Assembly: GCA_965230935.1 (NCBI GenBank)
Contig: OZ246400.1
Coordinates: 173,705-237,704, forward strand
Origin: an uncultured Gammaproteobacteria bacterium
GTDB taxonomy: Bacteria > Patescibacteriota > Patescibacteriia > Magasanikbacterales > JBBTQS01
Reading direction: 5' to 3'
Length of the DNA stretch: 64,000 nucleotides
Shown here: piece after piece, positions 1 to 64,000 of the stretch
Position numbering within the stretch: position 1 is the first letter of the stretch
Layout: each line of letters opens with the position of its first letter
Notes under the pieces: generated by a model
Databases searched by the model: none
The model's input: the letters and a program-made list of their open reading frames with translations, nothing else
What the model was told of the DNA's origin: nothing
Made by a program: the position numbers and the translations under genes

Positions 1-1
1 A

Positions 2-523
2 GAGACTGATCATCAAAAAGGAAATCCGGATGCTCCGGTTGTTATCGTTGAGTATAGTGATTTTGAGTGTAGTTTTTGTGCATCACATGCGCCAATTATG
101 CAGCAGCTAGTGAATGATCTTGGAGATCAGTTTGTGTTTGTGTATCGTCATTTCCCACTCCGAGGCAATCATCCTAATGCGCAAATATCAGCACAAGCAG
201 CAGAGGCTGCAGCGCTTCAAGGACAATTTTGGCCAATGCACGATCTTTTGTTCGAACAACAAGCAGCGTGGAGTGCAATCGCTGATCCAGCCGAGGTGTT
301 TGTAGGATATGCACAAGAGTTAGGATTAGATCCTGATCAATTCAGATCAGACCTCACAAGCACTTCCACACGCAACCGAGTTAACGATGATTATACTGAT
401 GCGATTCGTCTCGGGTTGCAAAGTACACCAACCTTCTTTATTAATGGAGAAAAATTAGAACGACCACTACAATATGCAGGATTTAAAGCACGTATCGAAG
501 CCGCAGCAGTTCCTCAAGAATAA
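2..523 (+). CDS. DsbA-family thiol:disulfide oxidoreductase (5' end outside window)
   Basis: Frame is open from the window edge (ETDHQKGNPDAPVVIVEYSDFECSFCASHAP...). Thioredoxin-fold CxxC motif CSFC. Stop TAA at 521-523. Confidence 0.8.
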   Translation, partial: ETDHQKGNPDAPVVIVEYSDFECSFCASHAPIMQQLVNDLGDQFVFVYRHFPLRGNHPNAQISAQAAEAAALQGQFWPMHDLLFEQQAAWSAIADPAEVFVGYAQELGLDPDQFRSDLTSTSTRNRVNDDYTDAIRLGLQSTPTFFINGEKLERPLQYAGFKARIEAAAVPQE

Positions 524-542
524 TCAATGGATCATACTCACC

Positions 543-944
543 ATGTTTGTGGTGGCATTGATTGGATTTATTGATGCGGCATACTTGACCATCGAACATT
601 ATCGGGGGAGTGCCGTGCTATGTAGTCTTGTTGAAGGATGCCATGCGGTACTTTCCAGTGCCTACGCTACTATTTTTTGGGGAATACCAACAGCACTCCT
701 TGGGGTATTGTTCTACCTTGGAATGCTTGTAGTTATTTTTTGGACATGGCAAAGCACCATGGCAAAGTGGTTGTTGTTATATTGTTGGGTAACAATTCCC
801 GCGTTGTTGTGGACAGGGTGGATGGTGTATCTTCAGTTATTTGTTTTGGACGCTATTTGTCAGTATTGTATGGTTTCAGCAGCAACCTCGACAATACTCT
901 TTATCTTCGCTATGGTACTGCTGCGAGCTAACCAACGCACATAA
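543..944 (+). CDS. Vitamin K epoxide reductase (VKOR) family membrane protein
   Basis: Multi-TM protein with a loop Cys pair (CSLVEGC) and a CQYC motif. Classic DsbA-VKOR adjacency. The ORF track starts at ATG 474, overlapping dsbA by 50 nt; ATG 543 is more plausible. Confidence 0.75.
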   Translation: MFVVALIGFIDAAYLTIEHYRGSAVLCSLVEGCHAVLSSAYATIFWGIPTALLGVLFYLGMLVVIFWTWQSTMAKWLLLYCWVTIPALLWTGWMVYLQLFVLDAICQYCMVSAATSTILFIFAMVLLRANQRT

Positions 945-946
945 GT

Positions 947-1357
947 ATGGATTTCCCACTTCCTGAAACACAGAAAAACCCAAAAGTATTTTTGCAGCGC
1001 GCAGGCTATCATGAGTTTGTCGATCCTAATACTGGAGATCGCAGCTTTGTGAGGCGGCTTAGCCAAGATTTTTATCCGCGATTTCATATTTATATTGATG
1101 AAGATCAACGCGGCACGATTATCAGTCTTCATATTGATCAAAAACATCATGTCTATGATGGTGTACGCGCACATGCCGGGGAGTATAGTGGTCCGGTTGT
1201 TGAGCAAGAAGCAGCACGCTTGAAAGACGCAGCAGAAAATCCAGATGCACTTGTAAAGCTTGCCAAAGTGGATACTGGGGCAAAGCCCAAGTTCAAACCC
1301 GGTGGAATCATTACTGATCGAACCGCGAAGGATTTGCGTAAAAAACTTGGCATTTAA
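947..1357 (+). CDS. hypothetical protein
   Basis: 136-aa ORF tightly packed between flanking genes. No motif recognised. Confidence 0.6.
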   Translation: MDFPLPETQKNPKVFLQRAGYHEFVDPNTGDRSFVRRLSQDFYPRFHIYIDEDQRGTIISLHIDQKHHVYDGVRAHAGEYSGPVVEQEAARLKDAAENPDALVKLAKVDTGAKPKFKPGGIITDRTAKDLRKKLGI

Positions 1358-1359
1358 CT

Positions 1360-2082
1360 ATGCAATATTTTTTAGCCCCATTTCATGCACTCTCGTTCCT
1401 GAAGAGTCACGGGACGCTATGGCGGTATGTGGCGTGGCCATTTGGCATTACAATTGCGGTTGTGGTCCTTTCGTATAATTTTATTATTGGTTGGGTGCAC
1501 GATATGGTGGGGGGATTGTTTGATCATGGGATGTTGTGGTTTATCCTCGCGGTTGTCGTGACACTGGGTTTTGCAATTGTGTCCTTTTATTTATTTACCT
1601 TTTTCCTTAATTTAATCTCCGGTCCGTTTAATGAGGTGTTGTCTGAAAAGGTTGAGGAGATTGTGCATCCAAGTCATCATCATAAGAGTAACGCGTTTTC
1701 TTGGGCTGCACTGGGGAATACCTATTTACGTACTATCACCGCTGAAGTACAGCGCATGGTCATATTCGGAGCACTGATTGTTTTAATATTTGCCCTGTCT
1801 TTTTTCTTGGCTGGTTCAGTGTTTACCTTACTCAGCGGACTAGTATCAATATTCTTTCTGATGTTTGAATTTATTGATTATCCACTCGCACGACACGAAT
1901 GGAGTTTTTGGCAAAAATTACAATTTGTGAGTAAACATTGGTTACCACTCGTATTATTTGGCCTTGGTCTTTCAGTGTTTTTACTTATTCCGATTCTAAA
2001 TCTCTTGTTTATTCCAGTAGCCGTCATTTCTGGAACACGACTTGTCTTGCAACTTCACCCCAAACATCGTAGGGTGAAGTAG
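1360..2082 (+). CDS. hypothetical integral membrane protein (possibly EI24/CysZ-like)
   Basis: 240-aa ORF with about 4-5 hydrophobic helices. Family assignment is a weak impression only. Confidence 0.6.
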   Translation: MQYFLAPFHALSFLKSHGTLWRYVAWPFGITIAVVVLSYNFIIGWVHDMVGGLFDHGMLWFILAVVVTLGFAIVSFYLFTFFLNLISGPFNEVLSEKVEEIVHPSHHHKSNAFSWAALGNTYLRTITAEVQRMVIFGALIVLIFALSFFLAGSVFTLLSGLVSIFFLMFEFIDYPLARHEWSFWQKLQFVSKHWLPLVLFGLGLSVFLLIPILNLLFIPVAVISGTRLVLQLHPKHRRVK

Positions 2083-2083
2083 T

Positions 2084-3862
2084 ATGAATGATATTGCGCA
2101 AATTAAGGACCGCCTTGATGTGGTGGAGTTGTTAAGTGAGTATTTGCAACTCAAGCAAGCAGGGGCTAATTGGAAGGGGTTATGTCCATTTCACAATGAA
2201 AAAACTCCTTCGTTTATGGTGTCGCGCGAAAAGCAAATTTGGCATTGTTTTGGTTGTGGAAAGGGCGGAGATATTTTTGAGTTTATTCAAGAGATTGAGG
2301 GCATGGAGTTCGTCGAGGCGCTTACTGTTTTGGCACAACGGGCAGGGGTCACACTCCAGCGTGACGGATCATATTCAAAAGAGGCAACCGACAAACGAAA
2401 TCGTCTGCGAGAAGTCCTGTCGCTCGCTGCGCAGTTTTATCACACGGTTTTGCGTGACTCAGATGCTGCACAAGAGGCGCGAGCATATCTTGAGCGCCGG
2501 GGGGTGAATCAAAACATGATCGAGCAGTTTCAGATTGGTTTTATTCCTGAACCAAAAGATTCTTGGACAGTACTCACTGATTTTTTAACCAAAAAGAAAG
2601 GGTATGGAGTAGAGGAGTGTATTGCCGCTGGGATCAGTAAGCGCAATGACCGTGGGCGTGTGTATGACACGTTTCGTGCTCGGGTGATGTTTCCACTATG
2701 CGATGTTCATGGTTCAGTAGTTGGGTTTACCGGACGTCTGTTGCAAGACCAGGATGGCGTTGGTAAGTATGTGAATACGCCACAGACCGAGTTGTTTGAT
2801 AAAAGTCAAGTGTTGTATGGATTGCATTTTGCAAAGCAGTCGGCTAAACAGGCAGGATATTTTGTGTTAGTTGAAGGGCAGTTGGATGTGATTGCCGCAC
2901 ATCAGATTGGTATGAGTAATGTCGTGGCCGCATCAGGCACTGCGCTTACTGATCGACATGTGCAGATATTAAAACGATATGTTCCACAAATTCGAGTAGC
3001 ATTTGATAATGATAGTGCTGGAGAACGTGCTGCTAAGCATGGAATTGATTTGGCACTTGAAGTAGGACTTGATGTGCGTGTTATTCAAATTCCTGAGGAC
3101 GCAGGTGAAGATCCAGACGCTTGTATTCAGCGCGACCCTGATGTGTGGAAACAAGTAGTACAGCAAGCAAAACCAGTTTTTGAATACTATATTGATCGGT
3201 ATGTTACTCCAGAGGTTCGTTCTGACCCGCAACAGTTGCGACAGGTGAGTGATATGCTTGCACAAGAATTAGCCCGCATTAGCGATCCGGTTTTGGTTGA
3301 TTTTTGGGCGCAGAAAATTAGCATTGCATTGGGTGCAAGTATTGAAAGTGTCAAACAAAAGGCGCAGCTGTCTGCTAAAAAAAAGCAGCGGTATACCACG
3401 AATACCACTCCTGTCAAAACACCATCAACACCACCGGCTAAGAAGACGCGAGGAGAAAAACTTGGTCAGTATCTTTTGATGATTTTAGTCAAAGCTCCTG
3501 AGCTTATTGCGCAAGAACAACTCGATCCAATGGTGTTTGTTTCAGCGAAGGATCAACAGCTTTACAGATATCTTCAGGCACAGTATACTAGTAACCAACA
3601 TCATGAATCTGATACTACAGATCGCAATGTATCTGAGATCAAGAATCATCTAGCGGCTATCGAGCTTCTCGCGCAGGAGAAGCTATTTACCTTTTCGCAA
3701 GAGCAGCTCCTTAATGAATTTACAACTGCTCGCCAAGAGCTTACCAAGCTCTGGCAGCAATATCAGCGTGATTTGCTCACGCAAGAGATTCGTGCAGCTG
3801 AAGATCGAGGAGATCATGAGCGCGCGGAAGAACTTATTCAGGCGTACCAAGCTATTTCATAA
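2084..3862 (+). CDS. dnaG: DNA primase
   Basis: CHC2 zinc finger ([11 protein letters not shown]...[10 protein letters not shown]) and TOPRIM region ([20 protein letters not shown]). Precedes rpoD as in the classical dnaG-rpoD arrangement. Confidence 0.95.
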
Positions 3863-3864
3863 TT

Positions 3865-5370
3865 ATGCCGAAAAAAGCAACGTCAAAGACTAAGAAGAAG
3901 ACCAGAAAGACCACGGCGAAGACTCCAAAGAAGAAAGTCGCTTCCACACGTAAGAGTGCAAAAAAGAAGCCTGCTAAAAAGACAGCTGCAAAGCGCGTAG
4001 TGAAGACCACAAAGAAAAAAGCAGTTAAGAAAACCACCAAGAAAACGGTGGTTAAGAAGGTTGTAAAGAAAAAGACTGCTGTCAAAAAACGCGTTACTAA
4101 AAAGCCAATAAAAAAGACACGTAAGGTTTCAGGTACTCGTGCGAAAAAGGCACCTAAGAAGGCCATTAAGAAAACCACTCGTACAACAGCTCGCAAAAAG
4201 GCAGCGACCAAAAAAACGTCACGAACCACCCGTAAAGCTGTTGTAAAAGCACCAACGCGCAGAGTCAAGGCAAAACCACCAACACGCGATACCATTGATC
4301 GGTTGATGCGCAAAGCATTCCAGCGCGGTTTTGTCACAGAAAATGAAATTTTATATTCCTTTGTTGCAGTAGAGGATTATGTGGATTTTTACGAAGGGCT
4401 GCTTGATGAGTTAGAGAATCGAGGGCTCAAGGTTGTTGAAATGAAAGAGGGTCTTTTGGGTCGCCAAAAAGATCAAGAAGATTTTCGTGATGAGTTTCAT
4501 GTTGAAGCAATCATTGATAAGGCAAAGAAGATTAATTTTACCGATATCACGGCAGATTCGATTCAAATGTATTTGCGCGAAATCGGAAAAATTCCACTGT
4601 TGAATGCCGAGCAAGAGGTTGCACTTTCAAAGCGCAAAGAAAAAAATGAACGTGCTGCAGAGTTAGCATTGATTGTTGCTAACCTTCGTTTGGTGGTTTC
4701 GATTGCCAAAAAGTTTGTCGGAAAGAATTTGACCTTGTTGGATTTGATTCAGGAAGGAAACATTGGTTTGTTTCGAGCGGTGAAAAAGTTTGAGTATCGA
4801 AAAGGGTATAAGTTTTCGACCTATGCAACGTGGTGGATTCGACAAGCAATCACTCGTGCACTTGCGGATCAATCACGTACGATTCGTATTCCTGTACACA
4901 TGGTCGAGACCATCAACAAGTTTTCTCAGATTCAGCGACGATTGTTGCAGGATTTGGGGCGTGATCCTACTCCTGAGGAAATCGCGGCTGAGATGGGACA
5001 AGATGTGAAAAAAGTTAAACACATTATTAAGATTTCTCAAGACACGGTTTCACTTGAAGTTTCAGTTGGAGAGGACGACGACGATTCAAGTTTGCAGGAC
5101 TTCATCGAAGATGTGAAAAACATCTCTCCTGACCGTGCTGCCGCTCTTGAGCTGCTCAGCGATTATGTGTACGAAGCTATTGTGGATCTCGCACCTCGTG
5201 AGCAAAAGATTTTGGAAATGCGATTTGGTTTAAAAGACGGTATTTCGCACACGCTTGAGGAGGTAGGACGTGAGTTTGATGTAACACGTGAGCGTATTCG
5301 ACAGATCGAAGCCAAGGCGCTTGAGAAGATTCAGGCAATGCCGATTATTGAGAAGTTGCGAGACTACTAA
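3865..5370 (+). CDS. rpoD: RNA polymerase sigma-70 factor with ~140-aa lysine-rich N-terminal tail
   Basis: Sigma-70 regions 1.2, 2, 3 and 4 ([36 protein letters not shown]; C-terminal [20 protein letters not shown]). N-terminus is a K/T/A-rich low-complexity tail instead of the acidic region 1.1. Confidence 0.93.
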
Positions 5371-5384
5371 TTTAATACACCGTT

Positions 5385-6245
5385 TTGCTCTTTATGAAGT
5401 ACATTACTGCAATGAAGGGAGCTGGGTTAGCCCTAATCTTTTTTGCGATTGTTGGATATGTCGTAAAAGATTCCCCTCGCTTAAGTGAAGGGGCAGAAAT
5501 AATTCTAACGGTCTCTACATTTTTGTTTGCTATTTTTGCTGGGTTTTATATTTCTCGATTAAATGATCGTTATGGAAAGATGACCGACTTGATTGCCTCA
5601 GAAGATGCGAAGTGGCTTTCGTTTTATGAGCTTTCACATTTTTACCCAAAAACATTTGTAAAGAAAGTAGAAGAGACGTTAGACAAATATTATATTGTTG
5701 CGTACGATTTTGAACTTGGAAGCTGTTATAAATACAACGCAAAGTATTTTCATGAATTTTTTGCCTTACTGCGTGAAGTAAAGATACCAAAAAATTCAAA
5801 GAGCGAAGATGTATTCGATGACATGTTGGGTATCCTTGGTGATATTGAAGATATGAGAAATAAAAGCGCTGTTATTGCAAACGAGCGATTGAATCCTGGG
5901 CAATGGACCATGATTATTGTATTGTCTTTGATTATCATTTTCAGTATTTTTCAACTGAATATTCCAAGTGCATACTATTGGCTCACCACAGTACTGTTCT
6001 CAACCGTTATTGTGACAATAGTGCTCACCATGCGTGACCTACAGAACTTCCGATTGAATGAGATCGAATTACTCGGTGAATCAGGACAAGAGGTGCTCGA
6101 AGCAATCGGCAGACCTCGTTATTACAATAAGCGCTATATTGAAAAAGATATGCATAGCATACCAAAACATATTAAGGAGTATCGCTTAGGTCGACACAAG
6201 CCAGGTTCGAAGACTTTTGATATAATCGTTGTACAACATAAATAA
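5385..6245 (+). CDS. hypothetical membrane protein
   Basis: 286-aa ORF with N-terminal and C-terminal TM helix pairs. No motif recognised. Confidence 0.6.
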   Translation: MLFMKYITAMKGAGLALIFFAIVGYVVKDSPRLSEGAEIILTVSTFLFAIFAGFYISRLNDRYGKMTDLIASEDAKWLSFYELSHFYPKTFVKKVEETLDKYYIVAYDFELGSCYKYNAKYFHEFFALLREVKIPKNSKSEDVFDDMLGILGDIEDMRNKSAVIANERLNPGQWTMIIVLSLIIIFSIFQLNIPSAYYWLTTVLFSTVIVTIVLTMRDLQNFRLNEIELLGESGQEVLEAIGRPRYYNKRYIEKDMHSIPKHIKEYRLGRHKPGSKTFDIIVVQHK

Positions 6246-6268
6246 GCCTAAACACTAACGGTAGTCAT

Positions 6269-8224
6269 ATGGAAGAACAACATAATCCATCTGCAGGTGC
6301 CACCCCACCTCCAGCACCCACACCTGAATCAACACCTCCGCCCCCGCTAGCGGCTGAACCACCAAAGCCGCCCACCCCAGAACCAGCTGCTGCTGGGTAT
6401 CAGCCGTCATATAGCAGCACCCCAACAAGCTATGATTCCGGTGGGGCAAAAGAGCAGCATGCAAGTAAGACATGGATTTTCGTGCTGCTTGGGATAATTG
6501 TGGTAGCGGCGCTTGTTTTCGCCGGGTGGTGGTTTTTAAAGGATGGTTTTGGCAAAGCCAAGACTCCGGATGAGTTGTTTTTGGGTGCAATAACGACACT
6601 GATGAGCGCAGATGATACCAGCATGCAAATTGATATACCATTTGATACGTTGTTGGCAGTATCAGGGGACTATAGTGAGACTGCTGAAGACTCACTCGAT
6701 GAATATGGACTTAAGTTTGATGGTGCCAAGGTTATGTTACAGGCACAGACAGCGTATACTGAGACATTGCGTGCTAATGCAAACACATCAATATCAATTG
6801 TTGTCCCGGAAACTGACACTGCAGTTGGGTTTGGTGTTCGGGTAGTAGATGGCGATATCTTTGTTCAGTTGTCAGAATTTAAGGTTGAAGAGTTTCCTTT
6901 TTCTCTTGATGCATTGACCGGCACCTGGATTGAGTTCAATATTGCTGAGATTATGGAACAGTTTGCTGCCGGTGCAGGGGATGATTCATCTTCAGTCGAG
7001 GTTGCAAGCGAACTTCAGGCAGGAGAATATCTTACACTTGATCGTGGGGTTGCGCTTGATCTGTTTCAGGAACAATATACTAAGCATAAACCATTTGTGA
7101 TTACTGCTGATGCGCAGGCAAGTACCGACGATATTGCAGCGTTGCGGGTTCAGGTAAGTGGTCAGTTTAGTCCATTCGTGTACGAGTTGCTTGATAAGAC
7201 TGTTACCTGGCAGCTCAATGAGATTGATGTGGCGATTGGTGAATATCAGAAAGATGGTGAGCAGGTTGCGGTTGGTGTTCTAGAAGGCTATCGTATGTCG
7301 CTGGTTGAGTCTTCAGGAGAACATGGTGAGCTTTTGGCAGAGCAGATTGTTGATTTTGTGGGACAAATTATGCCAGCAGCAGAAGGCGACGCTAGTTCTT
7401 CGTCCGGATTTAGTTTCGACACACCAGAGAGCGCTGATTTGGCTATTGAAGAGGCGATCTTGACCCTATTTGTCGATACTGATAGTGGAGAACCAACACA
7501 AGCAACATTGGATTTCGTCTATGTTGATGCAAGCACTCATGATCCAATTACACTGCAATGGGATGGCATCAATACTGGGTTAAAGATTACGAAGCCAGAG
7601 AATAGTAAGACTATTGAGGAAATGTTGCCAGTGGTGATGGGGATTGTCTTTGGGGGGTTAGGTGGTGAGTTTGGTGCGACGTTTGGTTCGGAAGATGGTG
7701 ATCAGGAGGGTACGCTTATTGAAGGCGAGTTGTTTGAAAGTCAAACCCCAAACACTCTTGATTCTGATGGAGATGGGATAAGTAATCGTGATGAGCTTGG
7801 TATTTGGGGTACAAATAAAGATTTAGTTGACTCTGATTTTGATGGCTACGATGACAAAACTGAGTTGGAAAACGGATTTAACCCATTAGGTCAAGGCAAA
7901 CTTGAGGTAAGCCCATTATTTTTTGGTGAGTGGCGTGGTGGTGCAACTTTCGGAATCAGCGATACTACCGCGGTGTTAGTGATTTCGTCTGATGGTACGT
8001 TTACAACGTATGAAGAAAAAGACGATGGAACAGAAGAGGTGGGATCGCGAGAAAATGGAGTATGGACTCAAGATGGTATGCGATTAAAGTTGGTAGTAGA
8101 AGATGGTCCCGAGTCGCTCTTTGGGTATCTTGAGAATACAACCAAGCTCGAGTTGGTGTTCTTTATGGATGGTAATGAATTTGATCCAGACGGGTTTGAG
8201 CTAGCACGCTTCGCAAAAGAGTAA
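6269..8224 (+). CDS. hypothetical type-II membrane protein with Pro-rich N-terminus and Ca-binding-like Asp-rich motif
   Basis: N-terminal PPAPTPESTPPPP region, one TM helix (WIFVLLGIIVVAALVFAGWWF), and a large extracytoplasmic domain. Thrombospondin-type-3-like DxDxDG run (DSDGDGISNRDELGIW...DSDFDGYDDKTELENGFNP). Confidence 0.7.
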   Translation: MEEQHNPSAGATPPPAPTPESTPPPPLAAEPPKPPTPEPAAAGYQPSYSSTPTSYDSGGAKEQHASKTWIFVLLGIIVVAALVFAGWWFLKDGFGKAKTPDELFLGAITTLMSADDTSMQIDIPFDTLLAVSGDYSETAEDSLDEYGLKFDGAKVMLQAQTAYTETLRANANTSISIVVPETDTAVGFGVRVVDGDIFVQLSEFKVEEFPFSLDALTGTWIEFNIAEIMEQFAAGAGDDSSSVEVASELQAGEYLTLDRGVALDLFQEQYTKHKPFVITADAQASTDDIAALRVQVSGQFSPFVYELLDKTVTWQLNEIDVAIGEYQKDGEQVAVGVLEGYRMSLVESSGEHGELLAEQIVDFVGQIMPAAEGDASSSSGFSFDTPESADLAIEEAILTLFVDTDSGEPTQATLDFVYVDASTHDPITLQWDGINTGLKITKPENSKTIEEMLPVVMGIVFGGLGGEFGATFGSEDGDQEGTLIEGELFESQTPNTLDSDGDGISNRDELGIWGTNKDLVDSDFDGYDDKTELENGFNPLGQGKLEVSPLFFGEWRGGATFGISDTTAVLVISSDGTFTTYEEKDDGTEEVGSRENGVWTQDGMRLKLVVEDGPESLFGYLENTTKLELVFFMDGNEFDPDGFELARFAKE

Positions 8225-8246
8225 CATTGTTGTTTGACAAATTTGT

Positions 8247-8285
8247 AAAAGAGCGTACAATTGTGGTGCGCTCTTTTGGTTTTTG
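8247..8285 (+). terminator. rho-independent terminator after 6269-8224 gene
   Basis: Stem aaaagagcg / cgctctttt followed by a T-tract. Confidence 0.7.
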
Positions 8286-8372
8286 CACCAAGAGAAATAA
8301 GCGTTCCGGGGTAGCAACTTCGTAGCTACCCCTCCATTCGCAAACTAAAATACAAGCATTTTAGTTGCTCAT

Positions 8373-8447
8373 TCCGGGGTAGCTCAGTGGTAGAGCAGTT
8401 GGCTGTTAACCAATTGGCCGCGGGTTCGAGTCCCGCCCCCGGAGCCA
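8373..8447 (+). tRNA. tRNA-Asn (anticodon GTT)
   Basis: Cloverleaf readable by hand: acceptor tccgggg/ccccgga, D-arm tagctcagtggtagagca, anticodon loop ctGTTaa, T-arm gcgggttcgagtcccgc, encoded CCA. Confidence 0.9.
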
Positions 8448-8450
8448 ATA

Positions 8451-8487
8451 CAAAAGACACTCAATTAGGGTGTCTTTTGTGTTTTTT
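8451..8487 (+). terminator. rho-independent terminator after tRNA-Asn
   Basis: caaaagacac / gtgtcttttg stem followed by a T-run. Confidence 0.75.
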
Positions 8488-8568
8488 CTTCGGAGATAAG
8501 GCACGCTGAAATGTGATTCTGTGATGTTTCTGTGGTAAGATATTTGTATTAAAATATAATTCTCTCTT

Positions 8569-9360
8569 ATGAAAAGATTATACATACTAGGCATGTCTTG
8601 TTTAGTTTTATTTGGTGCGGGTTGTGTAGATGTGCTTAATTACGCAAAAGAGGATTCTGAATTAAATCCAGTACAAGTAGGTTTGGCAAATTTTGATCTT
8701 ACTGGTGTTCAGCCGTTTAATGATCGTAATTCCATGAAAGGTCCTCATACTTTACAATTCACAGGGGAAGGCATGGTTATCTGGGAGGAGCACACTAAAA
8801 AGGCGCCGCCGTATAAAAGAAATGAGTGGCGTTGGTTCGGTTTTGAATTTAATACTACGGAAAAAACAGTTGAAGTTAAAGATTTTGGCATACAAACAAC
8901 TTCCAAAAAGTACCAAGGAAAAACTCGTATGAATACCTGTAGAGAACTTGAAGAACCGTTTGTCAGACACTACAGGTTTATTGATTGTAGTAAAGGCAAA
9001 TCAGCGTTGATATATATGAAAGATGATGATTTTACAAAAAATGAATGGTTTATGCAGGTAAGAGAATCATCTAGTGGGAAAGTTTTGTATGAAAAGGAGA
9101 TTGATGAAGAAGGGTTTAACACCTGGAACCAGGCAAGGGGCAAATTTTTAGATGATGTGCTGTATTATCAATCAGCAAAAGGTAAGGTGGTAGAATTACG
9201 CATGATAGATGGAGCTTCACGAGTACTATTGGATGTAGAGCGGACAGTGGCAGATTGGGATGTTAATGGAGAGCTGCTGATATATTCACAGTCGACAATA
9301 GAAGCTGAGCAAGATTATTCTGTCTATGATAGCTATCTATATGTTGTGGAGTACAATTAA
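8569..9360 (+). CDS. hypothetical lipoprotein
   Basis: Signal peptide with lipobox (MKRLYILGMSCLVLFGAGC). Confidence 0.7.
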   Translation: MKRLYILGMSCLVLFGAGCVDVLNYAKEDSELNPVQVGLANFDLTGVQPFNDRNSMKGPHTLQFTGEGMVIWEEHTKKAPPYKRNEWRWFGFEFNTTEKTVEVKDFGIQTTSKKYQGKTRMNTCRELEEPFVRHYRFIDCSKGKSALIYMKDDDFTKNEWFMQVRESSSGKVLYEKEIDEEGFNTWNQARGKFLDDVLYYQSAKGKVVELRMIDGASRVLLDVERTVADWDVNGELLIYSQSTIEAEQDYSVYDSYLYVVEYN

Positions 9361-9646
9361 TTTTGTAAAACAAGATTGTTAAGGCTTGTTTGCTTTGGTC
9401 ATTCCAAACACGCTGGATATTCTGAGACAAGTAAGACGATCAGCAGGATTTCCTTCAGGCATAGTAAATTGGTTAGTTACTTATTATGTAAGTAGTGATA
9501 AGTGTGTATTCTTAAGTAAACTCTTCACTTATCACTTTCTTGTTAGAATAATTTGAGGTTTGGATCTGTGTGACGGGTTTCAAATATACTCTTGCGAAAT
9601 GTGATTTTGTATCCTATGCTAGGTGTGTTAATCAAAATTTTATTCT

Positions 9647-9868
9647 ATGAGCAAAACATTCACATGCCACGAACTTGGTGGGACCTGTGAACAAACATTT
9701 ACCGGTAACACTTTGATGGAAATTGCCCAGCAAGCTATGGGACATATGCAAGCGGATGCTGGGCATATGGAGCGCATTAAGAATCTAGAGAAAGAAACAG
9801 GCGAGACTAAAGAACAGTGGTTCGCGCGCATGCAAAAAGAATTTGATAAGAGAGAGGAGAATAAGTAG
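9647..9868 (+). CDS. DUF1059-family small metal-binding protein
   Basis: 73 aa with FTCHELGGTCEQ...MGHMQADAGH pattern typical of DUF1059. Confidence 0.65.
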   Translation: MSKTFTCHELGGTCEQTFTGNTLMEIAQQAMGHMQADAGHMERIKNLEKETGETKEQWFARMQKEFDKREENK

Positions 9869-9881
9869 TGCAGTCTCATAT

Positions 9882-11006
9882 ATGAGTAACCCAAAACAAA
9901 TAGCAAAAGAGTTACTTGCCCAAGCCGATATACAAATAAATGGTAGTCGGCCGTGGGATTTACAGGTTCATAACGAAGATGTTTTTGCGCGTACCATGCG
10001 TGAAGGTTCTCTCGGTTTTGGAGAGAGTTACATGGATGGTTGGTGGGATGTTGAGCAATTGGACGAATTTTTCTCGCGTATTTTAGGCGCGCGTCTTGAG
10101 CAGAAAGTTCAGCCAAGTTTCAAAATGCTCATGACCTATTTGGGGGTCAAATTGTTTAACCCCCAAACTAAATCTCGCGCAAAACAAGTAGGAGAGCAAC
10201 ACTATGATGTTGGTGATGATTTATATGAGCGCATGCTGGATAAACGCATGACGTATACGTGTGGCTACTGGAAGGATGCAGATAACCTTGATGATGCGCA
10301 AGAGGCCAAACTAGATTTAGTATGTCGCAAGATCGGTTTAAAAGAGGGTGACAAAGTCCTTGATATTGGTTGCGGTTGGGGAAGTTTTGCGATTTATGCT
10401 GCACAAAAATATGGTGCACATGTTGTGGGAGTAACAATTTCAAAAAATCAAGTAGAAACTGGAATGGAACGAGCACAAGGATTGCCGGTTGAGTTACGCT
10501 TTCAAGATTATCGCGATGTCACCGAGAAATTTGATCATGTGGTAAGTCTTGGGATGTTTGAGCATGTTGGTGAGCGCAATTACCGTGAATATTTTGAAGT
10601 CGTAAATCGCGTACTAAAAAATAATGGTTCGTTTTTGCTCCACACTATTGGTGGTCTTAAATCAGTTTCAACAACTGACCCATGGATTGCTAAGTATATT
10701 TTTCCAAACTCAATGTTGCCAAGTGCAGCGCAGATTACCAAAGCGGTTGAAGGTCTTTTTGCAATTGAGGATTGGCATAACTTTGGTGCAGATTATGATC
10801 ATACGCTTATGGCGTGGATGACAAATGTTGATGAGGCGTGGAAAGAGCTTGTTGCGCAAAATCCAAACTACACGGATCGGTTTTATCGTATGTGGAAGTT
10901 TTATCTGATGAGCTGCGCCGGTTCGTTTCGGTGTCGTAAAAATCAGTTGTGGCAAATTGTATTGCATAAAACCGGTGTGCCCGGCGGATATACCTCTGTC
11001 CGCTAG
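9882..11006 (+). CDS. cfa: cyclopropane-fatty-acyl-phospholipid synthase family SAM-dependent methyltransferase
   Basis: VLDIGCGWGSFAIYAA (SAM motif I), FDHVVSLGMFEHVG, and the CFA-synthase C-terminal region. ATG 9882 has an AGGAGA SD upstream; the ORF track starts at TTG 9843. Confidence 0.85.
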   Translation: MSNPKQIAKELLAQADIQINGSRPWDLQVHNEDVFARTMREGSLGFGESYMDGWWDVEQLDEFFSRILGARLEQKVQPSFKMLMTYLGVKLFNPQTKSRAKQVGEQHYDVGDDLYERMLDKRMTYTCGYWKDADNLDDAQEAKLDLVCRKIGLKEGDKVLDIGCGWGSFAIYAAQKYGAHVVGVTISKNQVETGMERAQGLPVELRFQDYRDVTEKFDHVVSLGMFEHVGERNYREYFEVVNRVLKNNGSFLLHTIGGLKSVSTTDPWIAKYIFPNSMLPSAAQITKAVEGLFAIEDWHNFGADYDHTLMAWMTNVDEAWKELVAQNPNYTDRFYRMWKFYLMSCAGSFRCRKNQLWQIVLHKTGVPGGYTSVR

Positions 11007-11170
11007 TACATGCGTTGGAACTGAACATGGTATACTGCATTGCATATGCAACGGGTCATTCTTTACCGATCCGAATGTGCTACTTTCGACGGTATTGGTG
11101 ATTTTCCCATGGTCACTACTTGTCTCGCCGTATAAGGCATTTATGAAAAAACGGGTGTAGTCCTCACTAA

Positions 11171-11467
11171 TCAAAGTGCCCCTTCAGCGCGCAATAATGC
11201 GCGTTTTTGTTTCGAGCCGCCACGATTATATTCACCAACAGTGCCATCAGAGCGAATAACACGATGGCAAGGGATTGAGGGATTATAGTTATGCTTCATG
11301 ATTGTCCCTACAGCGCGAGCAGCACCAGGACTGCCTGCTTGTGCAGCCACTTGTGCATACGTCATAGTTTGTCCTTTGGGGATTTTGGCTACAATGGCGA
11401 GCACTCGTTGGGTAAATGAAGGGCTTGTTTGCATATGCATGAGTATATCAGGTACAATCAAGTTCAA
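11171..11467 (-). CDS. methylated-DNA-protein-cysteine methyltransferase (MGMT) DNA-binding/active-site domain protein
   Basis: PCHRVI active-site motif and a helix-turn-helix (TYAQVAAQAGSPGAARAVG). Standalone C-terminal domain. The true start is probably an internal Met (11440 or 11434). Confidence 0.8.
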   Translation of the reverse strand: MNLIVPDILMHMQTSPSFTQRVLAIVAKIPKGQTMTYAQVAAQAGSPGAARAVGTIMKHNYNPSIPCHRVIRSDGTVGEYNRGGSKQKRALLRAEGAL

Positions 11468-11472
11468 CTACT

Positions 11473-12648
11473 ATGAACTTTCAAGAACAATCAATTCAAA
11501 AACATAAGGAGGTCCAAGGAAAACTGGAGACGGTTTCAAAAATGAAGATTAAGAACACTGATGACTTGTCTGTGGCGTACTCACCTGGAATTGCCGGACC
11601 GAGTAAGGTGATTGCGCAGGACGCGTCAGCTGCATATGACCTTACCATCAAGGCCAATACTGTGGCAGTGGTGAGTGATGGTAGCGCAGTACTTGGTTTG
11701 GGTAATATCGGGCCAGAAGCGGCGCTTCCAGTGATGGAAGGGAAGGCAGTGTTATTTAAAGAGTTTGGCGGAGTAAATGCATTTCCAATTTGTTTGGCAA
11801 CGCAAGACACAGAGGAGATTATTAAAACAGTAAGGCTGATTGCCCCAGGTTTCGGTGGAATTAATCTCGAAGACATCTCAGCACCACGGTGTTTTGAAAT
11901 TGAAGAGCGTTTGCAAGATTTAGGCATTCCGGTGTTTCATGATGATCAGCATGGAACCGCAATTGTGATGCTAGCAGGACTTATGAATGCGTCTCGTGTA
12001 GTGGGGAAGAGTATGCAATCCATGCGCGTGGTGATTAGTGGTGCTGGAGCCGCAGGAACTGCAATTGCAAAATTACTCTGTTGTATGTGGAAAGAGGATA
12101 ATGTGTGTGTCGGAGTAAAGGATGTTATTGTGTGTGATTCGCGGGGTATGTTGAGCACTGATCGTGATGATTTAAATGATGCGAAGTTAGCACTCGCAAA
12201 GATGAGCAATCGAGAAGGAAGATCGGGAAGTTTGGCTGATGCTGTGGTCGGTGCTGATTTATTTATCGGTGTTTCCATTGGTGGTCTACTTACGGCTGAG
12301 ATGGTACAAACCATGGCTAAAGATCCTATTGTATTTGCTATGGCAAACCCTGTCCCTGAGATTATGCCAGATGTAGCAAAACAGGCCGGTGTGTCGGTTA
12401 TGGCAACTGGACGAAGTGATTTTCCCAATCAGGTGAACAATGTGCTGGTATTCCCGGGAATCTTTAAGGGGGCGCTTTCGGTTCGGGCAACACGAGTTAC
12501 TGAGAAGATGAAGTTGGTCGCTGCACAAACCTTAGCTGGTTTGGTCGATGAGCCAACTGCTGAAAAAATTATTCCAGCACCGCTTACTCCTGGTGTAGCG
12601 GATGCCATTGCACAATCAGTAGCGCAAGCATGGGAGTCTGCAAAATAA
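11473..12648 (+). CDS. NAD(P)-dependent malic enzyme (short form)
   Basis: DLSVAYSPGIAGP, GxGxxG NAD-binding region (VVISGAGAAGTAIAKLL), and NPVPEI motif. Confidence 0.9.
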   Translation: MNFQEQSIQKHKEVQGKLETVSKMKIKNTDDLSVAYSPGIAGPSKVIAQDASAAYDLTIKANTVAVVSDGSAVLGLGNIGPEAALPVMEGKAVLFKEFGGVNAFPICLATQDTEEIIKTVRLIAPGFGGINLEDISAPRCFEIEERLQDLGIPVFHDDQHGTAIVMLAGLMNASRVVGKSMQSMRVVISGAGAAGTAIAKLLCCMWKEDNVCVGVKDVIVCDSRGMLSTDRDDLNDAKLALAKMSNREGRSGSLADAVVGADLFIGVSIGGLLTAEMVQTMAKDPIVFAMANPVPEIMPDVAKQAGVSVMATGRSDFPNQVNNVLVFPGIFKGALSVRATRVTEKMKLVAAQTLAGLVDEPTAEKIIPAPLTPGVADAIAQSVAQAWESAK

Positions 12649-12655
12649 ATACCAT

Positions 12656-13219
12656 ATGAACAAAACAAAGATTGCACTTTCCGGAATTGCTGGTTCGTTT
12701 TCAGAAGAAGCTGCTCGCATTTATGCAAGCAGAGCTGGTTTTGAACCTGAGTGCGTTTTTGCCGTTGATATGGAAGGGGTTTTGCAATCTATTGATCAAG
12801 ATAAAGTTGAACTTGGTATTTTCCCAGTAGTAAACTCTCGAGGAGGGTTGGTACAAAGTGCATTCCATGCCATGGGAAAGCACACCTTTACTGTTCACGA
12901 TGAATTGTGGATGGAGGTGTACCAATGTTTATTGGTACAAAAGGGGACGACGACGGAGCAGATTACCAAGATCGCAAGTCATCCTCAAGCAATTGCCCAG
13001 TGTGAGCGGCATATTCGCCAGCATCATCCTGATGCTGAGCTTATCTACTGGGATGACACAGCAAAAGCTGCTCAGGATTTGGCACAGGGCGAATTTGACG
13101 CAACCACTGCAGTGATTGCACCATCACGTTCAGCACAGATTTATGATTTAGAAATTTTGGAAAAAGGAATTCAGGATAACCACCCCAATCTTACTACATT
13201 TATTGTGGTAAAAGCATAA
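12656..13219 (+). CDS. prephenate dehydratase (PDT domain only, no ACT domain)
   Basis: PDT-domain pattern (IALSGIAGSFSEEAA...PVVNSRGG...SHPQAIAQC). The ORF stops before any ACT domain. Confidence 0.7.
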   Translation: MNKTKIALSGIAGSFSEEAARIYASRAGFEPECVFAVDMEGVLQSIDQDKVELGIFPVVNSRGGLVQSAFHAMGKHTFTVHDELWMEVYQCLLVQKGTTTEQITKIASHPQAIAQCERHIRQHHPDAELIYWDDTAKAAQDLAQGEFDATTAVIAPSRSAQIYDLEILEKGIQDNHPNLTTFIVVKA

Positions 13220-13253
13220 TCAAAAAAACACCACGAGTGATGTTCTTTTGAAT

Positions 13254-13272
13254 GCCGACGTAATGCGTCGGC
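13254..13272. terminator. bidirectional hairpin between convergent genes 12656-13219 and 13305-14228
   Basis: gccgacg-taatg-cgtcggc perfect 7-bp stem. On the minus strand it is followed by a U-rich run. Confidence 0.6.
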
Positions 13273-13304
13273 TCGTTGTGTTGTTGGTGTGTGTCCTCAG
13301 ACGA

Positions 13305-14228
13305 TCAGGCGAACACCGAGGCGCCGCGGAACTGACGCATGACCCCACCTTTGAGGAAGGACAGATCACGCGACAAACGCAGTAGGTGCGCCAACTGCCG
13401 CTCAGTCTTGGTGCTCATCTTCTTGTGGTGTCGCTCCCAGAGCTCGGGCTGGGTGGCCGGATCAGGCACCTGGTAGCGCTGATCCTCGTGAGCCGGCAAC
13501 ACCGGAGCGATGCATTCGCCAAAGTGTTCGACCAAGGCCGCCAAAGGGAACACCTCCTCCACGCCCATGAGGTGGTAGTGAACCTCCTCGTCCTTGACCG
13601 GCGAGTAGCCGATCACCGCGGTATGCGCACGTTTGTACTCGTCCTTGGGCATGCCGGCCAGGTGCGGGGGGAACCCGCCCATGTCCAGCAGCGTCGGGTT
13701 GTGCCAGATGGCCATGGTGTTGGCAATGCGCCCCTCGAGAATCGACTCGGTGAGCTCGTTGATCGCCAGACCGGTAACCATGGCACCCTGCTCGAGCGCT
13801 GCCCACATGGCGTCGAAGTTCTCCTGCGTCAGGTACGGTTGAGCTTCTGTAGACGCGATCATGGAGAACTCACACCCATGCTGCAGCTGGATCCGCACTC
13901 CCTGATTGAGGATCGCGCAGTACAGGTCACCATAGGTGACGATGTGAACGGCCACATCAGCGACTCCGCTTTGCTTCATGGCATCGCACAGCGCCGCGTG
14001 TGTCTCGCCGCAGTCACTCTTGGCGTACCCATGTGCAGCCCAGACCAGCACGTCGACTCGCTTAAGGCGACTCAGCTGGTTGGCAAGGGTAAGCTGGTTG
14101 GCAGCACGGATCATCTCTACGACCTGTGCACACCGCTTCGGGACATCTTCTGCCTTCGTGGCAAAAGTGCGTAGGACAAGTCCTACATTGCGCACGCGCA
14201 TATTGCGCGGCTTGACCGAATTGGTCAT
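13305..14228 (-). CDS. hypothetical protein, high-GC cassette gene D
   Basis: 307-aa ORF with GGAGG SD 9 nt before ATG 14228. Body is strongly GC-rich with GC-rich codons. No domain recognised. Confidence 0.75.
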   Translation of the reverse strand: MTNSVKPRNMRVRNVGLVLRTFATKAEDVPKRCAQVVEMIRAANQLTLANQLSRLKRVDVLVWAAHGYAKSDCGETHAALCDAMKQSGVADVAVHIVTYGDLYCAILNQGVRIQLQHGCEFSMIASTEAQPYLTQENFDAMWAALEQGAMVTGLAINELTESILEGRIANTMAIWHNPTLLDMGGFPPHLAGMPKDEYKRAHTAVIGYSPVKDEEVHYHLMGVEEVFPLAALVEHFGECIAPVLPAHEDQRYQVPDPATQPELWERHHKKMSTKTERQLAHLLRLSRDLSFLKGGVMRQFRGASVFA

Positions 14229-14381
14229 TGGTTTCCTCCATAGTACTTCCCCAACGCATCAGGGAAATACGCAGTTGGCTTCTCACCGTACGACACTAGT
14301 CAGTTATCTGTCTTCTCCCTAACGCATCAGGAAAAATCAAGAACTGAGGGAACCGCGCCCCTACCGCTTGGCAAGACAAAA

Positions 14382-14409
14382 AGTATAGCAAAATTACTCC
14401 TTTTGTCAA
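14382..14409 (-). promoter_or_regulatory. sigma70-like promoter for gene D (minus strand: TTGACA-16-TATACT)
   Basis: Minus-strand reading ctaTTGACAaaaggagtaattttgcTATACTttt. About 145-nt leader to ATG 14228. Confidence 0.6.
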
Positions 14410-14487
14410 TAGTTTTCACAAGAAAGTTCTTTGTATTTCAGAAAATATGGTAGACTGCAGACAGTAATTTCAGCCAAATATTAGGAT

Positions 14488-16146
14488 ATGCCAATTAAAC
14501 ACAGCACGTCAGCGCTTACTAAAGAGCAGCACGAAACGCAAGATGCTCGGTATGCCCAAAATCATCAGTACGACTACATCATTGTTGGGACAGGAAATAC
14601 ATCATTGACTGTTGGGGCCTTGCTTGCCCGATCTGGTGCACGGGTATGTATGCTTGAGGCACACGATATACCTGGAGGTTATGCCCAAACCTTTACGATG
14701 GGTAAGTATAAATTTTGCGCACAAATTCATTACACTTGGGGATGTGCACCAGGAGGAAAGATTTACAAATTTTTGAAAAAACTTGGATTGGAAAAAGACG
14801 TCTCATGGGAGCTATATGATCGCGAGGGATATGATCATATGGTGATGCCTGATGGTACACAGGTTAAAATTCCGTATGGATGGGATCGACTCGTCGAAAA
14901 TGTAGCAACAGCCTATCCGCATGAGCGAGAGGGGATGGAAAAGTTTGTGGGTATTGCTCGAATGATTCGAGGACAGATGGCACATTTTCCATCGCGTGGC
15001 GAGCCGTGGTATCGATACGTTACAAAGGGATGGAGATTGACTGGATTGGCACGTTATCGTAACAAAACTCTTCAAGATGTATTTGATGAGTGTGGGCTTG
15101 GCAAAGAAGCACGCGCAGTGCTTAGTGCCAATGCCGGAGATTTGATGTCACCTCCAAAGGAGCTAAGCTTTTTACTCTACATCGCATTATTTGGTGGATA
15201 TAACACTGGCGCGTATTATCCAACTCATGATTTTAAACACTATATTGATCGAGTTGCTTCTGTTATTACAGATAGTCCAGGATGTCACATTTATTATGAA
15301 ACTGAGGCGGTAAAAATTGATGTACAGGGAAATCAAGCTACTGCAGTACACACACGCAATGGCAAAACATTTACGGCACCGACTATTATTTGTGGTATGG
15401 ATCCACAAGCTGCTGCACACGAACTGATCGGGTGGGATAAGGTTCCACAAGGGTATCAGAAGAAATTATCATATTCATATTGTCCGTCCGGTATGACAAT
15501 GTATGTAGGATTCAAACCTGGATTTGACTTGCGTGAGTATGGTTTTGGGAAGTTTAATATTTGGCACTTAGAGCAATGGGATATGAATGCTTCTTGGAAG
15601 CAACAGCTTTCCGGTGATTTTAGTGCCCCGTGGATGTTTATGTCCACACCTACGCTGCATAGTGATAAAAGCGGGAATGCACCACAAGATTCTCAGATTT
15701 TAGAGATTGCATCACTTACTGATTTTGATTCGTTCAAAAAAGCGCAGGATGCAAGTTATGGTGAGTATTCAAAAAAGAAAATGGCGCTCATGGAACGATT
15801 AATTGATTTGGTACAGGAAAAATATATTCCAAACATGCGAGATCATATCGCGCTTAAGTTTGCTGGCACGCCGGTAACAAATTTTGATTTTGTAAAAGCA
15901 CCATACGGCACAGCATATGGTGCCGCAATGATTCCATCCCAAACAGGGCTAAACCGTTTGCAAGCATCGACCCCGTGGAAAAATTTGTATTGGAGTAATC
16001 AATCAGCTGGATATCCCGGGATGTATGGTACGGTCAGTACCGGTATGTCTTTGTATACGACGCTAACCGGCGATCATTTTTTGGATGAGATGGAACAAAA
16101 GAGTGATGATGAGATGATTGCTGCAATTATGACAGAGATTCGATAA
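14488..16146 (+). CDS. FAD-dependent oxidoreductase, phytoene desaturase/CrtI-like family
   Basis: N-terminal dinucleotide-binding fold (YDYIIVGTGNTSLTVGALLARSGARVCMLEAHDIPGG). Length and C-terminal pattern match the CrtI/amine-oxidase family. Confidence 0.8.
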   Translation: MPIKHSTSALTKEQHETQDARYAQNHQYDYIIVGTGNTSLTVGALLARSGARVCMLEAHDIPGGYAQTFTMGKYKFCAQIHYTWGCAPGGKIYKFLKKLGLEKDVSWELYDREGYDHMVMPDGTQVKIPYGWDRLVENVATAYPHEREGMEKFVGIARMIRGQMAHFPSRGEPWYRYVTKGWRLTGLARYRNKTLQDVFDECGLGKEARAVLSANAGDLMSPPKELSFLLYIALFGGYNTGAYYPTHDFKHYIDRVASVITDSPGCHIYYETEAVKIDVQGNQATAVHTRNGKTFTAPTIICGMDPQAAAHELIGWDKVPQGYQKKLSYSYCPSGMTMYVGFKPGFDLREYGFGKFNIWHLEQWDMNASWKQQLSGDFSAPWMFMSTPTLHSDKSGNAPQDSQILEIASLTDFDSFKKAQDASYGEYSKKKMALMERLIDLVQEKYIPNMRDHIALKFAGTPVTNFDFVKAPYGTAYGAAMIPSQTGLNRLQASTPWKNLYWSNQSAGYPGMYGTVSTGMSLYTTLTGDHFLDEMEQKSDDEMIAAIMTEIR

Positions 16147-17410
16147 TGCCGGTGGCTACTCGTTTGCCATTCCAGAGTGCTCCTTCAGTCCACGGACTAT
16201 TGAGATAATCCCCACAGAGCCAAACATTGCGTTGTCCTTGCTCGTGAGTCAAAAATTCATGTGCATTGGTCAGCAATTCTTGGTTAAATTTTGGCATGGC
16301 ATGTGTCCAGCGCTGTAGATCATGTGGAGTGAGATCATCTTTACTTACCCAAGGGCACACTTTTGGAAATTCTTCTAGTACCGCTTTCCAAATTTCATCA
16401 TCAGATTTGGTGAGCATCTCTTGAGCATACCCATCATGGAGCCACGTGCATAACAGTTGTTTGCCGTTGCTACGTAAGTCATCACCTTTCATCACCTCAT
16501 TAGAGATACCGGAGAATTTTGTATTTTGAACGTATGGAATCCACGTAATTGAGGTTTTGGGCAAACTATCTGCTGCGACCTGAAACGCAACACTTACTGA
16601 GCTTGCATATTCAGTTTGCTCAAGTAGTTGTTGCTGGATTGGTGTTTTCTTTTTAAGGATTTGATTGCTTATCGGAGCAGTGGTGGCGAGTACCACAGTA
16701 TCGTATTGCTCTGCATCACGCTCAGTCTGAACAGTCCACATATCACCTTGTAAGGTGATTGAATGTACTGGCGTATTGGTTCGCACATCAAGATGTTTAG
16801 CAAGTGCTTCTGGTAAAACACTCATTCCTCCAGCGATACGATGGAGGTCCCACGCTGTCTTGTCTTTTTTAACTGATTGCATCACTGCGACAAAAGCTGC
16901 GGCACTTGCTTCAGTTGCCCGATGGAATTGATATGCAGCAGTAAATGGATCAACTATATAATCTGCTATTTCCTGATTCAGATGCGTGATCGCATAGTCG
17001 TACGCATTATCAGTATTGTACTCCATTGCCGTTTCAAGATCTCGAAAATCAGCATCTTCACTCATTTTGCGATAGGTATTTGCTAAAACAAGGTTTGATT
17101 TAAGAGAAAGTGTTTTGTGTACTGGTTTGATAGAACCATTTTTAAAAATTCCATAGGAGCAAAAATCCATTGGCATCCAGTCCAGATTAAGTTCATCAAC
17201 ATACTCCAACATATTGGTGTAATTGGGAATCAGGTGGGTAGCACCAATATCAAAAATAAGCCCATCTTTTTCGCGCGAACGCATGCGTCCGCCAACTGTG
17301 GAATCAGCTTCAAACACTGTGACGTCTTGGCCGGCCTTTTTAAGTTCATATGCGCAAACGAGTCCGGCAATACCTGCGCCTATAATTGCAATGCGAGGAG
17401 TTATTTTCAT
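16127..17410 (-). CDS. FAD-dependent amine oxidase / protoporphyrinogen-oxidase-like protein
   Basis: RIAIIGAGIAGLVCAYELKKAGQDVTVFEADSTVGGR Rossmann motif. Convergent with, and overlapping, the previous gene by 20 nt. Confidence 0.8.
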   Translation of the reverse strand: MKITPRIAIIGAGIAGLVCAYELKKAGQDVTVFEADSTVGGRMRSREKDGLIFDIGATHLIPNYTNMLEYVDELNLDWMPMDFCSYGIFKNGSIKPVHKTLSLKSNLVLANTYRKMSEDADFRDLETAMEYNTDNAYDYAITHLNQEIADYIVDPFTAAYQFHRATEASAAAFVAVMQSVKKDKTAWDLHRIAGGMSVLPEALAKHLDVRTNTPVHSITLQGDMWTVQTERDAEQYDTVVLATTAPISNQILKKKTPIQQQLLEQTEYASSVSVAFQVAADSLPKTSITWIPYVQNTKFSGISNEVMKGDDLRSNGKQLLCTWLHDGYAQEMLTKSDDEIWKAVLEEFPKVCPWVSKDDLTPHDLQRWTHAMPKFNQELLTNAHEFLTHEQGQRNVWLCGDYLNSPWTEGALWNGKRVATGIIESLS

Positions 17411-17450
17411 ACGTAATTGGTTGTGCAGATCATACCACGCTCACCATCTC

Positions 17451-17479
17451 TTGACGAGGTTATGTAAGTTTTATACACT
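17451..17479 (+). promoter_or_regulatory. sigma70-like promoter for gene A (TTGACG-17-TACACT)
   Basis: cTTGACGaggttatgtaagttttaTACACTg, followed by a leader hairpin and SD. Confidence 0.6.
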
Positions 17480-17508
17480 GCAATCTCCCACTCATCAACA
17501 ATGGGAGA

Positions 17509-18576
17509 TTGGAGGTCGCTTTGAGCACACCTGAGCCTGCGGGCAAACCTGCGGTCCGGATTGTCCAGGCCGTGGACCAACCGAACATCAGCAAAGCGAT
17601 CCACGCATTGCTGTTGTTCTTCGAGGAGCGTAACTGGGTCGACAACGACGCCATGATCCTGGAGCTCGGTCGTGCGCTGCACGAGGGTCATCAGTGTTGG
17701 GCACCGGTGTACGATCGGGACGCGGTCGGGACGCGGCTCATCTACGTACTGCCGTTCGACGGAGCGCAAGGACAGCGTCGCAGCGCCACGCGCTGCGTCT
17801 GGGTGTCCACCGCACGAGCGGATCTGATGGTCGAGCACATGATCGAACTTACCACCGGGCCATACGGTCGTGGTCGTAAGGCGCCGTCGGAGGGCATGTT
17901 CATCCAGGACACCGCAGCAACCGATCACCTCAACGAGTGTATCGGTCGCAAGATCGGTCGTCCGTGGGAGGTCGCTGACATTGCGTATACCGCGTCGCAG
18001 ACTTTGGCCGCGTGGTGGGCGGAGCAGCACCCGGTTCCGGCGACGCGCCGACCGGGACGCCGCGAGCGACTCAGTGAAGAGTTGTTGGGACACGTCAGGG
18101 AAGCACTGCGTTCGTCACAGCAGTTCGCCGTGGCCCCACCGCGTGGGTCGAGTGGCATGGGTTTTTACGTCCTGCCGATCGACCAGTGGACGCTCCAGCG
18201 CTGCATCGGGATAACGCTCAACGGCCACGCTGCCGAGGATTTGTCCCGGGATCTCGCCGGTCGGATTCGTTTGCACCTTGGCGACCGTTGGGAGCTGGGT
18301 GGCGACGAGGGTCCGGTGGAGGCCGAGTCCGATGTCATGAGCGTGAGTTCGGACGAGATCGAGTTCGAGCTCGAGTTCGACGACGATGCGGATGACGACG
18401 CGGACGACGAGAACGTCGCAGAGGCCGTGGTAGTTTCGCAGGTTGTCTCCGGTGACGAGCCGACGCAGGAGGCCACGCCGAGTGCCGGCACTGCTCCCAC
18501 TGACGAGCAGATGTCCACCCCAGCTGAGGACGGCAAAGGGCGCTCCGAGGGCAACCCTCCGGTTGGCCCGGCGTAA
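17509..18576 (+). CDS. hypothetical protein with acidic C-terminal tail, high-GC cassette gene A
   Basis: 355-aa ORF. Likely real start is TTG 17521, 5 nt after GGAGG (17511-17515). GC-rich codons. C-terminal EFELEFDDDADDDADDE low-complexity region. No domain recognised. Confidence 0.75.
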   Translation: MEVALSTPEPAGKPAVRIVQAVDQPNISKAIHALLLFFEERNWVDNDAMILELGRALHEGHQCWAPVYDRDAVGTRLIYVLPFDGAQGQRRSATRCVWVSTARADLMVEHMIELTTGPYGRGRKAPSEGMFIQDTAATDHLNECIGRKIGRPWEVADIAYTASQTLAAWWAEQHPVPATRRPGRRERLSEELLGHVREALRSSQQFAVAPPRGSSGMGFYVLPIDQWTLQRCIGITLNGHAAEDLSRDLAGRIRLHLGDRWELGGDEGPVEAESDVMSVSSDEIEFELEFDDDADDDADDENVAEAVVVSQVVSGDEPTQEATPSAGTAPTDEQMSTPAEDGKGRSEGNPPVGPA

Positions 18577-18608
18577 CTTTAGCCATCACACAACACACAC
18601 AACATGAA

Positions 18609-18637
18609 GAACGCGCAAACAAGCGCGCTCTTTGTAT
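18609..18637 (+). terminator. hairpin terminator after gene A
   Basis: gaacgcgc-aaacaa-gcgcgctc stem followed by tttgtattct. Confidence 0.65.
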
Positions 18638-18710
18638 TCTGGACAAAAGTAATTTGTTATAGTATGTATAAGATACCTGCATAAGAGATAGTGCAGGAAG
18701 AGGAGATCAG

Positions 18711-19478
18711 ATGTCACATGACGAATCGGCAGCGCCCCCGCAAGTGCCGATTGAGGAGGCCATTGTTGGGTTTTGCGCCCACATTGGATTGGTCGCCCGG
18801 AGTTCGTTTGGCGAGGAGTTGGTTGCTGCGGTGTGCCGAAAGGCCGTCTGCGCGATCGACATACAACCAGACTGGGATCAACGGGCAGTCTTTCGCGTAC
18901 CAGCAAAGCACGACCGTGTCTCGGGCGTGTTCGCAGTGATCTTGCTCGACGACGCGCTGAGCGAGTCGCTGACCAATGACTTCAATGAGCTTCTGCTGGG
19001 CTATGGCGGCTCAGGAGAAGGAGATGTTGATCACTGGAGTCAGACGACCAAGCTCACCCGCGCGGTTCGTGGGCTCAAGAGCTGGTTCAAGGACAGAGGC
19101 ATCCGTCTGGAGGTTGGGGATATCAACAGCTTTGTCACCGCCTGGGAAACTGGTGAGGTGAGAGAGTGGTCGTTTGATCAAGGTCGTGGAGCACCGGTGA
19201 TTGCGTTCGTCGTGCGTCCGTACGATGCCCCCAGAGACGAACGACGAAACAGTGAAGTTTGCGTCGAGGTGCACTGGGGTGACAGGCTCAACCACGAGTT
19301 GACTGCTGGTCTGAACCAGATGATCGACGATGCGTTGGGCCCCGATCTTCACTGGGACGTTCGGCGAACCACGGATGAGGACGCGTCTACGTCTGCCCAT
19401 TTTGCTGCACAGGAGGTGGCAGCCATCGGGGGGCAACAGCGGGAGCAACCGCGCCGTCGCAGCGCTGTGGGCGAGTAA
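18711..19478 (+). CDS. hypothetical protein, high-GC cassette gene B
   Basis: 255-aa ORF. ATG preceded by GGAAGAGGAG SD. GC-rich codons. No domain recognised. Confidence 0.75.
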   Translation: MSHDESAAPPQVPIEEAIVGFCAHIGLVARSSFGEELVAAVCRKAVCAIDIQPDWDQRAVFRVPAKHDRVSGVFAVILLDDALSESLTNDFNELLLGYGGSGEGDVDHWSQTTKLTRAVRGLKSWFKDRGIRLEVGDINSFVTAWETGEVREWSFDQGRGAPVIAFVVRPYDAPRDERRNSEVCVEVHWGDRLNHELTAGLNQMIDDALGPDLHWDVRRTTDEDASTSAHFAAQEVAAIGGQQREQPRRRSAVGE

Positions 19479-19502
19479 CTCAACACAACACACAACACAG
19501 GG

Positions 19503-19529
19503 CCTCCGCTACAACTTAGTGGAGGTTTT
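19503..19529 (+). terminator. hairpin terminator after gene B
   Basis: cctccgcta-caact-tagtggagg 9-bp stem followed by TTTT. Confidence 0.7.
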
Positions 19530-19537
19530 GTAATATC

Positions 19538-19566
19538 TTGACAGGAAAGCTGTCGCATAGTATAGT
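19538..19566 (+). promoter_or_regulatory. consensus sigma70 promoter for gene C (TTGACA-17-TATAGT)
   Basis: cTTGACAggaaagctgtcgcatagTATAGTc. Confidence 0.7.
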
Positions 19567-19590
19567 CTCTTCTCTCCTCATTGCATTGCT

Positions 19591-20238
19591 TTGATTAACT
19601 ACCGGGGAGGGAAGGGGGCTAACACCTTGAGTGAAGATTGGCGCGGCTTTGTCGCGGCACGTGAGGAAGATCGCGTTGCTGCGCTTGGTGCCGCAATGTC
19701 TCATCTGATGCAGCGAGTGGGGTTCATTGACCCCAAATCGCCTGGGGACAAGAAGTCTCGGAAGGCGCTTGCACAGATGGGGTCGGCATTGGCTGCCATG
19801 ATCAGTGCCGCCCGTTCCGGTGACGTGTACATCACGGTGCTGCAGGGCGAGCAGACAGGTTCCGACGTGCTGATCCAGGTGTTGCCATTCGCCCCGACTA
19901 TGATCGGCGATGGCGACGATGCCGCGTTGGATCTGAGCATGCCGCGTCGCACTCGCGAGCGGCTGGTCATGGTCTACACTCTCTCGCCGAACGGCACTGA
20001 CCGTGGCTTCGAGTTCTCTCTGGATCTCACCACCAGCTTCAACACAGGTGTGCAGCAGGTCATCGACGTGCAGCACACATCACTCCTGCAACGAGGTTTG
20101 AGGCCCAGGGAGCGATCCGAGTCCCCCCCGGCACCAAATGGCTGGTTGACCTGGGAGGACTGGCTCGAGGAGTCGGCACGACGCGCCGAGCAGTCGGGGA
20201 CTGGAGGCGAGGAGGTCGAGGAGTCCTCAGGCTCCTGA
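19591..20238 (+). CDS. hypothetical protein, high-GC cassette gene C
   Basis: ORF from TTG 19591. More likely start is TTG 19627, 8 nt after the GGGGAGGGAAGGGGG SD-like run. GC-rich codons. No domain recognised. Confidence 0.7.
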   Translation: MINYRGGKGANTLSEDWRGFVAAREEDRVAALGAAMSHLMQRVGFIDPKSPGDKKSRKALAQMGSALAAMISAARSGDVYITVLQGEQTGSDVLIQVLPFAPTMIGDGDDAALDLSMPRRTRERLVMVYTLSPNGTDRGFEFSLDLTTSFNTGVQQVIDVQHTSLLQRGLRPRERSESPPAPNGWLTWEDWLEESARRAEQSGTGGEEVEESSGS

Positions 20239-20272
20239 TCACTCACAACAACAACCACACCACAACGGCAGG

Positions 20273-20297
20273 CCCGGCGTATACGCGACGGGTTTTC
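20273..20297 (+). terminator. hairpin terminator after gene C
   Basis: cccggcgtatacgcgacggg (contains the 10-nt palindrome gcgtatacgc) followed by TTTT. Confidence 0.6.
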
Positions 20298-20331
20298 CAA
20301 TTCTAAAGAGAAAATATGCTATGATGCCATT

Positions 20332-21087
20332 ATGTTAACAACAGCAGAAAGAAAATCAATTATTCAGCTTCATCAGAAAAAGTTTCGTGATCAGCGGGGC
20401 GAATTTATTGTTGAAGGTGAAAAAGGAGTATTAGAGGTACTACAATCCTCGTATAAAATTCTTGATCTGATAATCGAGGAGTCCCACAAAGGAAAGTTTG
20501 AATCTATTGAAGCATTAGCAATCGAACAGAAGATTAGTCCAACATGGTGTGGGAAAAAAGACGCTGCTTTGATTAAGACCACTGATACATTTCCTGGTGT
20601 GTTGGCGGTAGTGGCAAAGTCGACTTCCCACAAAAAACAGGACGATAGAGTCATCCTTATGCTCGATGCCATTGCTGATCCTGGAAATCTTGGCACTATT
20701 ATCCGCAGTGCGCATTGGTTTGGGATTACAACTATTATCCTAAGTGATCATTGTGTAGATCCATATAATCCCAAAGTGGTTCGTGCGAGTATGGGTTCGC
20801 TCTTTCATGTTGATTTGGTTCAACCTGATTTTCCTGAAGAGTTTATCAAATCGTATCAGGATGCTGGGTATCATATTGTGGTACTTGATGCTAATGGAAA
20901 GACACCAAGCAAAATGAGCGCAAATAAAAAATCTTTATATATTTTGGGAAGTGAATCACACGGGGTTCGAGATTCTTTTGCAACACTTGCCGATGAGTCT
21001 GTTGCTATTGCTGGAGATGGGTCAGCTGAATCTTTGAATGTTGCAGTTGCCGCTGGTATTTTACTGTATCATGTTGCGAGTCGGTAG
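20332..21087 (+). CDS. TrmH/SpoU-family RNA 2'-O-methyltransferase (RlmB-like)
   Basis: SpoU methylase motifs (LDAIADPGNLGTIIRSAHWFG; SESHGV; AIAGDGSAESLNVAVAAGILLY) plus an N-terminal substrate-binding region. Confidence 0.85.
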   Translation: MLTTAERKSIIQLHQKKFRDQRGEFIVEGEKGVLEVLQSSYKILDLIIEESHKGKFESIEALAIEQKISPTWCGKKDAALIKTTDTFPGVLAVVAKSTSHKKQDDRVILMLDAIADPGNLGTIIRSAHWFGITTIILSDHCVDPYNPKVVRASMGSLFHVDLVQPDFPEEFIKSYQDAGYHIVVLDANGKTPSKMSANKKSLYILGSESHGVRDSFATLADESVAIAGDGSAESLNVAVAAGILLYHVASR

Positions 21088-21104
21088 TGATGCGCTGATG
21101 CTGG

Positions 21105-21821
21105 TTATGTTTTCTTCAAAAGTTTGAGTTCTTTTTTGGTAAGTTCCCGTGAATGACCAACTGGAAGTCGGTCAAGAAGTAGTTTCCCGATTCGGATTCG
21201 TTTAAGGGAATCAATACCAAGATGTACCGCAGCACACATACGTCGAATTTGTCGTTTCTTTCCTTGGGTAATAATAATACGCATGGTGTGTGCATCGACT
21301 TTAGTAGCTTGCTTTGCTGTTACCACGCCATCACCATCAGCAATGTCAACCCCTGCTTTAAGTTGGTGTATATGTTCCGGAGTAATCTCATTTTTTGTAA
21401 CAATCTCATATTCTTTTTCATGTTCAAACTTCGGATGACTGAGTTGCTGAGTAAGTTCACCATCAGTGGTGAGTATCATTAATCCCGAGCTGTTCTTGTC
21501 TAATCTTCCAATGGAAAATAATCGAACATCGCTTTTGACTAAACTATAGATATTTTTCTCACCAGAAAACCGCGCATGCGTACTGACATATCCAACGGGT
21601 TTATGGAGCATGAGATAGATATGAACGGTCATTTGATCAACACGATTGCCATCAACTGTTACAATATCTTCCGGATGAACGCGACTGGTAACCGTCGCCA
21701 CCTTGCGATTGATACGGACACGTTTTTCACGGATTAGTTTTTCTGCTCGTCGACGGGAACAGATTCCGGCATTGGCAATATATTTTTGAAGATTCTCCGG
21801 TTTTGATTGTTGTTTTGACAT
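21105..21821 (-). CDS. pseudouridine synthase, RsuA/RluB family
   Basis: N-terminal S4 domain (ANAGICSRRRAEKLI) and catalytic GRLDKNSSGLMILT motif. Confidence 0.88.
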   Translation of the reverse strand: MSKQQSKPENLQKYIANAGICSRRRAEKLIREKRVRINRKVATVTSRVHPEDIVTVDGNRVDQMTVHIYLMLHKPVGYVSTHARFSGEKNIYSLVKSDVRLFSIGRLDKNSSGLMILTTDGELTQQLSHPKFEHEKEYEIVTKNEITPEHIHQLKAGVDIADGDGVVTAKQATKVDAHTMRIIITQGKKRQIRRMCAAVHLGIDSLKRIRIGKLLLDRLPVGHSRELTKKELKLLKKT

Positions 21822-21912
21822 ATACCCTTATCATACGCGTAAGTGTTCAGCTTGAAAAGCGCGTATGCAAACACGCCATCGGTTGGGATGGGTGTTGCGT
21901 TGTGGGTGTTGG

Positions 21913-22239
21913 TTAAAAATATGCGGCCAGATGGTCGAGGAGTTCTGGGTTTGCACGCAGGTGTGCCAAGGTTTGGTCACGACGAGCCGTTGTGGTGTAC
22001 CACGTCAAAAAAGACTTTACCGCCATGGTGTACGGGCTGGTTTCGGGTCGTGAAACATGCGCGTCAAGGCACGCTTGAATCCAATCACCAAGCAAATCCA
22101 TTTGTGTTGCCGTAAGTCTACGAACAACAAATCGCGTGCTATATGGGTACAAGTCGAGAACGCGATGCCAGTGCAACTTTGGTGTACTCTTTACCAGCAC
22201 TGTGATAAGGGGTTGGTGCACGGGTTGGAGTCGTCGCAT
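21913..22239 (-). CDS. hypothetical small protein (uncertain)
   Basis: 108-aa ORF directly downstream of the Cys-rich lipoprotein, overlapping it in another frame. The C-terminal 60 aa read protein-like. The start may be an internal Met. Confidence 0.3.
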   Translation of the reverse strand: MRRLQPVHQPLITVLVKSTPKLHWHRVLDLYPYSTRFVVRRLTATQMDLLGDWIQACLDAHVSRPETSPYTMAVKSFLTWYTTTARRDQTLAHLRANPELLDHLAAYF

Positions 22240-22496
22240 GGTACATCAGCGATTTGGTCACTGATCACACTGACACATGACTGGCTCAGTGGATCCCACC
22301 AGGTGTCGATGCATGGGGTCGGGCTCACACAGATCGTTTCAGCCGGCGAGGGTTCACTTGTCGGCGCAATAGCCTGCCTGTGCGTGCATGGTTCTGATTC
22401 AATAGTAGTATGTTCATCTGACCCGACTTCACATCCCAACAATAAGATACTTAAGATGATTTGTGGTTTCATATGCTCCTTGTCCAACATCAGCAA
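22191..22496 (-). CDS. small secreted Cys-rich lipoprotein sharing the DDxNPCT motif
   Basis: Probable start at Met 22472 (MKPQIILSILLLGC lipobox; AAGGAG upstream). Mature part has 8 Cys and ends ...VPCDDSNPCTNPLSQCW. Signal-peptide codons are AT-rich; the Cys-rich part is GC-rich. Confidence 0.6.
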   Translation of the reverse strand: MLMLDKEHMKPQIILSILLLGCEVGSDEHTTIESEPCTHRQAIAPTSEPSPAETICVSPTPCIDTWWDPLSQSCVSVISDQIADVPCDDSNPCTNPLSQCW

Positions 22497-22560
22497 TTAG
22501 AGTACTATACAAGCACATTGCGAGCAGATCAAGATCTATTCTGCGTATAACCTGTTTATT

Positions 22561-23451
22561 ATGAGTGAAAAAATCGCCATCCTTGGTGCCGGGGCATTTG
22601 GTCAAGCACTGGGGCATCTGTTGATTAAACCCGGACATACTGTTACCTTTTGGGATGTTGACACCAAAAAGCTCAATCATGGAAAGACATGTGATCAAGT
22701 GGTTCAAGAAGCAGATATTATTTTTTTTGCAGTGCCGTCATGGTGTTTACGAGAAAGTATTGGCATGGTATTGCCGTGTGTGAAACCAGAAGCCGTCTTT
22801 GTGTCAGTTTCAAAAGGGATTGAGAAAAAAACATGTGCAACCACTGATCAGATTTTTTCTGAAGAAATCAATGGAGATCGCGCAGTAGCCTATCTTTCCG
22901 GACCAATGCTTGCAGCGGAGATTGTGCAGGACAAACCCACTGGTGCACTGATTGCTTCAAAAGACATTGCTATTGCTAAGCGGATTGGTGGACTGTTTAC
23001 GAATACTGGTTTGCGTACCGTCACCAGCACTGATGTGCGAGGTGTTGCACTCTGTGGTGTGTTGAAGAATATTTACACTATTGGTATGGGAATGGCGCAT
23101 GCATTGCGACTCGGGGATAATGCAAAGGGATTTATTTTGTCTCAAGCGATTCATGAGATGGTTGCTATTGCGGTCAAGCTTGGTGGTACAAAAGAAACCA
23201 TGTTTGGTGCAGCAGGATTGGGTGATCTGATCACTACCTCTGCTGGAATGTATTCACGAAATTTTACCTTTGGATACACATTTGTGCGTAGTAGTGATGG
23301 ACAGGTTACTGCAGAGGGTGCGAAGTCATTTTTGCAACTGCAGCAGATGATTGGAGATACTACTCCGTATCCATTGCTTGATCAACTTATTGAGGTACTT
23401 GAGCGCAAGATCACTCCACAGCAATTCTTTACTCGTTACTTTGCGTCTTAA
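22561..23451 (+). CDS. gpsA: NAD(P)H-dependent glycerol-3-phosphate dehydrogenase
   Basis: IAILGAGAFGQALG Rossmann motif and GpsA-length C-terminal domain (GLGDLITT). Confidence 0.88.
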   Translation: MSEKIAILGAGAFGQALGHLLIKPGHTVTFWDVDTKKLNHGKTCDQVVQEADIIFFAVPSWCLRESIGMVLPCVKPEAVFVSVSKGIEKKTCATTDQIFSEEINGDRAVAYLSGPMLAAEIVQDKPTGALIASKDIAIAKRIGGLFTNTGLRTVTSTDVRGVALCGVLKNIYTIGMGMAHALRLGDNAKGFILSQAIHEMVAIAVKLGGTKETMFGAAGLGDLITTSAGMYSRNFTFGYTFVRSSDGQVTAEGAKSFLQLQQMIGDTTPYPLLDQLIEVLERKITPQQFFTRYFAS

Positions 23452-23513
23452 TTGGGCTGTGGTACAGTAAAGATTAAGCATATGCTTAACTATTAATTTC
23501 ATTATATATTTCT

Positions 23514-23747
23514 ATGAAAGTAACAGTTTACTCAACACCTACTTGCCCATATTGTAAAATGGCAAAAGAATACTTTGATTCAAAAAAGGTAGAATACACT
23601 GATATTGACGTCTCCGCAGATAGCAAAGCTGCGCAGGAGATGGTGCAAAAGTCCGGACAAATGGGTGTTCCAGTTATTGTAATGGGGGACGAGGTGTTGG
23701 TTGGCTTTGACCAAGCTAAAATTGATGAAGTACTTACTAACGCATAA
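23514..23747 (+). CDS. glutaredoxin-like protein
   Basis: 77 aa with a CPYC active site (VYSTPTCPYCKMAKEY). Confidence 0.85.
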   Translation: MKVTVYSTPTCPYCKMAKEYFDSKKVEYTDIDVSADSKAAQEMVQKSGQMGVPVIVMGDEVLVGFDQAKIDEVLTNA

Positions 23748-23749
23748 TT

Positions 23750-24364
23750 ATGGCATTTGAACCAAAGTCGTTTTCACCAAAACAAAAACCTAAAGGACTT
23801 TCGGAAGATGCGATCAGTATTCATCATGATACGCTGTATGCTGGGTATGTAAAAAAAGCAAATGCAATTGGAGACGCCCTTGCTGAATTTGTTTCCGGAG
23901 TTCGATCACTTGATGGCTCAAACCCAACCTATAGTGACTTGCGTGGCATTAAGGAGAGTGAAACGTTTGCGCGCAACGGTATGTATCTGCACGAGTGGTA
24001 TTTTGATGTGCTGGGTGGGAGTGGTGAGCCGATTGGTGAGCTTGCAGATGCGCTGGCACAACAATATGGCTCGCTTGAGACATTTCTTGCATATTTTAAA
24101 GCCAATGGAATGGTTGCACGTGGATGGGCGGTTCTGTGCTGGGACACCAAAGCAGCTAAGTTACAGGTGTATACCGGCGATGCGCATAATCAAGGCGGAG
24201 TGTGGGGCGCGATCCCGATTATCGTGTTGGACGTTTATGAGCATGCGTACTTTATGGATTATGGAAGCAAACGTGGTGAGTACATTGATGATTTTCTCGC
24301 GAGTGTAGATTGGGAGCGCGCAACAGAGCTTTATACTCACGCTAAACAAATAACTATTTCATAA
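23750..24364 (+). CDS. Fe/Mn superoxide dismutase
   Basis: HHDTLYAGYV N-terminal motif and DVYEHAYFMDYG C-terminal signature (SOD DVWEHAYY box). Confidence 0.88.
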   Translation: MAFEPKSFSPKQKPKGLSEDAISIHHDTLYAGYVKKANAIGDALAEFVSGVRSLDGSNPTYSDLRGIKESETFARNGMYLHEWYFDVLGGSGEPIGELADALAQQYGSLETFLAYFKANGMVARGWAVLCWDTKAAKLQVYTGDAHNQGGVWGAIPIIVLDVYEHAYFMDYGSKRGEYIDDFLASVDWERATELYTHAKQITIS

Positions 24365-24365
24365 T

Positions 24366-24914
24366 ATGAGCTGTTGTCAAGAAGGATTTATCCCAACGTT
24401 TCAGGTTGGCCACCCAGCACCAAACTTTGAAGAAATGGCCTATGTTGCCGGAGAGTTTAAAACAGTCACGTTGTCAGATTACCGGGGCAAATGGGTAGTG
24501 TTATTTTTCTACCCACTTGATTTTACCTTTGTGTGTCCAACGGAGATTAAAGGATTTGCACAGTCTGCGGAGGAATTTGAAAGTCGCAATGCAGTCGTGC
24601 TTGGTGCGTCGACTGACAGTGAACATTCACATAAAGCATGGTTTGAAAAAGACATGCCCGAAGTGAAATTTCCAGTGATTGCTGATACTGCGCATCGGGT
24701 AAGCGATGCATATGGTGTTTTGGTTGAAGAAAAGGGTATTGCACTGCGCGGAACCTTTATTATTGATCCCGAGGGTGTGTTGCGCTATCAGCTCGTATCT
24801 GATTTGGATGTTGGGCGTTCTATTGAAGAGACGCTGCGAGTGCTTGATGCGTTGCAAAATGGTGGACTGTGTCCAATCGGTTGGAAAAAAGGCGACCCTA
24901 CACTTAATGCCTAA
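24366..24914 (+). CDS. 2-Cys peroxiredoxin (AhpC/TSA family)
   Basis: FYPLDFTFVCPTEI peroxidatic-Cys motif and a C-terminal resolving Cys (GGLCP). Confidence 0.88.
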   Translation: MSCCQEGFIPTFQVGHPAPNFEEMAYVAGEFKTVTLSDYRGKWVVLFFYPLDFTFVCPTEIKGFAQSAEEFESRNAVVLGASTDSEHSHKAWFEKDMPEVKFPVIADTAHRVSDAYGVLVEEKGIALRGTFIIDPEGVLRYQLVSDLDVGRSIEETLRVLDALQNGGLCPIGWKKGDPTLNA

Positions 24915-24919
24915 TTTTC

Positions 24920-25507
24920 ATGAGCAAAGAAATCGTGATTGATATTGAAACCCAGACCGGCTTTGGTGAAGTAGAGGGTGGCATAAAGGGGTTGCGAGTC
25001 TCTATTGTGGTTATTTATCAGTACGAAACCAATCAGTTTCGTGCATTTCGTGAGGAAGAATTATCCGGACTCTGGCCAATCTTAGAAAACGCAGATCGAA
25101 TCATTGGGTATAATTCGATCCATTTTGATGTTCCAGTACTTAATAATTACTATGCCGGGAACCTTCTTGATTTTCCGCAACTCGATATGTTGCGCGTGGT
25201 AAAAGACAGTCTTGGTACTCGACTTAAGTTAGATGATATTGCAAAGGCTACACTGAAGATTGCGAAAAGCGGCCATGGGCTTGATGCTGTGAAGTGGTTT
25301 CAAGAAGGGAATTGGGACGATCTTATCAAATATTGTAAAGATGATGTGGAAATTACTCGCGATGTGTACGAGTTTGGTAAAAAGAACAAGCAATTGTTTT
25401 ACAATGACATTATGAGTGGGCAACTCCGTCCGTTTCCTGTGAATTTTGATCCACCAGAAGTGGCAGCGCAAACACCAAAAAATGTGAATTTGTCTTTGCC
25501 GTTGTAA
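24920..25507 (+). CDS. DEDD-family 3'-5' exonuclease (PolB-exonuclease-like, predicted)
   Basis: IDIETQTG (Exo I), YNSIHFDVPVL (Exo II) and YCKDDVEITRDVYEF (Exo III)-like motifs. Confidence 0.6.
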   Translation: MSKEIVIDIETQTGFGEVEGGIKGLRVSIVVIYQYETNQFRAFREEELSGLWPILENADRIIGYNSIHFDVPVLNNYYAGNLLDFPQLDMLRVVKDSLGTRLKLDDIAKATLKIAKSGHGLDAVKWFQEGNWDDLIKYCKDDVEITRDVYEFGKKNKQLFYNDIMSGQLRPFPVNFDPPEVAAQTPKNVNLSLPL

Positions 25508-25508
25508 T

Positions 25509-26108
25509 ATGCGACTTATTCTTGTCCGACATGGGCAAACCAACCAAAATTTTAAAGGTATTTTGCAAGGGCAAAGTGTGCAAAGTCGTTTGAGTAATTT
25601 TGGTAAGGAGCAGTGCGAAAAATTAGCCAAACGCCTACAAAATGAAGCGATTACCGTTGCAATGAGCAGCGATCTTGATCGTGCGGTTGAAAGTGCGCAG
25701 ATTCTGTTGCAGTATCATCCAGATGTATCATTGCAAAAAACAATGCAATTGCGTTCGCAAAATCATGGGAAATACGAAGGTGGCTTAATGCAAGCCATGA
25801 AAGACGATCGAAATGCTGCACCATCTCCATACAATTTTGCAGCACAAGATGGAGAGTCCATACGTGATGTATACACACGCGTGCAGCAGTGGTTTACGTC
25901 ACTTTATCAACAGTATCCCGAGCAAGTACTATTAGCGGTGACTCATCGGCCAGTACTCGTGATACTTAATCTTATTTTGCATCACGCAGAACTGGAGCAA
26001 TACGAAGAATTTAATACTATCCAAAATGCAAGCGTAACTGTGGTGAGTCAAGATGCACCTGATCATTGGGAGATTGAGCTCACCAATGATACATCACATT
26101 TACACTAA
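25509..26108 (+). CDS. histidine phosphatase (phosphoglycerate mutase family)
   Basis: LVRHGQT catalytic motif. Confidence 0.8.
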   Translation: MRLILVRHGQTNQNFKGILQGQSVQSRLSNFGKEQCEKLAKRLQNEAITVAMSSDLDRAVESAQILLQYHPDVSLQKTMQLRSQNHGKYEGGLMQAMKDDRNAAPSPYNFAAQDGESIRDVYTRVQQWFTSLYQQYPEQVLLAVTHRPVLVILNLILHHAELEQYEEFNTIQNASVTVVSQDAPDHWEIELTNDTSHLH

Positions 26109-26800
26109 GAGAAGATTTCAAAAAAGATATTCTTTGCAAGTACCCCTTGTTCGAGTAATCTTTTTCGCATATCAATTACCATCTTTGGGCTTCCACATAA
26201 GTAAAAGTGCGAGTCAGGATTTTGGGCAATTTTATCGCAATGTTCCGTTACCCGCCCATGCGTTCCTTGCCAAGTTTCTTGTGCATCTGACAAGCAGATC
26301 GTGTAATCAAACCAGGAGTTTTTTTCCTTAAACGCTTCAAGTTTTTCTTTCCAAAAAATATCATCTTCATGGCGCAAGCCAAACCATATGTGGACAGCAG
26401 GGGCATCGGTGATGGTGTGCACCATTGCCATGATTGGTGCAATGCCAGTTCCGGTGACAATATATTGGATAGGCTTGGTACTCTCACGAAGAACAAAATG
26501 ACCTTGTGGCCCATCAAACGTAATGACATCGCCAACGCTCATTTGTTTGAAATAGTTACTTGCAGCTCCTCCGGGGAGGTATTTGTATGTTAGCAATAGG
26601 GTTTGCGGCTCAGTAGGGGATGATGCAATAGAATACGAGCGAGTCACAACTTTGTCTTTTTGGGGCACATGCACATTGATAAATTGACCAGCGGTAAAAG
26701 AAAAAGCAGGTTCAGATGCTACTGAAAGCACGAGTTCGTGTACGTGATCGGTAAGCTGGTTTTTCGCGACAACGGTGGCAGTATGTTTTGGTTTATCCAT
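26105..26800 (-). CDS. FAD/NAD(P)-binding ferredoxin-NADP-reductase-like oxidoreductase
   Basis: RSYSIAS FAD-binding motif and a GTGIAP NAD-binding motif. Confidence 0.8.
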   Translation of the reverse strand: MDKPKHTATVVAKNQLTDHVHELVLSVASEPAFSFTAGQFINVHVPQKDKVVTRSYSIASSPTEPQTLLLTYKYLPGGAASNYFKQMSVGDVITFDGPQGHFVLRESTKPIQYIVTGTGIAPIMAMVHTITDAPAVHIWFGLRHEDDIFWKEKLEAFKEKNSWFDYTICLSDAQETWQGTHGRVTEHCDKIAQNPDSHFYLCGSPKMVIDMRKRLLEQGVLAKNIFFEIFS

Positions 26801-26811
26801 ATGGTTGCGTC

Positions 26812-26839
26812 TTGACAGGAAAAGGAGGATGGTTTAGAG
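26812..26839 (+). promoter_or_regulatory. candidate promoter for Rrf2-nifS-nifU operon (TTGACA-16-TAGAGT)
   Basis: cTTGACAggaaaaggaggatggttTAGAGTg. An inverted repeat (ataccaaaaaggtat) follows it. Confidence 0.45.
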
Positions 26840-26881
26840 TGCTGATATCATACCAAAAAGGTATGAATTTATCAAGTATTC

Positions 26882-27277
26882 ATGCTTGCATTAACCAAAC
26901 AAGTAGATTACGCAATTCAGCTTATTGGCGGTTTAAAGGGTCTCAAAGAAAATGAGACTGTATCTTTGCGCACGTTTGCTTATGAGTCTAGCATTTCCTT
27001 CCCATTTCTTCAACGGATCGCTCGTCAATTAAAGCAAGCAGGAATTATTGTATCCCAAAAAGGCAAAGATGGGGGATATCGTTTGGCACGTGAGCCACGA
27101 TCAATCACGGTGCAAGATTTAGTTGACGCAATTGAAGGTAAGACCGGTATCGCCGCGTGTATTAGTAATCCAGGATCGTGTGGATTTGAAGATATGTGTA
27201 GTAGTAAAGATGTTATTGAAGTACTTAATTTTGAAATTTCAGAGTTATTGCGCAGCGTAACTGCGGCCGACTTTTAA
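26882..27277 (+). CDS. Rrf2-family transcriptional regulator (IscR-like)
   Basis: N-terminal wHTH (TKQVDYAIQLIG..., VSLRTFAYESSISFPFLQRIARQLKQAGIIVSQKGKDGGYRLAR) and a C-terminal Cys cluster (CISNPGSCGFEDMC). Confidence 0.88.
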   Translation: MLALTKQVDYAIQLIGGLKGLKENETVSLRTFAYESSISFPFLQRIARQLKQAGIIVSQKGKDGGYRLAREPRSITVQDLVDAIEGKTGIAACISNPGSCGFEDMCSSKDVIEVLNFEISELLRSVTAADF

Positions 27278-27280
27278 TCT

Positions 27281-28591
27281 ATGTTAGGAACTATAATCCC
27301 AAAAGAGCAGCGCAAGGAGGTGTACCTTGATCATGCTGCAGCCACACCAATGGCTGAGGAAGTTATCGACGCAATGCAGCCGTACTTTACTCAACACTAT
27401 GGCAATCCCGGAGGGTTATATCGTAAAGGTCGTGAGGCTATGCAAGCGATTTCTGCCGCACGTGCGAAAGTGGCAAAACTATTTTGTACACAACCAGAGC
27501 AAATTTTGTTTGTAGGAAGTGGTACGGAAAGTGATAACTTGGCAATCTTTGGTATTGCGCGAGCGTATTCAGCACAGGGGAAACATATTGTGTCGAGTGC
27601 AATTGAGCATCATGCCGTACTGCATCCACTTAAGCAACTTAAAAAAGAGGGGTATGAAATAAATAACGCGGTTGTCGGTGTTGACGGGCAGATAACCCCT
27701 GAGGCAGTAATTGAGCAATTACGCGAAGATACCATTCTTGTCTCTGTTATGTACGCCAATAATGAGATCGGTACTATCAATCCCATTGCTGGTATTGGCC
27801 GTGCGATCTTGAAATGGAAAAAAGAACATGGACGCAAACCTACTGATGCTCCTTTTTTTCACACCGATGCATGTCAGGCATCAGGAGCATTGGAACTTTC
27901 TGTCGAAAAACTCCATGTTGATTTGATGACCATCAACGGTTCAAAGATCTATGGGCCAAAGGGGGTGGGAGTATTATATGCACGACGAGGGGTTCGATTG
28001 CAAAAAATGATCTACGGAGGTACTCAGGAGTTTCGCAAGCGTGCCGGGACGGAGAATGTAGCGAGTATTGTTGGTTTGGCGACTGCGCTTGAGTTCATGC
28101 AGCAGCACAAAACGTCAGAAAACACACGGTTGATTGGACTGCGGGATTGGTTTACTACCGAGGTGCTCAAGCGTATTCCCAAAACAGTCCTTAATGGACA
28201 CGCGATTGATCGTTTGCCAAATAACATTAATATTTCTTTCCTTGATATTGAAGGAGAGGCATTGATTTTGTATCTGGACGAGTACGGCATTAGTGTATCT
28301 ACTGGTAGTGCTTGCACGTCCGAGACACTTGATCCCTCTCATGTCATTGTCGGGATTGGGAAACCATATGAATATGCCCATAGCAGTATGCGCTTTACGC
28401 TTGGCAAAGACACCACACAAGAGGATCTTGAATATGTGCTTACTGTCCTTGAGCCAACAGTCAAATTTTTGCGTACGATCTCGCCAGTGAATGTATCCAT
28501 GGAAGCAGATAGTAAAGACGTCACACTCCAGTCTGCATTTGTGGACGATGGCGTGCCACATTTTGTTAAAAAACAACAACGTAATACATAG
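27281..28591 (+). CDS. cysteine desulfurase (NifS/IscS family)
   Basis: Class-V aminotransferase; PLP-Lys region (TINGSKIYGPKGVG) and SGSACTS active-site Cys loop. Confidence 0.92.
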   Translation: MLGTIIPKEQRKEVYLDHAAATPMAEEVIDAMQPYFTQHYGNPGGLYRKGREAMQAISAARAKVAKLFCTQPEQILFVGSGTESDNLAIFGIARAYSAQGKHIVSSAIEHHAVLHPLKQLKKEGYEINNAVVGVDGQITPEAVIEQLREDTILVSVMYANNEIGTINPIAGIGRAILKWKKEHGRKPTDAPFFHTDACQASGALELSVEKLHVDLMTINGSKIYGPKGVGVLYARRGVRLQKMIYGGTQEFRKRAGTENVASIVGLATALEFMQQHKTSENTRLIGLRDWFTTEVLKRIPKTVLNGHAIDRLPNNINISFLDIEGEALILYLDEYGISVSTGSACTSETLDPSHVIVGIGKPYEYAHSSMRFTLGKDTTQEDLEYVLTVLEPTVKFLRTISPVNVSMEADSKDVTLQSAFVDDGVPHFVKKQQRNT

Positions 28592-28592
28592 T

Positions 28593-29276
28593 ATGAATAG
28601 CAAACCAAAACCAATGCAGCCAACAGCAAAGGCCGGTGCTGATGTGGTAAACGAACATACCGGTCAGCAATGGGTGTACTCACCGATTGTAAAAGATCAC
28701 TTTTTCAATCCACGAAATCTTTTGCTGGATGAGCCAGATGATGCCAATTTTGATGCTCGCGGGACTGTGGGATCACCTGCCTGTGGGGATGTAATGGACA
28801 TTTGGTTAACCGTCGATCCGAAAACTGATTGCATTGCAGATCTAAAGTGGAAAACATTTGGGTGCGGCTCTGCTATTGCAGCAACCTCGATGTTCTCAGT
28901 AATGCTCACTGAAAATGGCGGTATGAAACTTGATGACGCACTCAATGTTCGACCACAAGATATTATGGTGCGCTTGGGTGGGTTGCCGAATCGCAAAATC
29001 CATTGTTCAGTTTTAGCTGATAAAGCATTTCATAAGGCAGTAAACAACTATTTTCGAAATTCAGGACAGACAGATCGTATTGTGGTGGAAGGAAAGCGAG
29101 TTATTGATCCAGCAACGAACACTACGGACAAGGATATTGAAGAGGCGGTTCTTGAAGGTGCACAAAATCTTGAAGAGGTTCAAGAAAAACTTAAAGTGGC
29201 AATTGGTGCTGATCTCGGAGTTCGCGAGGATGTTGAAAAGTTAATCAGATTTTACTCAGAGAAATATTATGGCTAA
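28593..29276 (+). CDS. NifU/IscU-like Fe-S cluster scaffold protein
   Basis: Three conserved Cys (GSPACGD; FGCGSAIA; HCSVLA). ATG 28593 is immediately after the nifS stop; the track ORF starts earlier (28491) inside nifS. Confidence 0.88.
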   Translation: MNSKPKPMQPTAKAGADVVNEHTGQQWVYSPIVKDHFFNPRNLLLDEPDDANFDARGTVGSPACGDVMDIWLTVDPKTDCIADLKWKTFGCGSAIAATSMFSVMLTENGGMKLDDALNVRPQDIMVRLGGLPNRKIHCSVLADKAFHKAVNNYFRNSGQTDRIVVEGKRVIDPATNTTDKDIEEAVLEGAQNLEEVQEKLKVAIGADLGVREDVEKLIRFYSEKYYG

Positions 29277-29336
29277 TGTTGATTTTTCCTCTGGTTACCA
29301 GTATGCTGGTGGTGCAGATTTCTTAATATAAATAAT

Positions 29337-29639
29337 ATGGATACTCCTGAGACACCTTCAGCAAAATCACAAGATGAGTTTGAGTTTACTGCAGATGTGA
29401 AACCACGCAAAACCGGGAAGATACGGAAGATTGTTGTTGATCAAGACGGCTGCATTGGCGCGGGAAGTTGTGTTGCCGTAACTCCGGGCGTATTTCAATT
29501 GGATGATGAAGATAAAGCATATATCGTTGATCCAGAATCAGCAGATGACGACATGTTGCTGATGTCTGCACAAAGTTGTCCAGTATTGGCGATCCATTTA
29601 TACGATGAAGAGGGGAATAAAATTTTCCCAGAAGCCTAA
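29337..29639 (+). CDS. ferredoxin (single-cluster, CxxGxC...CP type)
   Basis: DQDGCIGAGSCVAVTP ... SCPVLAI pattern of mono-cluster ferredoxins. Confidence 0.7.
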   Translation: MDTPETPSAKSQDEFEFTADVKPRKTGKIRKIVVDQDGCIGAGSCVAVTPGVFQLDDEDKAYIVDPESADDDMLLMSAQSCPVLAIHLYDEEGNKIFPEA

Positions 29640-29641
29640 AT

Positions 29642-30313
29642 ATGCTTGGCACGCTTTTTGTTGTTGGCACACCGATTGGAAATTTATCAGATTGTAGTGC
29701 TCGCACGCTTGAAACACTCAAGCGTGTTTCATATATTTTGGCCGAAGATACGCGAGTAGCGAAAAAACTACTCACCCATTTTGCTATCTCCACACCAGCG
29801 AAGCGTCTTGATATGCACAGTAGTGCAAAAACATTTTCGCTAACACTTGCTGATTTGCAATCTGGTAAAGATGTTGCATTGATTAGTGACGCCGGCACGC
29901 CGACAATTGCTGATCCTGGGGCGCAATGTATTGCCTATGTGCTGCAACATGAACCCACACTTGTGGTGAGTCCAATTCCCGGACCAAGCGCACTCACTGC
30001 AGCACTCTCTGTTGCTGGTTTTCCAAGTAGTTCATTTACCTTCTATGGGTTTGCTCCGGCGAAAAAAGGTAGGCACAATTTTTTTAAACGAATCGCTAAT
30101 CGCGCTGAAGTTGTGGTTTTGTTTGAGTCGGTGCATCGCATTACCAAAACACTCCAAGAGCTTAAAGAGCACATCGGTGATCGCCCGGTAATAGTTGCGC
30201 GTGAATTGACGAAACAATTTGAAACAGTATATCGTGGAAGTATTGCAACGATTCTCGAAAATGGAATTGTTGAAAAAGGCGAGTTTGTCATTGTGGTTTC
30301 CCCGAAAAAATGA
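29642..30313 (+). CDS. rsmI: 16S rRNA (cytidine1402-2'-O)-methyltransferase
   Basis: Tetrapyrrole-methylase fold with the characteristic N-terminus (LFVVGTPIGNLSDCSARTLETLKRVSYILAEDTR). Confidence 0.85.
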   Translation: MLGTLFVVGTPIGNLSDCSARTLETLKRVSYILAEDTRVAKKLLTHFAISTPAKRLDMHSSAKTFSLTLADLQSGKDVALISDAGTPTIADPGAQCIAYVLQHEPTLVVSPIPGPSALTAALSVAGFPSSSFTFYGFAPAKKGRHNFFKRIANRAEVVVLFESVHRITKTLQELKEHIGDRPVIVARELTKQFETVYRGSIATILENGIVEKGEFVIVVSPKK

Positions 30314-30602
30314 CATCATTAGTTCTGATGGTTCTGAGAAAATAAAAACGAGGCTCCCCAAACGTAGTGCGTTCGCAGCGTACGCTGTAGAGGAGCCCCG
30401 CAACAGGTGCAGCCGACTTGGTCCCGCGGCCAAGCCAACGGTTTGCCTGAGCAGTCTCAGAAGCAGTGTCTTACAACACGGCCAGAGAACCGTCTGGTTC
30501 CGTCTGGTCCCATTCAGTTCCGAGGAGATATGTGGCCGGAGCGCACGCGCTCACTCCTCAAAAACTGCCCAAGTGGTGCAAGTATATTACTAAACCGTAT
30601 AT
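30314..30602. other. 290-bp GC-rich non-coding island (candidate structured RNA or decayed high-GC remnant)
   Basis: No credible ORF. Visibly GC-rich against AT-rich flanks. Tandem CCGTCTGGT x2 at 30492-30511 and several short palindromes (cgtacg, gcgcgc). Confidence 0.4.
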
Positions 30603-32135
30603 ATGTCAAGCAGAAAATCAAATTCTCGATTCTATATCACCACACCGATCTACTATATTAATGACCGTCCCCATATTGGGCATGCCTATACCACGATCAT
30701 TGCTGATGTGCTTGCACGTTATCACCGCATGTGCGGTAAAGAGGTGGTATTTGTAACCGGTACTGATGAGAACTCTCAAAAAAGTGTTGAAGCAGCGAAG
30801 AAGAGTGGTGTTGAAGCAGTGGGCACGTATATTGATGAAATGGCAGCTATTTGGGAGCAGACCTGGGATTCAATTGGTATTACCAACACAGATTTTATTC
30901 GCACCACACAACCACGACATATTGAAGGGGTTCGTGTGTTTTATGAGCACGTATTTGCCGCAGGGGATATTTACAAGGGTGAATACGTCGGTCTGTATTG
31001 TGTCGGGTGCGAAGCTTTTTATAAAGAAAGTGATCTAGACGAGCAAGGGCATTGTCCAGATCACAAGACTCCACCACAAAAACTTACTGAGGAAAATTGG
31101 TTTTTCAAACTTTCTGCATATCGCGAAAAATTACTGGCATACATCGAAGCAAACCCAGATTTTGTGCAGCCAGTTTCTCGTCGAAATGAGGTGGTCAACT
31201 ACATTACCCATCACATGGAGGACATCAGCATCTCTCGTCAGTCGCAAGAGTGGGGGATTCCGGTTCCAAATGACGAAACACAAGTACTGTATGTGTGGTT
31301 TGATGCATTGCTTAATTATATAACTGCACTTGGATATGGTGCTGATGATCGTGGTGCATTCGAAAATTTTTGGCCGGCTGATATCCAGTTGGTTGGGAAG
31401 GATATTTTGAAATTTCACTGTGCCTTGTGGCCGGCAATGCTTATGAGCGCAGGTGTTGCTCCACCAAAACAAGTATTTGCCCATGGATTTTTTACGATCA
31501 ATGGGCAAAAAATGAGCAAGACGCTTGGCAATGTGATTGATCCGGTTGAAATTGGTAACCAATATGGTTTGGATGCCTTGCGGTACTTCTTTATGCGTGA
31601 GATTAAATTTGGTGAGGATGGGGATTTTTCAACGGAGAAGTTGGCTAAGCGGTATCAAAAAGATCTTGGAGATGAGCTGGGCAATTTAGTTTCGCGTGTG
31701 GTGACCATGATGCACAAGTTCGCCGAAGGTGCTATTCCTAAAACTGATGACTCCAAACTATTTGACAGCGCGGCTCCTTGGAAAACTTATCAGCATACTA
31801 TTGAGAAGTTTGACTTTTTTAAAACCATAGAAGTTATTTGGGGGATTGTAGGTGAGGCAAATCGTTTGATTACTGATGAAAAACCGTGGGAGCTCGCCAA
31901 AACAAACAATCCTAAGCTCGGTGGTGTGTTATACTATCTCGCAGATGCGCTGTATCATATAGCATGGATGTTAACTCCGATCATGCCTGAGACTGCAGAT
32001 AAGATGTTGGCACAATTGGGTTGTGATGTTGCGCAAGAGCGTGCACGCGCATTGGCGGATGTGCAAACGTCCCATATTAGTACTGGACAGTCAGTTGGTG
32101 CGTCTGAAATTTTATTTCCTAAACATGAAACATAA
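30603..32135 (+). CDS. metG: methionyl-tRNA synthetase
   Basis: HIGH motif (PHIGHAYT), CxxC zinc knuckle (CVGCEAFY...HCPDH), KMSKT motif. Confidence 0.95.
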   Translation: MSSRKSNSRFYITTPIYYINDRPHIGHAYTTIIADVLARYHRMCGKEVVFVTGTDENSQKSVEAAKKSGVEAVGTYIDEMAAIWEQTWDSIGITNTDFIRTTQPRHIEGVRVFYEHVFAAGDIYKGEYVGLYCVGCEAFYKESDLDEQGHCPDHKTPPQKLTEENWFFKLSAYREKLLAYIEANPDFVQPVSRRNEVVNYITHHMEDISISRQSQEWGIPVPNDETQVLYVWFDALLNYITALGYGADDRGAFENFWPADIQLVGKDILKFHCALWPAMLMSAGVAPPKQVFAHGFFTINGQKMSKTLGNVIDPVEIGNQYGLDALRYFFMREIKFGEDGDFSTEKLAKRYQKDLGDELGNLVSRVVTMMHKFAEGAIPKTDDSKLFDSAAPWKTYQHTIEKFDFFKTIEVIWGIVGEANRLITDEKPWELAKTNNPKLGGVLYYLADALYHIAWMLTPIMPETADKMLAQLGCDVAQERARALADVQTSHISTGQSVGASEILFPKHET

Positions 32136-32142
32136 TTAACGT

Positions 32143-32676
32143 ATGTGGAAAGAAATTTTTAACCCCGATGTATTTTTGTTTGTAGTGCTTTTTGGGTTCA
32201 CCATGTTTGGTTGGTGGGTTGGAGTTATTCATGCGATTGGATCAGTGGTAGGAACGGTTGCCGGTGCATTTGTCGCAACGCACTACAATAATCAAATCAC
32301 TGATTGGGTGTTGTCGAAAATGGATTTTCCAGAAAGTACGGCACATGTGTTGGTATTCTTTATTACGTTTTTTATTGTGAACCGGTTGGTTGGGCTGGTG
32401 TTTTGGATGATCGATCGGTCAGTAAAATTTGCCCGGTTTATTCCGTTTCTTAAATCCATTAATCGCATGTTAGGTGCGATGTTTGGGTTTGTTGAAGGAG
32501 TATTGGTACTTGGTCTGGGGATTGCATACCTTTCCGCATTTCCATTTGGTGCAGGGCTGACTCAGTTTTTCGAGCATTCAACAGCAGCACCTTGGCTGGT
32601 CGATACGGCTGGTGTATTGTTCCCACTGCTGCCAGAGGCATGGGAAAAAGTGGAACACCTTTTTAAGGAGGTATAA
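32143..32676 (+). CDS. CvpA-family membrane protein
   Basis: 4-TM small protein with CvpA-like organisation. Confidence 0.65.
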   Translation: MWKEIFNPDVFLFVVLFGFTMFGWWVGVIHAIGSVVGTVAGAFVATHYNNQITDWVLSKMDFPESTAHVLVFFITFFIVNRLVGLVFWMIDRSVKFARFIPFLKSINRMLGAMFGFVEGVLVLGLGIAYLSAFPFGAGLTQFFEHSTAAPWLVDTAGVLFPLLPEAWEKVEHLFKEV

Positions 32677-32678
32677 CT

Positions 32679-33533
32679 ATGGAATTATTTGATACGCACT
32701 GTCATGTACATTTCAATGCCTATAAGGACGACATGCACGATGTCGTTTCTCGTTCTTTGGCCAAAGGAGTACAGATGGTGACAATTGGGACACAAAAAGA
32801 TACCAGCCGAGCTGGCGTAGAACTTGCCCGGCAGTATGATGGACTGTGGGCTGCAGTCGCGCTTCATCCTAACCACTTGTTTCCTGTGCACATTGATGAA
32901 GATGAGGTTCCGTTTATCACGCGTGAAGAAGATTTTGATTATACGTATTATAAAGAACTTGCCCAAGACCCAAATGTTGTAGCAATTGGGGAGTGTGGTC
33001 TTGATTGGTATCGGATTCCTGATGATCGGGATATCGAAGAAGTAAAAGCAAGGCAATTTCAAGTATTTGCTCAACATCTTGATTTGGCTACAGATGTGCG
33101 TTTGCCAGTAATTATTCATTGTCGTGATGCGCATGCTGAGTGTGCTGAAGTTTTGGAAAAATACATTGCTGAGGGCAAGCTAGATCGCAGAGGAATCATT
33201 CATTGTTTTACCGGAACACTTGATGAAGCGATGCGTTATATTGATCTTGGATTTGTGATTTCTATTCCGGGGATTATTACCTTTCCTCCTAAAAAAGGAG
33301 ATGGACTCACGCCACTACAAGAAGTGGTAAAACAAATTCCACTTGAGCATATGGTTATTGAAACCGATGCTCCATACCTCACACCAGTACCATATCGTGG
33401 TAAGCGCAATGAACCGTGGTATGTGCAGTTTGTTGCACAAACCATTGCTGAGTTAAAAGGCATTTCTACTGAAGAGGTCGCCCGTACCACGACACAAACA
33501 GCAAAAAAATTATTTGACCTTATCAAGATATGA
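32679..33533 (+). CDS. TatD-family metal-dependent DNase/hydrolase
   Basis: LFDTHCHV N-terminal motif, GECGLD, HCR/HCF motifs. Confidence 0.9.
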   Translation: MELFDTHCHVHFNAYKDDMHDVVSRSLAKGVQMVTIGTQKDTSRAGVELARQYDGLWAAVALHPNHLFPVHIDEDEVPFITREEDFDYTYYKELAQDPNVVAIGECGLDWYRIPDDRDIEEVKARQFQVFAQHLDLATDVRLPVIIHCRDAHAECAEVLEKYIAEGKLDRRGIIHCFTGTLDEAMRYIDLGFVISIPGIITFPPKKGDGLTPLQEVVKQIPLEHMVIETDAPYLTPVPYRGKRNEPWYVQFVAQTIAELKGISTEEVARTTTQTAKKLFDLIKI

Positions 33534-34315
33534 ACATCATGGAACAAAAGATTCAGGACATTGCCCGTGAAGCCGGAAAGATCACCATGCAATATTTTCG
33601 AAAAGCTGATTTGCAGCAAAAGGGAAAAACAAGTAAGTCAGATATTGTTACCGAAGCGGATTTAGCGGCTGATGCATATGTGAAGCAGGAAATTCAAAAG
33701 TATTTTCCTGAGCATGGCATTATCTCCGAAGAGCTTGATGACTATCAAACTGATGCTGAATATGTATGGACCATTGATCCGGTTGATGGTACGCGAAATT
33801 TTGCAAGTGGGTTTCCGTTGTTTGCAGTAATGCTTGCTACTGTGCGCAACGGCGAAGTAATACTCAGTGCTGTGTACCAACCTTTTTTTGACGTGATGTA
33901 CTTTGCGAAAAAAGGGGAGGGGGCGTTTAAAAACGGAAAGAATATCACTTGTTCGACAACTGATGAGCATTCTTTTGCCTACGGATGTCTTGGCACCAAC
34001 CTCAATCAACCGGAGATTGCATCCGCATGGAAAAAATTGATCAACCAAGACGACCGCGATGGTCTATGGGTAAATGCTCTTGGGTGTGCTGGGTTTGTTC
34101 AACCGATGACTGCTGATGGCACTCGTGATTGGGTATATCAGGTTGCAGGCGGTATTTGGGATGTGGCTCCCGGCTATTTACTCCTAAAAGAGGCAGGCTG
34201 TACTGTCACCCATGTTGATGGCACACCATGGAAGTTTGCCCAAGGAGTAAAAGACATTTTGGCTGCCAATCCAAAGCTTCATCCACAGATTGTTCACATT
34301 TTGGCTAAATCTTAA
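33530..34315 (+). CDS. inositol monophosphatase family protein
   Basis: WTIDPVDGT metal-binding motif and C-terminal WDVAPG motif. Confidence 0.88.
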   Translation: MNIMEQKIQDIAREAGKITMQYFRKADLQQKGKTSKSDIVTEADLAADAYVKQEIQKYFPEHGIISEELDDYQTDAEYVWTIDPVDGTRNFASGFPLFAVMLATVRNGEVILSAVYQPFFDVMYFAKKGEGAFKNGKNITCSTTDEHSFAYGCLGTNLNQPEIASAWKKLINQDDRDGLWVNALGCAGFVQPMTADGTRDWVYQVAGGIWDVAPGYLLLKEAGCTVTHVDGTPWKFAQGVKDILAANPKLHPQIVHILAKS

Positions 34316-34359
34316 GGATTTGTGATGCTTGGGATTTGTTGTTCAAAATCAAAACTTTC

Positions 34360-34388
34360 TTGACAAAAAAGTAGAATTTGGCTACAAT
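34360..34388 (+). promoter_or_regulatory. consensus sigma70 promoter of the atp operon (TTGACA-17-TACAAT)
   Basis: tcTTGACAaaaaagtagaatttggcTACAATac. Confidence 0.75.
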
Positions 34389-34689
34389 ACAGCCGTTCTA
34401 TTTTCTTTTTTTAAAGCCTGTGGATAACGAATTACCTAAAACTGGTAAAAAATCTTCAGGAATCGGTGCTAACTATACCAGGTTTGCTCTACGAATTGTT
34501 GCAGATTTTGGAGCTACTATTGCTGTCCCAGTTGTGCTTTTTGCCTGGATCGGTAAGCGTCTAGACACCAAATATGATACTGCACCTTGGTTGTTGATCA
34601 CTGGTTTTGTGCTTGCAGCAGTTATCTCGGTATTGAGTATCAGAAAAAAAGCAAAAAAACTCGGTAAAGAATTTGAGAAGATGAATTAA
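34378..34689 (+). CDS. AtpZ/AtpI-like small membrane protein (ATP synthase protein I family)
   Basis: Two TM helices (RFALRIVADFGATIAVPVVLFAWIGKRLD...PWLLITGFVLAAVISVL) immediately upstream of atpB. The track ORF begins at a TTG inside the -10 box; the real start is probably a downstream non-ATG codon (e.g. GTG 34420). Confidence 0.6.
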   Translation: MATIQPFYFLFLKPVDNELPKTGKKSSGIGANYTRFALRIVADFGATIAVPVVLFAWIGKRLDTKYDTAPWLLITGFVLAAVISVLSIRKKAKKLGKEFEKMN

Positions 34690-34696
34690 GTTACGT

Positions 34697-35494
34697 ATGG
34701 AAATACCACTTGCTGCAGAAGCAATTTTCCACATTGGCTCATGGCCAGTGACCAACTCCATGATTAATGCATGGATCGCAGTGGTGTTTTTTGTACTTAT
34801 TGGTCTGGCGGTTCGCAACAAAAAAGCAGCGGTCCCGCGAGGAATCCAAAACGTGATGGAAGCAATAGTCGAGTTTATGACTGACTTTATTGTAAAACTC
34901 GTAGGAGATCGAAAGCGTGCTGAACAATTTTTGCCAATTGTAGGCACGTTGTTTTTATTTATCCTCATAAGTAACTGGATGGGGCTTATTCCTGGCACCG
35001 GAACCATCGGCATTTGGGAAATGCATCATGGTAAGATCGTATTGGTTCCATTTTTGCGTCCTGCTGGATCAGATCTCAACATGACGCTTGCTATGGCACT
35101 GTTGGCAGTGACGGTCTCTCATTTTGCCGGGATTGTTGCTATTGGATTTTTCAAACACCTCAACAAATTTGTACAGCTTGGTTCAGTATTTAAAAGCATT
35201 ACCAAAGGACCATTGGCAATCTTTGTAGCGCTCATCGAATTTGTGGTTGGACTTATTGAGATCGTCAGTGAAGTTGCTAAAGTGGTTTCACTCTCTTTGC
35301 GTTTGTTTGGAAACATCTTCGCCGGAGAAGTGCTGCTTACCGTGATGATTGGCTTGATTGCCTATGGTGTTCCAATTCCGTTTATGTTTATGGAGTTGAT
35401 TGTGGGATTTGTACAAGCGTTGGTGTTTGCTGGTTTAGTCTTGGTGTATTTAATGGTCGCGGTTTCAGAACCGCACGAACAAGAAGCCCATTAG
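34697..35494 (+). CDS. atpB: F0F1 ATP synthase subunit a
   Basis: Conserved subunit-a essential Arg region (SLSLRLFGNIFAGE). Confidence 0.95.
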   Translation: MEIPLAAEAIFHIGSWPVTNSMINAWIAVVFFVLIGLAVRNKKAAVPRGIQNVMEAIVEFMTDFIVKLVGDRKRAEQFLPIVGTLFLFILISNWMGLIPGTGTIGIWEMHHGKIVLVPFLRPAGSDLNMTLAMALLAVTVSHFAGIVAIGFFKHLNKFVQLGSVFKSITKGPLAIFVALIEFVVGLIEIVSEVAKVVSLSLRLFGNIFAGEVLLTVMIGLIAYGVPIPFMFMELIVGFVQALVFAGLVLVYLMVAVSEPHEQEAH

Positions 35495-35607
35495 TGAGTT
35501 GTGGTTGGTCTTGGCCTAAGGGAGCAAGACCAACCGTAATTCATTAAGCGTAGTATTCGGAGGTTAAAAATCCAAGTTCCCCTCCAGAAGAACCGCAGGA
35601 GAATTTT

Positions 35608-35826
35608 ATGGACGCAGAAATGATGCGTTTGCTCAGCAAGGCACTGGTAATGGCCATCGGTGGTTTTGCACCAGCACTTGCGATCGGTAAGCTTGTTGCA
35701 AAAGCCATGGAGGCTATTGGTCGCAACCCAGAGGCCGCAGGTAAAGTGTTTGTTCCCATGCTTTTGGGCGCAGCGTTTGCTGAAGCGATCGCGATTTACG
35801 CACTGGTTATTGCATTTACCCTGTAA
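35608..35826 (+). CDS. atpE: F0F1 ATP synthase subunit c
   Basis: 72-aa hairpin proteolipid with conserved carboxylate ([15 protein letters not shown]). Confidence 0.93.
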
Positions 35827-35876
35827 TTAAACCGTTCTTGTGGTGCGCGTGCGCACCACAGATAACCGTTTGAATT

Positions 35877-36440
35877 ATGATTGATATTGTCCATGCCGCA
35901 GAGATTGCCAAAGACGCTGCACATGCAGTGGAGGCAACCGCAAGTGCAAACCCGATTGGAACATTTGGGTTAAATCTTAAGTTGTTTATTGCCCAGTTGG
36001 TCAACTTTGCAATTGTGTTGTTGGTGTTGTGGAAATGGGTATACAAACCATTGCTTAAGATTTTACGAGAGCGAACTGATACCATTGAAAAATCACTTGC
36101 CGATGCAAAACAAATTGAACAAGATCGTCTTGCAGCAGATGAAACAACGGCGGCACAGATTAAACAAGCTAAAGAAGAGGCGCGTGCAATCATTGCGCAA
36201 TCTGCAGAAAAAGCAGAGGCACTTGCGCTTGCAGGTAAGGAAAAAGCAACACAAGAAGTGGAGCAATTGGTGGCACAAGCGAAAGCGCAAATCGCAAGTG
36301 AGCGCACAGCAATGAAAGAAGAGTTAAAAGCTGAGACGATGACGCTGGCGGTAGCGGTAGCGCAAAAGATTTTGCAGGAGAAGATTGACACTAAGGCAGA
36401 CGCGACGCTAATTGCTAAAGCAGTTGATTCAGTGAAATAA
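35877..36440 (+). CDS. atpF: F0F1 ATP synthase subunit b
   Basis: N-terminal TM helix followed by a long charged coiled coil. Position between atpE and atpH. Confidence 0.85.
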   Translation: MIDIVHAAEIAKDAAHAVEATASANPIGTFGLNLKLFIAQLVNFAIVLLVLWKWVYKPLLKILRERTDTIEKSLADAKQIEQDRLAADETTAAQIKQAKEEARAIIAQSAEKAEALALAGKEKATQEVEQLVAQAKAQIASERTAMKEELKAETMTLAVAVAQKILQEKIDTKADATLIAKAVDSVK

Positions 36441-36441
36441 T

Positions 36442-36825
36442 ATGCGCATGACACCGCAACAACTAGGACAGGGATTGTACGAGTTGCTCGCTGATTTGCC
36501 GCGCAACAAGCAGGAGGGAATAATTACTGCGTTTGCAGCGTGGTTGAAGAAACAAGGAAAACTCCATTGGGGAAAATCAATCGCCCGAGCTGTGCAGCAG
36601 TATGGAGATGTTCAAGAGACCAAACAGCGTGTTGAAGCAACGGTGGCGCGTGAGATGCCTGAGCGAGAAGCGGCAGAATTAAAAGTTGCGCTTGAGAAAG
36701 CACTTAGTGCAAAAGAAGTTCGTCTGCATGTTGATGAGCAACTCATCGGCGGAGCAGTTATTCAAAAAGGATTCACCATAATCGATGCAAGTGTAAAAGG
36801 ACAATTGAATCGCCTGCATTCATAA
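36442..36825 (+). CDS. atpH: F0F1 ATP synthase subunit delta (OSCP)
   Basis: Short (127 aa) delta subunit with the C-terminal [12 protein letters not shown] pattern. Position between atpF and atpA. Confidence 0.8.
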
Positions 36826-36836
36826 TCTATACGTAT

Positions 36837-38330
36837 ATGTCAACAAAACAGATTGTAGAATCATTACAAAAACACATTGAGCAGTTTGATACCAATGTTG
36901 AAGTCGCCCAAGTCGGCACTGTTATTGAGGTAGGTGATGGAATTGCGCGCATGAGCGGACTTACCGAGTGTGGGGCAATGGAGATGCTCGAGTTTACTGA
37001 TGGTACGACCGGTGTAGCGCTGAACCTTGAGGAGGAAACTGTTGGGGCGATTATCCTAGGTGAGTACACCGGTATTACCGAAGGTTCGACCGTGAAACGA
37101 ACCGGTAAGATTTTGTCCGTGCCAGTCGGTGAACAAATGCTTGGTCGCGTGGTGAGTCCGTTAGGTGAGGCCAAAGATGGTAAGGGAGAGATTAAAAGCA
37201 AGCAACAATATCCAATTGAGAAGATTGCTCCTGGCGTGATGAAGCGTGAGCCGGTTGATACTCCGGTGCAAACTGGTATTAAGGCAATTGACTCCATGAT
37301 TCCAATTGGTCGTGGGCAACGTGAGTTGATTATTGGAGATCGTCAAACTGGTAAAACCGCTATCGCAGTCGACACGATTATTAACCAAGCCAAGGGAGAC
37401 ATGATCTGTATTTACGTAGCGATTGGTCAGAAAGAATCAAAAGTTGCTCGTATTGTAAATAAACTTGAAGAAGCAGGCGCCATGGATAACACTATCGTAG
37501 TGGTAGCTGGTGCATCAGATCCTGCAGCACTTTCCTTTATTGCACCATACTCCGGGTGTGCCATGGGAGAGTATTTTATGGATCAAGGAAAAGATGTTTT
37601 GGTTGTATATGATGATTTGACCAAACAAGCTTGGGCATATCGTGAGGTTTCACTATTGCTCCGTCGTCCGCCAGGGCGTGAGGCATATCCTGGTGATGTA
37701 TTTTATTTGCACTCTCGTTTGCTTGAGCGCGCCGCGAAGATGAGTAAAGAGCATGGTGGAGGATCACTCACCGCACTACCGATCATCGAAACCCAAGGTG
37801 GTGATGTGTCAGCATATATTCCAACAAACGTGATCTCAATTACTGATGGGCAAATTTACCTCGAGTCCGATCTGTTTTATCGTGGTATTCGCCCAGCACT
37901 TAATGTAGGATTATCTGTGTCTCGTGTTGGTTCAGCAGCACAGATTAAGGCGATGAAAAAAGTCGCCGGACCGCTTCGACTTAACTTGGCGCAGTTTCGA
38001 GAGCTTGAAGCGTTTGCCCAGTTTGCTACTGACTTGGATGACGCTACTCGTCAGCAGATTGAACGAGGAAAGCGTATGGTAGAGATGCTCAAACAGCCAC
38101 AATACGAACCAATGGACGTAGCAAACCAGGTTGCCATTATCTATGCGATTACCAATGGATTTTTGGATGAGGTTGACGTTGATAAAGTTGCGGAGTGGGA
38201 ATCAGCACTTCACGCATACTTTGCTCAGCAAGAAGCTGATTTACTTGCTGAAATTGTAACTGGGGATTGGAAAGAAGTTGAACCAAAATTGAAGAGCGCG
38301 ATTGAAGAGTTTGTGCAATCACAGCAATAA
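36837..38330 (+). CDS. atpA: F0F1 ATP synthase subunit alpha
   Basis: Walker A ([11 protein letters not shown]) and alpha-subunit signature regions. Confidence 0.97.
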
Positions 38331-38344
38331 GCCTTGTACTCACT

Positions 38345-40694
<2,350 letters not shown>

Positions 40695-40696
40695 TT

Positions 40697-41125
40697 ATGG
40701 AAAAATCTCGACTGCAATTTACTATTGTCACTCCTGAGTCAACAATCTTTGACGGATCTGTTGGTCAAGTTTCAATTATGACTGCAGCCGGAGAAATTAC
40801 CGTGTTGCCACATCACATTCCATTGCTTGGAATTTTGACTCCGGGTGAGCTTAAGATTCAAGATGATAGTGGTGAGGAATTACACATCGCAGTAGCAGGT
40901 GGTTTTGTAGAAGTGGCAGCTGATAATCATGTGACGGTTTTGGCTGATGCGGCAGAGCGCGCTGATGAGATTGACTTGGAGCGTGCGCAACAAGCACAAG
41001 AGCGTGCTCGTATTGCGCTTGAGAAAAAACAATTTGCTAATGATATCGAATTTGCCGCGCTGCAAGCCGCACTTGAGAGATCGCTTAGTCGGATTAAAGT
41101 TGCACGGAAACGCCGAAGGAAATAG
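40697..41125 (+). CDS. atpC: F0F1 ATP synthase subunit epsilon
   Basis: N-terminal beta-sandwich and C-terminal helical hairpin. Position after atpD. Confidence 0.9.
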   Translation: MEKSRLQFTIVTPESTIFDGSVGQVSIMTAAGEITVLPHHIPLLGILTPGELKIQDDSGEELHIAVAGGFVEVAADNHVTVLADAAERADEIDLERAQQAQERARIALEKKQFANDIEFAALQAALERSLSRIKVARKRRRK

Positions 41126-41164
41126 GACAACGTAGTGATGCAAAAATTACTTTAGAATAAGAGA

Positions 41165-41205
41165 AAAAAAGACGAATCTGTGTTATAGATTCGTCTTTAA
41201 TTTTA
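41165..41205 (+). terminator. rho-independent terminator of atp operon
   Basis: aaagacgaatc-tgtgttata-gattcgtcttt perfect 11-bp stem followed by a T-run. Confidence 0.8.
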
Positions 41206-41213
41206 GCTAAATA

Positions 41214-41242
41214 TTGACAAATATTCAATTTTAATGTATTGT
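41214..41242 (+). promoter_or_regulatory. sigma70-like promoter for Cys-rich lipoprotein gene (TTGACA-17-TATTGT)
   Basis: aTTGACAaatattcaattttaatgTATTGTg. Followed by a GC-rich structured leader (ggccacagtggcc palindrome; gccatg...catggc stem). Confidence 0.55.
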
Positions 41243-41337
41243 GCTACCTTATAGGAGGGCCACAGTGGCCAGCCATGCGGCGATGATTCCATGGCATGAA
41301 GCTGTGGGTTCTTTGACAATTAGAGGGGGTTCGAAAG

Positions 41338-43989
41338 ATGAATCGAATAGCTATTACCCTTGCCTTTGCCGCCCTGATCGCAGGGTGTGCAGACGCATCG
41401 GTAGATCCAGGAACGGTCGAGTGTTTCGGCGAGGCCTGTGCCAAGCCGGACGCCGATACGACCGGTGGTGGGGAGGTAGTCCCTCCGGATACCACACCGG
41501 ATGTCGGCGACACCGGTGATGACAGTGATGATCCGGATGTGCTCGAGACCGACGACGGTGCTGAGGTGGACGACATCAATGACGCCGATACGGCCGTCGA
41601 GGATGTGGACATCGACGTTCCGGACGAGGGTGATGATGGCGACACGCCGGATGTGCCCGAGACCAACGACGGTGCTGAGGTGGACGACACCGAGGACACC
41701 GACGAGACGACGGACACGGACGAGACCGATACGCCTGTTGATCCCTGCGATGGGGTCGACTGCACGGACGACAACCCGTGCACCATCGACGAGACGTGCG
41801 TGGATGGCGAGTGTGTCAGCTCGCCGGTCGTCTGCAACGATGACAATCCGTGTACGGACGATGCGTGCGTCGTGATTGAAGGTGGGTGCGTGTATACCCC
41901 GAACGCAGTGCTGTGTGAGGATGGCGACCCGTGTACGCTGGAGGACGCCTGTGTGGACGGTTCCTGTGCGCCTGGCGCACCGAAGATCTGCCAGGATGCC
42001 AACTTCTGCACCGTGGATGCGTGCGACCCGGTTTCCGGGGAGTGTGCCTTCGTGGTCGTGCCCGAGCCCTGCGATGATGGGAACGAGTGTACGCAGGAGG
42101 AGGTGTGTCAGCAGGACGCCACGTGTGGCAACGGGGCGGAAGTGGAGTGCGCAGACGAAGATCCGTGCACGAACGACAGCTGCAATCCGGACTCGGGTTG
42201 TGTGTTTGCTCAGAAGGAGTGCGACGACGAAGATCCGTGCACCGTTGACTTGTGCGAGACCGAGTCTGGCGAGTGTACCTTCGTGATCGTGCCGGAGTGC
42301 AAATGCGCTCCTGAGCAGTGTACGGACGACAACCCGTGCACGTCGGACGTGTGCAACCCGCTCGACGGGTCCTGCTCCTTCCCGTTCAACACGGAGCCGT
42401 GTGACGATGGCGACCCGTGTACGTTGGAGGACGCCTGTGCGGACGGTTCCTGTGCGCCTGGCGCGCCCAAGTCGTGTATCAGTGAGAACATCTGCCTGAG
42501 CGCGAGCTGCAATCCGGAGACGGGGAGCTGTGAGCTGAGTGAGAACACCGCGCCGTGTGACGATGGCGATGCGTGCACCCAGGAAGATGTGTGTAACGAA
42601 GGTTCGTGCGCTGGCGTGCTGATGGTGTGTACGGACGACAACCCGTGCACCGAAGGCGACACGTGCAATGGCGGCACTTGCGCCGCCGGGGAAGCCAAGG
42701 TCTGCGAAGACGGTAACCCCTGCACGGTTGGTGCGTGCGACCCGGATTCCGGGGAGTGCGCGTTTTCCCCGGACAACGGGGGAAGCTGCACGGACGACAA
42801 CCCGTGCACCAACGACGTCTGCCAGGACGGGGAGTGTGTGAGCGAGGCCAACAGCGCCTGCTGCACTGAAGACGCGCAGTGCGCTGACGAGCTGGCCTGT
42901 ACGCAGGACCAGTGCGTGGAGCAGTTGTGTAAGAACTTCGTCATTCCGGGCACCGGGCATTGCCTTATCGAGGAGGTGTGTATTCCGGAAGGGGTGGTCA
43001 ATTCGGCCAACGACTGTGAGGCTTGCACCTCGATGGTCAACCCCAACGGGTGGAGCCCGCTTGTGGATGGGAGCGATTGCGAAGATGGACAGGCGTGCAC
43101 CGAAGGCGACACGTGCAATGGCGGCACTTGCGCCGCCGGGGAAGCCAAGGTCTGCGAAGACGGTAACCCCTGCACGGTTGGTGCGTGCGACCCGGATTCC
43201 GGGGAGTGCGCGTTTTCCCCGGACAACGGGGGAAGCTGCACGGACGACAACCCGTGCACCAACGACGTCTGCCAGGACGGGGAGTGTGTGAGTACCACAG
43301 TCGCGTGCGACGACGGTCTCCCATGCACTCTGGATTCGTGTGACGAGGCGGGCGAGTGTCAGTACGAGCCCAAGACGTGTGACGACTCCAATCCGTGCAC
43401 CATCGATTCGTGCGAGCAGAGCACCGGCGATTGCGTAGGTGAGCTTGCTACGGTGAAGTTCCAGGACATCACCGCGGCCAAGTGCCTCACGCTTCCGCCG
43501 TTCATGCCATGGTTCGCGTTTGATGACTTCGATGACTCGGAGTCGCCCAATTCGAACATCTGGCACTGCGGTCACGACTGCCTGAACATCGACGCGGCCT
43601 GCCAGTCGCAAGTCGGTACGATCCGTCCCGGGTTTACGCACAACGGGGACCAGCACACCTTTACCATCGACCCGCAAGCAGCGTTTCCGGAACTTGACGG
43701 CATGACCATCTCGGCCGCCTTCACGTTCCGCAGGCAAGGGGTAACGCCCAACGACCTGACGCCGCCTGAGGTTGTGGTGAAGCAGACCATCGACGGAATC
43801 GAAACGGTGCTTGCCTCGCAGTTCCTGGGCAAATCACCGAACAACAATTTCGATTTCCTGGTCGAGTTCCTGGTTGGTGATGGTTTGGTCACGGTGTACT
43901 ACACGCCCAACGACTTCATCCCCGACTCGGAACGCACGCTGCACATCATGCTCGACTCGAACATCGAGCTGCAGCCTGTGTGTCCCTGA
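41338..43989 (+). CDS. large Cys-rich tandem-repeat lipoprotein (CxDDNPCTxDxC repeats, slime-mold/Dicty-CTDC-like)
   Basis: Lipoprotein signal (MNRIAITLAFAALIAGC), acidic D/E/T-rich linker, then roughly 20-25 repeats of about 22-25 aa with 4 Cys each (e.g. CTDDNPCTIDETCVDGECV). C-terminal roughly 170-aa Cys-poor domain. GC-rich codons. High-GC cassette gene E. Confidence 0.85.
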   Translation: MNRIAITLAFAALIAGCADASVDPGTVECFGEACAKPDADTTGGGEVVPPDTTPDVGDTGDDSDDPDVLETDDGAEVDDINDADTAVEDVDIDVPDEGDDGDTPDVPETNDGAEVDDTEDTDETTDTDETDTPVDPCDGVDCTDDNPCTIDETCVDGECVSSPVVCNDDNPCTDDACVVIEGGCVYTPNAVLCEDGDPCTLEDACVDGSCAPGAPKICQDANFCTVDACDPVSGECAFVVVPEPCDDGNECTQEEVCQQDATCGNGAEVECADEDPCTNDSCNPDSGCVFAQKECDDEDPCTVDLCETESGECTFVIVPECKCAPEQCTDDNPCTSDVCNPLDGSCSFPFNTEPCDDGDPCTLEDACADGSCAPGAPKSCISENICLSASCNPETGSCELSENTAPCDDGDACTQEDVCNEGSCAGVLMVCTDDNPCTEGDTCNGGTCAAGEAKVCEDGNPCTVGACDPDSGECAFSPDNGGSCTDDNPCTNDVCQDGECVSEANSACCTEDAQCADELACTQDQCVEQLCKNFVIPGTGHCLIEEVCIPEGVVNSANDCEACTSMVNPNGWSPLVDGSDCEDGQACTEGDTCNGGTCAAGEAKVCEDGNPCTVGACDPDSGECAFSPDNGGSCTDDNPCTNDVCQDGECVSTTVACDDGLPCTLDSCDEAGECQYEPKTCDDSNPCTIDSCEQSTGDCVGELATVKFQDITAAKCLTLPPFMPWFAFDDFDDSESPNSNIWHCGHDCLNIDAACQSQVGTIRPGFTHNGDQHTFTIDPQAAFPELDGMTISAAFTFRRQGVTPNDLTPPEVVVKQTIDGIETVLASQFLGKSPNNNFDFLVEFLVGDGLVTVYYTPNDFIPDSERTLHIMLDSNIELQPVCP
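42644..42842 (+). repeat. 199-bp perfect direct repeat, copy 1 (inside Cys-rich lipoprotein gene)
   Basis: Identical base-for-base to 43094-43292. Encodes CTEGDTCNGGTCAAGEAKVCEDGNPCTVGACDPDSGECAFSPDNGGSCTDDNPCTNDVCQDGECVS. Confidence 0.95.
43094..43292 (+). repeat. 199-bp perfect direct repeat, copy 2
   Basis: Identical to 42644-42842. The 450-nt offset is exactly 150 codons, so recombination between copies would be in-frame. Confidence 0.95.
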
Positions 43990-44020
43990 CCCTCAAGACA
44001 ACAACAAACCTACAACAGTA

Positions 44021-44055
44021 AGAGCTCTCCTTTCCAGGAGGGCTCTTTCTATTTA
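44021..44055 (+). terminator. hairpin terminator after Cys-rich lipoprotein gene
   Basis: agagctctcc-tttcca-ggagggctct 10-bp stem followed by ttctatttatt. Confidence 0.7.
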
Positions 44056-44084
44056 TTGCGTTTTAACGCGTTTTCCTTCACAAT

Positions 44085-47039
44085 ATGGCCATGGATATTT
44101 TGGGATCACTTAATGCTCAACAAAAAGAAGCGGTACTCCATCGTGGAAGCCCGCTGATGATTGTTGCTGGCGCCGGAACCGGAAAAACAACGGTATTAAC
44201 ACGCCGTATTGCACATATTATTACGCACGATACCGTACCGCCGAAGAATATTATGGCAGTTACGTTTACCCAAAAAGCTGCGGCTGAATTAGTAACTCGC
44301 ATTGGAGAGTTTATTCCTGAGGCACCCTACGAAATGGTCGCTGGGACATTTCATGGTGTATGCGAGGGGATTTTGCGCGAGTACGGTCATGATATTGGAT
44401 TGCCAGTTGGGTTTACGGTACTTACTGAACACCAAGCGTGGATGTTGGTAAAACAACATCTGAGTGAATTTGATTTGCAGTATTATCGCCCGCGGGGGAA
44501 TCCAACACAATTTGTACAATCACTCCTTACACACTTTTCAAGATGTAAAGATGAACTTGTAACGTGGCAAGCATACATAGATTATGTCGAAGAACTTAGG
44601 CTCAATACCGATACTGCCACTGAACAATTCACTCAAGAGTATCAACGGTTATCAGAACTTGCTCATGCATATAAAACGTACGAAGAATTATTGTTGAAGA
44701 ATTCATATCTTGATTTTGGTTCGTTGTTACTCTATACCGTCGAGTTAATCCAAAATCGACCAAACATTCTTGAAAAACTTCAAGAAAAATTTGCTCATAT
44801 CATTGTTGATGAGTTTCAAGATACCAACTATGCACAGTATTCACTGTTACAAACCCTTTGTGATTCTTCAAAAAATAATCCACCAGAGATTACTGTGGTA
44901 GGGGATGACAATCAAAGTATTTATCGTTTTCGCGGAGCAACGATTGGGAACATTTTGCGGTTTACCGATGATTTCCCGAAAACAAAGCAGGTGGTACTTA
45001 TCCAAAATTACCGTTCTACTCAAGGAATTTTGGATCTTGCATACCAACTCATTAGCCATAACAATCCGCATACACTTGAATCCAGATTGAAAATTGACAA
45101 ACAACTTGTTGCACAACGTACCGGGACATCAGCGGTACAATACATCACGAGTACTGATGCCTACAGTGAGTGCATACGTATTGCACAGCACATTAATGTG
45201 GTGCATGACTCTGGAGCACCATGGAATAGCATCGGTATTCTTATCCGAGCGCATCATCATGCAGAAGAGTTTAAAAGCGTATTACCAAAGCAAGGAATCC
45301 CGATTGCTGTTCATGGTCCAGGAGGATTTTTTGAACACCCAATCGTGCTGTATTGTTTGGCTGTTCTAACCATTATTACCAACGCGCATGAATCCCAGGC
45401 GTTGTTTTCTGTTCTGGATTATCCACCATTTCGACTCCATCATGAAGACCGGATGGCATTGATACAGTTTGCAAAACGTAAAGGGATTTCGCTATATCAG
45501 GCATGTCAAAATCACCAGCAAGTCACTCTTTCAGATCAAGGTCACGCACAAATAGAAAAGCTGGCGAGTGATTTGCGGTTTGTCGCAGATCTACGAAGTC
45601 GAGTCGGGATATCTGAATGTATCATCCAATGGTTGGAACGGAGCGGCGCTATGCAATATTTTGCAAAGGCGCAAGAAGATGGTTCTATCGAGGAGCCTTT
45701 TGTCGCACTAGAGTCATTTTGTATTTACAGTAAAGAGTTCGAGCGACTTCACACTATTAAAAGTGTAGAAGCATTTCTGGCTTGGCACGATGATGTGTTG
45801 GCTTCAGGAGGATACGATCAACAGCAAGAAGTACAGCGACAGACTGATGCGGTTCAAATTATGACTGTTCATGGAGCCAAGGGGTTGGAATTTGATCATG
45901 TCATCTTGCCGCAATTGGTCCATTTACGTTTTCCGACACGTGCCCGACGCGAAAAAATTCCGATCCCTGAAGCAATCCGAATGCATAAAGAAAATGCAGC
46001 AAGTGAACATATTCTTGAAGAGCGTCGATTAGCATATGTGGCGATTACCAGAGCACGTGATTCACTTTTGCTTTCTCATGCAAGCAACTATGGTGGGAAG
46101 ACAACGCGCAAGCCATCGCAATTTATTACCGAGATGGGATTGGATGAACTCCCAGATACACAGACAATCTCAATAGTCTCATCTGAAGCTCCAACACCAC
46201 CTGCAGCTCGCAAACCAAAGGCTCATATCGTTGGACAACAGCGCACCCCAAAACGAATGTCATTCTCTCAATTGCAAACATATGTGCGTTGTCCGTTGCA
46301 GTACAAATATCGATATGTGCTGCGCGTTCCAACTGAAGGAAATCATGCCTTAAGTTTTGGTTCAACTATTCACAATACATTGCAGGCATGGATGGAGAAA
46401 CTCAAGATACTGCGAAGTGCGCAACAGCAAGGACTATTTGATACTCCGCAAAATACGAGTAGCGATGATGGCAGTGTGCCTGATGTGCAAGAGTTATTGA
46501 ATATCTATCATGAAAAATGGATTGATGATTGGTATCAAAATGAACAACAAAAAAAGGAGTATCAAGATCATGGTGTACAAATATTGAAAACATTTTACGA
46601 ACACCACCAACCTTTTCCACAACTTCCACAAGCGATTGAACAATCGTTTACCATTCCGATTGGAAATTGTACTTTTACCGGAAGAATTGATAGAATAGAT
46701 AAAAATGAGCAAGGGGTCACGATCATTGATTACAAGACCGGTGAGCCAAAAACAACATTACAAAAAATTGATAAGCAGCAATTGCACTTGTATCATCTTG
46801 CGCTTAAGCGTGACCCACGACTTGCATATCTTGGTCCGGTGAACTCACTTGAGTACTGGTATCTGAAAGATCATAGTATAGCAACCATCCCTGCTGACAC
46901 AGAGCTACTACTTGAATTTGAACAAGAGGTAATCACCGTTACTGACCAGATAGCTGCTCAAGAATTTGATCCCAAGCCAAACCCATTTACATGTCGCAGT
47001 TGCGACTTTAAAACCATTTGTCCGTATCGTAAATTGTAA
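44085..47039 (+). CDS. UvrD/PcrA-family helicase fused to a C-terminal PD-(D/E)XK (RecB/Cas4-like, 4-Cys) nuclease domain
   Basis: Helicase motif I (AGAGTGKTTVLTRRIA) and further UvrD-like motifs. C-terminus has a Cys cluster (FTCRSCDFKTICPYR) typical of Cas4/AddB-type nucleases. Confidence 0.85.
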   Translation: MAMDILGSLNAQQKEAVLHRGSPLMIVAGAGTGKTTVLTRRIAHIITHDTVPPKNIMAVTFTQKAAAELVTRIGEFIPEAPYEMVAGTFHGVCEGILREYGHDIGLPVGFTVLTEHQAWMLVKQHLSEFDLQYYRPRGNPTQFVQSLLTHFSRCKDELVTWQAYIDYVEELRLNTDTATEQFTQEYQRLSELAHAYKTYEELLLKNSYLDFGSLLLYTVELIQNRPNILEKLQEKFAHIIVDEFQDTNYAQYSLLQTLCDSSKNNPPEITVVGDDNQSIYRFRGATIGNILRFTDDFPKTKQVVLIQNYRSTQGILDLAYQLISHNNPHTLESRLKIDKQLVAQRTGTSAVQYITSTDAYSECIRIAQHINVVHDSGAPWNSIGILIRAHHHAEEFKSVLPKQGIPIAVHGPGGFFEHPIVLYCLAVLTIITNAHESQALFSVLDYPPFRLHHEDRMALIQFAKRKGISLYQACQNHQQVTLSDQGHAQIEKLASDLRFVADLRSRVGISECIIQWLERSGAMQYFAKAQEDGSIEEPFVALESFCIYSKEFERLHTIKSVEAFLAWHDDVLASGGYDQQQEVQRQTDAVQIMTVHGAKGLEFDHVILPQLVHLRFPTRARREKIPIPEAIRMHKENAASEHILEERRLAYVAITRARDSLLLSHASNYGGKTTRKPSQFITEMGLDELPDTQTISIVSSEAPTPPAARKPKAHIVGQQRTPKRMSFSQLQTYVRCPLQYKYRYVLRVPTEGNHALSFGSTIHNTLQAWMEKLKILRSAQQQGLFDTPQNTSSDDGSVPDVQELLNIYHEKWIDDWYQNEQQKKEYQDHGVQILKTFYEHHQPFPQLPQAIEQSFTIPIGNCTFTGRIDRIDKNEQGVTIIDYKTGEPKTTLQKIDKQQLHLYHLALKRDPRLAYLGPVNSLEYWYLKDHSIATIPADTELLLEFEQEVITVTDQIAAQEFDPKPNPFTCRSCDFKTICPYRKL

Positions 47040-47041
47040 TT

Positions 47042-47332
47042 ATGCAATCTCTTTCCGATGACCTGCACAAACGAGTTGCCAAAGCCGGCATCACCAAACA
47101 AGTTGAGGCTTCAGCTATTATTGAACAGGCAACCGAAGCGCTCAAGAAGGTGATGAAAGAACATGCATCCCATATTCGTCCACAATATGTTAAAAATGGC
47201 ACCCTTACCGTTACGTGCGATTCAGCGGCTATTGCACATCAACTTAAACTTCAGGAGCCTCAAATTTTAGCGGAAATTCACAACAATAGCGGTTCAACAA
47301 CCACAGTTGAGCGTATTCGCTATCTATTGTAG
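47042..47332 (+). CDS. DUF721 (DciA-like) protein
   Basis: NGTLTVTCDSAAIAHQLKLQEPQILAEIHN matches the DUF721 core (G.L.V...S.AWA.EL..L.P.IL..LN). Confidence 0.7.
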   Translation: MQSLSDDLHKRVAKAGITKQVEASAIIEQATEALKKVMKEHASHIRPQYVKNGTLTVTCDSAAIAHQLKLQEPQILAEIHNNSGSTTTVERIRYLL

Positions 47333-47388
47333 AGGATCTTGCGCAAAACCAACATCTGCAGTATCCTGCCAAGTAGGCAGGTGTTTGT

Positions 47389-47793
47389 TTGCCAATATTG
47401 GCATCTATGACTTTACGACAATATTTGCTTGTGATGAGCTTTGCTACATTGCTATGCTTGATAGCATTGGGGTTTGTGATTTTTATGATTGACCCCTTTG
47501 AATCAAATCTCCTCGGCGTGGTGCTCTTTTATGCAAGCTTCTTTCTCTCAGTGCTGGGTGTCTTTTCATTGGTAGGGTTTGGTATTGAGAGCCTAGTGTT
47601 TAAACGAGAAACCATTATTTTTCGGAAGGTCAAAAAAAGTTTTCGCCAAGGGGTGTTGTTTGCCACATTACTTTGTGTTGTGTTGGCGTTAGCACACGCC
47701 CAAATGTTGTTTTGGTGGACGATTTTACTCTTGGCTATCGGCTTGAGCTGCATTGAATTTGTGTGGTCTCGAGAAAAACGTATTCGATCGTAA
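47389..47793 (+). CDS. hypothetical membrane protein
   Basis: 134 aa with four hydrophobic helices. Confidence 0.55.
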   Translation: MPILASMTLRQYLLVMSFATLLCLIALGFVIFMIDPFESNLLGVVLFYASFFLSVLGVFSLVGFGIESLVFKRETIIFRKVKKSFRQGVLFATLLCVVLALAHAQMLFWWTILLLAIGLSCIEFVWSREKRIRS

Positions 47794-47795
47794 CT

Positions 47796-49031
47796 ATGAT
47801 ATTCAAACAATCAAAACTCTTTACCAAGACAAGTAAAGAAAATCCAAAAGACGAAGTAAGTATTAATGCACAGCTCCTTTCTCGAGCGGGATACATTGAT
47901 AAGGTCATGGCCGGAGTGTACTCATATCTCCCGCTTGGTTTGCGCGTACTTACTAAGATCGCAAAAATTGTGCGATCTGAAATGGATGGCATTGGCGCGC
48001 AAGAGCTGTTGTTGCCAGCGCTTCATCCAAAAGAATATTATCTCGCAACCAAGCGCTGGGAAGCGATTGATGTATTGTTTAAACTCGAAGGCGCAGGGAG
48101 TAAAGAACTTGCGCTTGGATCAACGCACGAAGAGATTGTCACACCACTGTTGCAAAAATTCGTACATTCGTATAAGGATCTACCAACAGCGGTATATCAA
48201 ATTCAAACAAAGTTCCGAAATGAACCACGGGCAAAATCAGGGCTACTTCGTGGTCGCGAATTTTTGATGAAAGATTTGTACAGTTTTCATAGAGATCAAG
48301 CTGATTTTGAACAGTATTATACAACAGTAACTGAAGCGTATCACCGTGTATTTGCCCAGTGTGGACTTGATGCAAAGTACACAGCTGCAGACGGAGGGGT
48401 GTTTAGTAAGTTCTCTCATGAATTTCAAGTGTTTACTCCCCATGGTGAGGATATGGTGTTTAGCTGTGGCGCGTGTGATGTGCATACCAACAAAGAATTA
48501 GTGAGTGACAATACATGTGAGCAGTGTGGGGGAGAGCGTGAGGAAAATAAAGCAATTGAGGTGGGAAATATTTTCCCATTGAAGACAAAGTTTTCTACTG
48601 CATTTGATTTTACCTATCCTGATGAGAAAAATACCCAACAAGAGATTCTTATGGGGTGCTATGGCATCGGAGTTAGTCGACTGATGGGAGCTATTGTTGA
48701 GGTGCATCATGACGACGCTGGTATTATTTGGCCGAAGGAAGTGGCGCCATATGATGTGCATGTGATTGCCCTGGGTCAGGACGAGGCGGTCATGAAAAAA
48801 GCGCAAGAGATAGCGATTACCCTTTCAGAACATGGAAAAGATGTGCTACTTGATGATCGTGATGTGCGTGCAGGAGTGAAGTTTGCTGATAGTGATTTGA
48901 TTGGCCTACCAGTCCGTGTTGTGGTAAGTTCGGGATTGCTTGAGAACAATCAAGTTGAAGTCAAAGAGCGAATCGCTGTTGAGGCTACCACCTTGGATGA
49001 AGCACAACTGTATAGCCAGTGGGGCTTTTAA
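47796..49031 (+). CDS. proS: prolyl-tRNA synthetase (short form, no insertion editing domain)
   Basis: Class-II motifs (FRNE, GRE...DLYSF, GCYGIGVSRL) and a C-terminal anticodon-binding domain. ATG 47796 follows the upstream stop. Confidence 0.92.
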   Translation: MIFKQSKLFTKTSKENPKDEVSINAQLLSRAGYIDKVMAGVYSYLPLGLRVLTKIAKIVRSEMDGIGAQELLLPALHPKEYYLATKRWEAIDVLFKLEGAGSKELALGSTHEEIVTPLLQKFVHSYKDLPTAVYQIQTKFRNEPRAKSGLLRGREFLMKDLYSFHRDQADFEQYYTTVTEAYHRVFAQCGLDAKYTAADGGVFSKFSHEFQVFTPHGEDMVFSCGACDVHTNKELVSDNTCEQCGGEREENKAIEVGNIFPLKTKFSTAFDFTYPDEKNTQQEILMGCYGIGVSRLMGAIVEVHHDDAGIIWPKEVAPYDVHVIALGQDEAVMKKAQEIAITLSEHGKDVLLDDRDVRAGVKFADSDLIGLPVRVVVSSGLLENNQVEVKERIAVEATTLDEAQLYSQWGF

Positions 49032-49052
49032 AACACAACAAATACAAAAACA

Positions 49053-50108
49053 ATGATTAAGAATTTTTTTGGAAAATTCAGCAAGGATCTTGCTATTGAT
49101 CTTGGTACATCAAATACATTGGTGTATGTAAAGGACAAGGGGATTGTGGTTCAAGAACCTTCTGTCGTGGCGGTGAATGTCCGTACTGAGCAGATTTTGG
49201 CAGTGGGAAACGAAGCAAAAAATATGTTGGGGAAAACCCCGAAGCATATTGTGACCACGCGGCCGTTGATTAATGGGGTGATTTCTGATTTTGAAGTCAC
49301 TGAGCGCATGCTCAAATATTTTATTGACAAAGTACATGAGGACGAATTTACATTTGTCCCCCGACCACGAATTGTGATTTCAGTACCGCTGGGTATTACT
49401 GAAGTAGAACGTAAAGCAGTGGAGGATGCGGTTATTGCCGCCGGAGCGCGTGAAGTATTTACTGTAGAAGAGCCTATGGTAGCGGCAATCGGCGCGCGCA
49501 TGTCAGTTGAAGATCCGATTGGAAGTATGATTGTCCAAATTGGAGGAGGAAATACGCAAATTGCTATTATCTCACTTGAGGGAATCGTCAGTTGGCGAAC
49601 CAGCCTTATTGCCGGGGATGAAATGACGAAAAATATCGTACAGTATACTCGTGAAGTATTTGGATTATATCTGGGCACCGCGCATGCAGAGAACATTAAA
49701 ATCGCCATTGGTTCGGCGCAACAAGCAGAAGAAGTCACTGAATATCCGGTTCGTGGTCGAGATGTGTTAAGTGGATTGCCACGTGAAGTTATGATTGATA
49801 GTACGCATGTCTTTCGAGCAATTTCGCGCAGTATCGAAAAAATCATTGAAGAGATTAAAGCCACGCTTGAGGTAACGCCTCCTGAAGTGGTCGCTGATAT
49901 TCATGAGCGAGGGATTGTGCTCTCTGGTGGTGGTGCGATGTTACGTGATTTGGATAGTGTGATCTCACAAGCGATCGGTATTCCGGTGCGGGTGGTAGAT
50001 GACCCGATTACGTGTGTGGTTCGTGGGAACGGTATTTTGCTTGAAGATGAGCGTCTGCGCAAAGAAGTTGCACTTCCTTCGGCAAAAGAAGAATCAATTA
50101 CTGTGTAG
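49053..50108 (+). CDS. mreB: rod-shape-determining protein MreB
   Basis: Actin-fold motifs (DLGTSNTLVYV, GGGTQIAI...). Confidence 0.95.
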   Translation: MIKNFFGKFSKDLAIDLGTSNTLVYVKDKGIVVQEPSVVAVNVRTEQILAVGNEAKNMLGKTPKHIVTTRPLINGVISDFEVTERMLKYFIDKVHEDEFTFVPRPRIVISVPLGITEVERKAVEDAVIAAGAREVFTVEEPMVAAIGARMSVEDPIGSMIVQIGGGNTQIAIISLEGIVSWRTSLIAGDEMTKNIVQYTREVFGLYLGTAHAENIKIAIGSAQQAEEVTEYPVRGRDVLSGLPREVMIDSTHVFRAISRSIEKIIEEIKATLEVTPPEVVADIHERGIVLSGGGAMLRDLDSVISQAIGIPVRVVDDPITCVVRGNGILLEDERLRKEVALPSAKEESITV

Positions 50109-50114
50109 TCGTAT

Positions 50115-50918
50115 ATGCGAACACGTCGTCAAATCAGATGGTGGTATCTGATTGGGATCTTAGCTATTGTGATCGGCTTGGGAGCTCTTGGTGCACTCCG
50201 TCCATTGCGCAGCGCAATTATTCAGAGTGTTACGCCACTGCAGCGCTTTTTTTATCAACGTGGCATTGCAGACACGCCAGCAAGTTTGACTGAGCTAAGT
50301 CGTCAAGAATTGATTACAAAAGTAACTGAGCTAGAGAATCAAATTGTACGCATGCAGCAAGAATATGTGACAGAGGCACTGCAACAAGAGGAATATCAGA
50401 CGCTTCAGCAAATAACACAATTCACCTCACGCCTTGATAATTACCGCAGTGTCTCTGCCAACGTCATCGGCCTGGGGGCGAACCAAGATCCATCAGTGAT
50501 TATTATTGATAAAGGAGCGCAGAACAGTGATGTTGTGCTTGGTGCTCCGCTCGTGTCTCCAGAAGGTGCATTTATTGGAACTGTTGCCGAGTTGTATGAC
50601 AGAGTCTCGCATGTTCGATTACTGACTAATCCTCGAGCAGCAGTCAGTGTCTCTGCGATTGACAGCACAGAACCGGTCGGCATGGTACAGGGACGTTTTG
50701 GATTATCTGCTGGACTCTCGCTTGTACCCAAAACCGTATCTATTGCTCCAGGAGATTTAGTGTATACCTCAGGGTTAGATAGTCGTATTCCACCTGGAAT
50801 TCTTGTCGCAGAAGTGGAAACGATTGAAGAAGAACCTAACACTCAATTTTTTCATGGTCTGGTTAATTTACGGTTTTTACCACAAACACTTCATGTGGTA
50901 AGTGTGCTGCTTGAGTAA
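50115..50918 (+). CDS. mreC: rod-shape-determining protein MreC
   Basis: N-terminal TM and coiled coil followed by beta-rich domains. Position after mreB. Confidence 0.85.
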   Translation: MRTRRQIRWWYLIGILAIVIGLGALGALRPLRSAIIQSVTPLQRFFYQRGIADTPASLTELSRQELITKVTELENQIVRMQQEYVTEALQQEEYQTLQQITQFTSRLDNYRSVSANVIGLGANQDPSVIIIDKGAQNSDVVLGAPLVSPEGAFIGTVAELYDRVSHVRLLTNPRAAVSVSAIDSTEPVGMVQGRFGLSAGLSLVPKTVSIAPGDLVYTSGLDSRIPPGILVAEVETIEEEPNTQFFHGLVNLRFLPQTLHVVSVLLE

Positions 50919-50923
50919 CTACT

Positions 50924-51427
50924 ATGCGTAAACTTATTCTCGCCAGTTTACTTTTTATCAGTATTATCGTGCTGCAGTTTGGTGTACTCAATGCATTTGC
51001 ACATCCGATCTCAGCAATTAATATTCCTGTAGCGCTAGCACTGACTATGATTTATTTTGAAACAGCACGCGACAGTTGGGCATGGCCACTGTTATTTGGT
51101 GTGGTGTGGGATGCACTGAGTCCAAATGGATTTGGAGTATTTATTATGACATTTATTCTTTCCTGGTTGATTATTCGTACCGTGTTTTTGCGTGTGGTAA
51201 CCAATATGACATGGTACTCCTACATTGCATTTTCTGCGTTTGGTGTGGTGGTATGGTATACCATATATAGTATTGTGGTATTGGTGTGGAATCAAGCACT
51301 TGCGATTCCGCTCAGTCATCTTTGGGAAATTGTAGTTCCTGCCGCAATTGCCACTTGGGTGCTCGCATTATTTTTGTATAGCATATTTCGTATTGCTATG
51401 CGTTCGCTAATGCCGACACATATTTAA
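50924..51427 (+). CDS. mreD: rod-shape-determining protein MreD
   Basis: Small polytopic membrane protein. Position between mreC and pbp2. Confidence 0.75.
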   Translation: MRKLILASLLFISIIVLQFGVLNAFAHPISAINIPVALALTMIYFETARDSWAWPLLFGVVWDALSPNGFGVFIMTFILSWLIIRTVFLRVVTNMTWYSYIAFSAFGVVVWYTIYSIVVLVWNQALAIPLSHLWEIVVPAAIATWVLALFLYSIFRIAMRSLMPTHI

Positions 51428-51429
51428 CT

Positions 51430-53430
51430 ATGCCATGGTTTTTTCGTAAAAAAAATCGTAAAGGCGCTGATGATTTGTTTTTTAGTGGCTCACCTGAAAA
51501 ACGATATTTTTCTGTCGAGGGGAAATATCGCTATAATTGGGTACAAGCATTCTTTTCAAAAAATGAACCACTTGATGAAGCGGTTGGCTCGCGGGAGCGG
51601 TTTCTTGGTAATTCACTGACCAAAAAGAAAATCATGATTATTGGTGGAGTTTTTTGGATGTTGCTTTTTGCATTGATGTGGCGAGTGGGGGACTTGCAGC
51701 TATTCCGGGGGAGGGATTTGTTACTTGCTGCTGAAGATAATCGGTTTCGATTTTATGCCCAACCGGCGCAACGTGGCATTATTTATGATCGCAATGGTAT
51801 ACCACTTGTCAAAAATTTGCCCACATTTGCTTTAGCTATTTCTCCTCGAGACATCCTGCCATATCCTGAACGTCGCCAAACCATTAATGAACTTTTAGAA
51901 TTGTCTGATGAACAAGCAATTGCAATTTTTGATATTCCAAATGCACTGCAGCAAGAGTCACTTATTGTAAAAGAGAATATGAGTTTTGAGGAGGCATTGC
52001 AGATTAAAGTTGCTGGAGCGGCAATTCCCGGGATATATTTATTTGACACGTCATATCGAGAATACCTTCTTGACTCGAGCAAGAGTTTGGCGCATGTACT
52101 TGGCTATGTTGGAAAGATGAGCGCTGCAGAATGGGATGAAGTTCGTCAAGATGAAGCACGACTACAAGATCTTTCATATGAACCTACCGATACCATTGGA
52201 AAACAAGGGATTGAAAAGACGTATGAGCAGATTTTGCGCGGTGTGTTTGGTAAGGTTCAGGTTGAAGTAGATGCCCAAGGAAGACAAGGCCGGCAGATCA
52301 ACAGTGTGCGCGCAATTCCTGGCGAGTCGGTTATTTTGAGTTTGGACGCCAATATTCAGTCAGAATTGGAGTCAATCATGGAGCGCTGGATGCAGACGAT
52401 GGGGAAGGCGCGCGGTTCAGCAGTAGCTATTAATCCACAAAATGGAGAGGTGCTCGCACTGGTTTCATTACCAACTTATGATAGCAATGCGTTTGTACAA
52501 GGATTAGATGCTGATGAATTCGCTCAGATTCTTGAGGATGAAGATCGACCGTTATTTGCTCGAGCAATTGGTGGGCAATATCCATCCGGATCAGTGGTAA
52601 AACCATTTGTGGCTGCTGCAGCACTCCAAGAGGGGATTATCACGTCGAACTCCACGTTTGCAAGTACCGGTGGTTTGCAAGTCGCTCGATGGTTTTTTAA
52701 AGATTGGAAAGCAGGTGGACATGGCTTGGTAAATGTTCGCAAAGCAATTGCTGATTCGGTAAACACATTCTTTTATATTGTTGGTGGTGGGTATAACACT
52801 GTTTCCGGGCTAGGAGTTGAACGCATCAACGCATACTTACAACAGTTTGGTTTTGGACAAACAACCGGGATTGATTTACCAGGAGAGATTGATGGGTTTA
52901 TTCCTACGCCAGATTGGAAAGAATCGACCAAAGAGGAGATTTGGTATATCGGCGACACGTACAATTTGTCAATTGGTCAGGGTGATTTTCTTACCTCACC
53001 ACTTCAGATGACGGTGGCCACTGCCGCAATTGCCAATGGTGGAACGTTGTATAAACCGCGGTTGGTTCAGGGGATTGCTCGATCAGGAAATATCATCTCA
53101 AATGCATTTGAGCCAGAGATTACCAACGCCAAGATGATTGCTCCAGAACACATTCAAACAATCAGGGAGGGCATGCGCCAAACCGTGACTCGAGGAACTG
53201 CAATCGGACTTTCTGGATTGCCGGTTGCTGTTGCAGCAAAAACCGGGACAGCCCAGTGGAGCAGTCTTGCTGATCCTCATGCGTGGTTTACCAGTTTTGC
53301 TCCTTATCAAAGGCCGGAAATCGCATTGACGGTTATGATTGAGGAAGGAGAAAGTGGTGGAGTCATCTCAGCTCGAATTGCCCGAGAGTTCTATAGCTGG
53401 TGGGCGCAATATCGTACCACCTCGCCTTGA
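51430..53430 (+). CDS. mrdA: penicillin-binding protein 2 (elongasome transpeptidase)
   Basis: PBP dimerisation domain plus transpeptidase motifs (SGSVVKP, SxN, KTGTA). Downstream of mreBCD. Confidence 0.9.
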   Translation: MPWFFRKKNRKGADDLFFSGSPEKRYFSVEGKYRYNWVQAFFSKNEPLDEAVGSRERFLGNSLTKKKIMIIGGVFWMLLFALMWRVGDLQLFRGRDLLLAAEDNRFRFYAQPAQRGIIYDRNGIPLVKNLPTFALAISPRDILPYPERRQTINELLELSDEQAIAIFDIPNALQQESLIVKENMSFEEALQIKVAGAAIPGIYLFDTSYREYLLDSSKSLAHVLGYVGKMSAAEWDEVRQDEARLQDLSYEPTDTIGKQGIEKTYEQILRGVFGKVQVEVDAQGRQGRQINSVRAIPGESVILSLDANIQSELESIMERWMQTMGKARGSAVAINPQNGEVLALVSLPTYDSNAFVQGLDADEFAQILEDEDRPLFARAIGGQYPSGSVVKPFVAAAALQEGIITSNSTFASTGGLQVARWFFKDWKAGGHGLVNVRKAIADSVNTFFYIVGGGYNTVSGLGVERINAYLQQFGFGQTTGIDLPGEIDGFIPTPDWKESTKEEIWYIGDTYNLSIGQGDFLTSPLQMTVATAAIANGGTLYKPRLVQGIARSGNIISNAFEPEITNAKMIAPEHIQTIREGMRQTVTRGTAIGLSGLPVAVAAKTGTAQWSSLADPHAWFTSFAPYQRPEIALTVMIEEGESGGVISARIAREFYSWWAQYRTTSP

Positions 53431-53475
53431 CAGGAGTGGTAATAGCCGGTATACTTCTTTTATTGTTTATACGCT

Positions 53476-53937
53476 ATGAATACGGTTGTACACATTTCAA
53501 AAGAGGGATTGGCCAAACTTAAAGAGGAATTTGAGGTTTTAAAAATGAAAACCATTCCTGATATTGCGCAAAAAATTGATGAGGCAAAGCAAAATGGTGA
53601 TTTATCAGAAAATGCTGAGTATCAAGAAGCAAAAGAGCGTATGGCATTTGCCCAAGGCAAGTTGCTTGAGCTTGAGCAAAAGATCACTAATGCCCAAATT
53701 ATTACCTATACGGCAAGCGATACGGTTGAAGTTGGTTCTACCGTACAACTCAAAACTGAAGATGGGAGTGAAAAAACCTACCAAATCGTCGGTTCTACTG
53801 AAGCCGACCCGGTTGCTGGTAAGATCTCTAATGAGTCCCCAATTGGTAAAGCATTTATGGGGCACAAAGTCGGGGATGAGGTTGCTGTTGAAAAGCCTTC
53901 GGGGACAACCCGCTATACCATACTTTCCGTTCAATAA
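53476..53937 (+). CDS. greA: transcription elongation factor GreA
   Basis: N-terminal coiled coil with DLSENAEY acidic tip. C-terminal FKBP-like domain. Confidence 0.92.
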   Translation: MNTVVHISKEGLAKLKEEFEVLKMKTIPDIAQKIDEAKQNGDLSENAEYQEAKERMAFAQGKLLELEQKITNAQIITYTASDTVEVGSTVQLKTEDGSEKTYQIVGSTEADPVAGKISNESPIGKAFMGHKVGDEVAVEKPSGTTRYTILSVQ

Positions 53938-54039
53938 GTGGCATCGGGGCGCCAAGGGGCGCTCTTTTGCTTTTTACACATAGTTTTTTGACGAAAACCC
54001 AAGATCGCGATACAATTGAAGGGATTTTTAGCAAAAATT

Positions 54040-55527
54040 ATGAAGAAAAGTGAACAGGAAGTTCGCCAGGAAAAGGCAGAACAACTCCGTGCAAAAGGGA
54101 TTAATCCCTATCCGGCAACTGCAAAACGCACCCATATGGTGTCTGATTTTATCTTGGCACACGAAAAGCTGACTGGTAGCGCAAATGTTGTGTCACTTGC
54201 CGGGCGAATCATGAGTATCCGTGGTCAAGGCGGAGTAAATTTCGTGCACCTTCGTGATGAGAGTGGGGAAGTACAATTGTTTTTTAAAAAGGATGAGCTT
54301 GGCGAAGAGTTGTTTAACCAATTTACTGAATTACTTGATCGAGGAGATTTTATTGATGCTTCTGGTGTTGCGTTTACCACAAAACGTGGAGAAAAAAGTT
54401 TGCTGGTTCAAGAATATACCATTCTTACCAAGACCATTTTGCCACTTCCTGAAAAATGGCATGGGCTACAAGACGTTGAGCAGCGATATCGTAAGCGATA
54501 TCTTGATTTGATCGCAGGTGATGGAGTGATGGAGCGCTTTAAGATCCGCAGCGCTGTGCTTTTTCACATGCGTCAGTTTTTGCACAACGAAGGATATACT
54601 GAAGTGGAAACACCAGTACTGCAGCCGCTATACGGTGGAACATCTGCTCGTCCATTTACTACTCATCACAACTCACTTGATATCAACTTGTACTTACGGA
54701 TTGCATCGGAGTTGTATTTGAAACGACTCACTATTGGTGGAATGGAAAAGGTGTACGAAATTTCACGCGTATTTCGAAACGAGGGCTTAAGCCCGCGACA
54801 CAATCCGGAGTTCACTTTGTTTGAAACTATGGCGGCATATGAAGATTATACCTATAATATGTCGCTGATCGAACGTCTGTATGAACATTGTGCAAAACAA
54901 ATTTTTGGCAAAACACAGATCAAACATGGAGAACACATTCTTGAGATGAAAGCGCCATGGAAGCGAGTTACCATGGTTGATGCCGTTAAAGAAGTGGTTG
55001 GGTGGGATTATCTGTCGTATGACGACGATGCAATTGAACAGGCTAAAGTTGATGCTGCAAAAATGGGGTGTGCTGATGTAGATGGGTTTGCTGATACGCA
55101 ATCACTCGGTGAGTTATTAACCGTACTATTTGAAGAAAAAGTCGAACAAACACTCATTCAGCCCACGATTGTATACCGGTATCCAGTGGAAAGTTCGCCA
55201 CTTGCCAAGGCATGTGAAGATGACCAGCGTTTTGTTGAGCGGTTTGAGCAATACATTCTTGGGCAAGAGCAAGGAAATAATTACTCAGAACTGAATGACC
55301 CTGAAGAGCTTCGTCGTCGTTTTGAAAGCGAAGAAGCAAAAACAAAACGCGGCAAAGCAGTTGATGATGTGCACAGCACTGATTATGATTTTCTTGAAGC
55401 GATTGCACATGGTATGCCACCAACCTCAGGAGCCGGAATCGGCGTTGATCGCATGGTAATGGTGTTTGCCGGTGCAACAACTATTAAAGAAGTGGTTTTA
55501 TTCCCAACAATGAAACCAAAAGAATAG
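54040..55527 (+). CDS. lysS: lysyl-tRNA synthetase (class II)
   Basis: OB-fold N-domain and class-II motifs (FRNEG; GxGxGxDR-like GAGIGVDR). ATG 54040; the track ORF starts at TTG 54016. Confidence 0.93.
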   Translation: MKKSEQEVRQEKAEQLRAKGINPYPATAKRTHMVSDFILAHEKLTGSANVVSLAGRIMSIRGQGGVNFVHLRDESGEVQLFFKKDELGEELFNQFTELLDRGDFIDASGVAFTTKRGEKSLLVQEYTILTKTILPLPEKWHGLQDVEQRYRKRYLDLIAGDGVMERFKIRSAVLFHMRQFLHNEGYTEVETPVLQPLYGGTSARPFTTHHNSLDINLYLRIASELYLKRLTIGGMEKVYEISRVFRNEGLSPRHNPEFTLFETMAAYEDYTYNMSLIERLYEHCAKQIFGKTQIKHGEHILEMKAPWKRVTMVDAVKEVVGWDYLSYDDDAIEQAKVDAAKMGCADVDGFADTQSLGELLTVLFEEKVEQTLIQPTIVYRYPVESSPLAKACEDDQRFVERFEQYILGQEQGNNYSELNDPEELRRRFESEEAKTKRGKAVDDVHSTDYDFLEAIAHGMPPTSGAGIGVDRMVMVFAGATTIKEVVLFPTMKPKE

Positions 55528-55534
55528 GGGGGGT

Positions 55535-56356
55535 ATGGCAAAAACCATTGTGACGCACAAAAATCCTCATGTTGATGATGTGGCAGCCATCTGGATTTTT
55601 TTGCGTTTTATTCCAGCATGGGCAAATGCCAAAATGGTGTTTGTACATGCCGATAGTAAGCAGCGCATGCGTGACACACGAGATAAAATTCATATTGGGG
55701 TTGGTCATGGCGCATTTGATGAACATAAAGGAAACACCAAAGATAGTGCAACAACATTAGTGTGGAAATGGGGCAAGAAAAATCGTAAGTACGCTCTTTC
55801 TACCATTGAGACACGGGCGCTTAAGGAATTAGTGCACTATATCAATGACGAGGACCACGGCTTGCTGTTTGCGCAACAAGCGCGCGAGTTTATGATTGGT
55901 TCGGTGTTTACCTATCTTCCATCAGTTACTAAACAAGGTTCTCGGGGATCTTTACAATTTGGGCTTAAATATCTTGATGCGGTATTTTCAGGTCTCAAAG
56001 AAAAGCACGCGCTGCTCGCTGATTGGCGCAAACGAAAAGAATTTACTACCAAGTGGGGGAGGGGGGTTGCGATTACCACCAAGGTTAGCTCAAAGGTAGT
56101 GGCGCGAGTAGCGTACGCTAAAGGGTTTACTTTATTTGTATATCGAAATCCTGTCTCAAAATACACATCGATTAAGGCGCAAAATAATTCTCGGGTAAAC
56201 TTAACGCGTGCGTATAATGCCGTGAAAAAATTAGAACCCAAAAGCGAATGGTATTTGCACCACAGTAAAAAAATGTTGATTTGCGGTTCTGATGTAGCAG
56301 CAAATCTGTACTTGTCCTCAGCACCTCTGAGTACATTGATTTCTTATCTGCGCTAG
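55535..56356 (+). CDS. hypothetical metal-dependent hydrolase (MYG1/UPF0160-like)
   Basis: THKNPHVDDVAAIWIF...IGVGHGAFDEHK resembles the MYG1 N-terminal metal-binding pattern (THxxxxHxDE...VDVGG.YD..HH). Confidence 0.5.
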   Translation: MAKTIVTHKNPHVDDVAAIWIFLRFIPAWANAKMVFVHADSKQRMRDTRDKIHIGVGHGAFDEHKGNTKDSATTLVWKWGKKNRKYALSTIETRALKELVHYINDEDHGLLFAQQAREFMIGSVFTYLPSVTKQGSRGSLQFGLKYLDAVFSGLKEKHALLADWRKRKEFTTKWGRGVAITTKVSSKVVARVAYAKGFTLFVYRNPVSKYTSIKAQNNSRVNLTRAYNAVKKLEPKSEWYLHHSKKMLICGSDVAANLYLSSAPLSTLISYLR

Positions 56357-56357
56357 T

Positions 56358-57194
56358 ATGAAAAAGGTTTTAGTATTTGGCACATTTGACTTTTTACACC
56401 CAGGACATATTCGATTTTTTACTCAAGCAAAAGCGCTTGGTGATCACCTTACGGTTGTCATTGCTCGTGACAGTACAGCTGCCAAAGTCAAAAAACGAAA
56501 ACCAACCCTTTCCGAACAGGCTCGGCTTGATTTAGTTCGCTCAGTTGCAGCGGTGGACCACGCCATACTTGGGGATAAGGACGATGTGTATAGTTGCCTT
56601 AAAAAGGTTCGACCAAATGTGATCGCTCTTGGGTACGATCAGCACAGATTTACCGGCTCATTACCACAAAAACTAAAATCACTAGGACTTAAAACCCGAA
56701 TTAAACGACTTAAATCACTTAAGCCAGAAAAGTTTAAAAGCAGCAAAGTCAAAAAAATCACTGAAAAGAACGATGCTAAAGTGTTTTTAGTGCCTCTTGC
56801 TATTATCATTAAGGATGGTAAGGTGTTTTTACAACAACGTAATGATCCTGGGACAATAAATCATAAAAAATGGGAATTTCCAGGAGGATCAGTAGAGTGG
56901 GGGGAGACACCGGAGCAGTGCTTGGTTCGCGAGGTAAAAGAAGAGACCGGGTACGATGTTGTTGCGGAAAAACTACTTCCAAAGATCTTTACGAACTATC
57001 GAACCTATCAATGGGGGAGAGTGCAGATCGTGCTAATGCCGTATATTTGTCGGCTCACTTCCTCTGTGCTGAAAATTAGTGATCGGGAAGTTTTGCGGAC
57101 AGGATGGTTCACTATTGCGCAAGCAATTCGAAAGCCGCTGTTACCAAAAAATAAACAAATGTTGCGTATTACCAAACGCATTCAAAATCTATGA
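56358..57194 (+). CDS. nucleotidyltransferase (HxGH cytidylyltransferase-like) fused to NUDIX hydrolase
   Basis: N-terminus VFGTFDFLHPGHIRFF (HxGH). C-terminus has a Nudix box (GGSVEWGETPEQCLVREVKEETGY). Confidence 0.75.
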   Translation: MKKVLVFGTFDFLHPGHIRFFTQAKALGDHLTVVIARDSTAAKVKKRKPTLSEQARLDLVRSVAAVDHAILGDKDDVYSCLKKVRPNVIALGYDQHRFTGSLPQKLKSLGLKTRIKRLKSLKPEKFKSSKVKKITEKNDAKVFLVPLAIIIKDGKVFLQQRNDPGTINHKKWEFPGGSVEWGETPEQCLVREVKEETGYDVVAEKLLPKIFTNYRTYQWGRVQIVLMPYICRLTSSVLKISDREVLRTGWFTIAQAIRKPLLPKNKQMLRITKRIQNL

Positions 57195-58429
57195 TTGATA
57201 TTACATTTATTCGAGAGCATCCGGAGCGAGTAGTAACGTCTCTTAAAAAACGGGGTATTGATACTGACATTGTTGCTCAAGCACAGCATCTTGATGTTGA
57301 TATTCGTAAATTAGAAACGCAGATTAATGAATTGCGCGCACATCGTAAAAAAGGTTCAACGCAAAAACCATCGGAAGATGAAATCACACAAATGCAAAAG
57401 CTCCGGAAACAAATAGGGGAGTTAGAGGAGCAAAAATCTACACTTGATGAACAGTTGTTTGCTGTGATGGCTGCAATTCCAAACCTACTTCACGACGCAG
57501 TTCCTCAAGGCAAAACTGACGAAGACAACGTACTGATTGAAAAAGTGGGGGAGCCTCGTGAGTTTTCTTTTGCTCCTGTCTCACATGAGTCAATCCCAAA
57601 TGTATCTCGTGGAATTGATATCGAGCGAGGAGCAAAAGTGTCGGGAACTCGATTTTACTATCTGAAAGGAAAGGTGGCACTACTTGAACGTGCACTCATG
57701 AATTATGCCATTGACTTTATCACGCAAAAATCTTATGAGCTTGTGTTGCCACCAATTATGGTTAAAGAACCTGCGCTCTATGGAACTGGATACTTTCCTA
57801 ATGGACGCAATGAGGTGTATGCCGTAAATCCTGGGGAGGATGATCTGTACCTTATTGGAACCTCTGAGCAATCACTTATGGCTATGCATACTGATGAAGT
57901 TCTGGATGCCAAGCAACTGCCTATGCGATACGCTGGGTTTAGTCCCTGCTTTCGTCGAGAATCCGGAACGTATGGAAAAGACACCAAGGGGATTATTCGT
58001 GTTCATCAGTTTAATAAGGTGGAAATGGTGGTATTGTGTGCCGCAGCTGACGCCGAGCACATTCATCAAGAAATGGTAGCGATTTCCAAAGAGTTCTACG
58101 CTTCACTTGGCTTGCCGATTCAAATTATGCAGTTATGCTCAGGGGATACTGGAGCACAGGCAGCTCGCACGATTGACGTCGAAGCGTGGTTTCCTTCACA
58201 GCAAAAATATCGAGAGCTTGGGAGCGCAAGCACGACAACTGACTACCAGTCACGGAGGCTTAAAATTCGCCACAAAGATGGGAAGGCAAATGTCTTTGTG
58301 CACACCTTAAATAACACGGTTGCTACTGACCGTGCGATGTTAGCAGTGCTTGAGAATAATCAGCAAGAAGACGGTTCGGTTACTATCCCAGAAGTGTTAG
58401 TACCGTACTGTGGGTTTAGCACTCTCTAA
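57191..58429 (+). CDS. serS: seryl-tRNA synthetase
   Basis: N-terminal coiled-coil arm and class-II core (FRRE, GSAST...). Confidence 0.93.
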   Translation: MIDITFIREHPERVVTSLKKRGIDTDIVAQAQHLDVDIRKLETQINELRAHRKKGSTQKPSEDEITQMQKLRKQIGELEEQKSTLDEQLFAVMAAIPNLLHDAVPQGKTDEDNVLIEKVGEPREFSFAPVSHESIPNVSRGIDIERGAKVSGTRFYYLKGKVALLERALMNYAIDFITQKSYELVLPPIMVKEPALYGTGYFPNGRNEVYAVNPGEDDLYLIGTSEQSLMAMHTDEVLDAKQLPMRYAGFSPCFRRESGTYGKDTKGIIRVHQFNKVEMVVLCAAADAEHIHQEMVAISKEFYASLGLPIQIMQLCSGDTGAQAARTIDVEAWFPSQQKYRELGSASTTTDYQSRRLKIRHKDGKANVFVHTLNNTVATDRAMLAVLENNQQEDGSVTIPEVLVPYCGFSTL

Positions 58430-58444
58430 TACATAAGCGATGCT

Positions 58445-59401
58445 ATGACAGAGTATCGCAGGCGAACATCATTTCAGCGTAGCTGGAAGCAGCGCTCCGG
58501 CCCTCGATCACATCGAGAAGGAAAACACTCAACAAGCGTGCTGCGCTCACCAAAAGTACAGGCAGTGATTTTGGTTGTCCTTATTGTGACATGGATTAGC
58601 ATTTTGTCTTACTATAGCTTTTTTCAAATCCAACATATTGTTATTTCGCGCCCTGATCAGGGAGAAGTGGTGCAGTATCAGCAATTTGTGGAGGAACAAC
58701 TAAGTAAGACACATTTATTGAGTCTGCGATCAAACTTTTTTCTGTTCTCCAAAGAGAATCTCGCAACAAAACTCCACAAGCGTTTTCCTGTTGCCACACT
58801 TGAGATTAATACGGTTTTTCCAAAGACATTGCATATTACCTTGACCGAGGAAAAAGATGAAATTTTAGTGTATGCGCAACAGTCACTATGGCACTATTTT
58901 ACTAATGGTGAGCGACGGTTGGTTCCAGATGACAAAACACCGTATGTCCAAGAAGTCGTCCCTGCGGCTGAACCCCCAGAAGGGGCCGAGGAAGGTGAGG
59001 TAGGGGAGGCAACAACGCAGTTTAGCTCATCAGGAACGTATTTGATCTTACGACGAAATTTTCCAGATCTCCCTGTGGTCTTTTCACCCGATGCACCGGA
59101 AGATTACGTTAGTGAGTTTGCTCAGGAAATTCTACATTTTACGACACAAGTTACTCTCCTCTTTTCTGAAGAGGGGGTAGTGGGTAATGATCAGTGGTTT
59201 TTTGAAAAAGATCCTCACGATATATATCAGCTCAAGGTCACTAGTATAGATGGATGGAAAATTTTTTTTGACACGCGATTTGATCTTGCATCTCAGCTCG
59301 AGAAGCTTAAAAGAGTATTACGTACCGATCCAATTACCACTTTCTCTGAAATAGATGTGCGTTTTGAGGAAACTGTGTTTCTTAAGAGAAAAGATACGTA
59401 A
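58445..59401 (+). CDS. FtsQ/DivIB-like cell-division protein (tentative)
   Basis: Basic cytoplasmic N-terminus, one TM helix, then a POTRA-like segment (IQHIVISRPDQGEVV...FPVATLEINTVFPKTLHITLTEE). Confidence 0.5.
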   Translation: MTEYRRRTSFQRSWKQRSGPRSHREGKHSTSVLRSPKVQAVILVVLIVTWISILSYYSFFQIQHIVISRPDQGEVVQYQQFVEEQLSKTHLLSLRSNFFLFSKENLATKLHKRFPVATLEINTVFPKTLHITLTEEKDEILVYAQQSLWHYFTNGERRLVPDDKTPYVQEVVPAAEPPEGAEEGEVGEATTQFSSSGTYLILRRNFPDLPVVFSPDAPEDYVSEFAQEILHFTTQVTLLFSEEGVVGNDQWFFEKDPHDIYQLKVTSIDGWKIFFDTRFDLASQLEKLKRVLRTDPITTFSEIDVRFEETVFLKRKDT

Positions 59402-59518
59402 ACAAGTCATATCCTAAGACCTATGCTTTTTGAAGTTAGGTTTATATGTGTCGTATAAGATATATTGTGCGACACATTATTACTCCTCCCCTTTAAGCTC
59501 AAATGTAGAGACAATCAC

Positions 59519-60310
59519 CTACCGCTGATATGCAAAAATTAAAAATACCTGTTCCCTTCTCTTAAACGGAAGGCGGTTTGTTGCACTAAACACAGCATCA
59601 AACCCAGCGTCCTCTAGCATCTTTAGCACACTGGACAATGGATAGGGACATTGTCCTTGGTGAAACTCAAATACAATGTTCTTTACCTTGCCAATCACCC
59701 CTGAGCTGCATAAATCATCAATTACCTCCCCCTCTCCCCCTTCGATATCTATTTTGAGTAGATCAACTTGATCCACCTGCTCAACATATGATGAAAGCTT
59801 TTTTGAGGGAACATCAATTGTTTTTTGATCTTGCTCCTCATCACTATTTGATCGTGCCACATGAGAGCGCTCTGGGTGCTCATCTACTACAAATTTGACT
59901 GTACCCTCCCCTGCTTTGGTTAAGGCTACTGCATGAACAGGAATTTCTAGATTTTTTTGTGCGATTTGCGCGTACTCAGGATGCGCTTCAAATGCAACAA
60001 TGTTTGGCTCATGATATTTTTGCTGAAAATACAATGAGCTCAATCCAATATTAGCACCAACATCAAAAATAGTCCGTTTTGAAAAATCAGTAGCGACCCC
60101 GTAAATTTGATCAACAAAAATCTGTTCAAACAGAATCAAAAATGACTTGTAATTATTGATAGTTTGAAACTTCTTTCCAAATAATCGTACTGATTTTGGT
60201 TGAAATGGATACCATAAATACATGCGGAGATGATTAGGCAAAACCCACCATAACCGCTGTCCTAGAATTCGATGAAGATACAATAAAAATCGCTGCATAG
60301 CGTATTGCAA
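59519..60310 (-). CDS. FkbM-family SAM-dependent methyltransferase
   Basis: FDVGANIGLSSLYF motif. Confidence 0.75.
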   Translation of the reverse strand: MQYAMQRFLLYLHRILGQRLWWVLPNHLRMYLWYPFQPKSVRLFGKKFQTINNYKSFLILFEQIFVDQIYGVATDFSKRTIFDVGANIGLSSLYFQQKYHEPNIVAFEAHPEYAQIAQKNLEIPVHAVALTKAGEGTVKFVVDEHPERSHVARSNSDEEQDQKTIDVPSKKLSSYVEQVDQVDLLKIDIEGGEGEVIDDLCSSGVIGKVKNIVFEFHQGQCPYPLSSVLKMLEDAGFDAVFSATNRLPFKRREQVFLIFAYQR

Positions 60311-60388
60311 GTGTACCCCTCCCTTGCAATTTGGTCAATTTGAGCTTGGATTAATTTTTGTGTATACTAGTACTGCTAATTAACTATC

Positions 60389-61696
60389 ATGCACTCTATG
60401 CTGTGCATACAATTAAGAGCTTTCCTCACCTATTTGGTGGCTATTCTAGTTACCAGCATTTTTTTGAGCTCAAGTGTATTTGCTGCTGATTTTTCTGCTG
60501 GAGAGTTAGTAAAAACACCTGGCAACGATGCAGTATACGAAGTCGCAGATGATGGTAGCTCACGATTGGTATTTCAGATGCAAACGGTCTTTGAATCCTG
60601 GTATGGTACCGATTTTTCAACAGTTAAAACCATTTCGCAAGAACAGCTTGCTGATTTGAGTTTGGCCGGCGTAAAATCATTTAAACCCGGTAGCTTGGTG
60701 AAATCTCCGTCACTTGAGGATGTATATCGTGTTAGTGAGCCACTCAAGCTGGAGCTCATCCCTGACGAAGAATCCTTCTTTGCTTATGGGTTTTCATTTG
60801 CAGATGTAAAAGACATTCCTGATGGGTTTTTTACTAGTTACCGTATTGTTGGTACATACAGCCCAGAAAGTGAACAAACTCCTCCGGACAGCGAACCGCA
60901 AGATCCGCAAATCACCCCTGACACTGAGCCCGAGACACCACCAGTATTTGAGGTGCTTTCCCGTGCATTTACTGCAGATTCAACAACTACAGGTGTTGTA
61001 GATGTAGAGACATCACTTAACTCAACGGTAGTACTCACATACACACCCCAGGGAACCACCCTTACACCAAAGACCCAAGAAAGTTTCGATGCAAAAACAT
61101 CTCACTCATTTGCCTTGAGTGATCTTACTCCAGCAACAAAATACGACTATACCCTCACCTACACCAACACCGCTGATAGTGTAATCATTGAAGAATCCGG
61201 AACTTTTGTAAGTCATTATGACTTATTTGTAAGTAGTCATGGGACAGCACCAACTTCAGGTACGTTACGGACTCAAAATGTTGAAGTAGGAAAATTCTTT
61301 ATGTACAACAATACCACTGACGTTCGTATTGTAAACGAACTTTGGTTTAAGTTCGGAACATTGAACAACGCAACGGATAAAGTCTCCAAAACGATTAAGA
61401 TTGTTGATCAGTCCCCTTCTTCGGCAACATTTGGTGAGACCCTTGCATTTAAAACCATTGGAAATGGTACCAGCATCCGCAATAGCTTGAATCTTCAGAA
61501 GTTTAAGTTCCTTAACCTGACCATTGATCCAGGTGCGCAAGGTACCTATAGTATAATCATCTCTAACCTAGAAGGAATTAATGCTGATTTACTTGATGGT
61601 GAGTCATTTATAACATCCATTGAGTATGTTAATACTCTTGGTGATACACAGCTATACATTGGGGATAGTATAATCGGTACAAAATATCACGAATAA
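60389..61696 (+). CDS. hypothetical secreted protein
   Basis: Signal peptide (…ILVTSIFLSSSVFAADF). Pro/Glu/Thr-rich linker. No motif recognised. Confidence 0.65.
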   Translation: MHSMLCIQLRAFLTYLVAILVTSIFLSSSVFAADFSAGELVKTPGNDAVYEVADDGSSRLVFQMQTVFESWYGTDFSTVKTISQEQLADLSLAGVKSFKPGSLVKSPSLEDVYRVSEPLKLELIPDEESFFAYGFSFADVKDIPDGFFTSYRIVGTYSPESEQTPPDSEPQDPQITPDTEPETPPVFEVLSRAFTADSTTTGVVDVETSLNSTVVLTYTPQGTTLTPKTQESFDAKTSHSFALSDLTPATKYDYTLTYTNTADSVIIEESGTFVSHYDLFVSSHGTAPTSGTLRTQNVEVGKFFMYNNTTDVRIVNELWFKFGTLNNATDKVSKTIKIVDQSPSSATFGETLAFKTIGNGTSIRNSLNLQKFKFLNLTIDPGAQGTYSIIISNLEGINADLLDGESFITSIEYVNTLGDTQLYIGDSIIGTKYHE

Positions 61697-61868
61697 AATT
61701 TAACTAAGACAAAAGCAGACTGTACCCTCGATTCACACGGACGGGATAGATTAATCCACCACAGTCAGTGCTCGCAAAACAATACTCGCAAGCCACAACA
61801 TAAAGGCAAAGAGCACAAACAAAAAAATGTGCATGCCAACAAGTTCTGGTTTCTTACTTCCCATAGGA

Positions 61869-63086
61869 TTATTGCAAATAGTTAAGTGGATTCACTGGAA
61901 TACCATTGACCCGTGTTTCAAAATGTAAATGTGGTCCGGTGACAAATGGACCAGCACCAACAGTCCCCGGAGTTCCTCCAGATAGTCCAATGATATCTCC
62001 TCGTGCAACAAAATCTCCTTCATTGACGTCAATTCGTGACATGTGTCCATACAAGGTTGAAACTTGATCTCGATGGACAATCAACGTATACCCAAAACAA
62101 AGATGTGAGCTGCACTTTTTAGCTCGCGCCACAAATCCTGGACCTGCAGCACGAATTGCAGTTCCTTGTGGTGCACGCATATCAAGGCCTGAATGCTCAA
62201 AAACATGACGATATGGATAATCAGGATCATGGAAGTAGGCAGTGATGTAGCGACTTGGCACTGGCCAATCCAAAATCAGCTCTCCAGTGCCGGCAAATGA
62301 ATCACTCTCCTCCAGTTTTTGACGAATTTGTCGCTCGATGGAAACAATATCTGATTCGATTGCTTCATACTGCTGACGCAAATTAGTTACCAGTGAGGTA
62401 AATTTTTGCTCTGAGGACGCTACCTGTTCAATGAGATCTTCTTTTAAGAATTTTTGTGAATCCAAATCAACACGTTTGGCATCAAGTGATTCTGCCAGCT
62501 GTTGTAATGTTTCTTTCTTGAGTTCTTGTTGTTCTTTTTCTGATTCAAGCTCTGCTTTTGCAAGTTTAAGTCGCTGTGTCGTATCAGCAAGTCCGTTATG
62601 GAGTGTCTTAGTGTACTGCACATCAGCAAAAAAATCCGACAACGTTGTGTATCCTGCTAAAATTTCGACGTTACTTTTCTGATCATTACTGTGAATTAAC
62701 TTGATAAAGTCAGTAATGGTACCACGTTGCTGTGCAATCTGTTTGGCACGCTCTTCAACAGCAAATTCAATAGTTTGAATTTCAAGACCGGTCTGCTCAA
62801 GTTGGATATCAGTTGATTCAATGTCAAGCGCGGCTTTTTCAATGCGATTTTCAATTAAAGAAACCTGGTTGTTCAAACTCACGCGTTCAAGTCGTTTTTG
62901 ATTGATGGTTTTTTTATAACGCTCAATCTTTTCTTGGATCACCTGAACCTCTTTGTTCTTTTGTTCTATTTCTTCTCGCAAACCAGCTAATTCGTCTTTT
63001 GAGACCCCAAAACTTTGCGTGCTCAATAATAAAAGCACGACAAGTGAGACACTCATTCCAATTGCTCCCCTCCTAAAGTAAATCAT
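61869..63086 (-). CDS. M23-family metallopeptidase with N-terminal coiled coil (EnvC-like)
   Basis: HxxxD (HSGLDMRA) and HxH (HLHFE) M23 motifs after a long coiled-coil region. Signal/TM at the N-terminus. Confidence 0.88.
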   Translation of the reverse strand: MIYFRRGAIGMSVSLVVLLLLSTQSFGVSKDELAGLREEIEQKNKEVQVIQEKIERYKKTINQKRLERVSLNNQVSLIENRIEKAALDIESTDIQLEQTGLEIQTIEFAVEERAKQIAQQRGTITDFIKLIHSNDQKSNVEILAGYTTLSDFFADVQYTKTLHNGLADTTQRLKLAKAELESEKEQQELKKETLQQLAESLDAKRVDLDSQKFLKEDLIEQVASSEQKFTSLVTNLRQQYEAIESDIVSIERQIRQKLEESDSFAGTGELILDWPVPSRYITAYFHDPDYPYRHVFEHSGLDMRAPQGTAIRAAGPGFVARAKKCSSHLCFGYTLIVHRDQVSTLYGHMSRIDVNEGDFVARGDIIGLSGGTPGTVGAGPFVTGPHLHFETRVNGIPVNPLNYLQ

Positions 63087-64000
63087 GTGCTTGTGTGATT
63101 AACGAAAGTGTATGAGCTTTTCCGTGAATGTCAGCCAATGTAAACGGATCTGGAGAATGCGAAAGTCCGGATAACGCCACACGCATCGGCCAAAGCACCT
63201 CACCATTAGTGTATTCATGCTGCTCAATCCACTGCTTGATAGTCTTCTCAAGAGAGTCAGCAGACCAATTGGCCTCAGTGATTGTCTTTACCAACTCAGC
63301 AAGTTTTTGCAAAACACGCTTAGTATCCGCTGCTGTTGATTTTTTCCAAATGAGCTGCTCTGAGCTAGGAACAATCGGCGCAAACAAAAATCCGGTTTCC
63401 TCCCCCACTTGCGATAACATACTAACTCGTTCTTTTTCCAATTGTACCACCTTTTTGAACCATTGTGCATCAGCGTGTTGAGGTGTGATGAGCCCTTTTT
63501 TTGCAAAGTAGGGCTTCATCAACGACATAAGCTCGTCATCTGTCTTTGTCTGCAAATAGTGACGGTTTAACCAGTCAAGCTTCTCTGTGGAGAAAACTGC
63601 ACCCGCTTTGTTCACTTTGGCAATATCAAACTCAGTAATCAACTCATCCATTGAGTAAATCTCTTGATCTCCTCGAGGATTCCAACCAAGCAGTGCAATA
63701 AAGTTAATCAGTGCTTCAGGTAAGTACCCTTTATTGAGAAAATCAATTGCAGCAACATCACCTTGGCGCTTGCTTAACTTTGTTTTATCTGGATTAAGTA
63801 AAAGTGGAATATGACCAAATTGTGGCGGTTTCCAGCCAAACGCATTGTACAGTGCTACATGTTTTGGGGTTGAACTAATCCACTCTGGCCCGCGTAACAC
63901 ATGCGTGATACCCATAAGATGATCATCGACCACATTAGCAAAGTGGTACGTTGGGTATCCATCCGATTTTATACACACAAAGTCATCCACTGTTGCGTAA
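63073..64000 (-). CDS. gltX: glutamyl-tRNA synthetase (N-terminus outside window)
   Basis: THVLRGPEWISSTPKH and KLSKRQG (KMSKS-type) motifs. Frame is open to the window edge. Confidence 0.9.
   Translation of the reverse strand, partial: YATVDDFVCIKSDGYPTYHFANVVDDHLMGITHVLRGPEWISSTPKHVALYNAFGWKPPQFGHIPLLLNPDKTKLSKRQGDVAAIDFLNKGYLPEALINFIALLGWNPRGDQEIYSMDELITEFDIAKVNKAGAVFSTEKLDWLNRHYLQTKTDDELMSLMKPYFAKKGLITPQHADAQWFKKVVQLEKERVSMLSQVGEETGFLFAPIVPSSEQLIWKKSTAADTKRVLQKLAELVKTITEANWSADSLEKTIKQWIEQHEYTNGEVLWPMRVALSGLSHSPDPFTLADIHGKAHTLSLITQAHDLL

Follow-up and report, generated by a model that had tools for sequence, protein, structure and literature searches.

Stem-loops beside the Shine-Dalgarno sequences of GC-rich genes in a Patescibacteria genome as candidate protective or insulating leaders

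GC-rich transcription units among housekeeping genes

We identified five GC-rich genes (A to E) in the window, the whole stretch of 64,000 nucleotides analysed here (Table 1). Their GC3 is 0.65-0.76, compared with 0.31-0.38 in host genes, and the neighbours of the units are housekeeping genes. All five are preceded by a strong Shine-Dalgarno sequence (SD), with predicted duplex energies of -9 to -11.4 kcal/mol, whereas only 5 of 46 host genes reach -7 kcal/mol or lower (p=1e-4), even though the host count allowed alternative starts. The remaining ordinary host genes (41/46) have no SD. Many host genes carry a -10 element 6-18 nt upstream of the ATG, suggesting that they are leaderless or short-leadered. 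The units are also distinctive at the 3' end. Directly past the stop codon, each of the five GC-rich genes has a tract of 20-30 nt consisting only of C and A, followed by a terminator hairpin, an arrangement found in 2 of 47 host genes (p=8e-6).

Genes A to D had no Pfam, PHROG or PADLOC hits, and E alone matched, to the Dicty_CTDC repeat. The gene A protein retrieved only itself among 5.8 billion proteins, as did the gene B protein among 1.84 billion representatives, and an AlphaFold model of the latter built without an alignment was uninformative (pLDDT 36.6). The gene D protein was modelled with a pLDDT of 91.5 and has a distant GT-A glycosyltransferase-like fold; searches of viral contigs (IMG/VR) with D, as a single sequence and as a profile, returned no match. 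A TTG start is plausible for gene A, where the stretch from 17521 up to the first ATG in frame has a GC3 of about 0.77 (hand count) and the SD is 5 nt before the TTG, and likewise for gene C, with an SD 8 nt upstream. By its AtpD homologues the genome belongs in Patescibacteria, close to Uhrbacteria and Magasanikbacteria; a scan with TrmH had returned only hits of 30-38% in the FCB group, and the Bacteroidota-like host to which these pointed was rejected. The sequence stems from an ENA metagenome, and the same genes occur on a 931-kb NCBI contig. The region is identical in all assemblies of this population, and thus offers no natural variants.

Table 1. Positions of promoters, leader elements, reading frames and 3' modules of the five GC-rich genes in the window
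Feature	Position	Strand	Description	Basis
Gene A promoter-like site	17451..17479	+	TTGACG-17-TACACT	consensus scan, 9/12 matches
Gene A leader hairpin	17483..17509	+	perfect 8-bp stem, 11-nt loop; arms atctccca 17483-17490 and tgggagat 17502-17509	folding
Gene A SD and candidate start	17511..17523	+	GGAGG 17511-17515; TTG 17521-17523	duplex, spacing 5 nt
Gene A ORF	17521..18576	+	351 aa, GC 0.64, GC3 0.75; orphan	
Gene A 3' module	18581..18632	+	CA-only tract 18581-18608; terminator hairpin 18607-18632	
Gene B probable extended -10	18655..18663	+	TGtTATAGT	read by eye from sequence
Gene B leader hairpin	18676..18697	+	6 Watson-Crick pairs and one G-U, 8-nt loop; arms cctgca 18676-18681 and tgcagg 18692-18697	-9.4 kcal/mol
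Gene B SD and ORF	18698..19478	+	SD AAGAGGAG 18698-18705; ATG 18711; 255 aa; orphan	
Gene B 3' module	19476..19529	+	CA tract 19476-19500; terminator hairpin ~19503-19525, then T-run	
Gene C promoter	19538..19566	+	TTGACA-17-TATAGT	11/12 consensus matches
Gene C leader	19567..19629	+	CU-run 19567-19579; two G-runs 19604-19618; candidate TTG 19627	
Gene C ORF and 3' module	19627..20297	+	203 aa; CA tract 20238-20270; terminator ~20273-20296	
Gene D promoter and leader	14229..14409	-	TTGACA-16-TGcTATACT 14409-14382; 147-nt leader	consensus scan, folding
Gene D leader, upstream elements		-	anti-SD GGUUCCCUC 14354-14346; first repeat copy 14336-14312	
Gene D leader, downstream elements		-	12-bp hairpin 14270-14243; SD UGGAGG 14240-14235	
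Gene D ORF and 3' module	13254..14228	-	ORF 13305-14228; CA tract 13297-13270; terminator 13272-13254	
Gene E promoter and leader	41214..41337	+	TTGACA 41214-41219, TATTGT 41237-41242 (17-nt spacer)	
Gene E leader, upstream elements		+	conserved 5' motif GCTACCTTATAGGAGGG 41243-41259; compound hairpin 41260-41307	
Gene E leader, downstream elements		+	U-rich stretch 41308-41317; SD AGAGGGGG 41322-41329	
Gene E ORF and 3' module	41338..44050	+	883-aa lipoprotein, Cys-rich Dicty_CTDC repeats; CA tract 43989-44017; terminator ~44022-44045	

Hairpins in the leaders of genes A, B and D

For leader folding, transcription starts were placed 7 nt past the -10 element. This puts the predicted start of gene A at about 17486, or at 17482-17484 if the -10 is taken as TATACA (17472-17477), so that the promoter-based start falls either 2-3 nt within the 5' arm of hairpin A or just upstream of that arm. 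The 27-nt hairpin by itself has a folding energy of -9.7 to -9.8 kcal/mol, can lengthen to 10 bp spanning 17481-17511 (-13.2 kcal/mol), and ends 1 nt upstream of an SD whose duplex with ACCUCCUUU is -10.0 kcal/mol. The 53-nt leader is clearly unusual (-19.5 kcal/mol, z=-3.5, equalled by 0/200 dinucleotide shuffles), and the chance of a perfect Watson-Crick 8-bp stem is 0.003 per random 40-nt leader. The significance of hairpin A is nevertheless lost with a start 7 nt past the -10, unless the start is at 17482-17484: from 17486, 3 of the 8 pairs are lost, 5 bp are left and the fold does not exceed the shuffles (z=+0.65).

Hairpin B begins at about +6 of a predicted start near 18670 and leaves no gap (0 nt) to its SD, for which the duplex energy is -9.0 kcal/mol. 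The 51-nt leader is modestly unusual (-10.5 kcal/mol, z=-1.9, 10/200 shuffles equal), the hairpin survives folding from the predicted start (z=-3.4), and a perfect Watson-Crick 6-bp stem has a chance of 0.044 per random 40-nt leader. The 12-bp hairpin of gene D adjoins its SD at a distance of 2 nt. This leader also stands out against shuffles (z=-2.8, 1/200 equal) and keeps its structure on folding from the predicted start (z=-2.9). The stem contains three G-U pairs, and thus fits an RNA structure but is an imperfect palindrome as DNA.

The leaders of genes C and E give a different result. The CU-run at the 5' end of the gene C leader can pair with the first G-run over 13 bp (-19.4 kcal/mol), but the fold is not above composition-matched shuffles (z=-1.3, 28/200 equal) and the CU-run overlaps the predicted start site. 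In gene E, the compound hairpin occupies the 5' end of the 89-nt leader and takes in two GC-rich palindromes that the first-pass annotation had placed directly before the SD; these stop 27 nt short of it, and the leader fold is not unusual (z=-1.2, 24/200 shuffles equal).

We compared the leaders with those of 20 host genes whose upstream DNA is intergenic. Between positions -45 and -6, the best single hairpin is -13.2 kcal/mol in A, -9.4 in B, -13.0 in D, 0 in C and -3.3 in E, against a host median of -1.8 kcal/mol with one outlier of -14.8 before the ORF at 35877. Hairpins adjacent to the SD are therefore found in 3/5 GC-rich genes and 1/20 host leaders (Fisher p=0.016). The claim of the first-pass annotation that a leader structure abuts the SD of each GC-rich gene holds on the shuffle, host and chance controls for A and B, and for gene D, which it had not described, but fails for C and E. 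Its positions for the elements of A, B and E and for the G-runs of C agree with ours, and its CU-run of gene C is one base off.

The gene D family, gene E orthologues and other CPR loci

Homologues of gene D comprise 53 proteins and 77 loci, all in CPR metagenomes. They occur in varied neighbourhoods, are nearly always SD-led, and are GC-richer than their flanks in 49/53 loci (mean +0.08, maximum 0.21). Their leaders share a predicted structure in which an outer helix, P1, pairs an upstream CCAU with the AUGG of the SD UGGAGG and wraps a 9-bp hairpin, P2, with conserved joining nucleotides GAU and CUUACCAA. The consensus structure was specified by hand; RNAalifold run on the raw MAFFT alignment of the leaders predicted no pairs. 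In the plain MAFFT alignment, two-sided changes occur in 13/13 pairs, 73% of cells are paired compared with 60% after shuffling (0/500 shuffles as high), and the covariation score of P1 and P2 is 0.451 compared with 0.249 (0/500 reaching it). Sliding the partners on this alignment gives 0.11-0.22. On the alignment fitted to the model, the figures are 78% paired and 0.531, and over both alignments slid partners score 0.09-0.24. A covariance model places the motif upstream of about 50 D homologues. Neither the leader motif nor the D-family loci matched an Rfam family, and searches of the window and these loci at gathering and E<=1 thresholds returned nothing relevant. The compensatory changes point to a conserved, covarying, structured leader that is probably cis-regulatory, in which switching by a ligand or factor would be putative.

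The window's own D leader had no hit to the family covariance model at E<=1. It is a derived form of the D-family leader: besides the 12-bp hairpin, whose sequence recurs in a second copy upstream, it has a long-range anti-SD (14354-14346), which in the minimum-energy fold pairs across the SD with GGAGGAAACC as its partner.

Gene E has positional orthologues, each a Cys-rich lipoprotein gene in the slot between atpC and pcrA, in 6 related genomes in which AtpD is 85-91% and PcrA 46-51% identical. The orthologues themselves are only 28-34% identical to E, yet each is GC-richer than the rest of its locus (0.52-0.59 vs 0.43-0.51). As this is true of every positional orthologue, the GC-richness does not reflect simple recent transfer. 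On the tentative two-regime reading set out below, selection or a biased process specific to the gene would keep the elevation in place across such deep divergence.

In the E leaders, GGAGGG occurs just past the -10 in 5/7 E loci (the window, L127, L045, L043 and L046) and is replaced by GGGGGG in L128. The longer motif GCUAC(C)CUUAUAGGAGGG, directly after the -10, is common to the window, L127 and L045; the L043 and L046 leaders keep the GGAGGG core only, and their hairpin contains the motif itself. In the window, L127, L045 and L128 a hairpin is followed by a U-rich stretch, with position kept and sequence not. The L126 leader is divergent. The SD-like run lies ~60-80 nt upstream of the real SD and has no conserved start codon 5-10 nt downstream, a GTG at 5 nt in the window not being conserved.

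The association of SDs with elevated GC extends to other CPR loci. In L040, L039, L043 and L045 the small number of SD-led genes are again the GC-elevated ones, and across 23 other CPR loci SD-led genes differ in GC3 by +0.067 (p=4.5e-4). Together with the E orthologues and the D family, this indicates that the class and its elevated GC persist in these lineages and are not the result of a single recent transfer. The leader hairpin is not a class-wide requirement, because SD-led genes in the other loci generally do not have one (median -3.5 vs -2.3 kcal/mol, p=0.21).

We considered codon selection for high expression as a cause of the high GC3 and rejected it, as in L040 the genes for ribosomal proteins (rplY, rpsB) and an elongation factor (tsf) have GC3 values of only 0.21-0.25. 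The GC3 of atpD in the window (0.38) also contradicts it.

Proposed function of the leader hairpins

We suggest, with a probability of roughly 40%, that hairpins A and B are 5'-proximal protective or insulating stem-loops and not on/off translational gates. In this proposal, the hairpins of A, B and D would be the 5'-UTR stem-loops of a small class of self-contained transcription units, each of which runs from a near-consensus sigma-70 or extended -10 promoter through a short structured leader and a strong SD to a GC-rich ORF, and closes with a spacer of C and A only before the terminator hairpin. The A and B stem-loops, placed after the predicted 5' end and before the SD, leave the SD unpaired and would act like the 5' stem-loops of Bacillus subtilis aprE or Escherichia coli ompA. 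A 5' hairpin together with a strong ribosome-binding site may stop 5'-end-dependent decay, for which RNase J would be responsible in CPR, while the hairpin may also keep the upstream sequence locally folded, which would prevent the GC-rich coding region from capturing the SD. The expected outcome would be a long-lived mRNA with efficient initiation. In gene D, an outer anti-SD:SD helix would instead enclose the hairpin and sequester the SD. We infer every functional effect of the leaders, and likewise the transcription start sites, from sequence.

Several observations are consistent with this proposal. At least 90% of CPR genomes keep RNase J (rnj), RNase III and PNPase (PMC12641178). The aprE mRNA is stabilized by a 5' stem-loop in combination with ribosome binding, and the ompA mRNA by a stem-loop close to the 5' end with a strong, unpaired SD after it, according to works in the reference list of PMC3997798. 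Leaders A and B resemble these stabilizers in being short and in having, directly after a stable stem-loop, a strong SD that is not occluded (-10.0 kcal/mol in A, -9.0 in B). On the promoter-based starts the stem-loop would also lie at the 5' end or close to it, as the hairpins begin 0-6 nt from these predicted positions. They differ in lacking sequence similarity, in having promoter-predicted 5' ends and in belonging to a CPR host with mostly SD-less genes. The leaders also bear some likeness to STAB-SD, in which an SD-like element close to the 5' end stabilizes the cryIIIA mRNA (of Bacillus thuringiensis), according to work in the same reference list. The GGAGGG or GGGGGG of the E loci lies within a few nt of where the 5' end is predicted, and genes A, C and D each carry another SD-like run upstream of the true SD, although here the run is often paired with a pyrimidine segment and its role would be putative. 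Judged from composition, the combination of a hairpin, a strong SD, a GC-rich body, a spacer free of G and U and of ribosomes, and a terminator fits a design for mRNA longevity. Against the proposal, hairpin A does not guarantee an open SD, because the full fold of this leader puts the SD in a predicted pairing with codons 3-5 (P unpaired 0.21).

Alternatively, the leaders may be translational gates, as the first-pass annotation proposed for every unit; the structures would then keep translation at a low level until they are remodelled, be it by temperature, a protein, a small RNA or a metabolite. We regard such gating as unlikely overall, and its standing differs between genes. For A and B the SD lies outside the hairpins and is unpaired in the leader folds, so melting them would expose nothing. 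Re-pairing the 5' arm of hairpin A with the true SD yields only -3.8 kcal/mol, 6 kcal/mol weaker than the hairpin seen. Thermosensors typically contain weak or mismatched pairs. The A and B stems are perfect, with no such pairs, and remain stable from 10 to 45 C (-15 to -8 kcal/mol); no known thermometer or riboswitch family, including ROSE and fourU, was matched in Rfam at E<=1, and we therefore do not retain the earlier suggestion of a thermosensor at these two genes.

Gating fares better elsewhere. SD sequestration is supported for the family of gene D only, where the covarying outer helix is predicted to pair part of the SD; in the window, GGUUCCCUC likewise pairs with the SD region in the minimum-energy fold, and gating is plausible at this gene. 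With part of its SD paired in an outer helix around a hairpin, and with conserved loop nucleotides GAU and CUUACCAA, the D-family leader is reminiscent of ROSE and fourU thermometers and of SD-sequestering riboswitch platforms, as is the capacity of the gene C CU-run to pair with a G-rich SD-like run. Leaders A and B, with a free SD, and the D copy of the window, which the family model does not recognize, depart from these platforms. In A, C and E, an anti-SD-like pyrimidine segment pairs with an upstream SD-like purine run, and a displacing factor could redirect this segment onto the true SD; two genes (A and C) also probably use weak TTG starts. The C and E folds do not exceed shuffles. Gating is weakly plausible at C, where the first-pass annotation had invoked the pairing of the CU-run with the G-runs.

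The hairpins may also have no function as RNA. That they are chance or compositional by-products, or donor UTRs left from horizontally acquired genes such as phage morons, seems improbable to us. There are only five leaders, the B stem has a chance expectation of 4%, A hinges on the exact start site, and neither A nor B has homologues. Like a moron or an acquired island, each unit is one gene that has its own promoter and terminator and differs in composition from its neighbours. On the other side, the chance expectation of the 8-bp stem of A is 0.3%, and such hairpins are in excess over host leaders (3/5 vs 1/20). The surroundings are housekeeping genes with no prophage, and PHROG, PADLOC and viral contigs gave no matches or viral homologues. 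Gene E did not arrive recently, with promoter and leader features kept beside its long-standing positional orthologue in 6 related genomes, and the D family is GC-elevated in 49/53 lineages. Still less probable, in our view, is that the A and B palindromes are DNA operators for dimeric repressors at the transcription start, with the RNA hairpin incidental. Each is a perfect Watson-Crick palindrome, of 8 bp around an 11-bp spacer in A and of 6 bp around a 10-bp spacer in B, and they lie at about +1 to +27 of the predicted starts, the classic position of an operator. They have no common sequence, however, and would thus need two regulators in a genome of ~1 Mb. The analogous hairpin of D, with its three G-U pairs, is a poor DNA palindrome, and the D-family stems covary as RNA, G-U pairs included.

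On the reading that we prefer, protective or insulating stem-loops, the A and B hairpins belong to an already known kind of element, and the gene class that surrounds them is of greater interest. To our knowledge, almost nothing is known experimentally about how gene expression is controlled in CPR. If the leaders stabilize or insulate, they mark the genes in which these tiny cells invest most, and they offer ready-made expression parts for the few cultivable CPR systems. We tentatively entertain the possibility that some Patescibacteria run two separate gene-expression regimes. Under this scheme, housekeeping genes would be AT-rich and SD-less, with short leaders or none. A lineage-specific minority would form insulated units, each combining a strong promoter and a terminator with a structured leader, a strong SD and elevated GC3. 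The minority would cover surface lipoproteins, a GT-A-like enzyme and orphans, with the CA-only 3' spacer added in this genome. Leader hairpins and CA tracts would then be part of a design for long-lived or separately translated mRNAs.

More interesting leads than the hairpins are the gene class, the RNA motif of the D family and the CA tracts, and these by-products of the analysis may outweigh the hairpins. They comprise a covarying leader RNA, absent from Rfam, before a CPR-specific GT-A-like family; a sharp split in several CPR lineages between SD-less housekeeping genes and SD-led, GC-elevated genes; and a highly non-random CA-only spacer between stop codon and terminator.

We also observed a sixth, weaker unit on the minus strand (22472-21881), in which the product of an SD-led gene is a small Cys-rich lipoprotein. 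This gene is followed by a second frame, overlapping, whose stop enters a CA tract and hairpin.

SD-led units and their CA tracts

In the window, 41 of 46 host genes (ordinary genes of this genome) lack a Shine-Dalgarno (SD) sequence. In many host genes a -10 element is found only 6-18 nt 5' of the ATG, so that, judged from sequence, they look leaderless or short-leadered. The few SD-led genes, both here and at loci L039, L040, L043 and L045 from other CPR genomes or metagenomes, are GC-elevated and mostly lack annotation.

Common to all of the GC-rich SD-led units is a tract of 20-34 nt of nearly pure C and A, which lies immediately 3' of the stop codon and is followed by the terminator hairpin. 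All five GC-rich units (genes A to E) have the tract, whereas it occurs in just 2 of the 47 host genes compared (p=8e-6). It is a trait specific to this genome: among the orthologues of gene E, only the one at L046 has a clear CA tract, and gene D homologues outside this genome have none.

The first-pass annotation overlooked a sixth, CA-tract-bearing unit, which lies in 740 nt where no other gene is convincing. This unit (GC ~0.51) has the SD AAGGAG and an ORF for a 93-aa Cys-rich lipoprotein, whose DDSNPCTN motif resembles the gene E repeats. A second, overlapping frame comes next (22239-21913, minus strand), with the CA tract beginning at its stop codon, and the unit may be a frameshifted gene.

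Orphan genes A, B and C adjoin one another (17521-20238), and each ends in an acidic C-terminal tail that is probably disordered. A and B show only marginal similarity (BLASTP E=0.17); they may be distant paralogues.

Coordinates of tracts, units and leader structures (window positions unless a locus is named)
Feature	Position	Strand	Description
CA tract, gene A	18581-18608	+	
CA tract, gene B	19476-19500	+	
CA tract, gene C	20238-20270	+	
CA tract, gene E	43989-44017	+	
CA tract, gene D	13297-13270	-	
CA tract, sixth unit	21915-21881	-	
Sixth SD-led unit	22472-21881	-	SD, lipoprotein ORF, CA tract, hairpin
Strong host hairpin	about 35832-35871	+	UGUGGUGCGCGUGCGCACCACA, -14.8 kcal/mol; 5' of ORF at 35877
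D-family leader RNA (examples)	L056:1853-1926; L051:2899-2976; L059:995-1069		

Leader structures

The strong hairpin in the table is the only one in a host leader. It lies close to the 5' end of an ORF that belongs to the ATP synthase gene cluster, and may serve as a processing site or as an internal terminator or attenuator.

A conserved, covarying leader RNA precedes the CPR-specific, GT-A-like D-family genes (homologues of gene D; loci L048-L124). It consists of a 9-bp hairpin inside an anti-SD:SD helix, with GAU and CUUACCAA as conserved loop nucleotides, and matches no family in Rfam 15. At L117, a possible second copy (4088-4168, E=0.18) lies 3' of the D homologue.

Evolution of gene E

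Gene E contains a perfect 199-nt direct repeat (42644-42842 and 43094-43292) alongside older, diverged repeat families. The perfect repeat reflects either recent duplication or recombination within the gene, or an error of the assembly.

The surface lipoprotein gene of the atpC-pcrA slot (41338-43989, and L043, L045, L046, L126, L127 and L128) evolves rapidly, with 28-34% identity versus 46-51% for PcrA. Its GC is 0.52-0.62, that of the remainder of each locus 0.43-0.51. Because the gene diverges fast yet keeps this composition, its GC elevation appears to be maintained, rather than passively inherited or recently imported.

Follow-up and report, generated by a model that had tools for sequence, protein, structure and literature searches.

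In a 64-kb stretch of DNA from an uncultured member of the Patescibacteria (CPR), each of five GC-rich genes is followed by a short C/A box, which is located on the sense strand of the 3'UTR between the stop codon and the hairpin of the terminator. The initial annotation had proposed this arrangement for every GC-rich gene; it holds for all five, and the boxes lie within 1-3 nt of the positions first assigned to them. The C/A-box pattern is real and is specific to this lineage. With regard to function, we tentatively favour, as possible rather than probable, that the box would be a single-stranded platform in the 3'UTR, read by a G/U-rich RNA or by a single-strand RNA-binding protein.

GC-rich units and their C/A boxes

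The window, by which we mean the whole 64-kb stretch that was analysed (about 43% GC), carries housekeeping genes such as dnaG, rpoD, the atp operon, pcrA, mreBCD, the gene for PBP2 and those for several tRNA synthetases. It matches an uncultured Patescibacteria (CPR) genome represented by a 931-kb contig, of which 82 kb (the window plus 18 kb of flanks) were covered. Independent assemblies from two samples of PRJEB17505 are 100% identical to the window over positions 3305-24201 and over stretches overlapping both of its ends; the gene-box-terminator arrangement is the same in the assemblies of both samples, and box length shows no strain variation. Since PcrA identity to the nearest other genomes is just 46-51%, the lineage is isolated.

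The five GC-rich genes, A to E, are mutually unrelated. Their GC content is 0.59-0.64 and their GC3 0.65-0.76, compared to 0.37-0.47 and about 0.3-0.45, respectively, in the host, and the order GC3>GC1>GC2 found in all of them indicates that they are genuine coding sequences. Each gene belongs to a unit of its own, consisting of a near-consensus sigma70 promoter, a hairpin leader, a strong Shine-Dalgarno (SD) sequence, the ORF, the C/A box and an intrinsic terminator. Gene A (17521..18576, plus strand, GC 0.64) probably starts at a TTG after GGAGG in a frame open from 17509, is preceded by the promoter TTGACG-17-TACACT (17451-17479, plus strand) and gave no match in Pfam, PHROG, PADLOC or PDB. 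Gene B (18711..19478, plus strand, GC 0.59) is an ORFan, with itself as the sole match among 5.8 billion proteins, and gene C (19591..20238, plus strand, GC 0.62; promoter TTGACA-17-TATAGT at 19538-19566, plus strand) is essentially an ORFan; no family was matched for A, B or C. Gene D (13305..14228, minus strand, GC 0.61; promoter TTGACA-16-TATACT at 14409-14382, minus strand) belongs to a CPR-wide family which has no family name and no match in Pfam; a GT-A glycosyltransferase-like fold is seen in its AlphaFold model (pLDDT 85.5). Gene E (41338..43989, plus strand, GC 0.62) codes for a lipoprotein with Cys-rich repeats of the Dicty_CTDC type, and its promoter was read from the sequence as TTGACA-17-TATTGT (41214-41242, plus strand). 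A phage or defence origin of these genes was considered and rejected: PHROG and PADLOC were blank for A-E, tblastn against phage genomes was blank for A and D, and no relative of A was found on a viral contig.

SD sequences are scarce in the host. Anti-SD pairing reaches -6 kcal/mol or better in only 13% of 54 genes, the median value being about 0 (the start codons of the gene list are approximate), with mreB and pcrA as examples of A-rich, SD-less leaders. In contrast, all six GC-rich or foreign-type units, including unit F described below, have strong SDs of -7.5 to -12.1 kcal/mol.

Two further features of these units were observed. The leader of D (about 150 nt) contains a 20-nt direct repeat at 14248-14267 and 14316-14335 on the minus strand, 68 nt apart, whose copies read TTTCCCTGATGCGTTGGGGA and TTTTCCTGATGCGTTAGGGA on the mRNA strand and gave no match in Rfam; it could serve as an operator or as an element of the RNA, and the leader of the D homologue in L004 also has a tandem motif, of other sequence. 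Gene E holds an exact direct duplication of 199 bp (42644-42842 and 43094-43292, 100% identity, 450 nt apart), which points to recent intragenic recombination, together with many diverged repeat units of 39-84 nt.

Boxes A-E start 2-11 nt past the stop codon and end 2-6 nt ahead of a hairpin followed by a T-tract. They measure 18-23 nt, contain 40-55% C and no G, and are tiled from CA and CAA units, each C being isolated by one or two A's. Box A (CACACAACACACACAACA; 18587..18604, plus strand) lies 10 nt past the TAA of gene A, and its terminator (18607..18632, plus strand) reads AAGAACGCGC-AAACAA-GCGCGCTCTT, then TTGTATT. Box B (CAACACAACACACAACACA; 19481..19499, plus strand) is found 2 nt past the TAA of gene B, ahead of CCTCCGCTA-CAACT-TAGTGGAGG and TTTTGTA (19503..19525, plus strand). 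Box C (CACAACAACAACCACACCACAAC; 20244..20266, plus strand) follows the TGA of gene C by 5 nt and precedes a hairpin around CCCGGCG...CGCGACGGG, then TTTTCC (20270..20292, plus strand). On the minus strand, box D (ACACACACCAACAACACAAC; 13275..13294) lies 10 nt past the TGA of gene D, and the terminator next to it (GCCGACG-CATTA-CGTCGGC; 13254..13272, minus strand) is shared with a convergent prephenate dehydratase gene. Box E (ACAACAACAAACCTACAACA, with one T; 43998..44017, plus strand), 8 nt past the TGA of gene E, is followed by AGAGCTCTCC-TTTCCA-GGAGGGCTCT and then TTCTATTTATT (44021..44046, plus strand). Host terminators, on the other hand, have plain A/T-rich spacers. An ATG right behind box A opens an ORF of 26 codons (18603-18683) that runs through the terminator of A and the promoter of B; such an ATG is absent at every other box, and the ORF is probably meaningless.

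A probable sixth box surfaced at 21881-21915 during the scan for G/U-rich complements described below. This degenerate box F (CCAACACCCACAACGCAACACCCATCCCAACC; 21881..21912, minus strand, 30/32 A/C, hence 32 nt long) stands directly behind a minus-strand TAA, and a terminator-like hairpin with TTTTC follows at about 21853-21876 on the same strand. Because it is C-richer than boxes A-E and partly paired in the minimum-free-energy fold, we count it as probable and not as certain. The corresponding unit F (21913..22472, minus strand, GC 0.505, SD AAGGAG) has the promoter TTGATC-17-TATAGT (22532-22504, minus strand) and two overlapping minus-strand ORFs in different frames, a lipoprotein ORF of 93 aa (22191-22472) with one Cys repeat of the E type (E = 7e-5 against gene E) and a second one of 108 aa (21913-22239). 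Unit F is probably a decayed, truncated or frameshifted paralogue of the E type, and the public gene call, which puts a plus-strand ORF on this region (21840-22540), is on the wrong strand. With box F included, the boxes are on the sense strand in 6/6 cases, whatever the replication strand, and all are upstream of the terminator.

Statistics and ancestry of the tracts

When the A/C-only (or G/T-only) runs of the window are ranked by length in gene orientation, boxes A-D take the first four places. The A/C share of the 25 nt past the stop was 72-92% in the five GC-rich genes, compared to a median of about 0.5 in about 57 host genes. Similarly, the most A/C-rich 20 nt past the stop held 19-20 A/C in 5/5 GC-rich genes, while at least 19 were reached in 3/153 other genes, which were non-GC-rich controls pooled from the window and from six loci of relatives. 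Two of these three exceptions lie in the window and are A-rich runs, one after 474-944 and the other before mreB. Apart from them, neither the approximately 57 ordinary genes of the window nor the 18 kb of flanks, which hold no GC-rich protein gene, have a box, in agreement with the proposed restriction to GC-rich genes. The CA-rich run that had been reported ahead of mreB, and taken as a hint that such elements are used natively, does exist (49030-49052), but it belongs to an A-rich, T-containing, SD-less leader and is not a box. A scan for paired ACAAC, a type of motif that the initial annotation had put forward for a genome-wide check, gave 11 matches at 8 sites versus 2.9 +/- 1.9 expected; five of the sites were the boxes.

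The tracts are also ordered beyond their A/C-only content, as only 5 CC/AAA violations were counted where 33 were expected, and 20,000 simulations never gave a value as low. Across other loci totalling about 984 kb, balanced A/C runs of at least 15 nt were found almost solely within coding sequence. Moreover, the window is G>C skewed on the strand bearing four of the boxes, so that local composition disfavours a C-rich, G-free tract there.

In order to trace the origin of the boxes, relatives of genes D and E were compared. D homologues of 33 CPR genomes (loci L005-L037) have no box, and A/C after their stops averages about 54%. They are nearly always monocistronic with a terminator of their own and have a GC content above that of their flanks in 27/33 cases (median about +0.12), with GC3 reaching 0.89 in a genome of 46% GC. 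This looks like a compositional offset specific to the family, which a simple recent transfer fails to explain. E-like repeat proteins occur mostly in metagenome genomes of 60-72% GC, where the GC of the gene equals that of its flanks; judging from these sequences, the CPR E genes may descend from a GC-rich bacterial source. No box was found at the E-like genes of 54 GC-rich metagenome contigs. Proteins with E-like Cys repeats (L045-L124) are common, measure 800-3100 aa and share 35-44% identity over the repeats. The boxless D homologues and E-like genes rule out that the box was inherited together with the gene and indicate that the lineage itself put it in place and keeps it.

The slot between atpC and pcrA (41126-44084 in the window) is occupied by an E-type gene in six family-level relatives, complete in L041-L044 and represented by its 3' end in the contigs L125 and L126. 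The orthologues in L041-L044 each come with a promoter of their own and a GC content of 0.58-0.59 versus 0.45-0.51 for their genomes, and their leaders start with UUAUAGGAGGG or with a conserved 5' hairpin bearing GGAGGG; in L042 and L043 the leader hairpin is followed by U-runs, in an attenuator-like manner. In L042, L043 and L126 the 3'UTR of E consists of a conserved small hairpin, an A/C-rich spacer of 16-25 nt and a terminator. The spacers read CAATAACCAAACCGAAACAC in L042, AAAACTCAACCAAACAAAAC in L043 and AAATCCAACCAAAAATCAACACAAC, which includes CAACACAAC, in L126; the hairpins are kept and the spacer sequence drifts, yet it remains A/C-rich. After E in the nearest relatives (L041, L044 and L125) there is weak A/C enrichment, short CAAC-type remnants or none. 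We take this as evidence that composition is under selection at this one locus, with the reservation that the pattern is patchy, the sample of close relatives small and the three relatives with the spacer in effect a single lineage.

Candidate roles of the box

Among the roles suggested by the initial annotation, the most plausible is that of a post-transcriptional element, given the strand-specific site in the 3'UTR, the restriction to GC-rich genes and the predicted single strand. Ribosome release or re-initiation is without support, since no downstream ORF is served. A role of ACA as a MazF-type cleavage triplet has no specific support either: 5-7 ACA were counted per box region and 9-36 per GC-rich coding region, and these coding regions are not ACA-depleted, with observed/expected ratios of 0.58-1.09 versus 0.67-1.07 in the host.

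In the mechanism that we tentatively favour, a CA/CAA tract of 18-32 nt, nearly free of G and U, would stay unpaired immediately ahead of the terminator hairpin, and the lineage would put it on one class of genes, namely those that are GC-rich, SD-led, monocistronic and of xenologous type. A trans-acting factor, either a base-pairing G/U-rich RNA or a single-strand RNA-binding protein, could then read the box as a common handle, and its binding beside the protective 3' hairpin might set mRNA stability or 3'-end processing. We infer the existence and identity of this reader, and the effect of its binding. The boxes themselves have a fixed position and strand, share composition, tiling and a predicted unpaired state, and are restricted to one class of genes independently of gene family, and their composition persists at the E locus in one related clade. 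A platform is favoured because of the sense orientation, the site within the transcript, the class specificity and the independence of ancestry, and because the order of the tract exceeds a mere lack of structure and its C-rich, G-free composition opposes the strand skew. The A/C-rich spacers kept by the E orthologues of L042, L043 and L126 and the GcvB target core carried by four of the five boxes (PMC5900567) count in its favour as well. Against the platform stand the weak or missing A/C enrichment after E in the nearest relatives and the outcome of the search for a trans factor in 82 kb.

In that search, no gene for Hfq, a KH protein or Rho was annotated in the window, nor was hfq in the flanks, and a scan of the window at the Rfam gathering thresholds yielded one tRNA only and no GcvB (RF00022). 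Strong G/U-rich complements in the 82 kb were limited to the boxes' own antisense and to G/T-rich codons of transmembrane segments, with no sRNA candidate. The one notable match was a 15-nt perfect complementarity between box D and the atpF coding region (36013-36032, transmembrane codons for AIVLLVLW). With a p value of about 0.01 per box and six tests, this match is marginal and probably due to chance; if the boxes act as sRNA-like seeds, atpF would be the first candidate target. At a distance of about 1-1.7 kb to the left of window position 1 (7367-8100 of L040), there is an ORF-free stretch of about 730 nt with about 55% GC, which carries terminator-like hairpins and, on the minus strand, two sigma70-like promoters and is blank in Rfam at E <= 0.01; one or two novel structured RNAs are probably encoded there.

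A rather unlikely alternative is that the box is a passive, inert spacer, since a C/A tract pairs least with G-runs, with U-tracts and with itself. Such a spacer would keep a distance of 23-34 nt between the terminator and both the terminating ribosome and the structured coding sequence, and it may resist endonucleases that prefer U or G. In line with this, the distance from stop to stem is 23-34 nt in all five units, whereas host terminators can begin 6-13 nt past the stop; GC-rich, structure-prone mRNAs occur in these genes only; and in E. coli a 30-nt spacer between stop and terminator alters protein output up to five-fold (bioRxiv 10.64898/2026.07.06.736697). Equilibrium folding likewise predicts boxes A-E to be unpaired, with probabilities of 0.71-0.87. 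However, when each unit was folded together with 150 nt of upstream coding sequence and the box was kept, removed or exchanged for random host-like or CDS-like stretches (100 per unit), the native terminator hairpin had a probability of 0.94-0.99 (0.57 in unit C), and deletion or replacement left it at 0.92-0.99 (0.46-0.49 in unit C, a difference that is not significant). This argues against a purely structural insulator, as far as an equilibrium model reaches, a kinetic, co-transcriptional spacer role being beyond it. According to this model, the box would not be needed for folding of the terminator at equilibrium, and its salient trait would be an accessible single strand. Furthermore, the D homologues of the 33 CPR genomes, equally GC-rich relative to their hosts, do without the tract, and the near-perfect CA/CAA tiling is an order beyond what inertness would call for.

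The initial annotation also considered a recombination or integration signature of a cassette family. In this case the tract would be a junction at the DNA level, that is, a recombination site or a microhomology scar of captured genes. Genes A, B and C do form a tandem array in which B and C have C/A boxes on both flanks, boxes A and B have the 12-mer ACACAACACACA in common, and the boxes are confined to compositionally foreign genes. On the other side, the 3' regions of the boxed genes contain one chance RYYYAAC (in B) and no GTTRRRY as attC cores, every cassette has its own promoter, leader and terminator, and no integrase, transposase or reverse transcriptase is annotated in the window or its flanks. 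The 5' edges of A, D and E are without a matching tract. In addition, E and an A/C-rich spacer occupy the same slot in relatives as distant as 46-51% PcrA identity, which means that this is not a recent insertion scar, and an ancient one would need selection to stay free of G and T. We therefore consider this origin unlikely. A comparison with an empty site by means of the flanking oxidoreductase gave no close relative in JGI metagenomes. Post-transcriptional tailing with retro-transfer, which would leave A/C-only tails, was rejected since the box is upstream of the hairpin and not at the RNA 3' end, and since E is syntenic.

A lack of function, with the boxes being CA/CAA microsatellites in decay or low-complexity runs that lie in 3'UTRs by chance, is very unlikely. 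Slippage would be expected to produce CA/CAA units, the boxes vary in sequence and length, and the nearest relatives are without a clear box after E; nevertheless, the same site and orientation recur in 5/5 (6/6) units versus 2 of about 57 host genes, both with A-rich runs. The additional 18 kb of genome without a comparable tract, the near confinement of balanced A/C runs to coding sequence in the other loci and the opposing G>C skew of the window point in the same direction. Least probable of all is a site where a C-rich, G-free, unstructured patch loads Rho on these otherwise G-rich, structured mRNAs to stop read-through of the intrinsic terminator: although the boxes are C-rich and without G next to G>C skewed coding regions, and CC runs occur in box F and in the spacers of the relatives, boxes A-E are shorter than rut sites and nearly without the YC dinucleotides bound by the primary site of Rho, a strong intrinsic terminator stands directly next to them, and rho is not in the window.

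Going one step further than a platform, the box might be an RNA-level 'xenolog tag' on all domesticated genes of the foreign type (GC-rich and SD-led), a conjecture that we regard as doubtful. If it were true, one G/U-rich riboregulator or RNA-binding protein would control the whole class, as a post-transcriptional counterpart of xenogeneic silencing that is convergent in sequence with GcvB. A regulon tag would provide a handle to find the regulator and to delimit the set of acquired genes under joint control in the symbiont, and it would help to explain the expression of GC-rich, SD-led genes in a genome with little SD use. Post-transcriptional control is almost unexplored in CPR/Patescibacteria, which are not growable alone, and here a compact, easily scanned motif sets compositionally foreign genes apart from the rest of the genome. 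The marked class comprises a Cys-rich lipoprotein and a glycosyltransferase-like protein, which are surface- or envelope-related, and three orphan proteins. Even if the box were only a spacer, it would represent a natural design rule for terminator insulation behind GC-rich genes.

Comparison with known systems

Like the boxes, the attC sites of integrons are a recurrent element behind every ORF of unrelated, foreign-looking tandem genes. The boxes differ from them in having no core sites, no imperfect palindrome of the attC type and no integrase, and in that the cassettes have promoters of their own. With regard to Rho, rut sites span roughly 60-80 nt; the boxes measure 18-23 nt (32 nt in F), and the first 32 nt past the stop contain 2-4 YC dinucleotides, mostly outside the box.

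The initial annotation had related (AAC)n to the A-R-N class of RNA-binding motifs. For the distal face of Hfq, the (AAC)3 of boxes C and E does fit both ARN and AAYAAYAA, in a single-stranded tract beside a terminator hairpin. Boxes A, B and D, on the other hand, are mostly (CA)n and do not fit ARN, so that this reading applies to C and E only (AAYAAYAA in 2/5), and none of the boxes has at least four ARN triplets. Hfq is not known to be general in CPR.

Spacers between stop codon and terminator are a further parallel, as both termination and expression are known to vary with their sequence (bioRxiv 10.64898/2026.07.06.736697). That work implicates one adenosine beside the hairpin, whereas the boxes are a repeat free of G and U.

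The nearest known sequence analogue is the set of target elements of GcvB, which are single-stranded, C/A-only and built on an experimentally defined core CACAACA(T)/AACACAAC read by a G/U-rich seed (PMC5900567). C/A-rich elements of this kind mark a whole regulon and can by themselves be translational enhancers (PMC5900567; PMC9299463, citing Sharma et al. 2007). The boxes are likewise short, single-stranded and C/A-only, and the core CACAACA/ACACAAC(AT) is present in four of the five (A, B, C and D). With respect to the R1-seed motif CACAACAT / AACACAAC, AACACAAC is found exactly in B and D, and E holds ACAACA only. However, GcvB sites lie in the 5'UTR or ribosome-binding site, in contrast to boxes 2-11 nt past stop codons and beside a terminator. 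GcvB is gammaproteobacterial (Enterobacterales/Pasteurellaceae) and Hfq-dependent, whereas the host here belongs to the CPR, and its targets serve amino-acid transport and biosynthesis, whereas the genes marked by the boxes are compositionally foreign. The 3'UTR location, the phylogeny and the absence of GcvB and Hfq from view oppose membership in this system, and the likeness is functional at most.

In enterobacterial 3'UTR-derived sRNAs, the functional module is an unpaired tract immediately 5' of a Rho-independent terminator. For the boxes, the sole notable complementarity is the marginal 15-nt match of box D to atpF; the architecture, however, is common to both, with an unpaired tract of 15-25 nt and then a terminator at the end of the mRNA.

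Follow-up and report, generated by a model that had tools for sequence, protein, structure and literature searches.

On our preferred reading, to which we give a probability of about 0.5, the small open reading frame at 22191-22472 on the minus strand is, or recently was, coding and represents a short, degenerate N-terminal stump of a bacterial lipoprotein family built from Dicty_CTDC cysteine repeats. The stretch of DNA analysed here, called the window, is 64,000 nucleotides long. The small ORF lies, together with a 108-aa ORF, in a gap of 739 bp that separates two divergent housekeeping genes, and the window also encodes an 883-aa protein of the same repeat family. The features referred to below are as follows.

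21105-21821, minus strand: gene for an RluF/RsuA-type pseudouridine synthase, flanking the gap
21860-22190, no strand assigned: GC-rich remainder of the islet (45-60% GC), downstream of the small ORF
21913-22239, minus strand: 108-aa ORF, sharing 49 nt with the small ORF in a different frame
22057-22500, plus strand: 147-aa antisense "shadow" ORF, called on ENA and Logan contigs (its protein record lists NCBI too)
22194-22388, minus strand: codons 29-93 of the small ORF, a GC-rich module with 7 Cys, aligned in register to Dicty_CTDC units
22215-22238, minus strand: CDDSNPCT, the sole canonical half-unit, a peptide also found at residues 681-688 of the 883-aa protein
22275-22331, minus strand: unit B (CVSPTPCIDTWWDPLSQSC), within the GC-rich module, after a P/T/S/E linker or decayed unit A
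22389-22430, minus strand: codons 15-28, acidic tether EVGSDEHTTIESEP in host-type codons (mean log-ratio about +1.04)
22431-22472, minus strand: codons 1-14, putative lipoprotein signal peptide MKPQIILSILLLGC with lipobox LLGC and Cys14, from a PROSITE-like lipobox pattern
22476-22481, minus strand: Shine-Dalgarno (SD) sequence AAGGAG, 3 nt before the ATG at 22472
22504-22532, minus strand: promoter-like site TTGATC-17 nt-TATAGT (consensus scan, 9/12 matches), some 32 nt ahead of the ATG at 22472
22561-23451, plus strand: gpsA, the other flank of the gap
41338-43989, plus strand: gene for the 883-aa paralogue ("gene E"), a LIAGC lipoprotein carrying some 20 Dicty_CTDC units (Pfam PF00526, 121.5 bits, 11 stretches)

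The minus-strand frame is open from a TTG at 22496 to a stop codon at 22191-22193. An earlier note on this DNA had reported an ORF with a lipobox signal spanning 22191-22496; such an ORF exists, with the ATG at 22472 as a likelier start than the TTG. Initiation at this ATG, the most plausible choice from the sequence context, would give a product of 93 aa and is preferred because AAGGAG lies 3 nt upstream, position -1 is a T (true of 34 of the 38 host genes) and the TTGATC-17-TATAGT site precedes it. A 6-mer SD stands in front of just 0.4% of all ATGs in the window. Promoter-like sites are identified by consensus match only, the region holding 5 of them against 2.1 expected.

The N-terminus read from this ATG (MK-PQIILSILL-LLGC) matches a PROSITE-like lipoprotein pattern consisting of a positive N-terminal residue, a hydrophobic stretch and a lipobox of the form [LVI][ASTVI][GAS]-C. 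The pattern is found at only 8 of the 574 ATG-initiated ORF starts in the window. Two of the eight are alternative starts of the small ORF itself and two belong to the clear lipoproteins beginning at 8569 and 41338, whose canonical lipoboxes suggest that the lipoprotein pathway is in use in this organism. Counted from ATG 22472, the lipobox cysteine is residue 14, one residue below the PROSITE range of 15-35; it is residue 20 or 22 if translation begins at the upstream ATG or TTG.

The coding sequence is a mosaic. Synonymous codon choice was compared between 40 host genes and 5 genes from the GC-rich islands of the window (see below), each codon being scored as log2 of host over island usage. 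Codons 1-14 are host-like (mean +1.10), as are codons 15-28 (about +1.04); reference chunks of 14 codons score 0.61 ± 0.38 in host genes and -0.54 ± 0.34 in island genes. Codons 29-93 average -0.21, which is high for island genes but still within their range. The break is best placed between codons 28 and 29, at window position 22389/22388 (permutation p 0.03), and GC3 rises from 8/28 in codons 1-28 to 43/65 in codons 29-93 (Fisher p 0.0013). The AT-to-GC switch at synonymous sites is real and goes beyond an effect of amino-acid composition. This agrees with the claim that a signal written in AT-rich codons is followed by a GC-rich module, but not with the placing of the junction, which lies 14 codons past the lipobox cysteine and within the first PCT. 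Across all island genes, too, the first 14 codons lean toward host usage.

As a whole, the small ORF has a codon score under the 5th percentile of real genes. Codons 29-93 score +0.067 bits per codon with the island table and +0.089 with the table from the 883-aa protein's gene, the best of the six frames and within the leave-one-out range of real island genes (means 0.04-0.20). With a generic island table from which that gene was left out, the antisense frame comes slightly ahead (+0.015 versus -0.165), so that codon statistics alone are not decisive. The minus-strand frame is favoured because the signal peptide, the SD and the repeat homology are all on the minus strand.

Typical units of PF00526 comprise about 24-27 residues and four conserved cysteines (C-x-D-x-N-P-C-T-x-D-x-C ... 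G-x-C). The GC-rich module of the small ORF consists, in order, of the P/T/S/E linker or decayed unit A, unit B, a truncated unit C and the stop codon at 22191-22193. Its units are thus one putative with 1 of 4 cysteines, one with 3 of 4 (a Cys having become Trp) and one canonical half-unit. The module had been described as containing eight cysteines; it is indeed cysteine-rich, but the mature part has 7, and 8 are reached only when the lipid-attachment cysteine is counted. In the aligned segments of the paralogue there are 12 cysteines, so that 5 of 12 are missing here, and the stop codon interrupts the last unit. The sequence [DN]PLSQ(S)C can be read twice within the small protein.

The motif held to be common to the small ORF and the large repeat protein is confirmed, CDDSNPCT being present verbatim at residues 681-688 of the latter. 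Six of its eight codons are identical in the two genes and all are of island type; DNA similarity does not extend beyond 22 nt. At the protein level, BLASTP places residues 25-86 (about 62 residues) in register with 2-2.5 units of the 883-aa protein at several places (28.9 bits, 34% identity). None of 300 shuffles of the mature peptide reaches this score (15.6 ± 2.0 bits). When the segment beginning with CDDSNPCT is removed, 21.9-22.3 bits remain, a score reached by 0-2 of 300 shuffles. Against 120 relatives from other organisms the mature peptide scores 34.7 bits (shuffles 22.1 ± 2.0, none of 200 reaching it), and 26.2 bits without the motif (2 of 200 shuffles, p about 0.01). A family profile of triple units gives 13.7 bits over profile positions 5-60, matched by 2 of 500 shuffles; on removal of the motif this falls to 4.4 bits, matched by 48 of 500, and a single-unit profile detects the terminal motif alone. 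The proposed alignment to the repeats of 41338-43989 beyond the short motif is therefore borne out in the pairwise comparisons but not by the motif-removed family profile. From these comparisons, homology to the Dicty_CTDC repeat family is well supported for the last 1.5 units of the small ORF and weakly supported upstream of them.

Searches of the small ORF against Pfam (E ≤ 1) and NCBIfam return no family, the PF00526 gathering score (27 bits) not being reached, and a word-index search finds no homologue; none of the 93-, 101- and 108-aa products has an exact-protein record. An AF2 model of the mature peptide built on the paralogue alignment has a mean pLDDT of 50, judged too low for a fold search, and only a hairpin in unit B is predicted with confidence (pLDDT 57-74).

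At E ≤ 1e-5, relatives of the 883-aa protein number more than 5600. The best 120 of them all carry PF00526 and measure 587-1543 aa, mostly well over 1000 (typically 1000-1500); where named, they are Deltaproteobacteria/Myxococcales MAG proteins or "cysteine-rich repeat protein". An N-terminal lipobox is present in 73 of these 120, several are ordered as signal peptide, acidic or P/T linker and repeats, and two align colinearly with the small ORF from their own N-termini. Because 73 of 120 relatives carry a lipobox and the parts come in the same order, the small ORF looks like the front end of a family protein, resembling the first 90 residues of a long member. A Myxococcus cysteine-rich repeat model, considered as a candidate for the 883-aa protein, was unsupported, NCBIfam giving no family.

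With the 883-aa protein, the small ORF shares a lipoprotein signal peptide, an acidic linker, units of the C-x-D-x-N-P-C-T type, CDDSNPCT itself, GC-rich island-type codons and an SD site. It differs in having at most 2.5 units instead of about 20, in lacking the C-terminal non-repeat domain and a Pfam match, and in its first 28 codons being of host type. The bacterial PF00526 proteins annotated as "cysteine-rich repeat" or "slime mold repeat-containing" show in-register likeness to residues 25-86, at up to 35 bits; those listed carry intact 4-Cys units by the dozen, often along with further domains, whereas the small ORF has 93 aa, is degenerate and falls below every curated threshold. Dicty_CTDC repeats are extracellular, disulfide-rich units. 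The Dictyostelium proteins, eukaryotic founders of the Pfam family, belong to the same repeat family as the 883-aa paralogue but are secreted and are not lipoproteins; the likeness is through the Pfam family only. Literature mentioning Dicty_CTDC contained nothing on bacterial members.

In the small ORF, the promoter-like site, the SD and the ATG lead into a 14-residue signal peptide and a 14-residue acidic tether in host-type codons; past the junction at codons 28/29 follow the GC-rich linker or decayed unit, the unit with 3 of 4 cysteines and the half-unit CDDSNPCT cut by the stop. By analogy with established lipoprotein biogenesis, the product, if made, would be exported by Sec, Lgt would add diacylglyceryl at Cys14, and signal peptidase II would cleave before this residue. 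What would remain is an acidic peptide of 80 residues, including the lipidated cysteine, that is anchored to the membrane on its non-cytoplasmic side.

Most likely, the small ORF is what survives of an acquired gene that was shortened by deletion, and is non-functional or in decay, though still competent for expression. We infer this because the long repeat array and the C-terminal domain are absent and the free cysteines are odd in number (7). The array comprises at most 2.5 units before the stop, and repeat similarity is absent downstream of it in any frame. Truncated gene remnants accompanied by antisense shadow ORFs are a general phenomenon in bacterial genomes, and the pattern is shared here: a short orphan ORF is partly like a full-length paralogue, a left-over flank lacks a coding signal, and a longer antisense ORF is chosen by gene callers. 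A dead remnant would need neither the fully intact start signals nor the host adaptation of the 5' end that are seen here. These features count against the remnant reading insofar as they fit a maintained functional gene equally, and simple truncation does not account for the sharp codon switch at 28/29. The earlier note had offered a truncated or a founder paralogue. Truncation agrees with the last unit being cut by a stop; a founder role is not credible because the family, with its more than 5600 members, is so large and widespread, and the present copy has lost cysteines. Taken alone, the small ORF would be an ordinary truncated paralogue of a very common surface-protein family and says little on function.

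It is possible, though we consider it rather unlikely, that the small ORF encodes a functional small surface lipoprotein, in which a host export signal and tether captured one or two foreign cysteine-repeat units to yield a mini-adhesin, a decoy or a structural lipopeptide. The frame is intact, a promoter-like site and an SD precede it, and its ATG follows a T, as is typical of the host. Host adaptation is complete over codons 1-28, and the first 14 codons of island genes lean the same way, which could reflect selection on translation in a host that seldom uses SD sequences. Unit B retains its AF2-predicted hairpin, and the repeated [DN]PLSQ(S)C is also in keeping with function. Such a protein would, however, carry an odd number of free cysteines and a truncated last unit; the word-index search yields no homologue of it, AF2 confidence is low for two thirds of the chain, and the listed members of the family are all many times longer.

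We think it improbable that the small ORF is a chance frame, the islet being non-coding foreign GC-rich debris in which a lipobox-like start and a repeat motif happen to coincide at a host intergenic junction. Consistent with this view, gene callers leave the ORF uncalled, its whole-ORF codon score is below the 5th percentile of real genes, the motif-removed profile test is not significant and no homologue was found by word index. Against it stands the joint occurrence of a 6-mer SD (0.4% of ATGs), a lipobox (about 1% of ORF starts) and in-frame repeat similarity that no shuffle attained (0/200 to 0/300), in an architecture that equals that of the paralogue 19 kb away. Together, the SD, the signal peptide and the repeat similarity are more than chance.

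The idea of a native secretion signal grafted onto a foreign repeat unit fits the codon data. The SD, however, resembles those of the GC-rich island genes, whereas 35 of the 38 host genes have none, so that this origin is tentative. In its strongest form, the idea amounts to the birth of a chimeric gene, with a host lipoprotein signal and tether fused at codon 28/29 to an acquired scrap of cysteine repeats and now maintained as a mini-lipoprotein; we regard this as unlikely. If it were true, the locus would be one case of a wider pattern in a deep-branching bacterium with few SD sites of its own, in which SD-bearing, GC-rich orphan genes are inserted singly between AT-rich host genes, their 5' ends being progressively adapted.

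The 108-aa ORF overlaps the 3' end of the small ORF in another frame, as the earlier note had described. That it could be a partner (an immunity protein or chaperone) did not hold up: neither ORF has homologues, and the 108-aa ORF shows no translation signals and no coding signal with the island tables. Its other proposed role, as a frameshifted continuation, is contradicted by tblastn of the 883-aa protein, which matches nothing downstream of the stop in any frame, and by the identity of four assemblies at this place. Most likely, the 108-aa ORF is not a gene but a frame that happens to be open in left-over GC-rich DNA. Neither of its ATGs has an SD or a T at -1, no match was found in Pfam, NCBIfam, PHROG or the PDB, and the word index holds no homologue. 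The sole phmmer match among 1.84 billion representatives (E 3.8e-11) was discarded as an artefact, in which ten weak matches are summed on a translated tandem repeat (P0122). Its host-table codon score does not exceed the 5th percentile of real genes. AF2, run on the single sequence, gives generic helices at residues 44-105 (pLDDT 61, with 64-78 for the four helices) that match no solved fold, and the first 46 residues are predicted disordered. An integrase N-terminal (SAM-like) domain was considered and rejected, with no Pfam or PHROG match and no fold match. That either the full ORF or the 62-aa helical part beginning at Met47 is a real small gene, co-transcribed with the small ORF and serving the lipoprotein as partner, immunity protein or chaperone, is also unlikely. 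The shared strand, the lack of a predicted terminator between the two ORFs, the four helices (here at pLDDT 64-78) and a host-table score from Met47 of +0.078, at the 5th percentile of real host genes, are in its favour; the want of homologues, families, folds and start signals noted above, the disordered first 46 residues and island-table scores that are negative in all six frames speak against it.

The remainder of the islet at 21860-22190 is negative in all six frames with the island codon tables, and similarity to the 883-aa protein or to other island proteins is absent in any frame. A structured RNA in the GC-rich islet was rejected as well: no Rfam family is found, and with folding z-scores of -0.49 and -1.97 the minus strand is not unusually structured.

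The 147-aa ORF on the plus strand (protein P0001) is a singleton in 90% clustering, and the public calls that include it miss the lipoprotein-like ORF on the minus strand. It has no SD, no T at -1 and no Pfam or PHROG match. Its frame scores -0.10 and -0.46 bits per codon with the island and big-gene tables, and is negative with the host table too. By manual calculation from the coordinates, its third codon positions fall together with those of the minus-strand ORF, and it accordingly behaves as a shadow ORF. The reading implied by public annotation, in which this ORF is the true gene and has the minus-strand frames as its shadows, can draw on its being the longest ORF in the gap, on the calls on ENA and Logan contigs with NCBI listed as a source, and on a marginally best score with one codon table, but is very improbable given the absence of start signals, family and cluster partners, the negative scores with all three tables, the classic shadow configuration and the lack of recognisable protein features on a strand whose opposite has a signal peptide and repeat homology. 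The public gene calls (ENA, NCBI, Logan) thus appear to annotate the wrong strand here.

The locus is recorded on a 931-kb NCBI contig and on contigs of ENA project PRJEB17505 (runs ERR2281800 and ERR2281801); no publication turned up under the project or run accessions. Four assemblies, made from two sequencing runs, agree exactly on its sequence, which makes a frameshift error unlikely. The four source contigs compared are identical or nearly so, hence dN/dS is not computable. With gpsA as query, no close relative of the organism was found among GTDB species representatives or JGI metagenome contigs. The best matches in these collections, in MAGs labelled Omnitrophota, are only 31-34% identical, and the intergenic region is for this reason not comparable across relatives.

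The window has a mean GC content of about 43%. The islet within the 739-bp gap is a small GC-rich segment (45-62% GC, about 21860-22390), and larger GC-rich islands are found at about 13.3-14.3 kb, 17.5-20.3 kb and 41.3-44.0 kb, with GC3 values of 0.65-0.80 in island genes against 0.31-0.39 in host genes. Neither Pfam nor PHROG has a family for the island proteins of 307, 355, 255 and 215 aa, and the island boundaries show no conserved sequences, flanking repeats, tRNA or shared boundary sequence. Being placed among SD-bearing, GC-rich inserts, the small ORF could mark how this lineage acquires, trims and adapts foreign surface-protein genes.

Some further observations concern the surroundings. 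An SD sequence is rare in host genes, 3 of 38 carrying even a weak one (the starts examined include 22561, 23750 and 24366). Host starts have a T at -1 in 34 of 38 cases, with a G-poor upstream and an A-rich downstream sequence. The three GC-rich island genes checked (41338, 14228 and 18711) have an SD and lack the T at -1. A promoter-like TTTTCA-17-TATGAT sequence is present on the minus strand at 21830-21858, at the downstream edge of the islet and shortly ahead of the pseudouridine synthase gene. Since terminator prediction finds none from the small ORF to this gene, read-through transcription is possible. The gene for the 883-aa protein contains an exact duplication of 199 nt (42644-42842 and 43094-43292). 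By coordinate arithmetic, a 102.8-kb ENA contig would end within this gene, at about window position 42032. The gene may break short-read assemblies, so that its repeat count is perhaps unreliable. Finally, the islands at 13270-14290, 17480-20300 and 41340-43990 are inserted singly or in a short row amid housekeeping genes, and their high GC content is limited to the ORFs, the spacers between island genes being AT-rich (for example 18620-18680, 35% GC).

Follow-up and report, generated by a model that had tools for sequence, protein, structure and literature searches.

What does the long gap between rsmI and metG hold, in a neighbourhood where the spacers are otherwise a few nucleotides long? 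The gap lies in a 64-kb stretch of DNA, called the window below. A sequence-only reading of the window had described a 290-bp GC-rich non-coding island at this place, and had offered three identities for it: a structured sRNA, a cis-regulatory leader of metG, or the decayed remnant of a high-GC cassette. Judged from its transcription signals, the gap likely contains a stand-alone sRNA gene, which is read on the strand opposite to both neighbours.

The gap and its neighbourhood

The gap is bounded by two genes on the plus strand.

29642–30313, plus strand: rsmI-like ORF with a TP_methylase domain, RsmI-like
30314–30602: the rsmI–metG gap, 289 nt
30603–32135, plus strand: metG-like ORF for a methionyl-tRNA synthetase (MetRS) of 510 aa

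Independent gene calls on the identical contig gave the same 289-nt gap. In these calls, the nearby spacers measured 2, 1, 60, 2, 7, 2, 5, 104, 7, 113, 50, 7 and 11 nt, and the gap was by far the largest spacer locally. The island described earlier is thus real and its length conspicuous. It is non-coding as well: no conserved ORF was found among the orthologous gaps, where the longest ORFs were 7–68 aa with unrelated sequences. Searches with tblastx between the gaps returned only multi-frame, both-strand matches, between the two closest sequences. Neither the 64-kb window nor any of the fetched loci contained a second copy of the element.

The GC-rich character of the gap was also borne out. 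In 100-nt windows, the G+C content was 0.58–0.65 across 30350–30550 versus 0.35–0.45 in the flanks, and that of the whole window was 0.45. At 0.615, the segment 30350–30549 was in the 95th percentile among all 200-nt windows of the stretch. Two large coding islands, at 17.5–20.3 kb and 41.3–44.0 kb, are richer than the gap core and reach a G+C content of 0.65–0.68, and no DNA similarity was found between the gap and the high-GC islands of the window.

These islands deserve a brief description of their own. The block at 17500–20300 (~2.8 kb, G+C 0.64–0.68 versus 0.45 in the window) holds three ORFs on the same strand, at 17509–18576 (355 aa), 18711–19478 (255 aa) and 19591–20238 (215 aa), some with acidic, low-complexity tails, and a near-consensus promoter at 19538. 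By appearance, the block is foreign DNA or DNA of unusual composition. The second island (41338–43989, G+C 0.65–0.68) is an 883-aa ORF for a Cys/Asp-rich protein with many 'DDNPCT...C' repeats and a lipoprotein-like N-terminus (MNRIAITLAFAALIAGC).

The order of the genes around the gap is kept, all in the same direction, in the window (26882–37000) and in the loci L038, L087, L090, L091 and L098: Rrf2, cysteine desulfurase, NifU, ferredoxin, rsmI, metG, cvpA, tatD, inositol monophosphatase and the ATP synthase operon. The rsmI-metG-tatD part is reminiscent of the yabC-metS-yabD region of Bacillus subtilis.

Transcription signals on the minus strand

The signals of a transcription unit were found on the minus strand of the gap.

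30604–30609, minus strand: −35 hexamer TTGACA, overlapping the T and G of the metG ATG (30603–30605)
30581–30586, minus strand: −10 hexamer TATACT, from a consensus scan
30339–30574, minus strand: predicted sRNA of ~236 nt, with ends deduced from the promoter and the terminator
30348–30401, minus strand: intrinsic terminator hairpin, a 12-bp GC-rich stem GCGGGGCUCCUC / GGGGAGCCUCGU with a structured tip
30339–30347, minus strand: U-tract UUUUAUUUU after the terminator hairpin, 26–34 nt from the rsmI stop codon (30311–30313)

The two hexamers form TTGACA-17-TATACT (30609–30581), with a 17-nt spacer and an 11/12 match to the sigma-70 consensus. Only 6 sites with a match of at least 11/12 exist in the 128 kb of the window (both strands), and the sRNA promoter is one of them. 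Another, TTGACA-16-TACAAT at 8234, lies ~100 nt upstream of tRNA-Asn (8373–8447). Two further sites that were checked are both intergenic, and at least one is directly upstream of an ORF. Since one site precedes the tRNA-Asn gene and the others checked are intergenic, this type of promoter is in use here, and sites of such quality are rare. The position of the site at 8234 implies a long 5′ leader for tRNA-Asn, and the surrounding gap is 344 nt. An 11/12 promoter is also present on the minus strand (−35 at 14409) in a 259-nt gap between divergent genes at 14229–14487.

RNA polymerase would start at this near-consensus sigma-70 promoter, with its −35 box on the metG start codon, and transcription would head away from metG through the GC-rich body and end at the intrinsic terminator by the rsmI stop codon. 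The 5′ end was placed at the A at 30574, 7 nt downstream of the −10 hexamer, and the 3′ end inside the U-tract. Because the terminator abuts the rsmI stop, the predicted transcript does not enter rsmI. On the plus strand the same hairpin has an A-tract before it and GCAACAGG after it, so it is not a plus-strand terminator.

The start region of metG itself is poor in signals. Neither a Shine-Dalgarno sequence nor a plus-strand promoter with a −35 box was found in the gap of any lineage, including L088, L090, L091, L093, L096 and L098. There are only TAnnnT-like hexamers, 7–13 nt upstream of the metG ATG (30560–30605 in the window, and in the relatives). This suggests that the metG mRNA is leaderless or has a very short leader, or that it depends on read-through from rsmI.

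The element matches no known RNA family. At gathering thresholds, Rfam 15 (4227 families) found nothing in the whole window but tRNA-Asn, and ARAGORN likewise reported only tRNA-Asn and no tmRNA in the window. In E-value mode (E ≤ 10), Rfam 15 gave only noise for the gap and six relatives. Neither Rfam nor ARAGORN produced a match to SRP RNA, RNase P RNA, tmRNA or 5S rRNA, and the conserved motifs typical of these RNAs were not seen by eye in the sequences. The first inspection by eye had matched the gap to none of SRP RNA, tmRNA, RNase P RNA, T-box and SAM-I, and the Rfam search agrees. The T-box model (RF00230) had no match at E ≤ 10 in the window and five relatives. SAM-I and the other riboswitches were rejected too: they had no Rfam match, and downstream on the minus strand there is only the antisense of rsmI.

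The element among relatives

The organism belongs to the candidate phyla radiation (CPR). The best matches of its MetRS in species genomes were Uhrbacteria, Berkelbacteria and unclassified MAGs (48–59% identity), and its closest relatives in a large protein collection were only 60–68% identical. The same type of promoter was found at the same place in six CPR lineages with MetRS 62–68% identical to that of the window. In L088, L090, L091, L093, L096 and L098, TTGAC[A/T]-17-TAnnnT stands on the minus strand 0–6 nt from the metG ATG. The gap was 194–311 nt in L090, L091/L092, L093, L096 and L098/L100, after correction of two mis-called metG starts. A minus-strand hairpin with a U-tract at or overlapping the rsmI stop codon was present in all five contigs that reach the far end (L090, L091, L093, L096 and L098). 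On the plus strand, the hairpins of these loci, like that of the window, have no U-tract after them. The G+C content was 49–54% for the gaps of the relatives and 51–58% for the RNA bodies, and the background, where measured, was 45% in the window and 43% in L098. These data support the structured sRNA among the identities proposed earlier, with conserved signals on the strand opposite to rsmI and metG. The lack of an Rfam hit and the lack of conservation had both been named as grounds for doubt; Rfam indeed gave no hit, but position and architecture were conserved.

The contigs L088 and L089 stop ~70 nt upstream of metG, with the promoter TTGACA-17-TATACT present. In fact, three independent assemblies end 70–95 nt upstream of metG (L086 1–95, L088 1–67 and L089 1–75). 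For L088 and L089 the break falls within the RNA gene, and the last bases of L089 are a poly-G run; no promoter of the sRNA type was found at the contig end of L086. Assembly or sequencing may be difficult through this folded, GC-rich stretch. Gene calls are affected in L090, L098 and L100. A spurious 60-aa ORF is called inside the RNA gene of L090 (3734–3916), where the metG call is probably over-extended by 14 codons. The metG call of L098 (3744–5369) is stretched to 541 aa through the RNA gene, and that of L100 (2986) is truncated.

Other relatives have no such element. In L087/L101–L103, rsmI overlaps metG by 19 nt and there is no gap; in the Uhrbacteria L001/L039, the two genes abut. Loci at a greater distance contain other genes or lack anything of this kind. 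The gap of L094 (3625–4000, the same as L095 526–901) is 376 nt long, AT-rich and unrelated, in a genome of 28% G+C; short TTTTCGTAATTTCGTA-like direct repeats occur in it, and it showed neither a promoter nor a terminator of the sRNA type. In a quick neighbour-joining tree of MetRS, computed without support values, L087 is nested among the RNA-bearing lineages. The simplest history is one gain in the ancestor of the clade, followed by loss in L087 and possibly in L086. Because the L087 lineage lost the gap, the RNA is dispensable there.

The predicted fold and its conservation

The whole gap, read on the minus strand, had a minimum free energy (MFE) of −109 kcal/mol (z = −3.4). The following elements were predicted upstream of the terminator.

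30569–30580, minus strand: 5′ arm of the closing helix P1, UGCACCACUUGG; only ACUUGG lies within the RNA if transcription starts at 30574
30515–30567, minus strand: long hairpin P2/Pb, with base CAGUU/AACUG, middle GAGGAG/CUCCUC and tip GAGCGCGUGCGCUC
30480–30510, minus strand: hairpin P3 from the 10-nt tandem repeat (GGACCAGACGGAACC AGAC GGUUCUCUGGCC)
30477–30483, minus strand: GGCCGUG motif, shared with at most one mismatch by the window, L090, L091, L093 and L096
30466–30479, minus strand: hairpin H2 (GUGUU GUAA GACAC), which begins inside GGCCGUG and covaries among orthologues
30425–30465, minus strand: hairpins P5 (30444–30465) and P6 (30425–30441), predicted from the single sequence, without comparative support
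30408–30421, minus strand: 3′ arm of P1, CCAAGUCGGCUGCA, just upstream of the terminator

Several of these elements had been noticed earlier as repeats. The perfect tandem CCGTCTGGT CCGTCTGGT reported at 30492–30511 is a repeat, though not a perfect one and with coordinates off by 2: it has two 10-nt units, CCGTCTGGTT at 30490–30499 and CCGTCTGGTC at 30500–30509, which are 9/10 identical. The short palindromes that were pointed out exist and are the tips of two hairpins, cgttcgcagcgtacgc (30370–30386) that of the terminator hairpin and GAGCGCACGCGCTC (30539–30552) that of P2. Direct sequence comparison showed that P2/Pb contains CCGGCCACAUAUCUCCUC, common to the window and L090.

Without their terminators, the cores of five loci were each set against 300 dinucleotide shuffles. 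The z-scores were as follows.

Window: minus strand −2.66, plus strand −2.06
L090: minus strand −2.46, plus strand −0.85
L091: minus strand −2.64, plus strand −2.53
L093: minus strand −1.52, plus strand −0.03
L096: minus strand −3.07, plus strand −2.54

The minus strand folded better in four of the five loci and was tied with the plus strand in L091. The plus-strand complement also beat its shuffles in three of the five (window, L091 and L096). In all five loci, the 5′ end of the RNA pairs with the segment directly before the terminator (combined z = −5.9, with the weakest signal in the window), and the arms of this closing helix are unrelated in sequence between lineages while their complementarity is kept.

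The primary sequence is almost unalignable except for GGCCGUG with its covarying hairpin and for the 3′ arm of the terminator, which is related across lineages (GGGGnUCUC-UUUUU). Searches of the gap with blastn and nhmmer against 37 and later ~100 loci, and against the rest of the window, gave nothing significant. Pairwise blastn among the orthologue cores returned marginal matches only, at the GGCCGUG region, and GGCCGUG was the sole internal motif of at least 7 nt common to the window, L090, L091, L093 and L096. In an alignment anchored by hand on this motif, the pairing of H2 was kept in 27/27 cells, with three pairs changed on both sides; 5 of 500 shuffles were as good. MAFFT with RNAalifold gave poor alignments, which recovered only H2. 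A covariance model built from L091/L092 with the MFE structure matched only itself, and the other loci were not above noise with filters on or off; the divergence within the family is too great for a model made from one sequence.

A Sankoff-type structural aligner found a plausible common layout for L090, L091, L093 and L096, in which a closing helix is joined by one short and one long hairpin and by a 3′ domain that includes the GGCCGUG hairpin. Against mirror-image controls, the four came out ahead in 6/6 pairs, although the same controls traced some of the signal simply to the 3′ terminator. The window RNA beat the controls weakly and L098 not at all, and the aligner was unstable for both. 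The RNA of L098 is 179 nt long and has neither the closing helix nor GGCCGUG; a long-range helix serves as its terminator stem, and it folds as two separate domains. As far as these models go, no single secondary structure fits all lineages, and the fold is plastic. The orthology of the RNA bodies rests on position, orientation and architecture. What the sequences show to be conserved is the transcription unit and the property of being a GC-rich RNA that folds.

Some further features were considered and rejected. C-rich loops resembling an anti-Shine-Dalgarno sequence are unpaired in L098, L091 and L090 and paired in the window, L093 and L096. A pseudoknot of the P2 loop (CGGCCA with UGGCCG) is perfect in the window and compensated in L091 (CGGUCC/GGACCG); it is not claimed because it is inconsistent across lineages, namely in L093 and L096, and GGCC is self-complementary. 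A 12-bp complementarity with one G-U links 30409–30420 of the sRNA (AAGUCGGCUGCA) to 27262–27273, which lies 8–19 nt upstream of the sufS-like start codon (27281). This match near the start occurs in the window only and is not conserved in L090, L091 and L098, and it is probably due to chance. No conserved target or partner was found among the neighbouring start regions.

Function of the element

In this study, we consider it fairly probable that the element is a stand-alone gene for a structured minus-strand sRNA of ~236 nt that acts in trans. We infer that the RNA is actually made, abundant and stable, and that it does the job itself through its structure, in trans, as a protein-binding or regulatory RNA. 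The trans action is proposed because the body is kept at 180–280 nt and 51–58% G+C, above the 45% and 43% of the background, where local spacers otherwise have a few nucleotides, because its paired regions change by compensatory substitution, and because GGCCGUG and its hairpin persist while the rest drifts. The gene evolves fast, has a shorter and different architecture in L098 and was lost in L087, so that it more likely encodes an accessory or regulatory RNA specific to the clade than a housekeeping RNA of universal occurrence. The plasticity of the fold likewise speaks for an accessory RNA particular to the lineage, and against a universal housekeeping ribonucleoprotein.

A bolder form of this proposal, which we regard as doubtful, is that the RNA is the first representative of a so far undescribed class of stable structured RNAs that is peculiar to this Patescibacteria lineage, and that it has a defined partner. 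It would, for example, scaffold or sequester a protein via the GGCCGUG hairpin, or make an RNA–RNA contact through the palindromic GGCC.

It is possible, though on the whole unlikely, that the main role of the element is in cis, where it would interfere with transcription or serve as an insulator, its RNA product being secondary. A strong promoter would then fire against the rsmI-to-metG direction, overlapping the metG start and any weak, leaderless-type promoter that metG may have, and would uncouple metG and the downstream genes from the upstream Rrf2/Fe-S operon or throttle them. It would do so through competition between promoters, through collision of polymerases or through base pairing between the sRNA and read-through mRNA. 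Where relatives lack the element, rsmI overlaps or abuts metG and the two form one operon, which means that the element interrupts an ancestral operon. The −35 box is fixed 0–6 nt from the metG ATG in seven lineages, and metG has no Shine-Dalgarno sequence or recognisable plus-strand −35 promoter but only TAnnnT-like hexamers. Moreover, the minus-strand terminator is not bidirectional, so that read-through on the plus strand would yield an RNA complementary to the sRNA over its full length. Divergent or overlapping promoters and cis-antisense of the 'excludon' type are similar in that a promoter overlaps the start of the neighbour on the other strand and the read-through mRNA is complementary. 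Unlike in those systems, the sRNA ends before any coding sequence, and its body is conserved as a structure, which is not required there. For interference, a promoter with an immediate terminator would suffice, and a streamlined genome is not expected to keep 180–280 nt of GC-rich compensating helices with an internal motif. The cis and trans readings are not mutually exclusive, and a role in cis, by which metG expression could be set, deserves to be taken seriously as an alternative or as an addition.

That the sRNA is the 6S-type RNA of the lineage, an abundant RNA binding the RNA polymerase holoenzyme by open-promoter mimicry, is very unlikely. It does resemble 6S RNA (ssrS; RF00013) in its size of ~180–240 nt, its own strong promoter with the strong expression that this predicts, its poor sequence conservation, its paired 5′ and 3′ ends and its dispensability, and duplexes forced between the 5′ and 3′ halves reach 75–88% of the MFE. 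However, there is no Rfam 6S match at E ≤ 10, and the predicted ensembles are multi-branched, with 3–5 hairpins on a junction instead of a rod with a central bubble. Only 48–71% of the MFE pairs lie on one spine; in what we take to be the E. coli 6S sequence, used for illustration only, 90% do. L098, with its two domains, has no closing stem. Our literature search found no papers that pair CPR or Patescibacteria with 6S RNA or RNase P RNA.

We consider it highly improbable that the element is without function, whether as a decaying, horizontally acquired high-GC gene or as a MITE-like insertion in which promoter- and terminator-like sequences arose by chance. Other high-GC islands do occur in the window, the element is missing from one nested lineage and from the outgroups, and its ends form an inverted repeat (P1). 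The element is single-copy in the window, bears no similarity to the GC-rich islands and has no remnant of a reading frame. The arms of the inverted repeat and of the hairpins differ in sequence between lineages with their complementarity kept. Promoter and terminator are intact at the same site and in the same orientation across lineages with 62–68% identical MetRS, in a region where the nearby spacers have a few nucleotides, and the decayed high-GC cassette suggested earlier is contradicted by these observations.

The least credible explanation, which was also among the earlier suggestions, is that the gap serves metG as a leader on the plus strand, be it a T-box, a riboswitch or an attenuator, or that it forms a structure for intercistronic processing of the rsmI-metG mRNA: the element is a structured region of 200–300 nt immediately upstream of an aminoacyl-tRNA synthetase gene, as T-box leaders are, and its plus strand beats shuffles in the window, L091 and L096, but the conserved promoter and terminator are on the wrong strand, no T-box or specifier, SAM or other cis-regulatory family was detected by Rfam in six lineages (E ≤ 10), no plus-strand hairpin with a U-tract, and no terminator or antiterminator, was found ahead of metG, where the last hairpin is followed by AAAAA, and the plus strand never folds better, with z near zero in L093 and, in our reading, in L090. 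In Bacillus subtilis, a T-box leader precedes metS within the syntenic rsmI-metS-tatD region.

The stand-alone sRNA gene is of a familiar kind. GC-IGR and DIMPL pipelines (Breaker lab) search for sRNA candidates of the 'long GC-rich intergenic region' type (PMC6429828, PMC8632094, PMC8723152, PMC11109978). Like those candidates, the element is non-coding and occupies an unusually long GC-rich intergenic region, with a promoter and an intrinsic terminator of its own; it outdoes its shuffles in folding, and its helices carry compensatory changes. Unlike them, the rsmI–metG RNA matches no described family, is so far confined to one small CPR clade, and varies in architecture. Neither metG nor rsmI is mentioned in the text of PMC11109978, and our search on structured or GC-rich intergenic RNAs found general motif-discovery papers only. 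We regard the element as a new candidate RNA family of narrow distribution, with the familiar layout of a bacterial sRNA gene within an intergenic region that is long and rich in G+C.

Public gene calls are already distorted because this RNA gene lacks annotation, as in L090 and L098. Should the cis reading be right, nature would here provide a clear case in which a promoter-terminator cassette that faces inward has split an operon. If the RNA were the founder of its own class, it would be a functional RNA retained in a 0.9-Mb genome stripped of most regulatory capacity. The genomes of CPR/Patescibacteria are tiny and tightly packed. A non-coding gene of 240 nt that deeply diverged lineages have kept at the same place gives one of the rare footholds for the study of RNA-based functions in these uncultured organisms.
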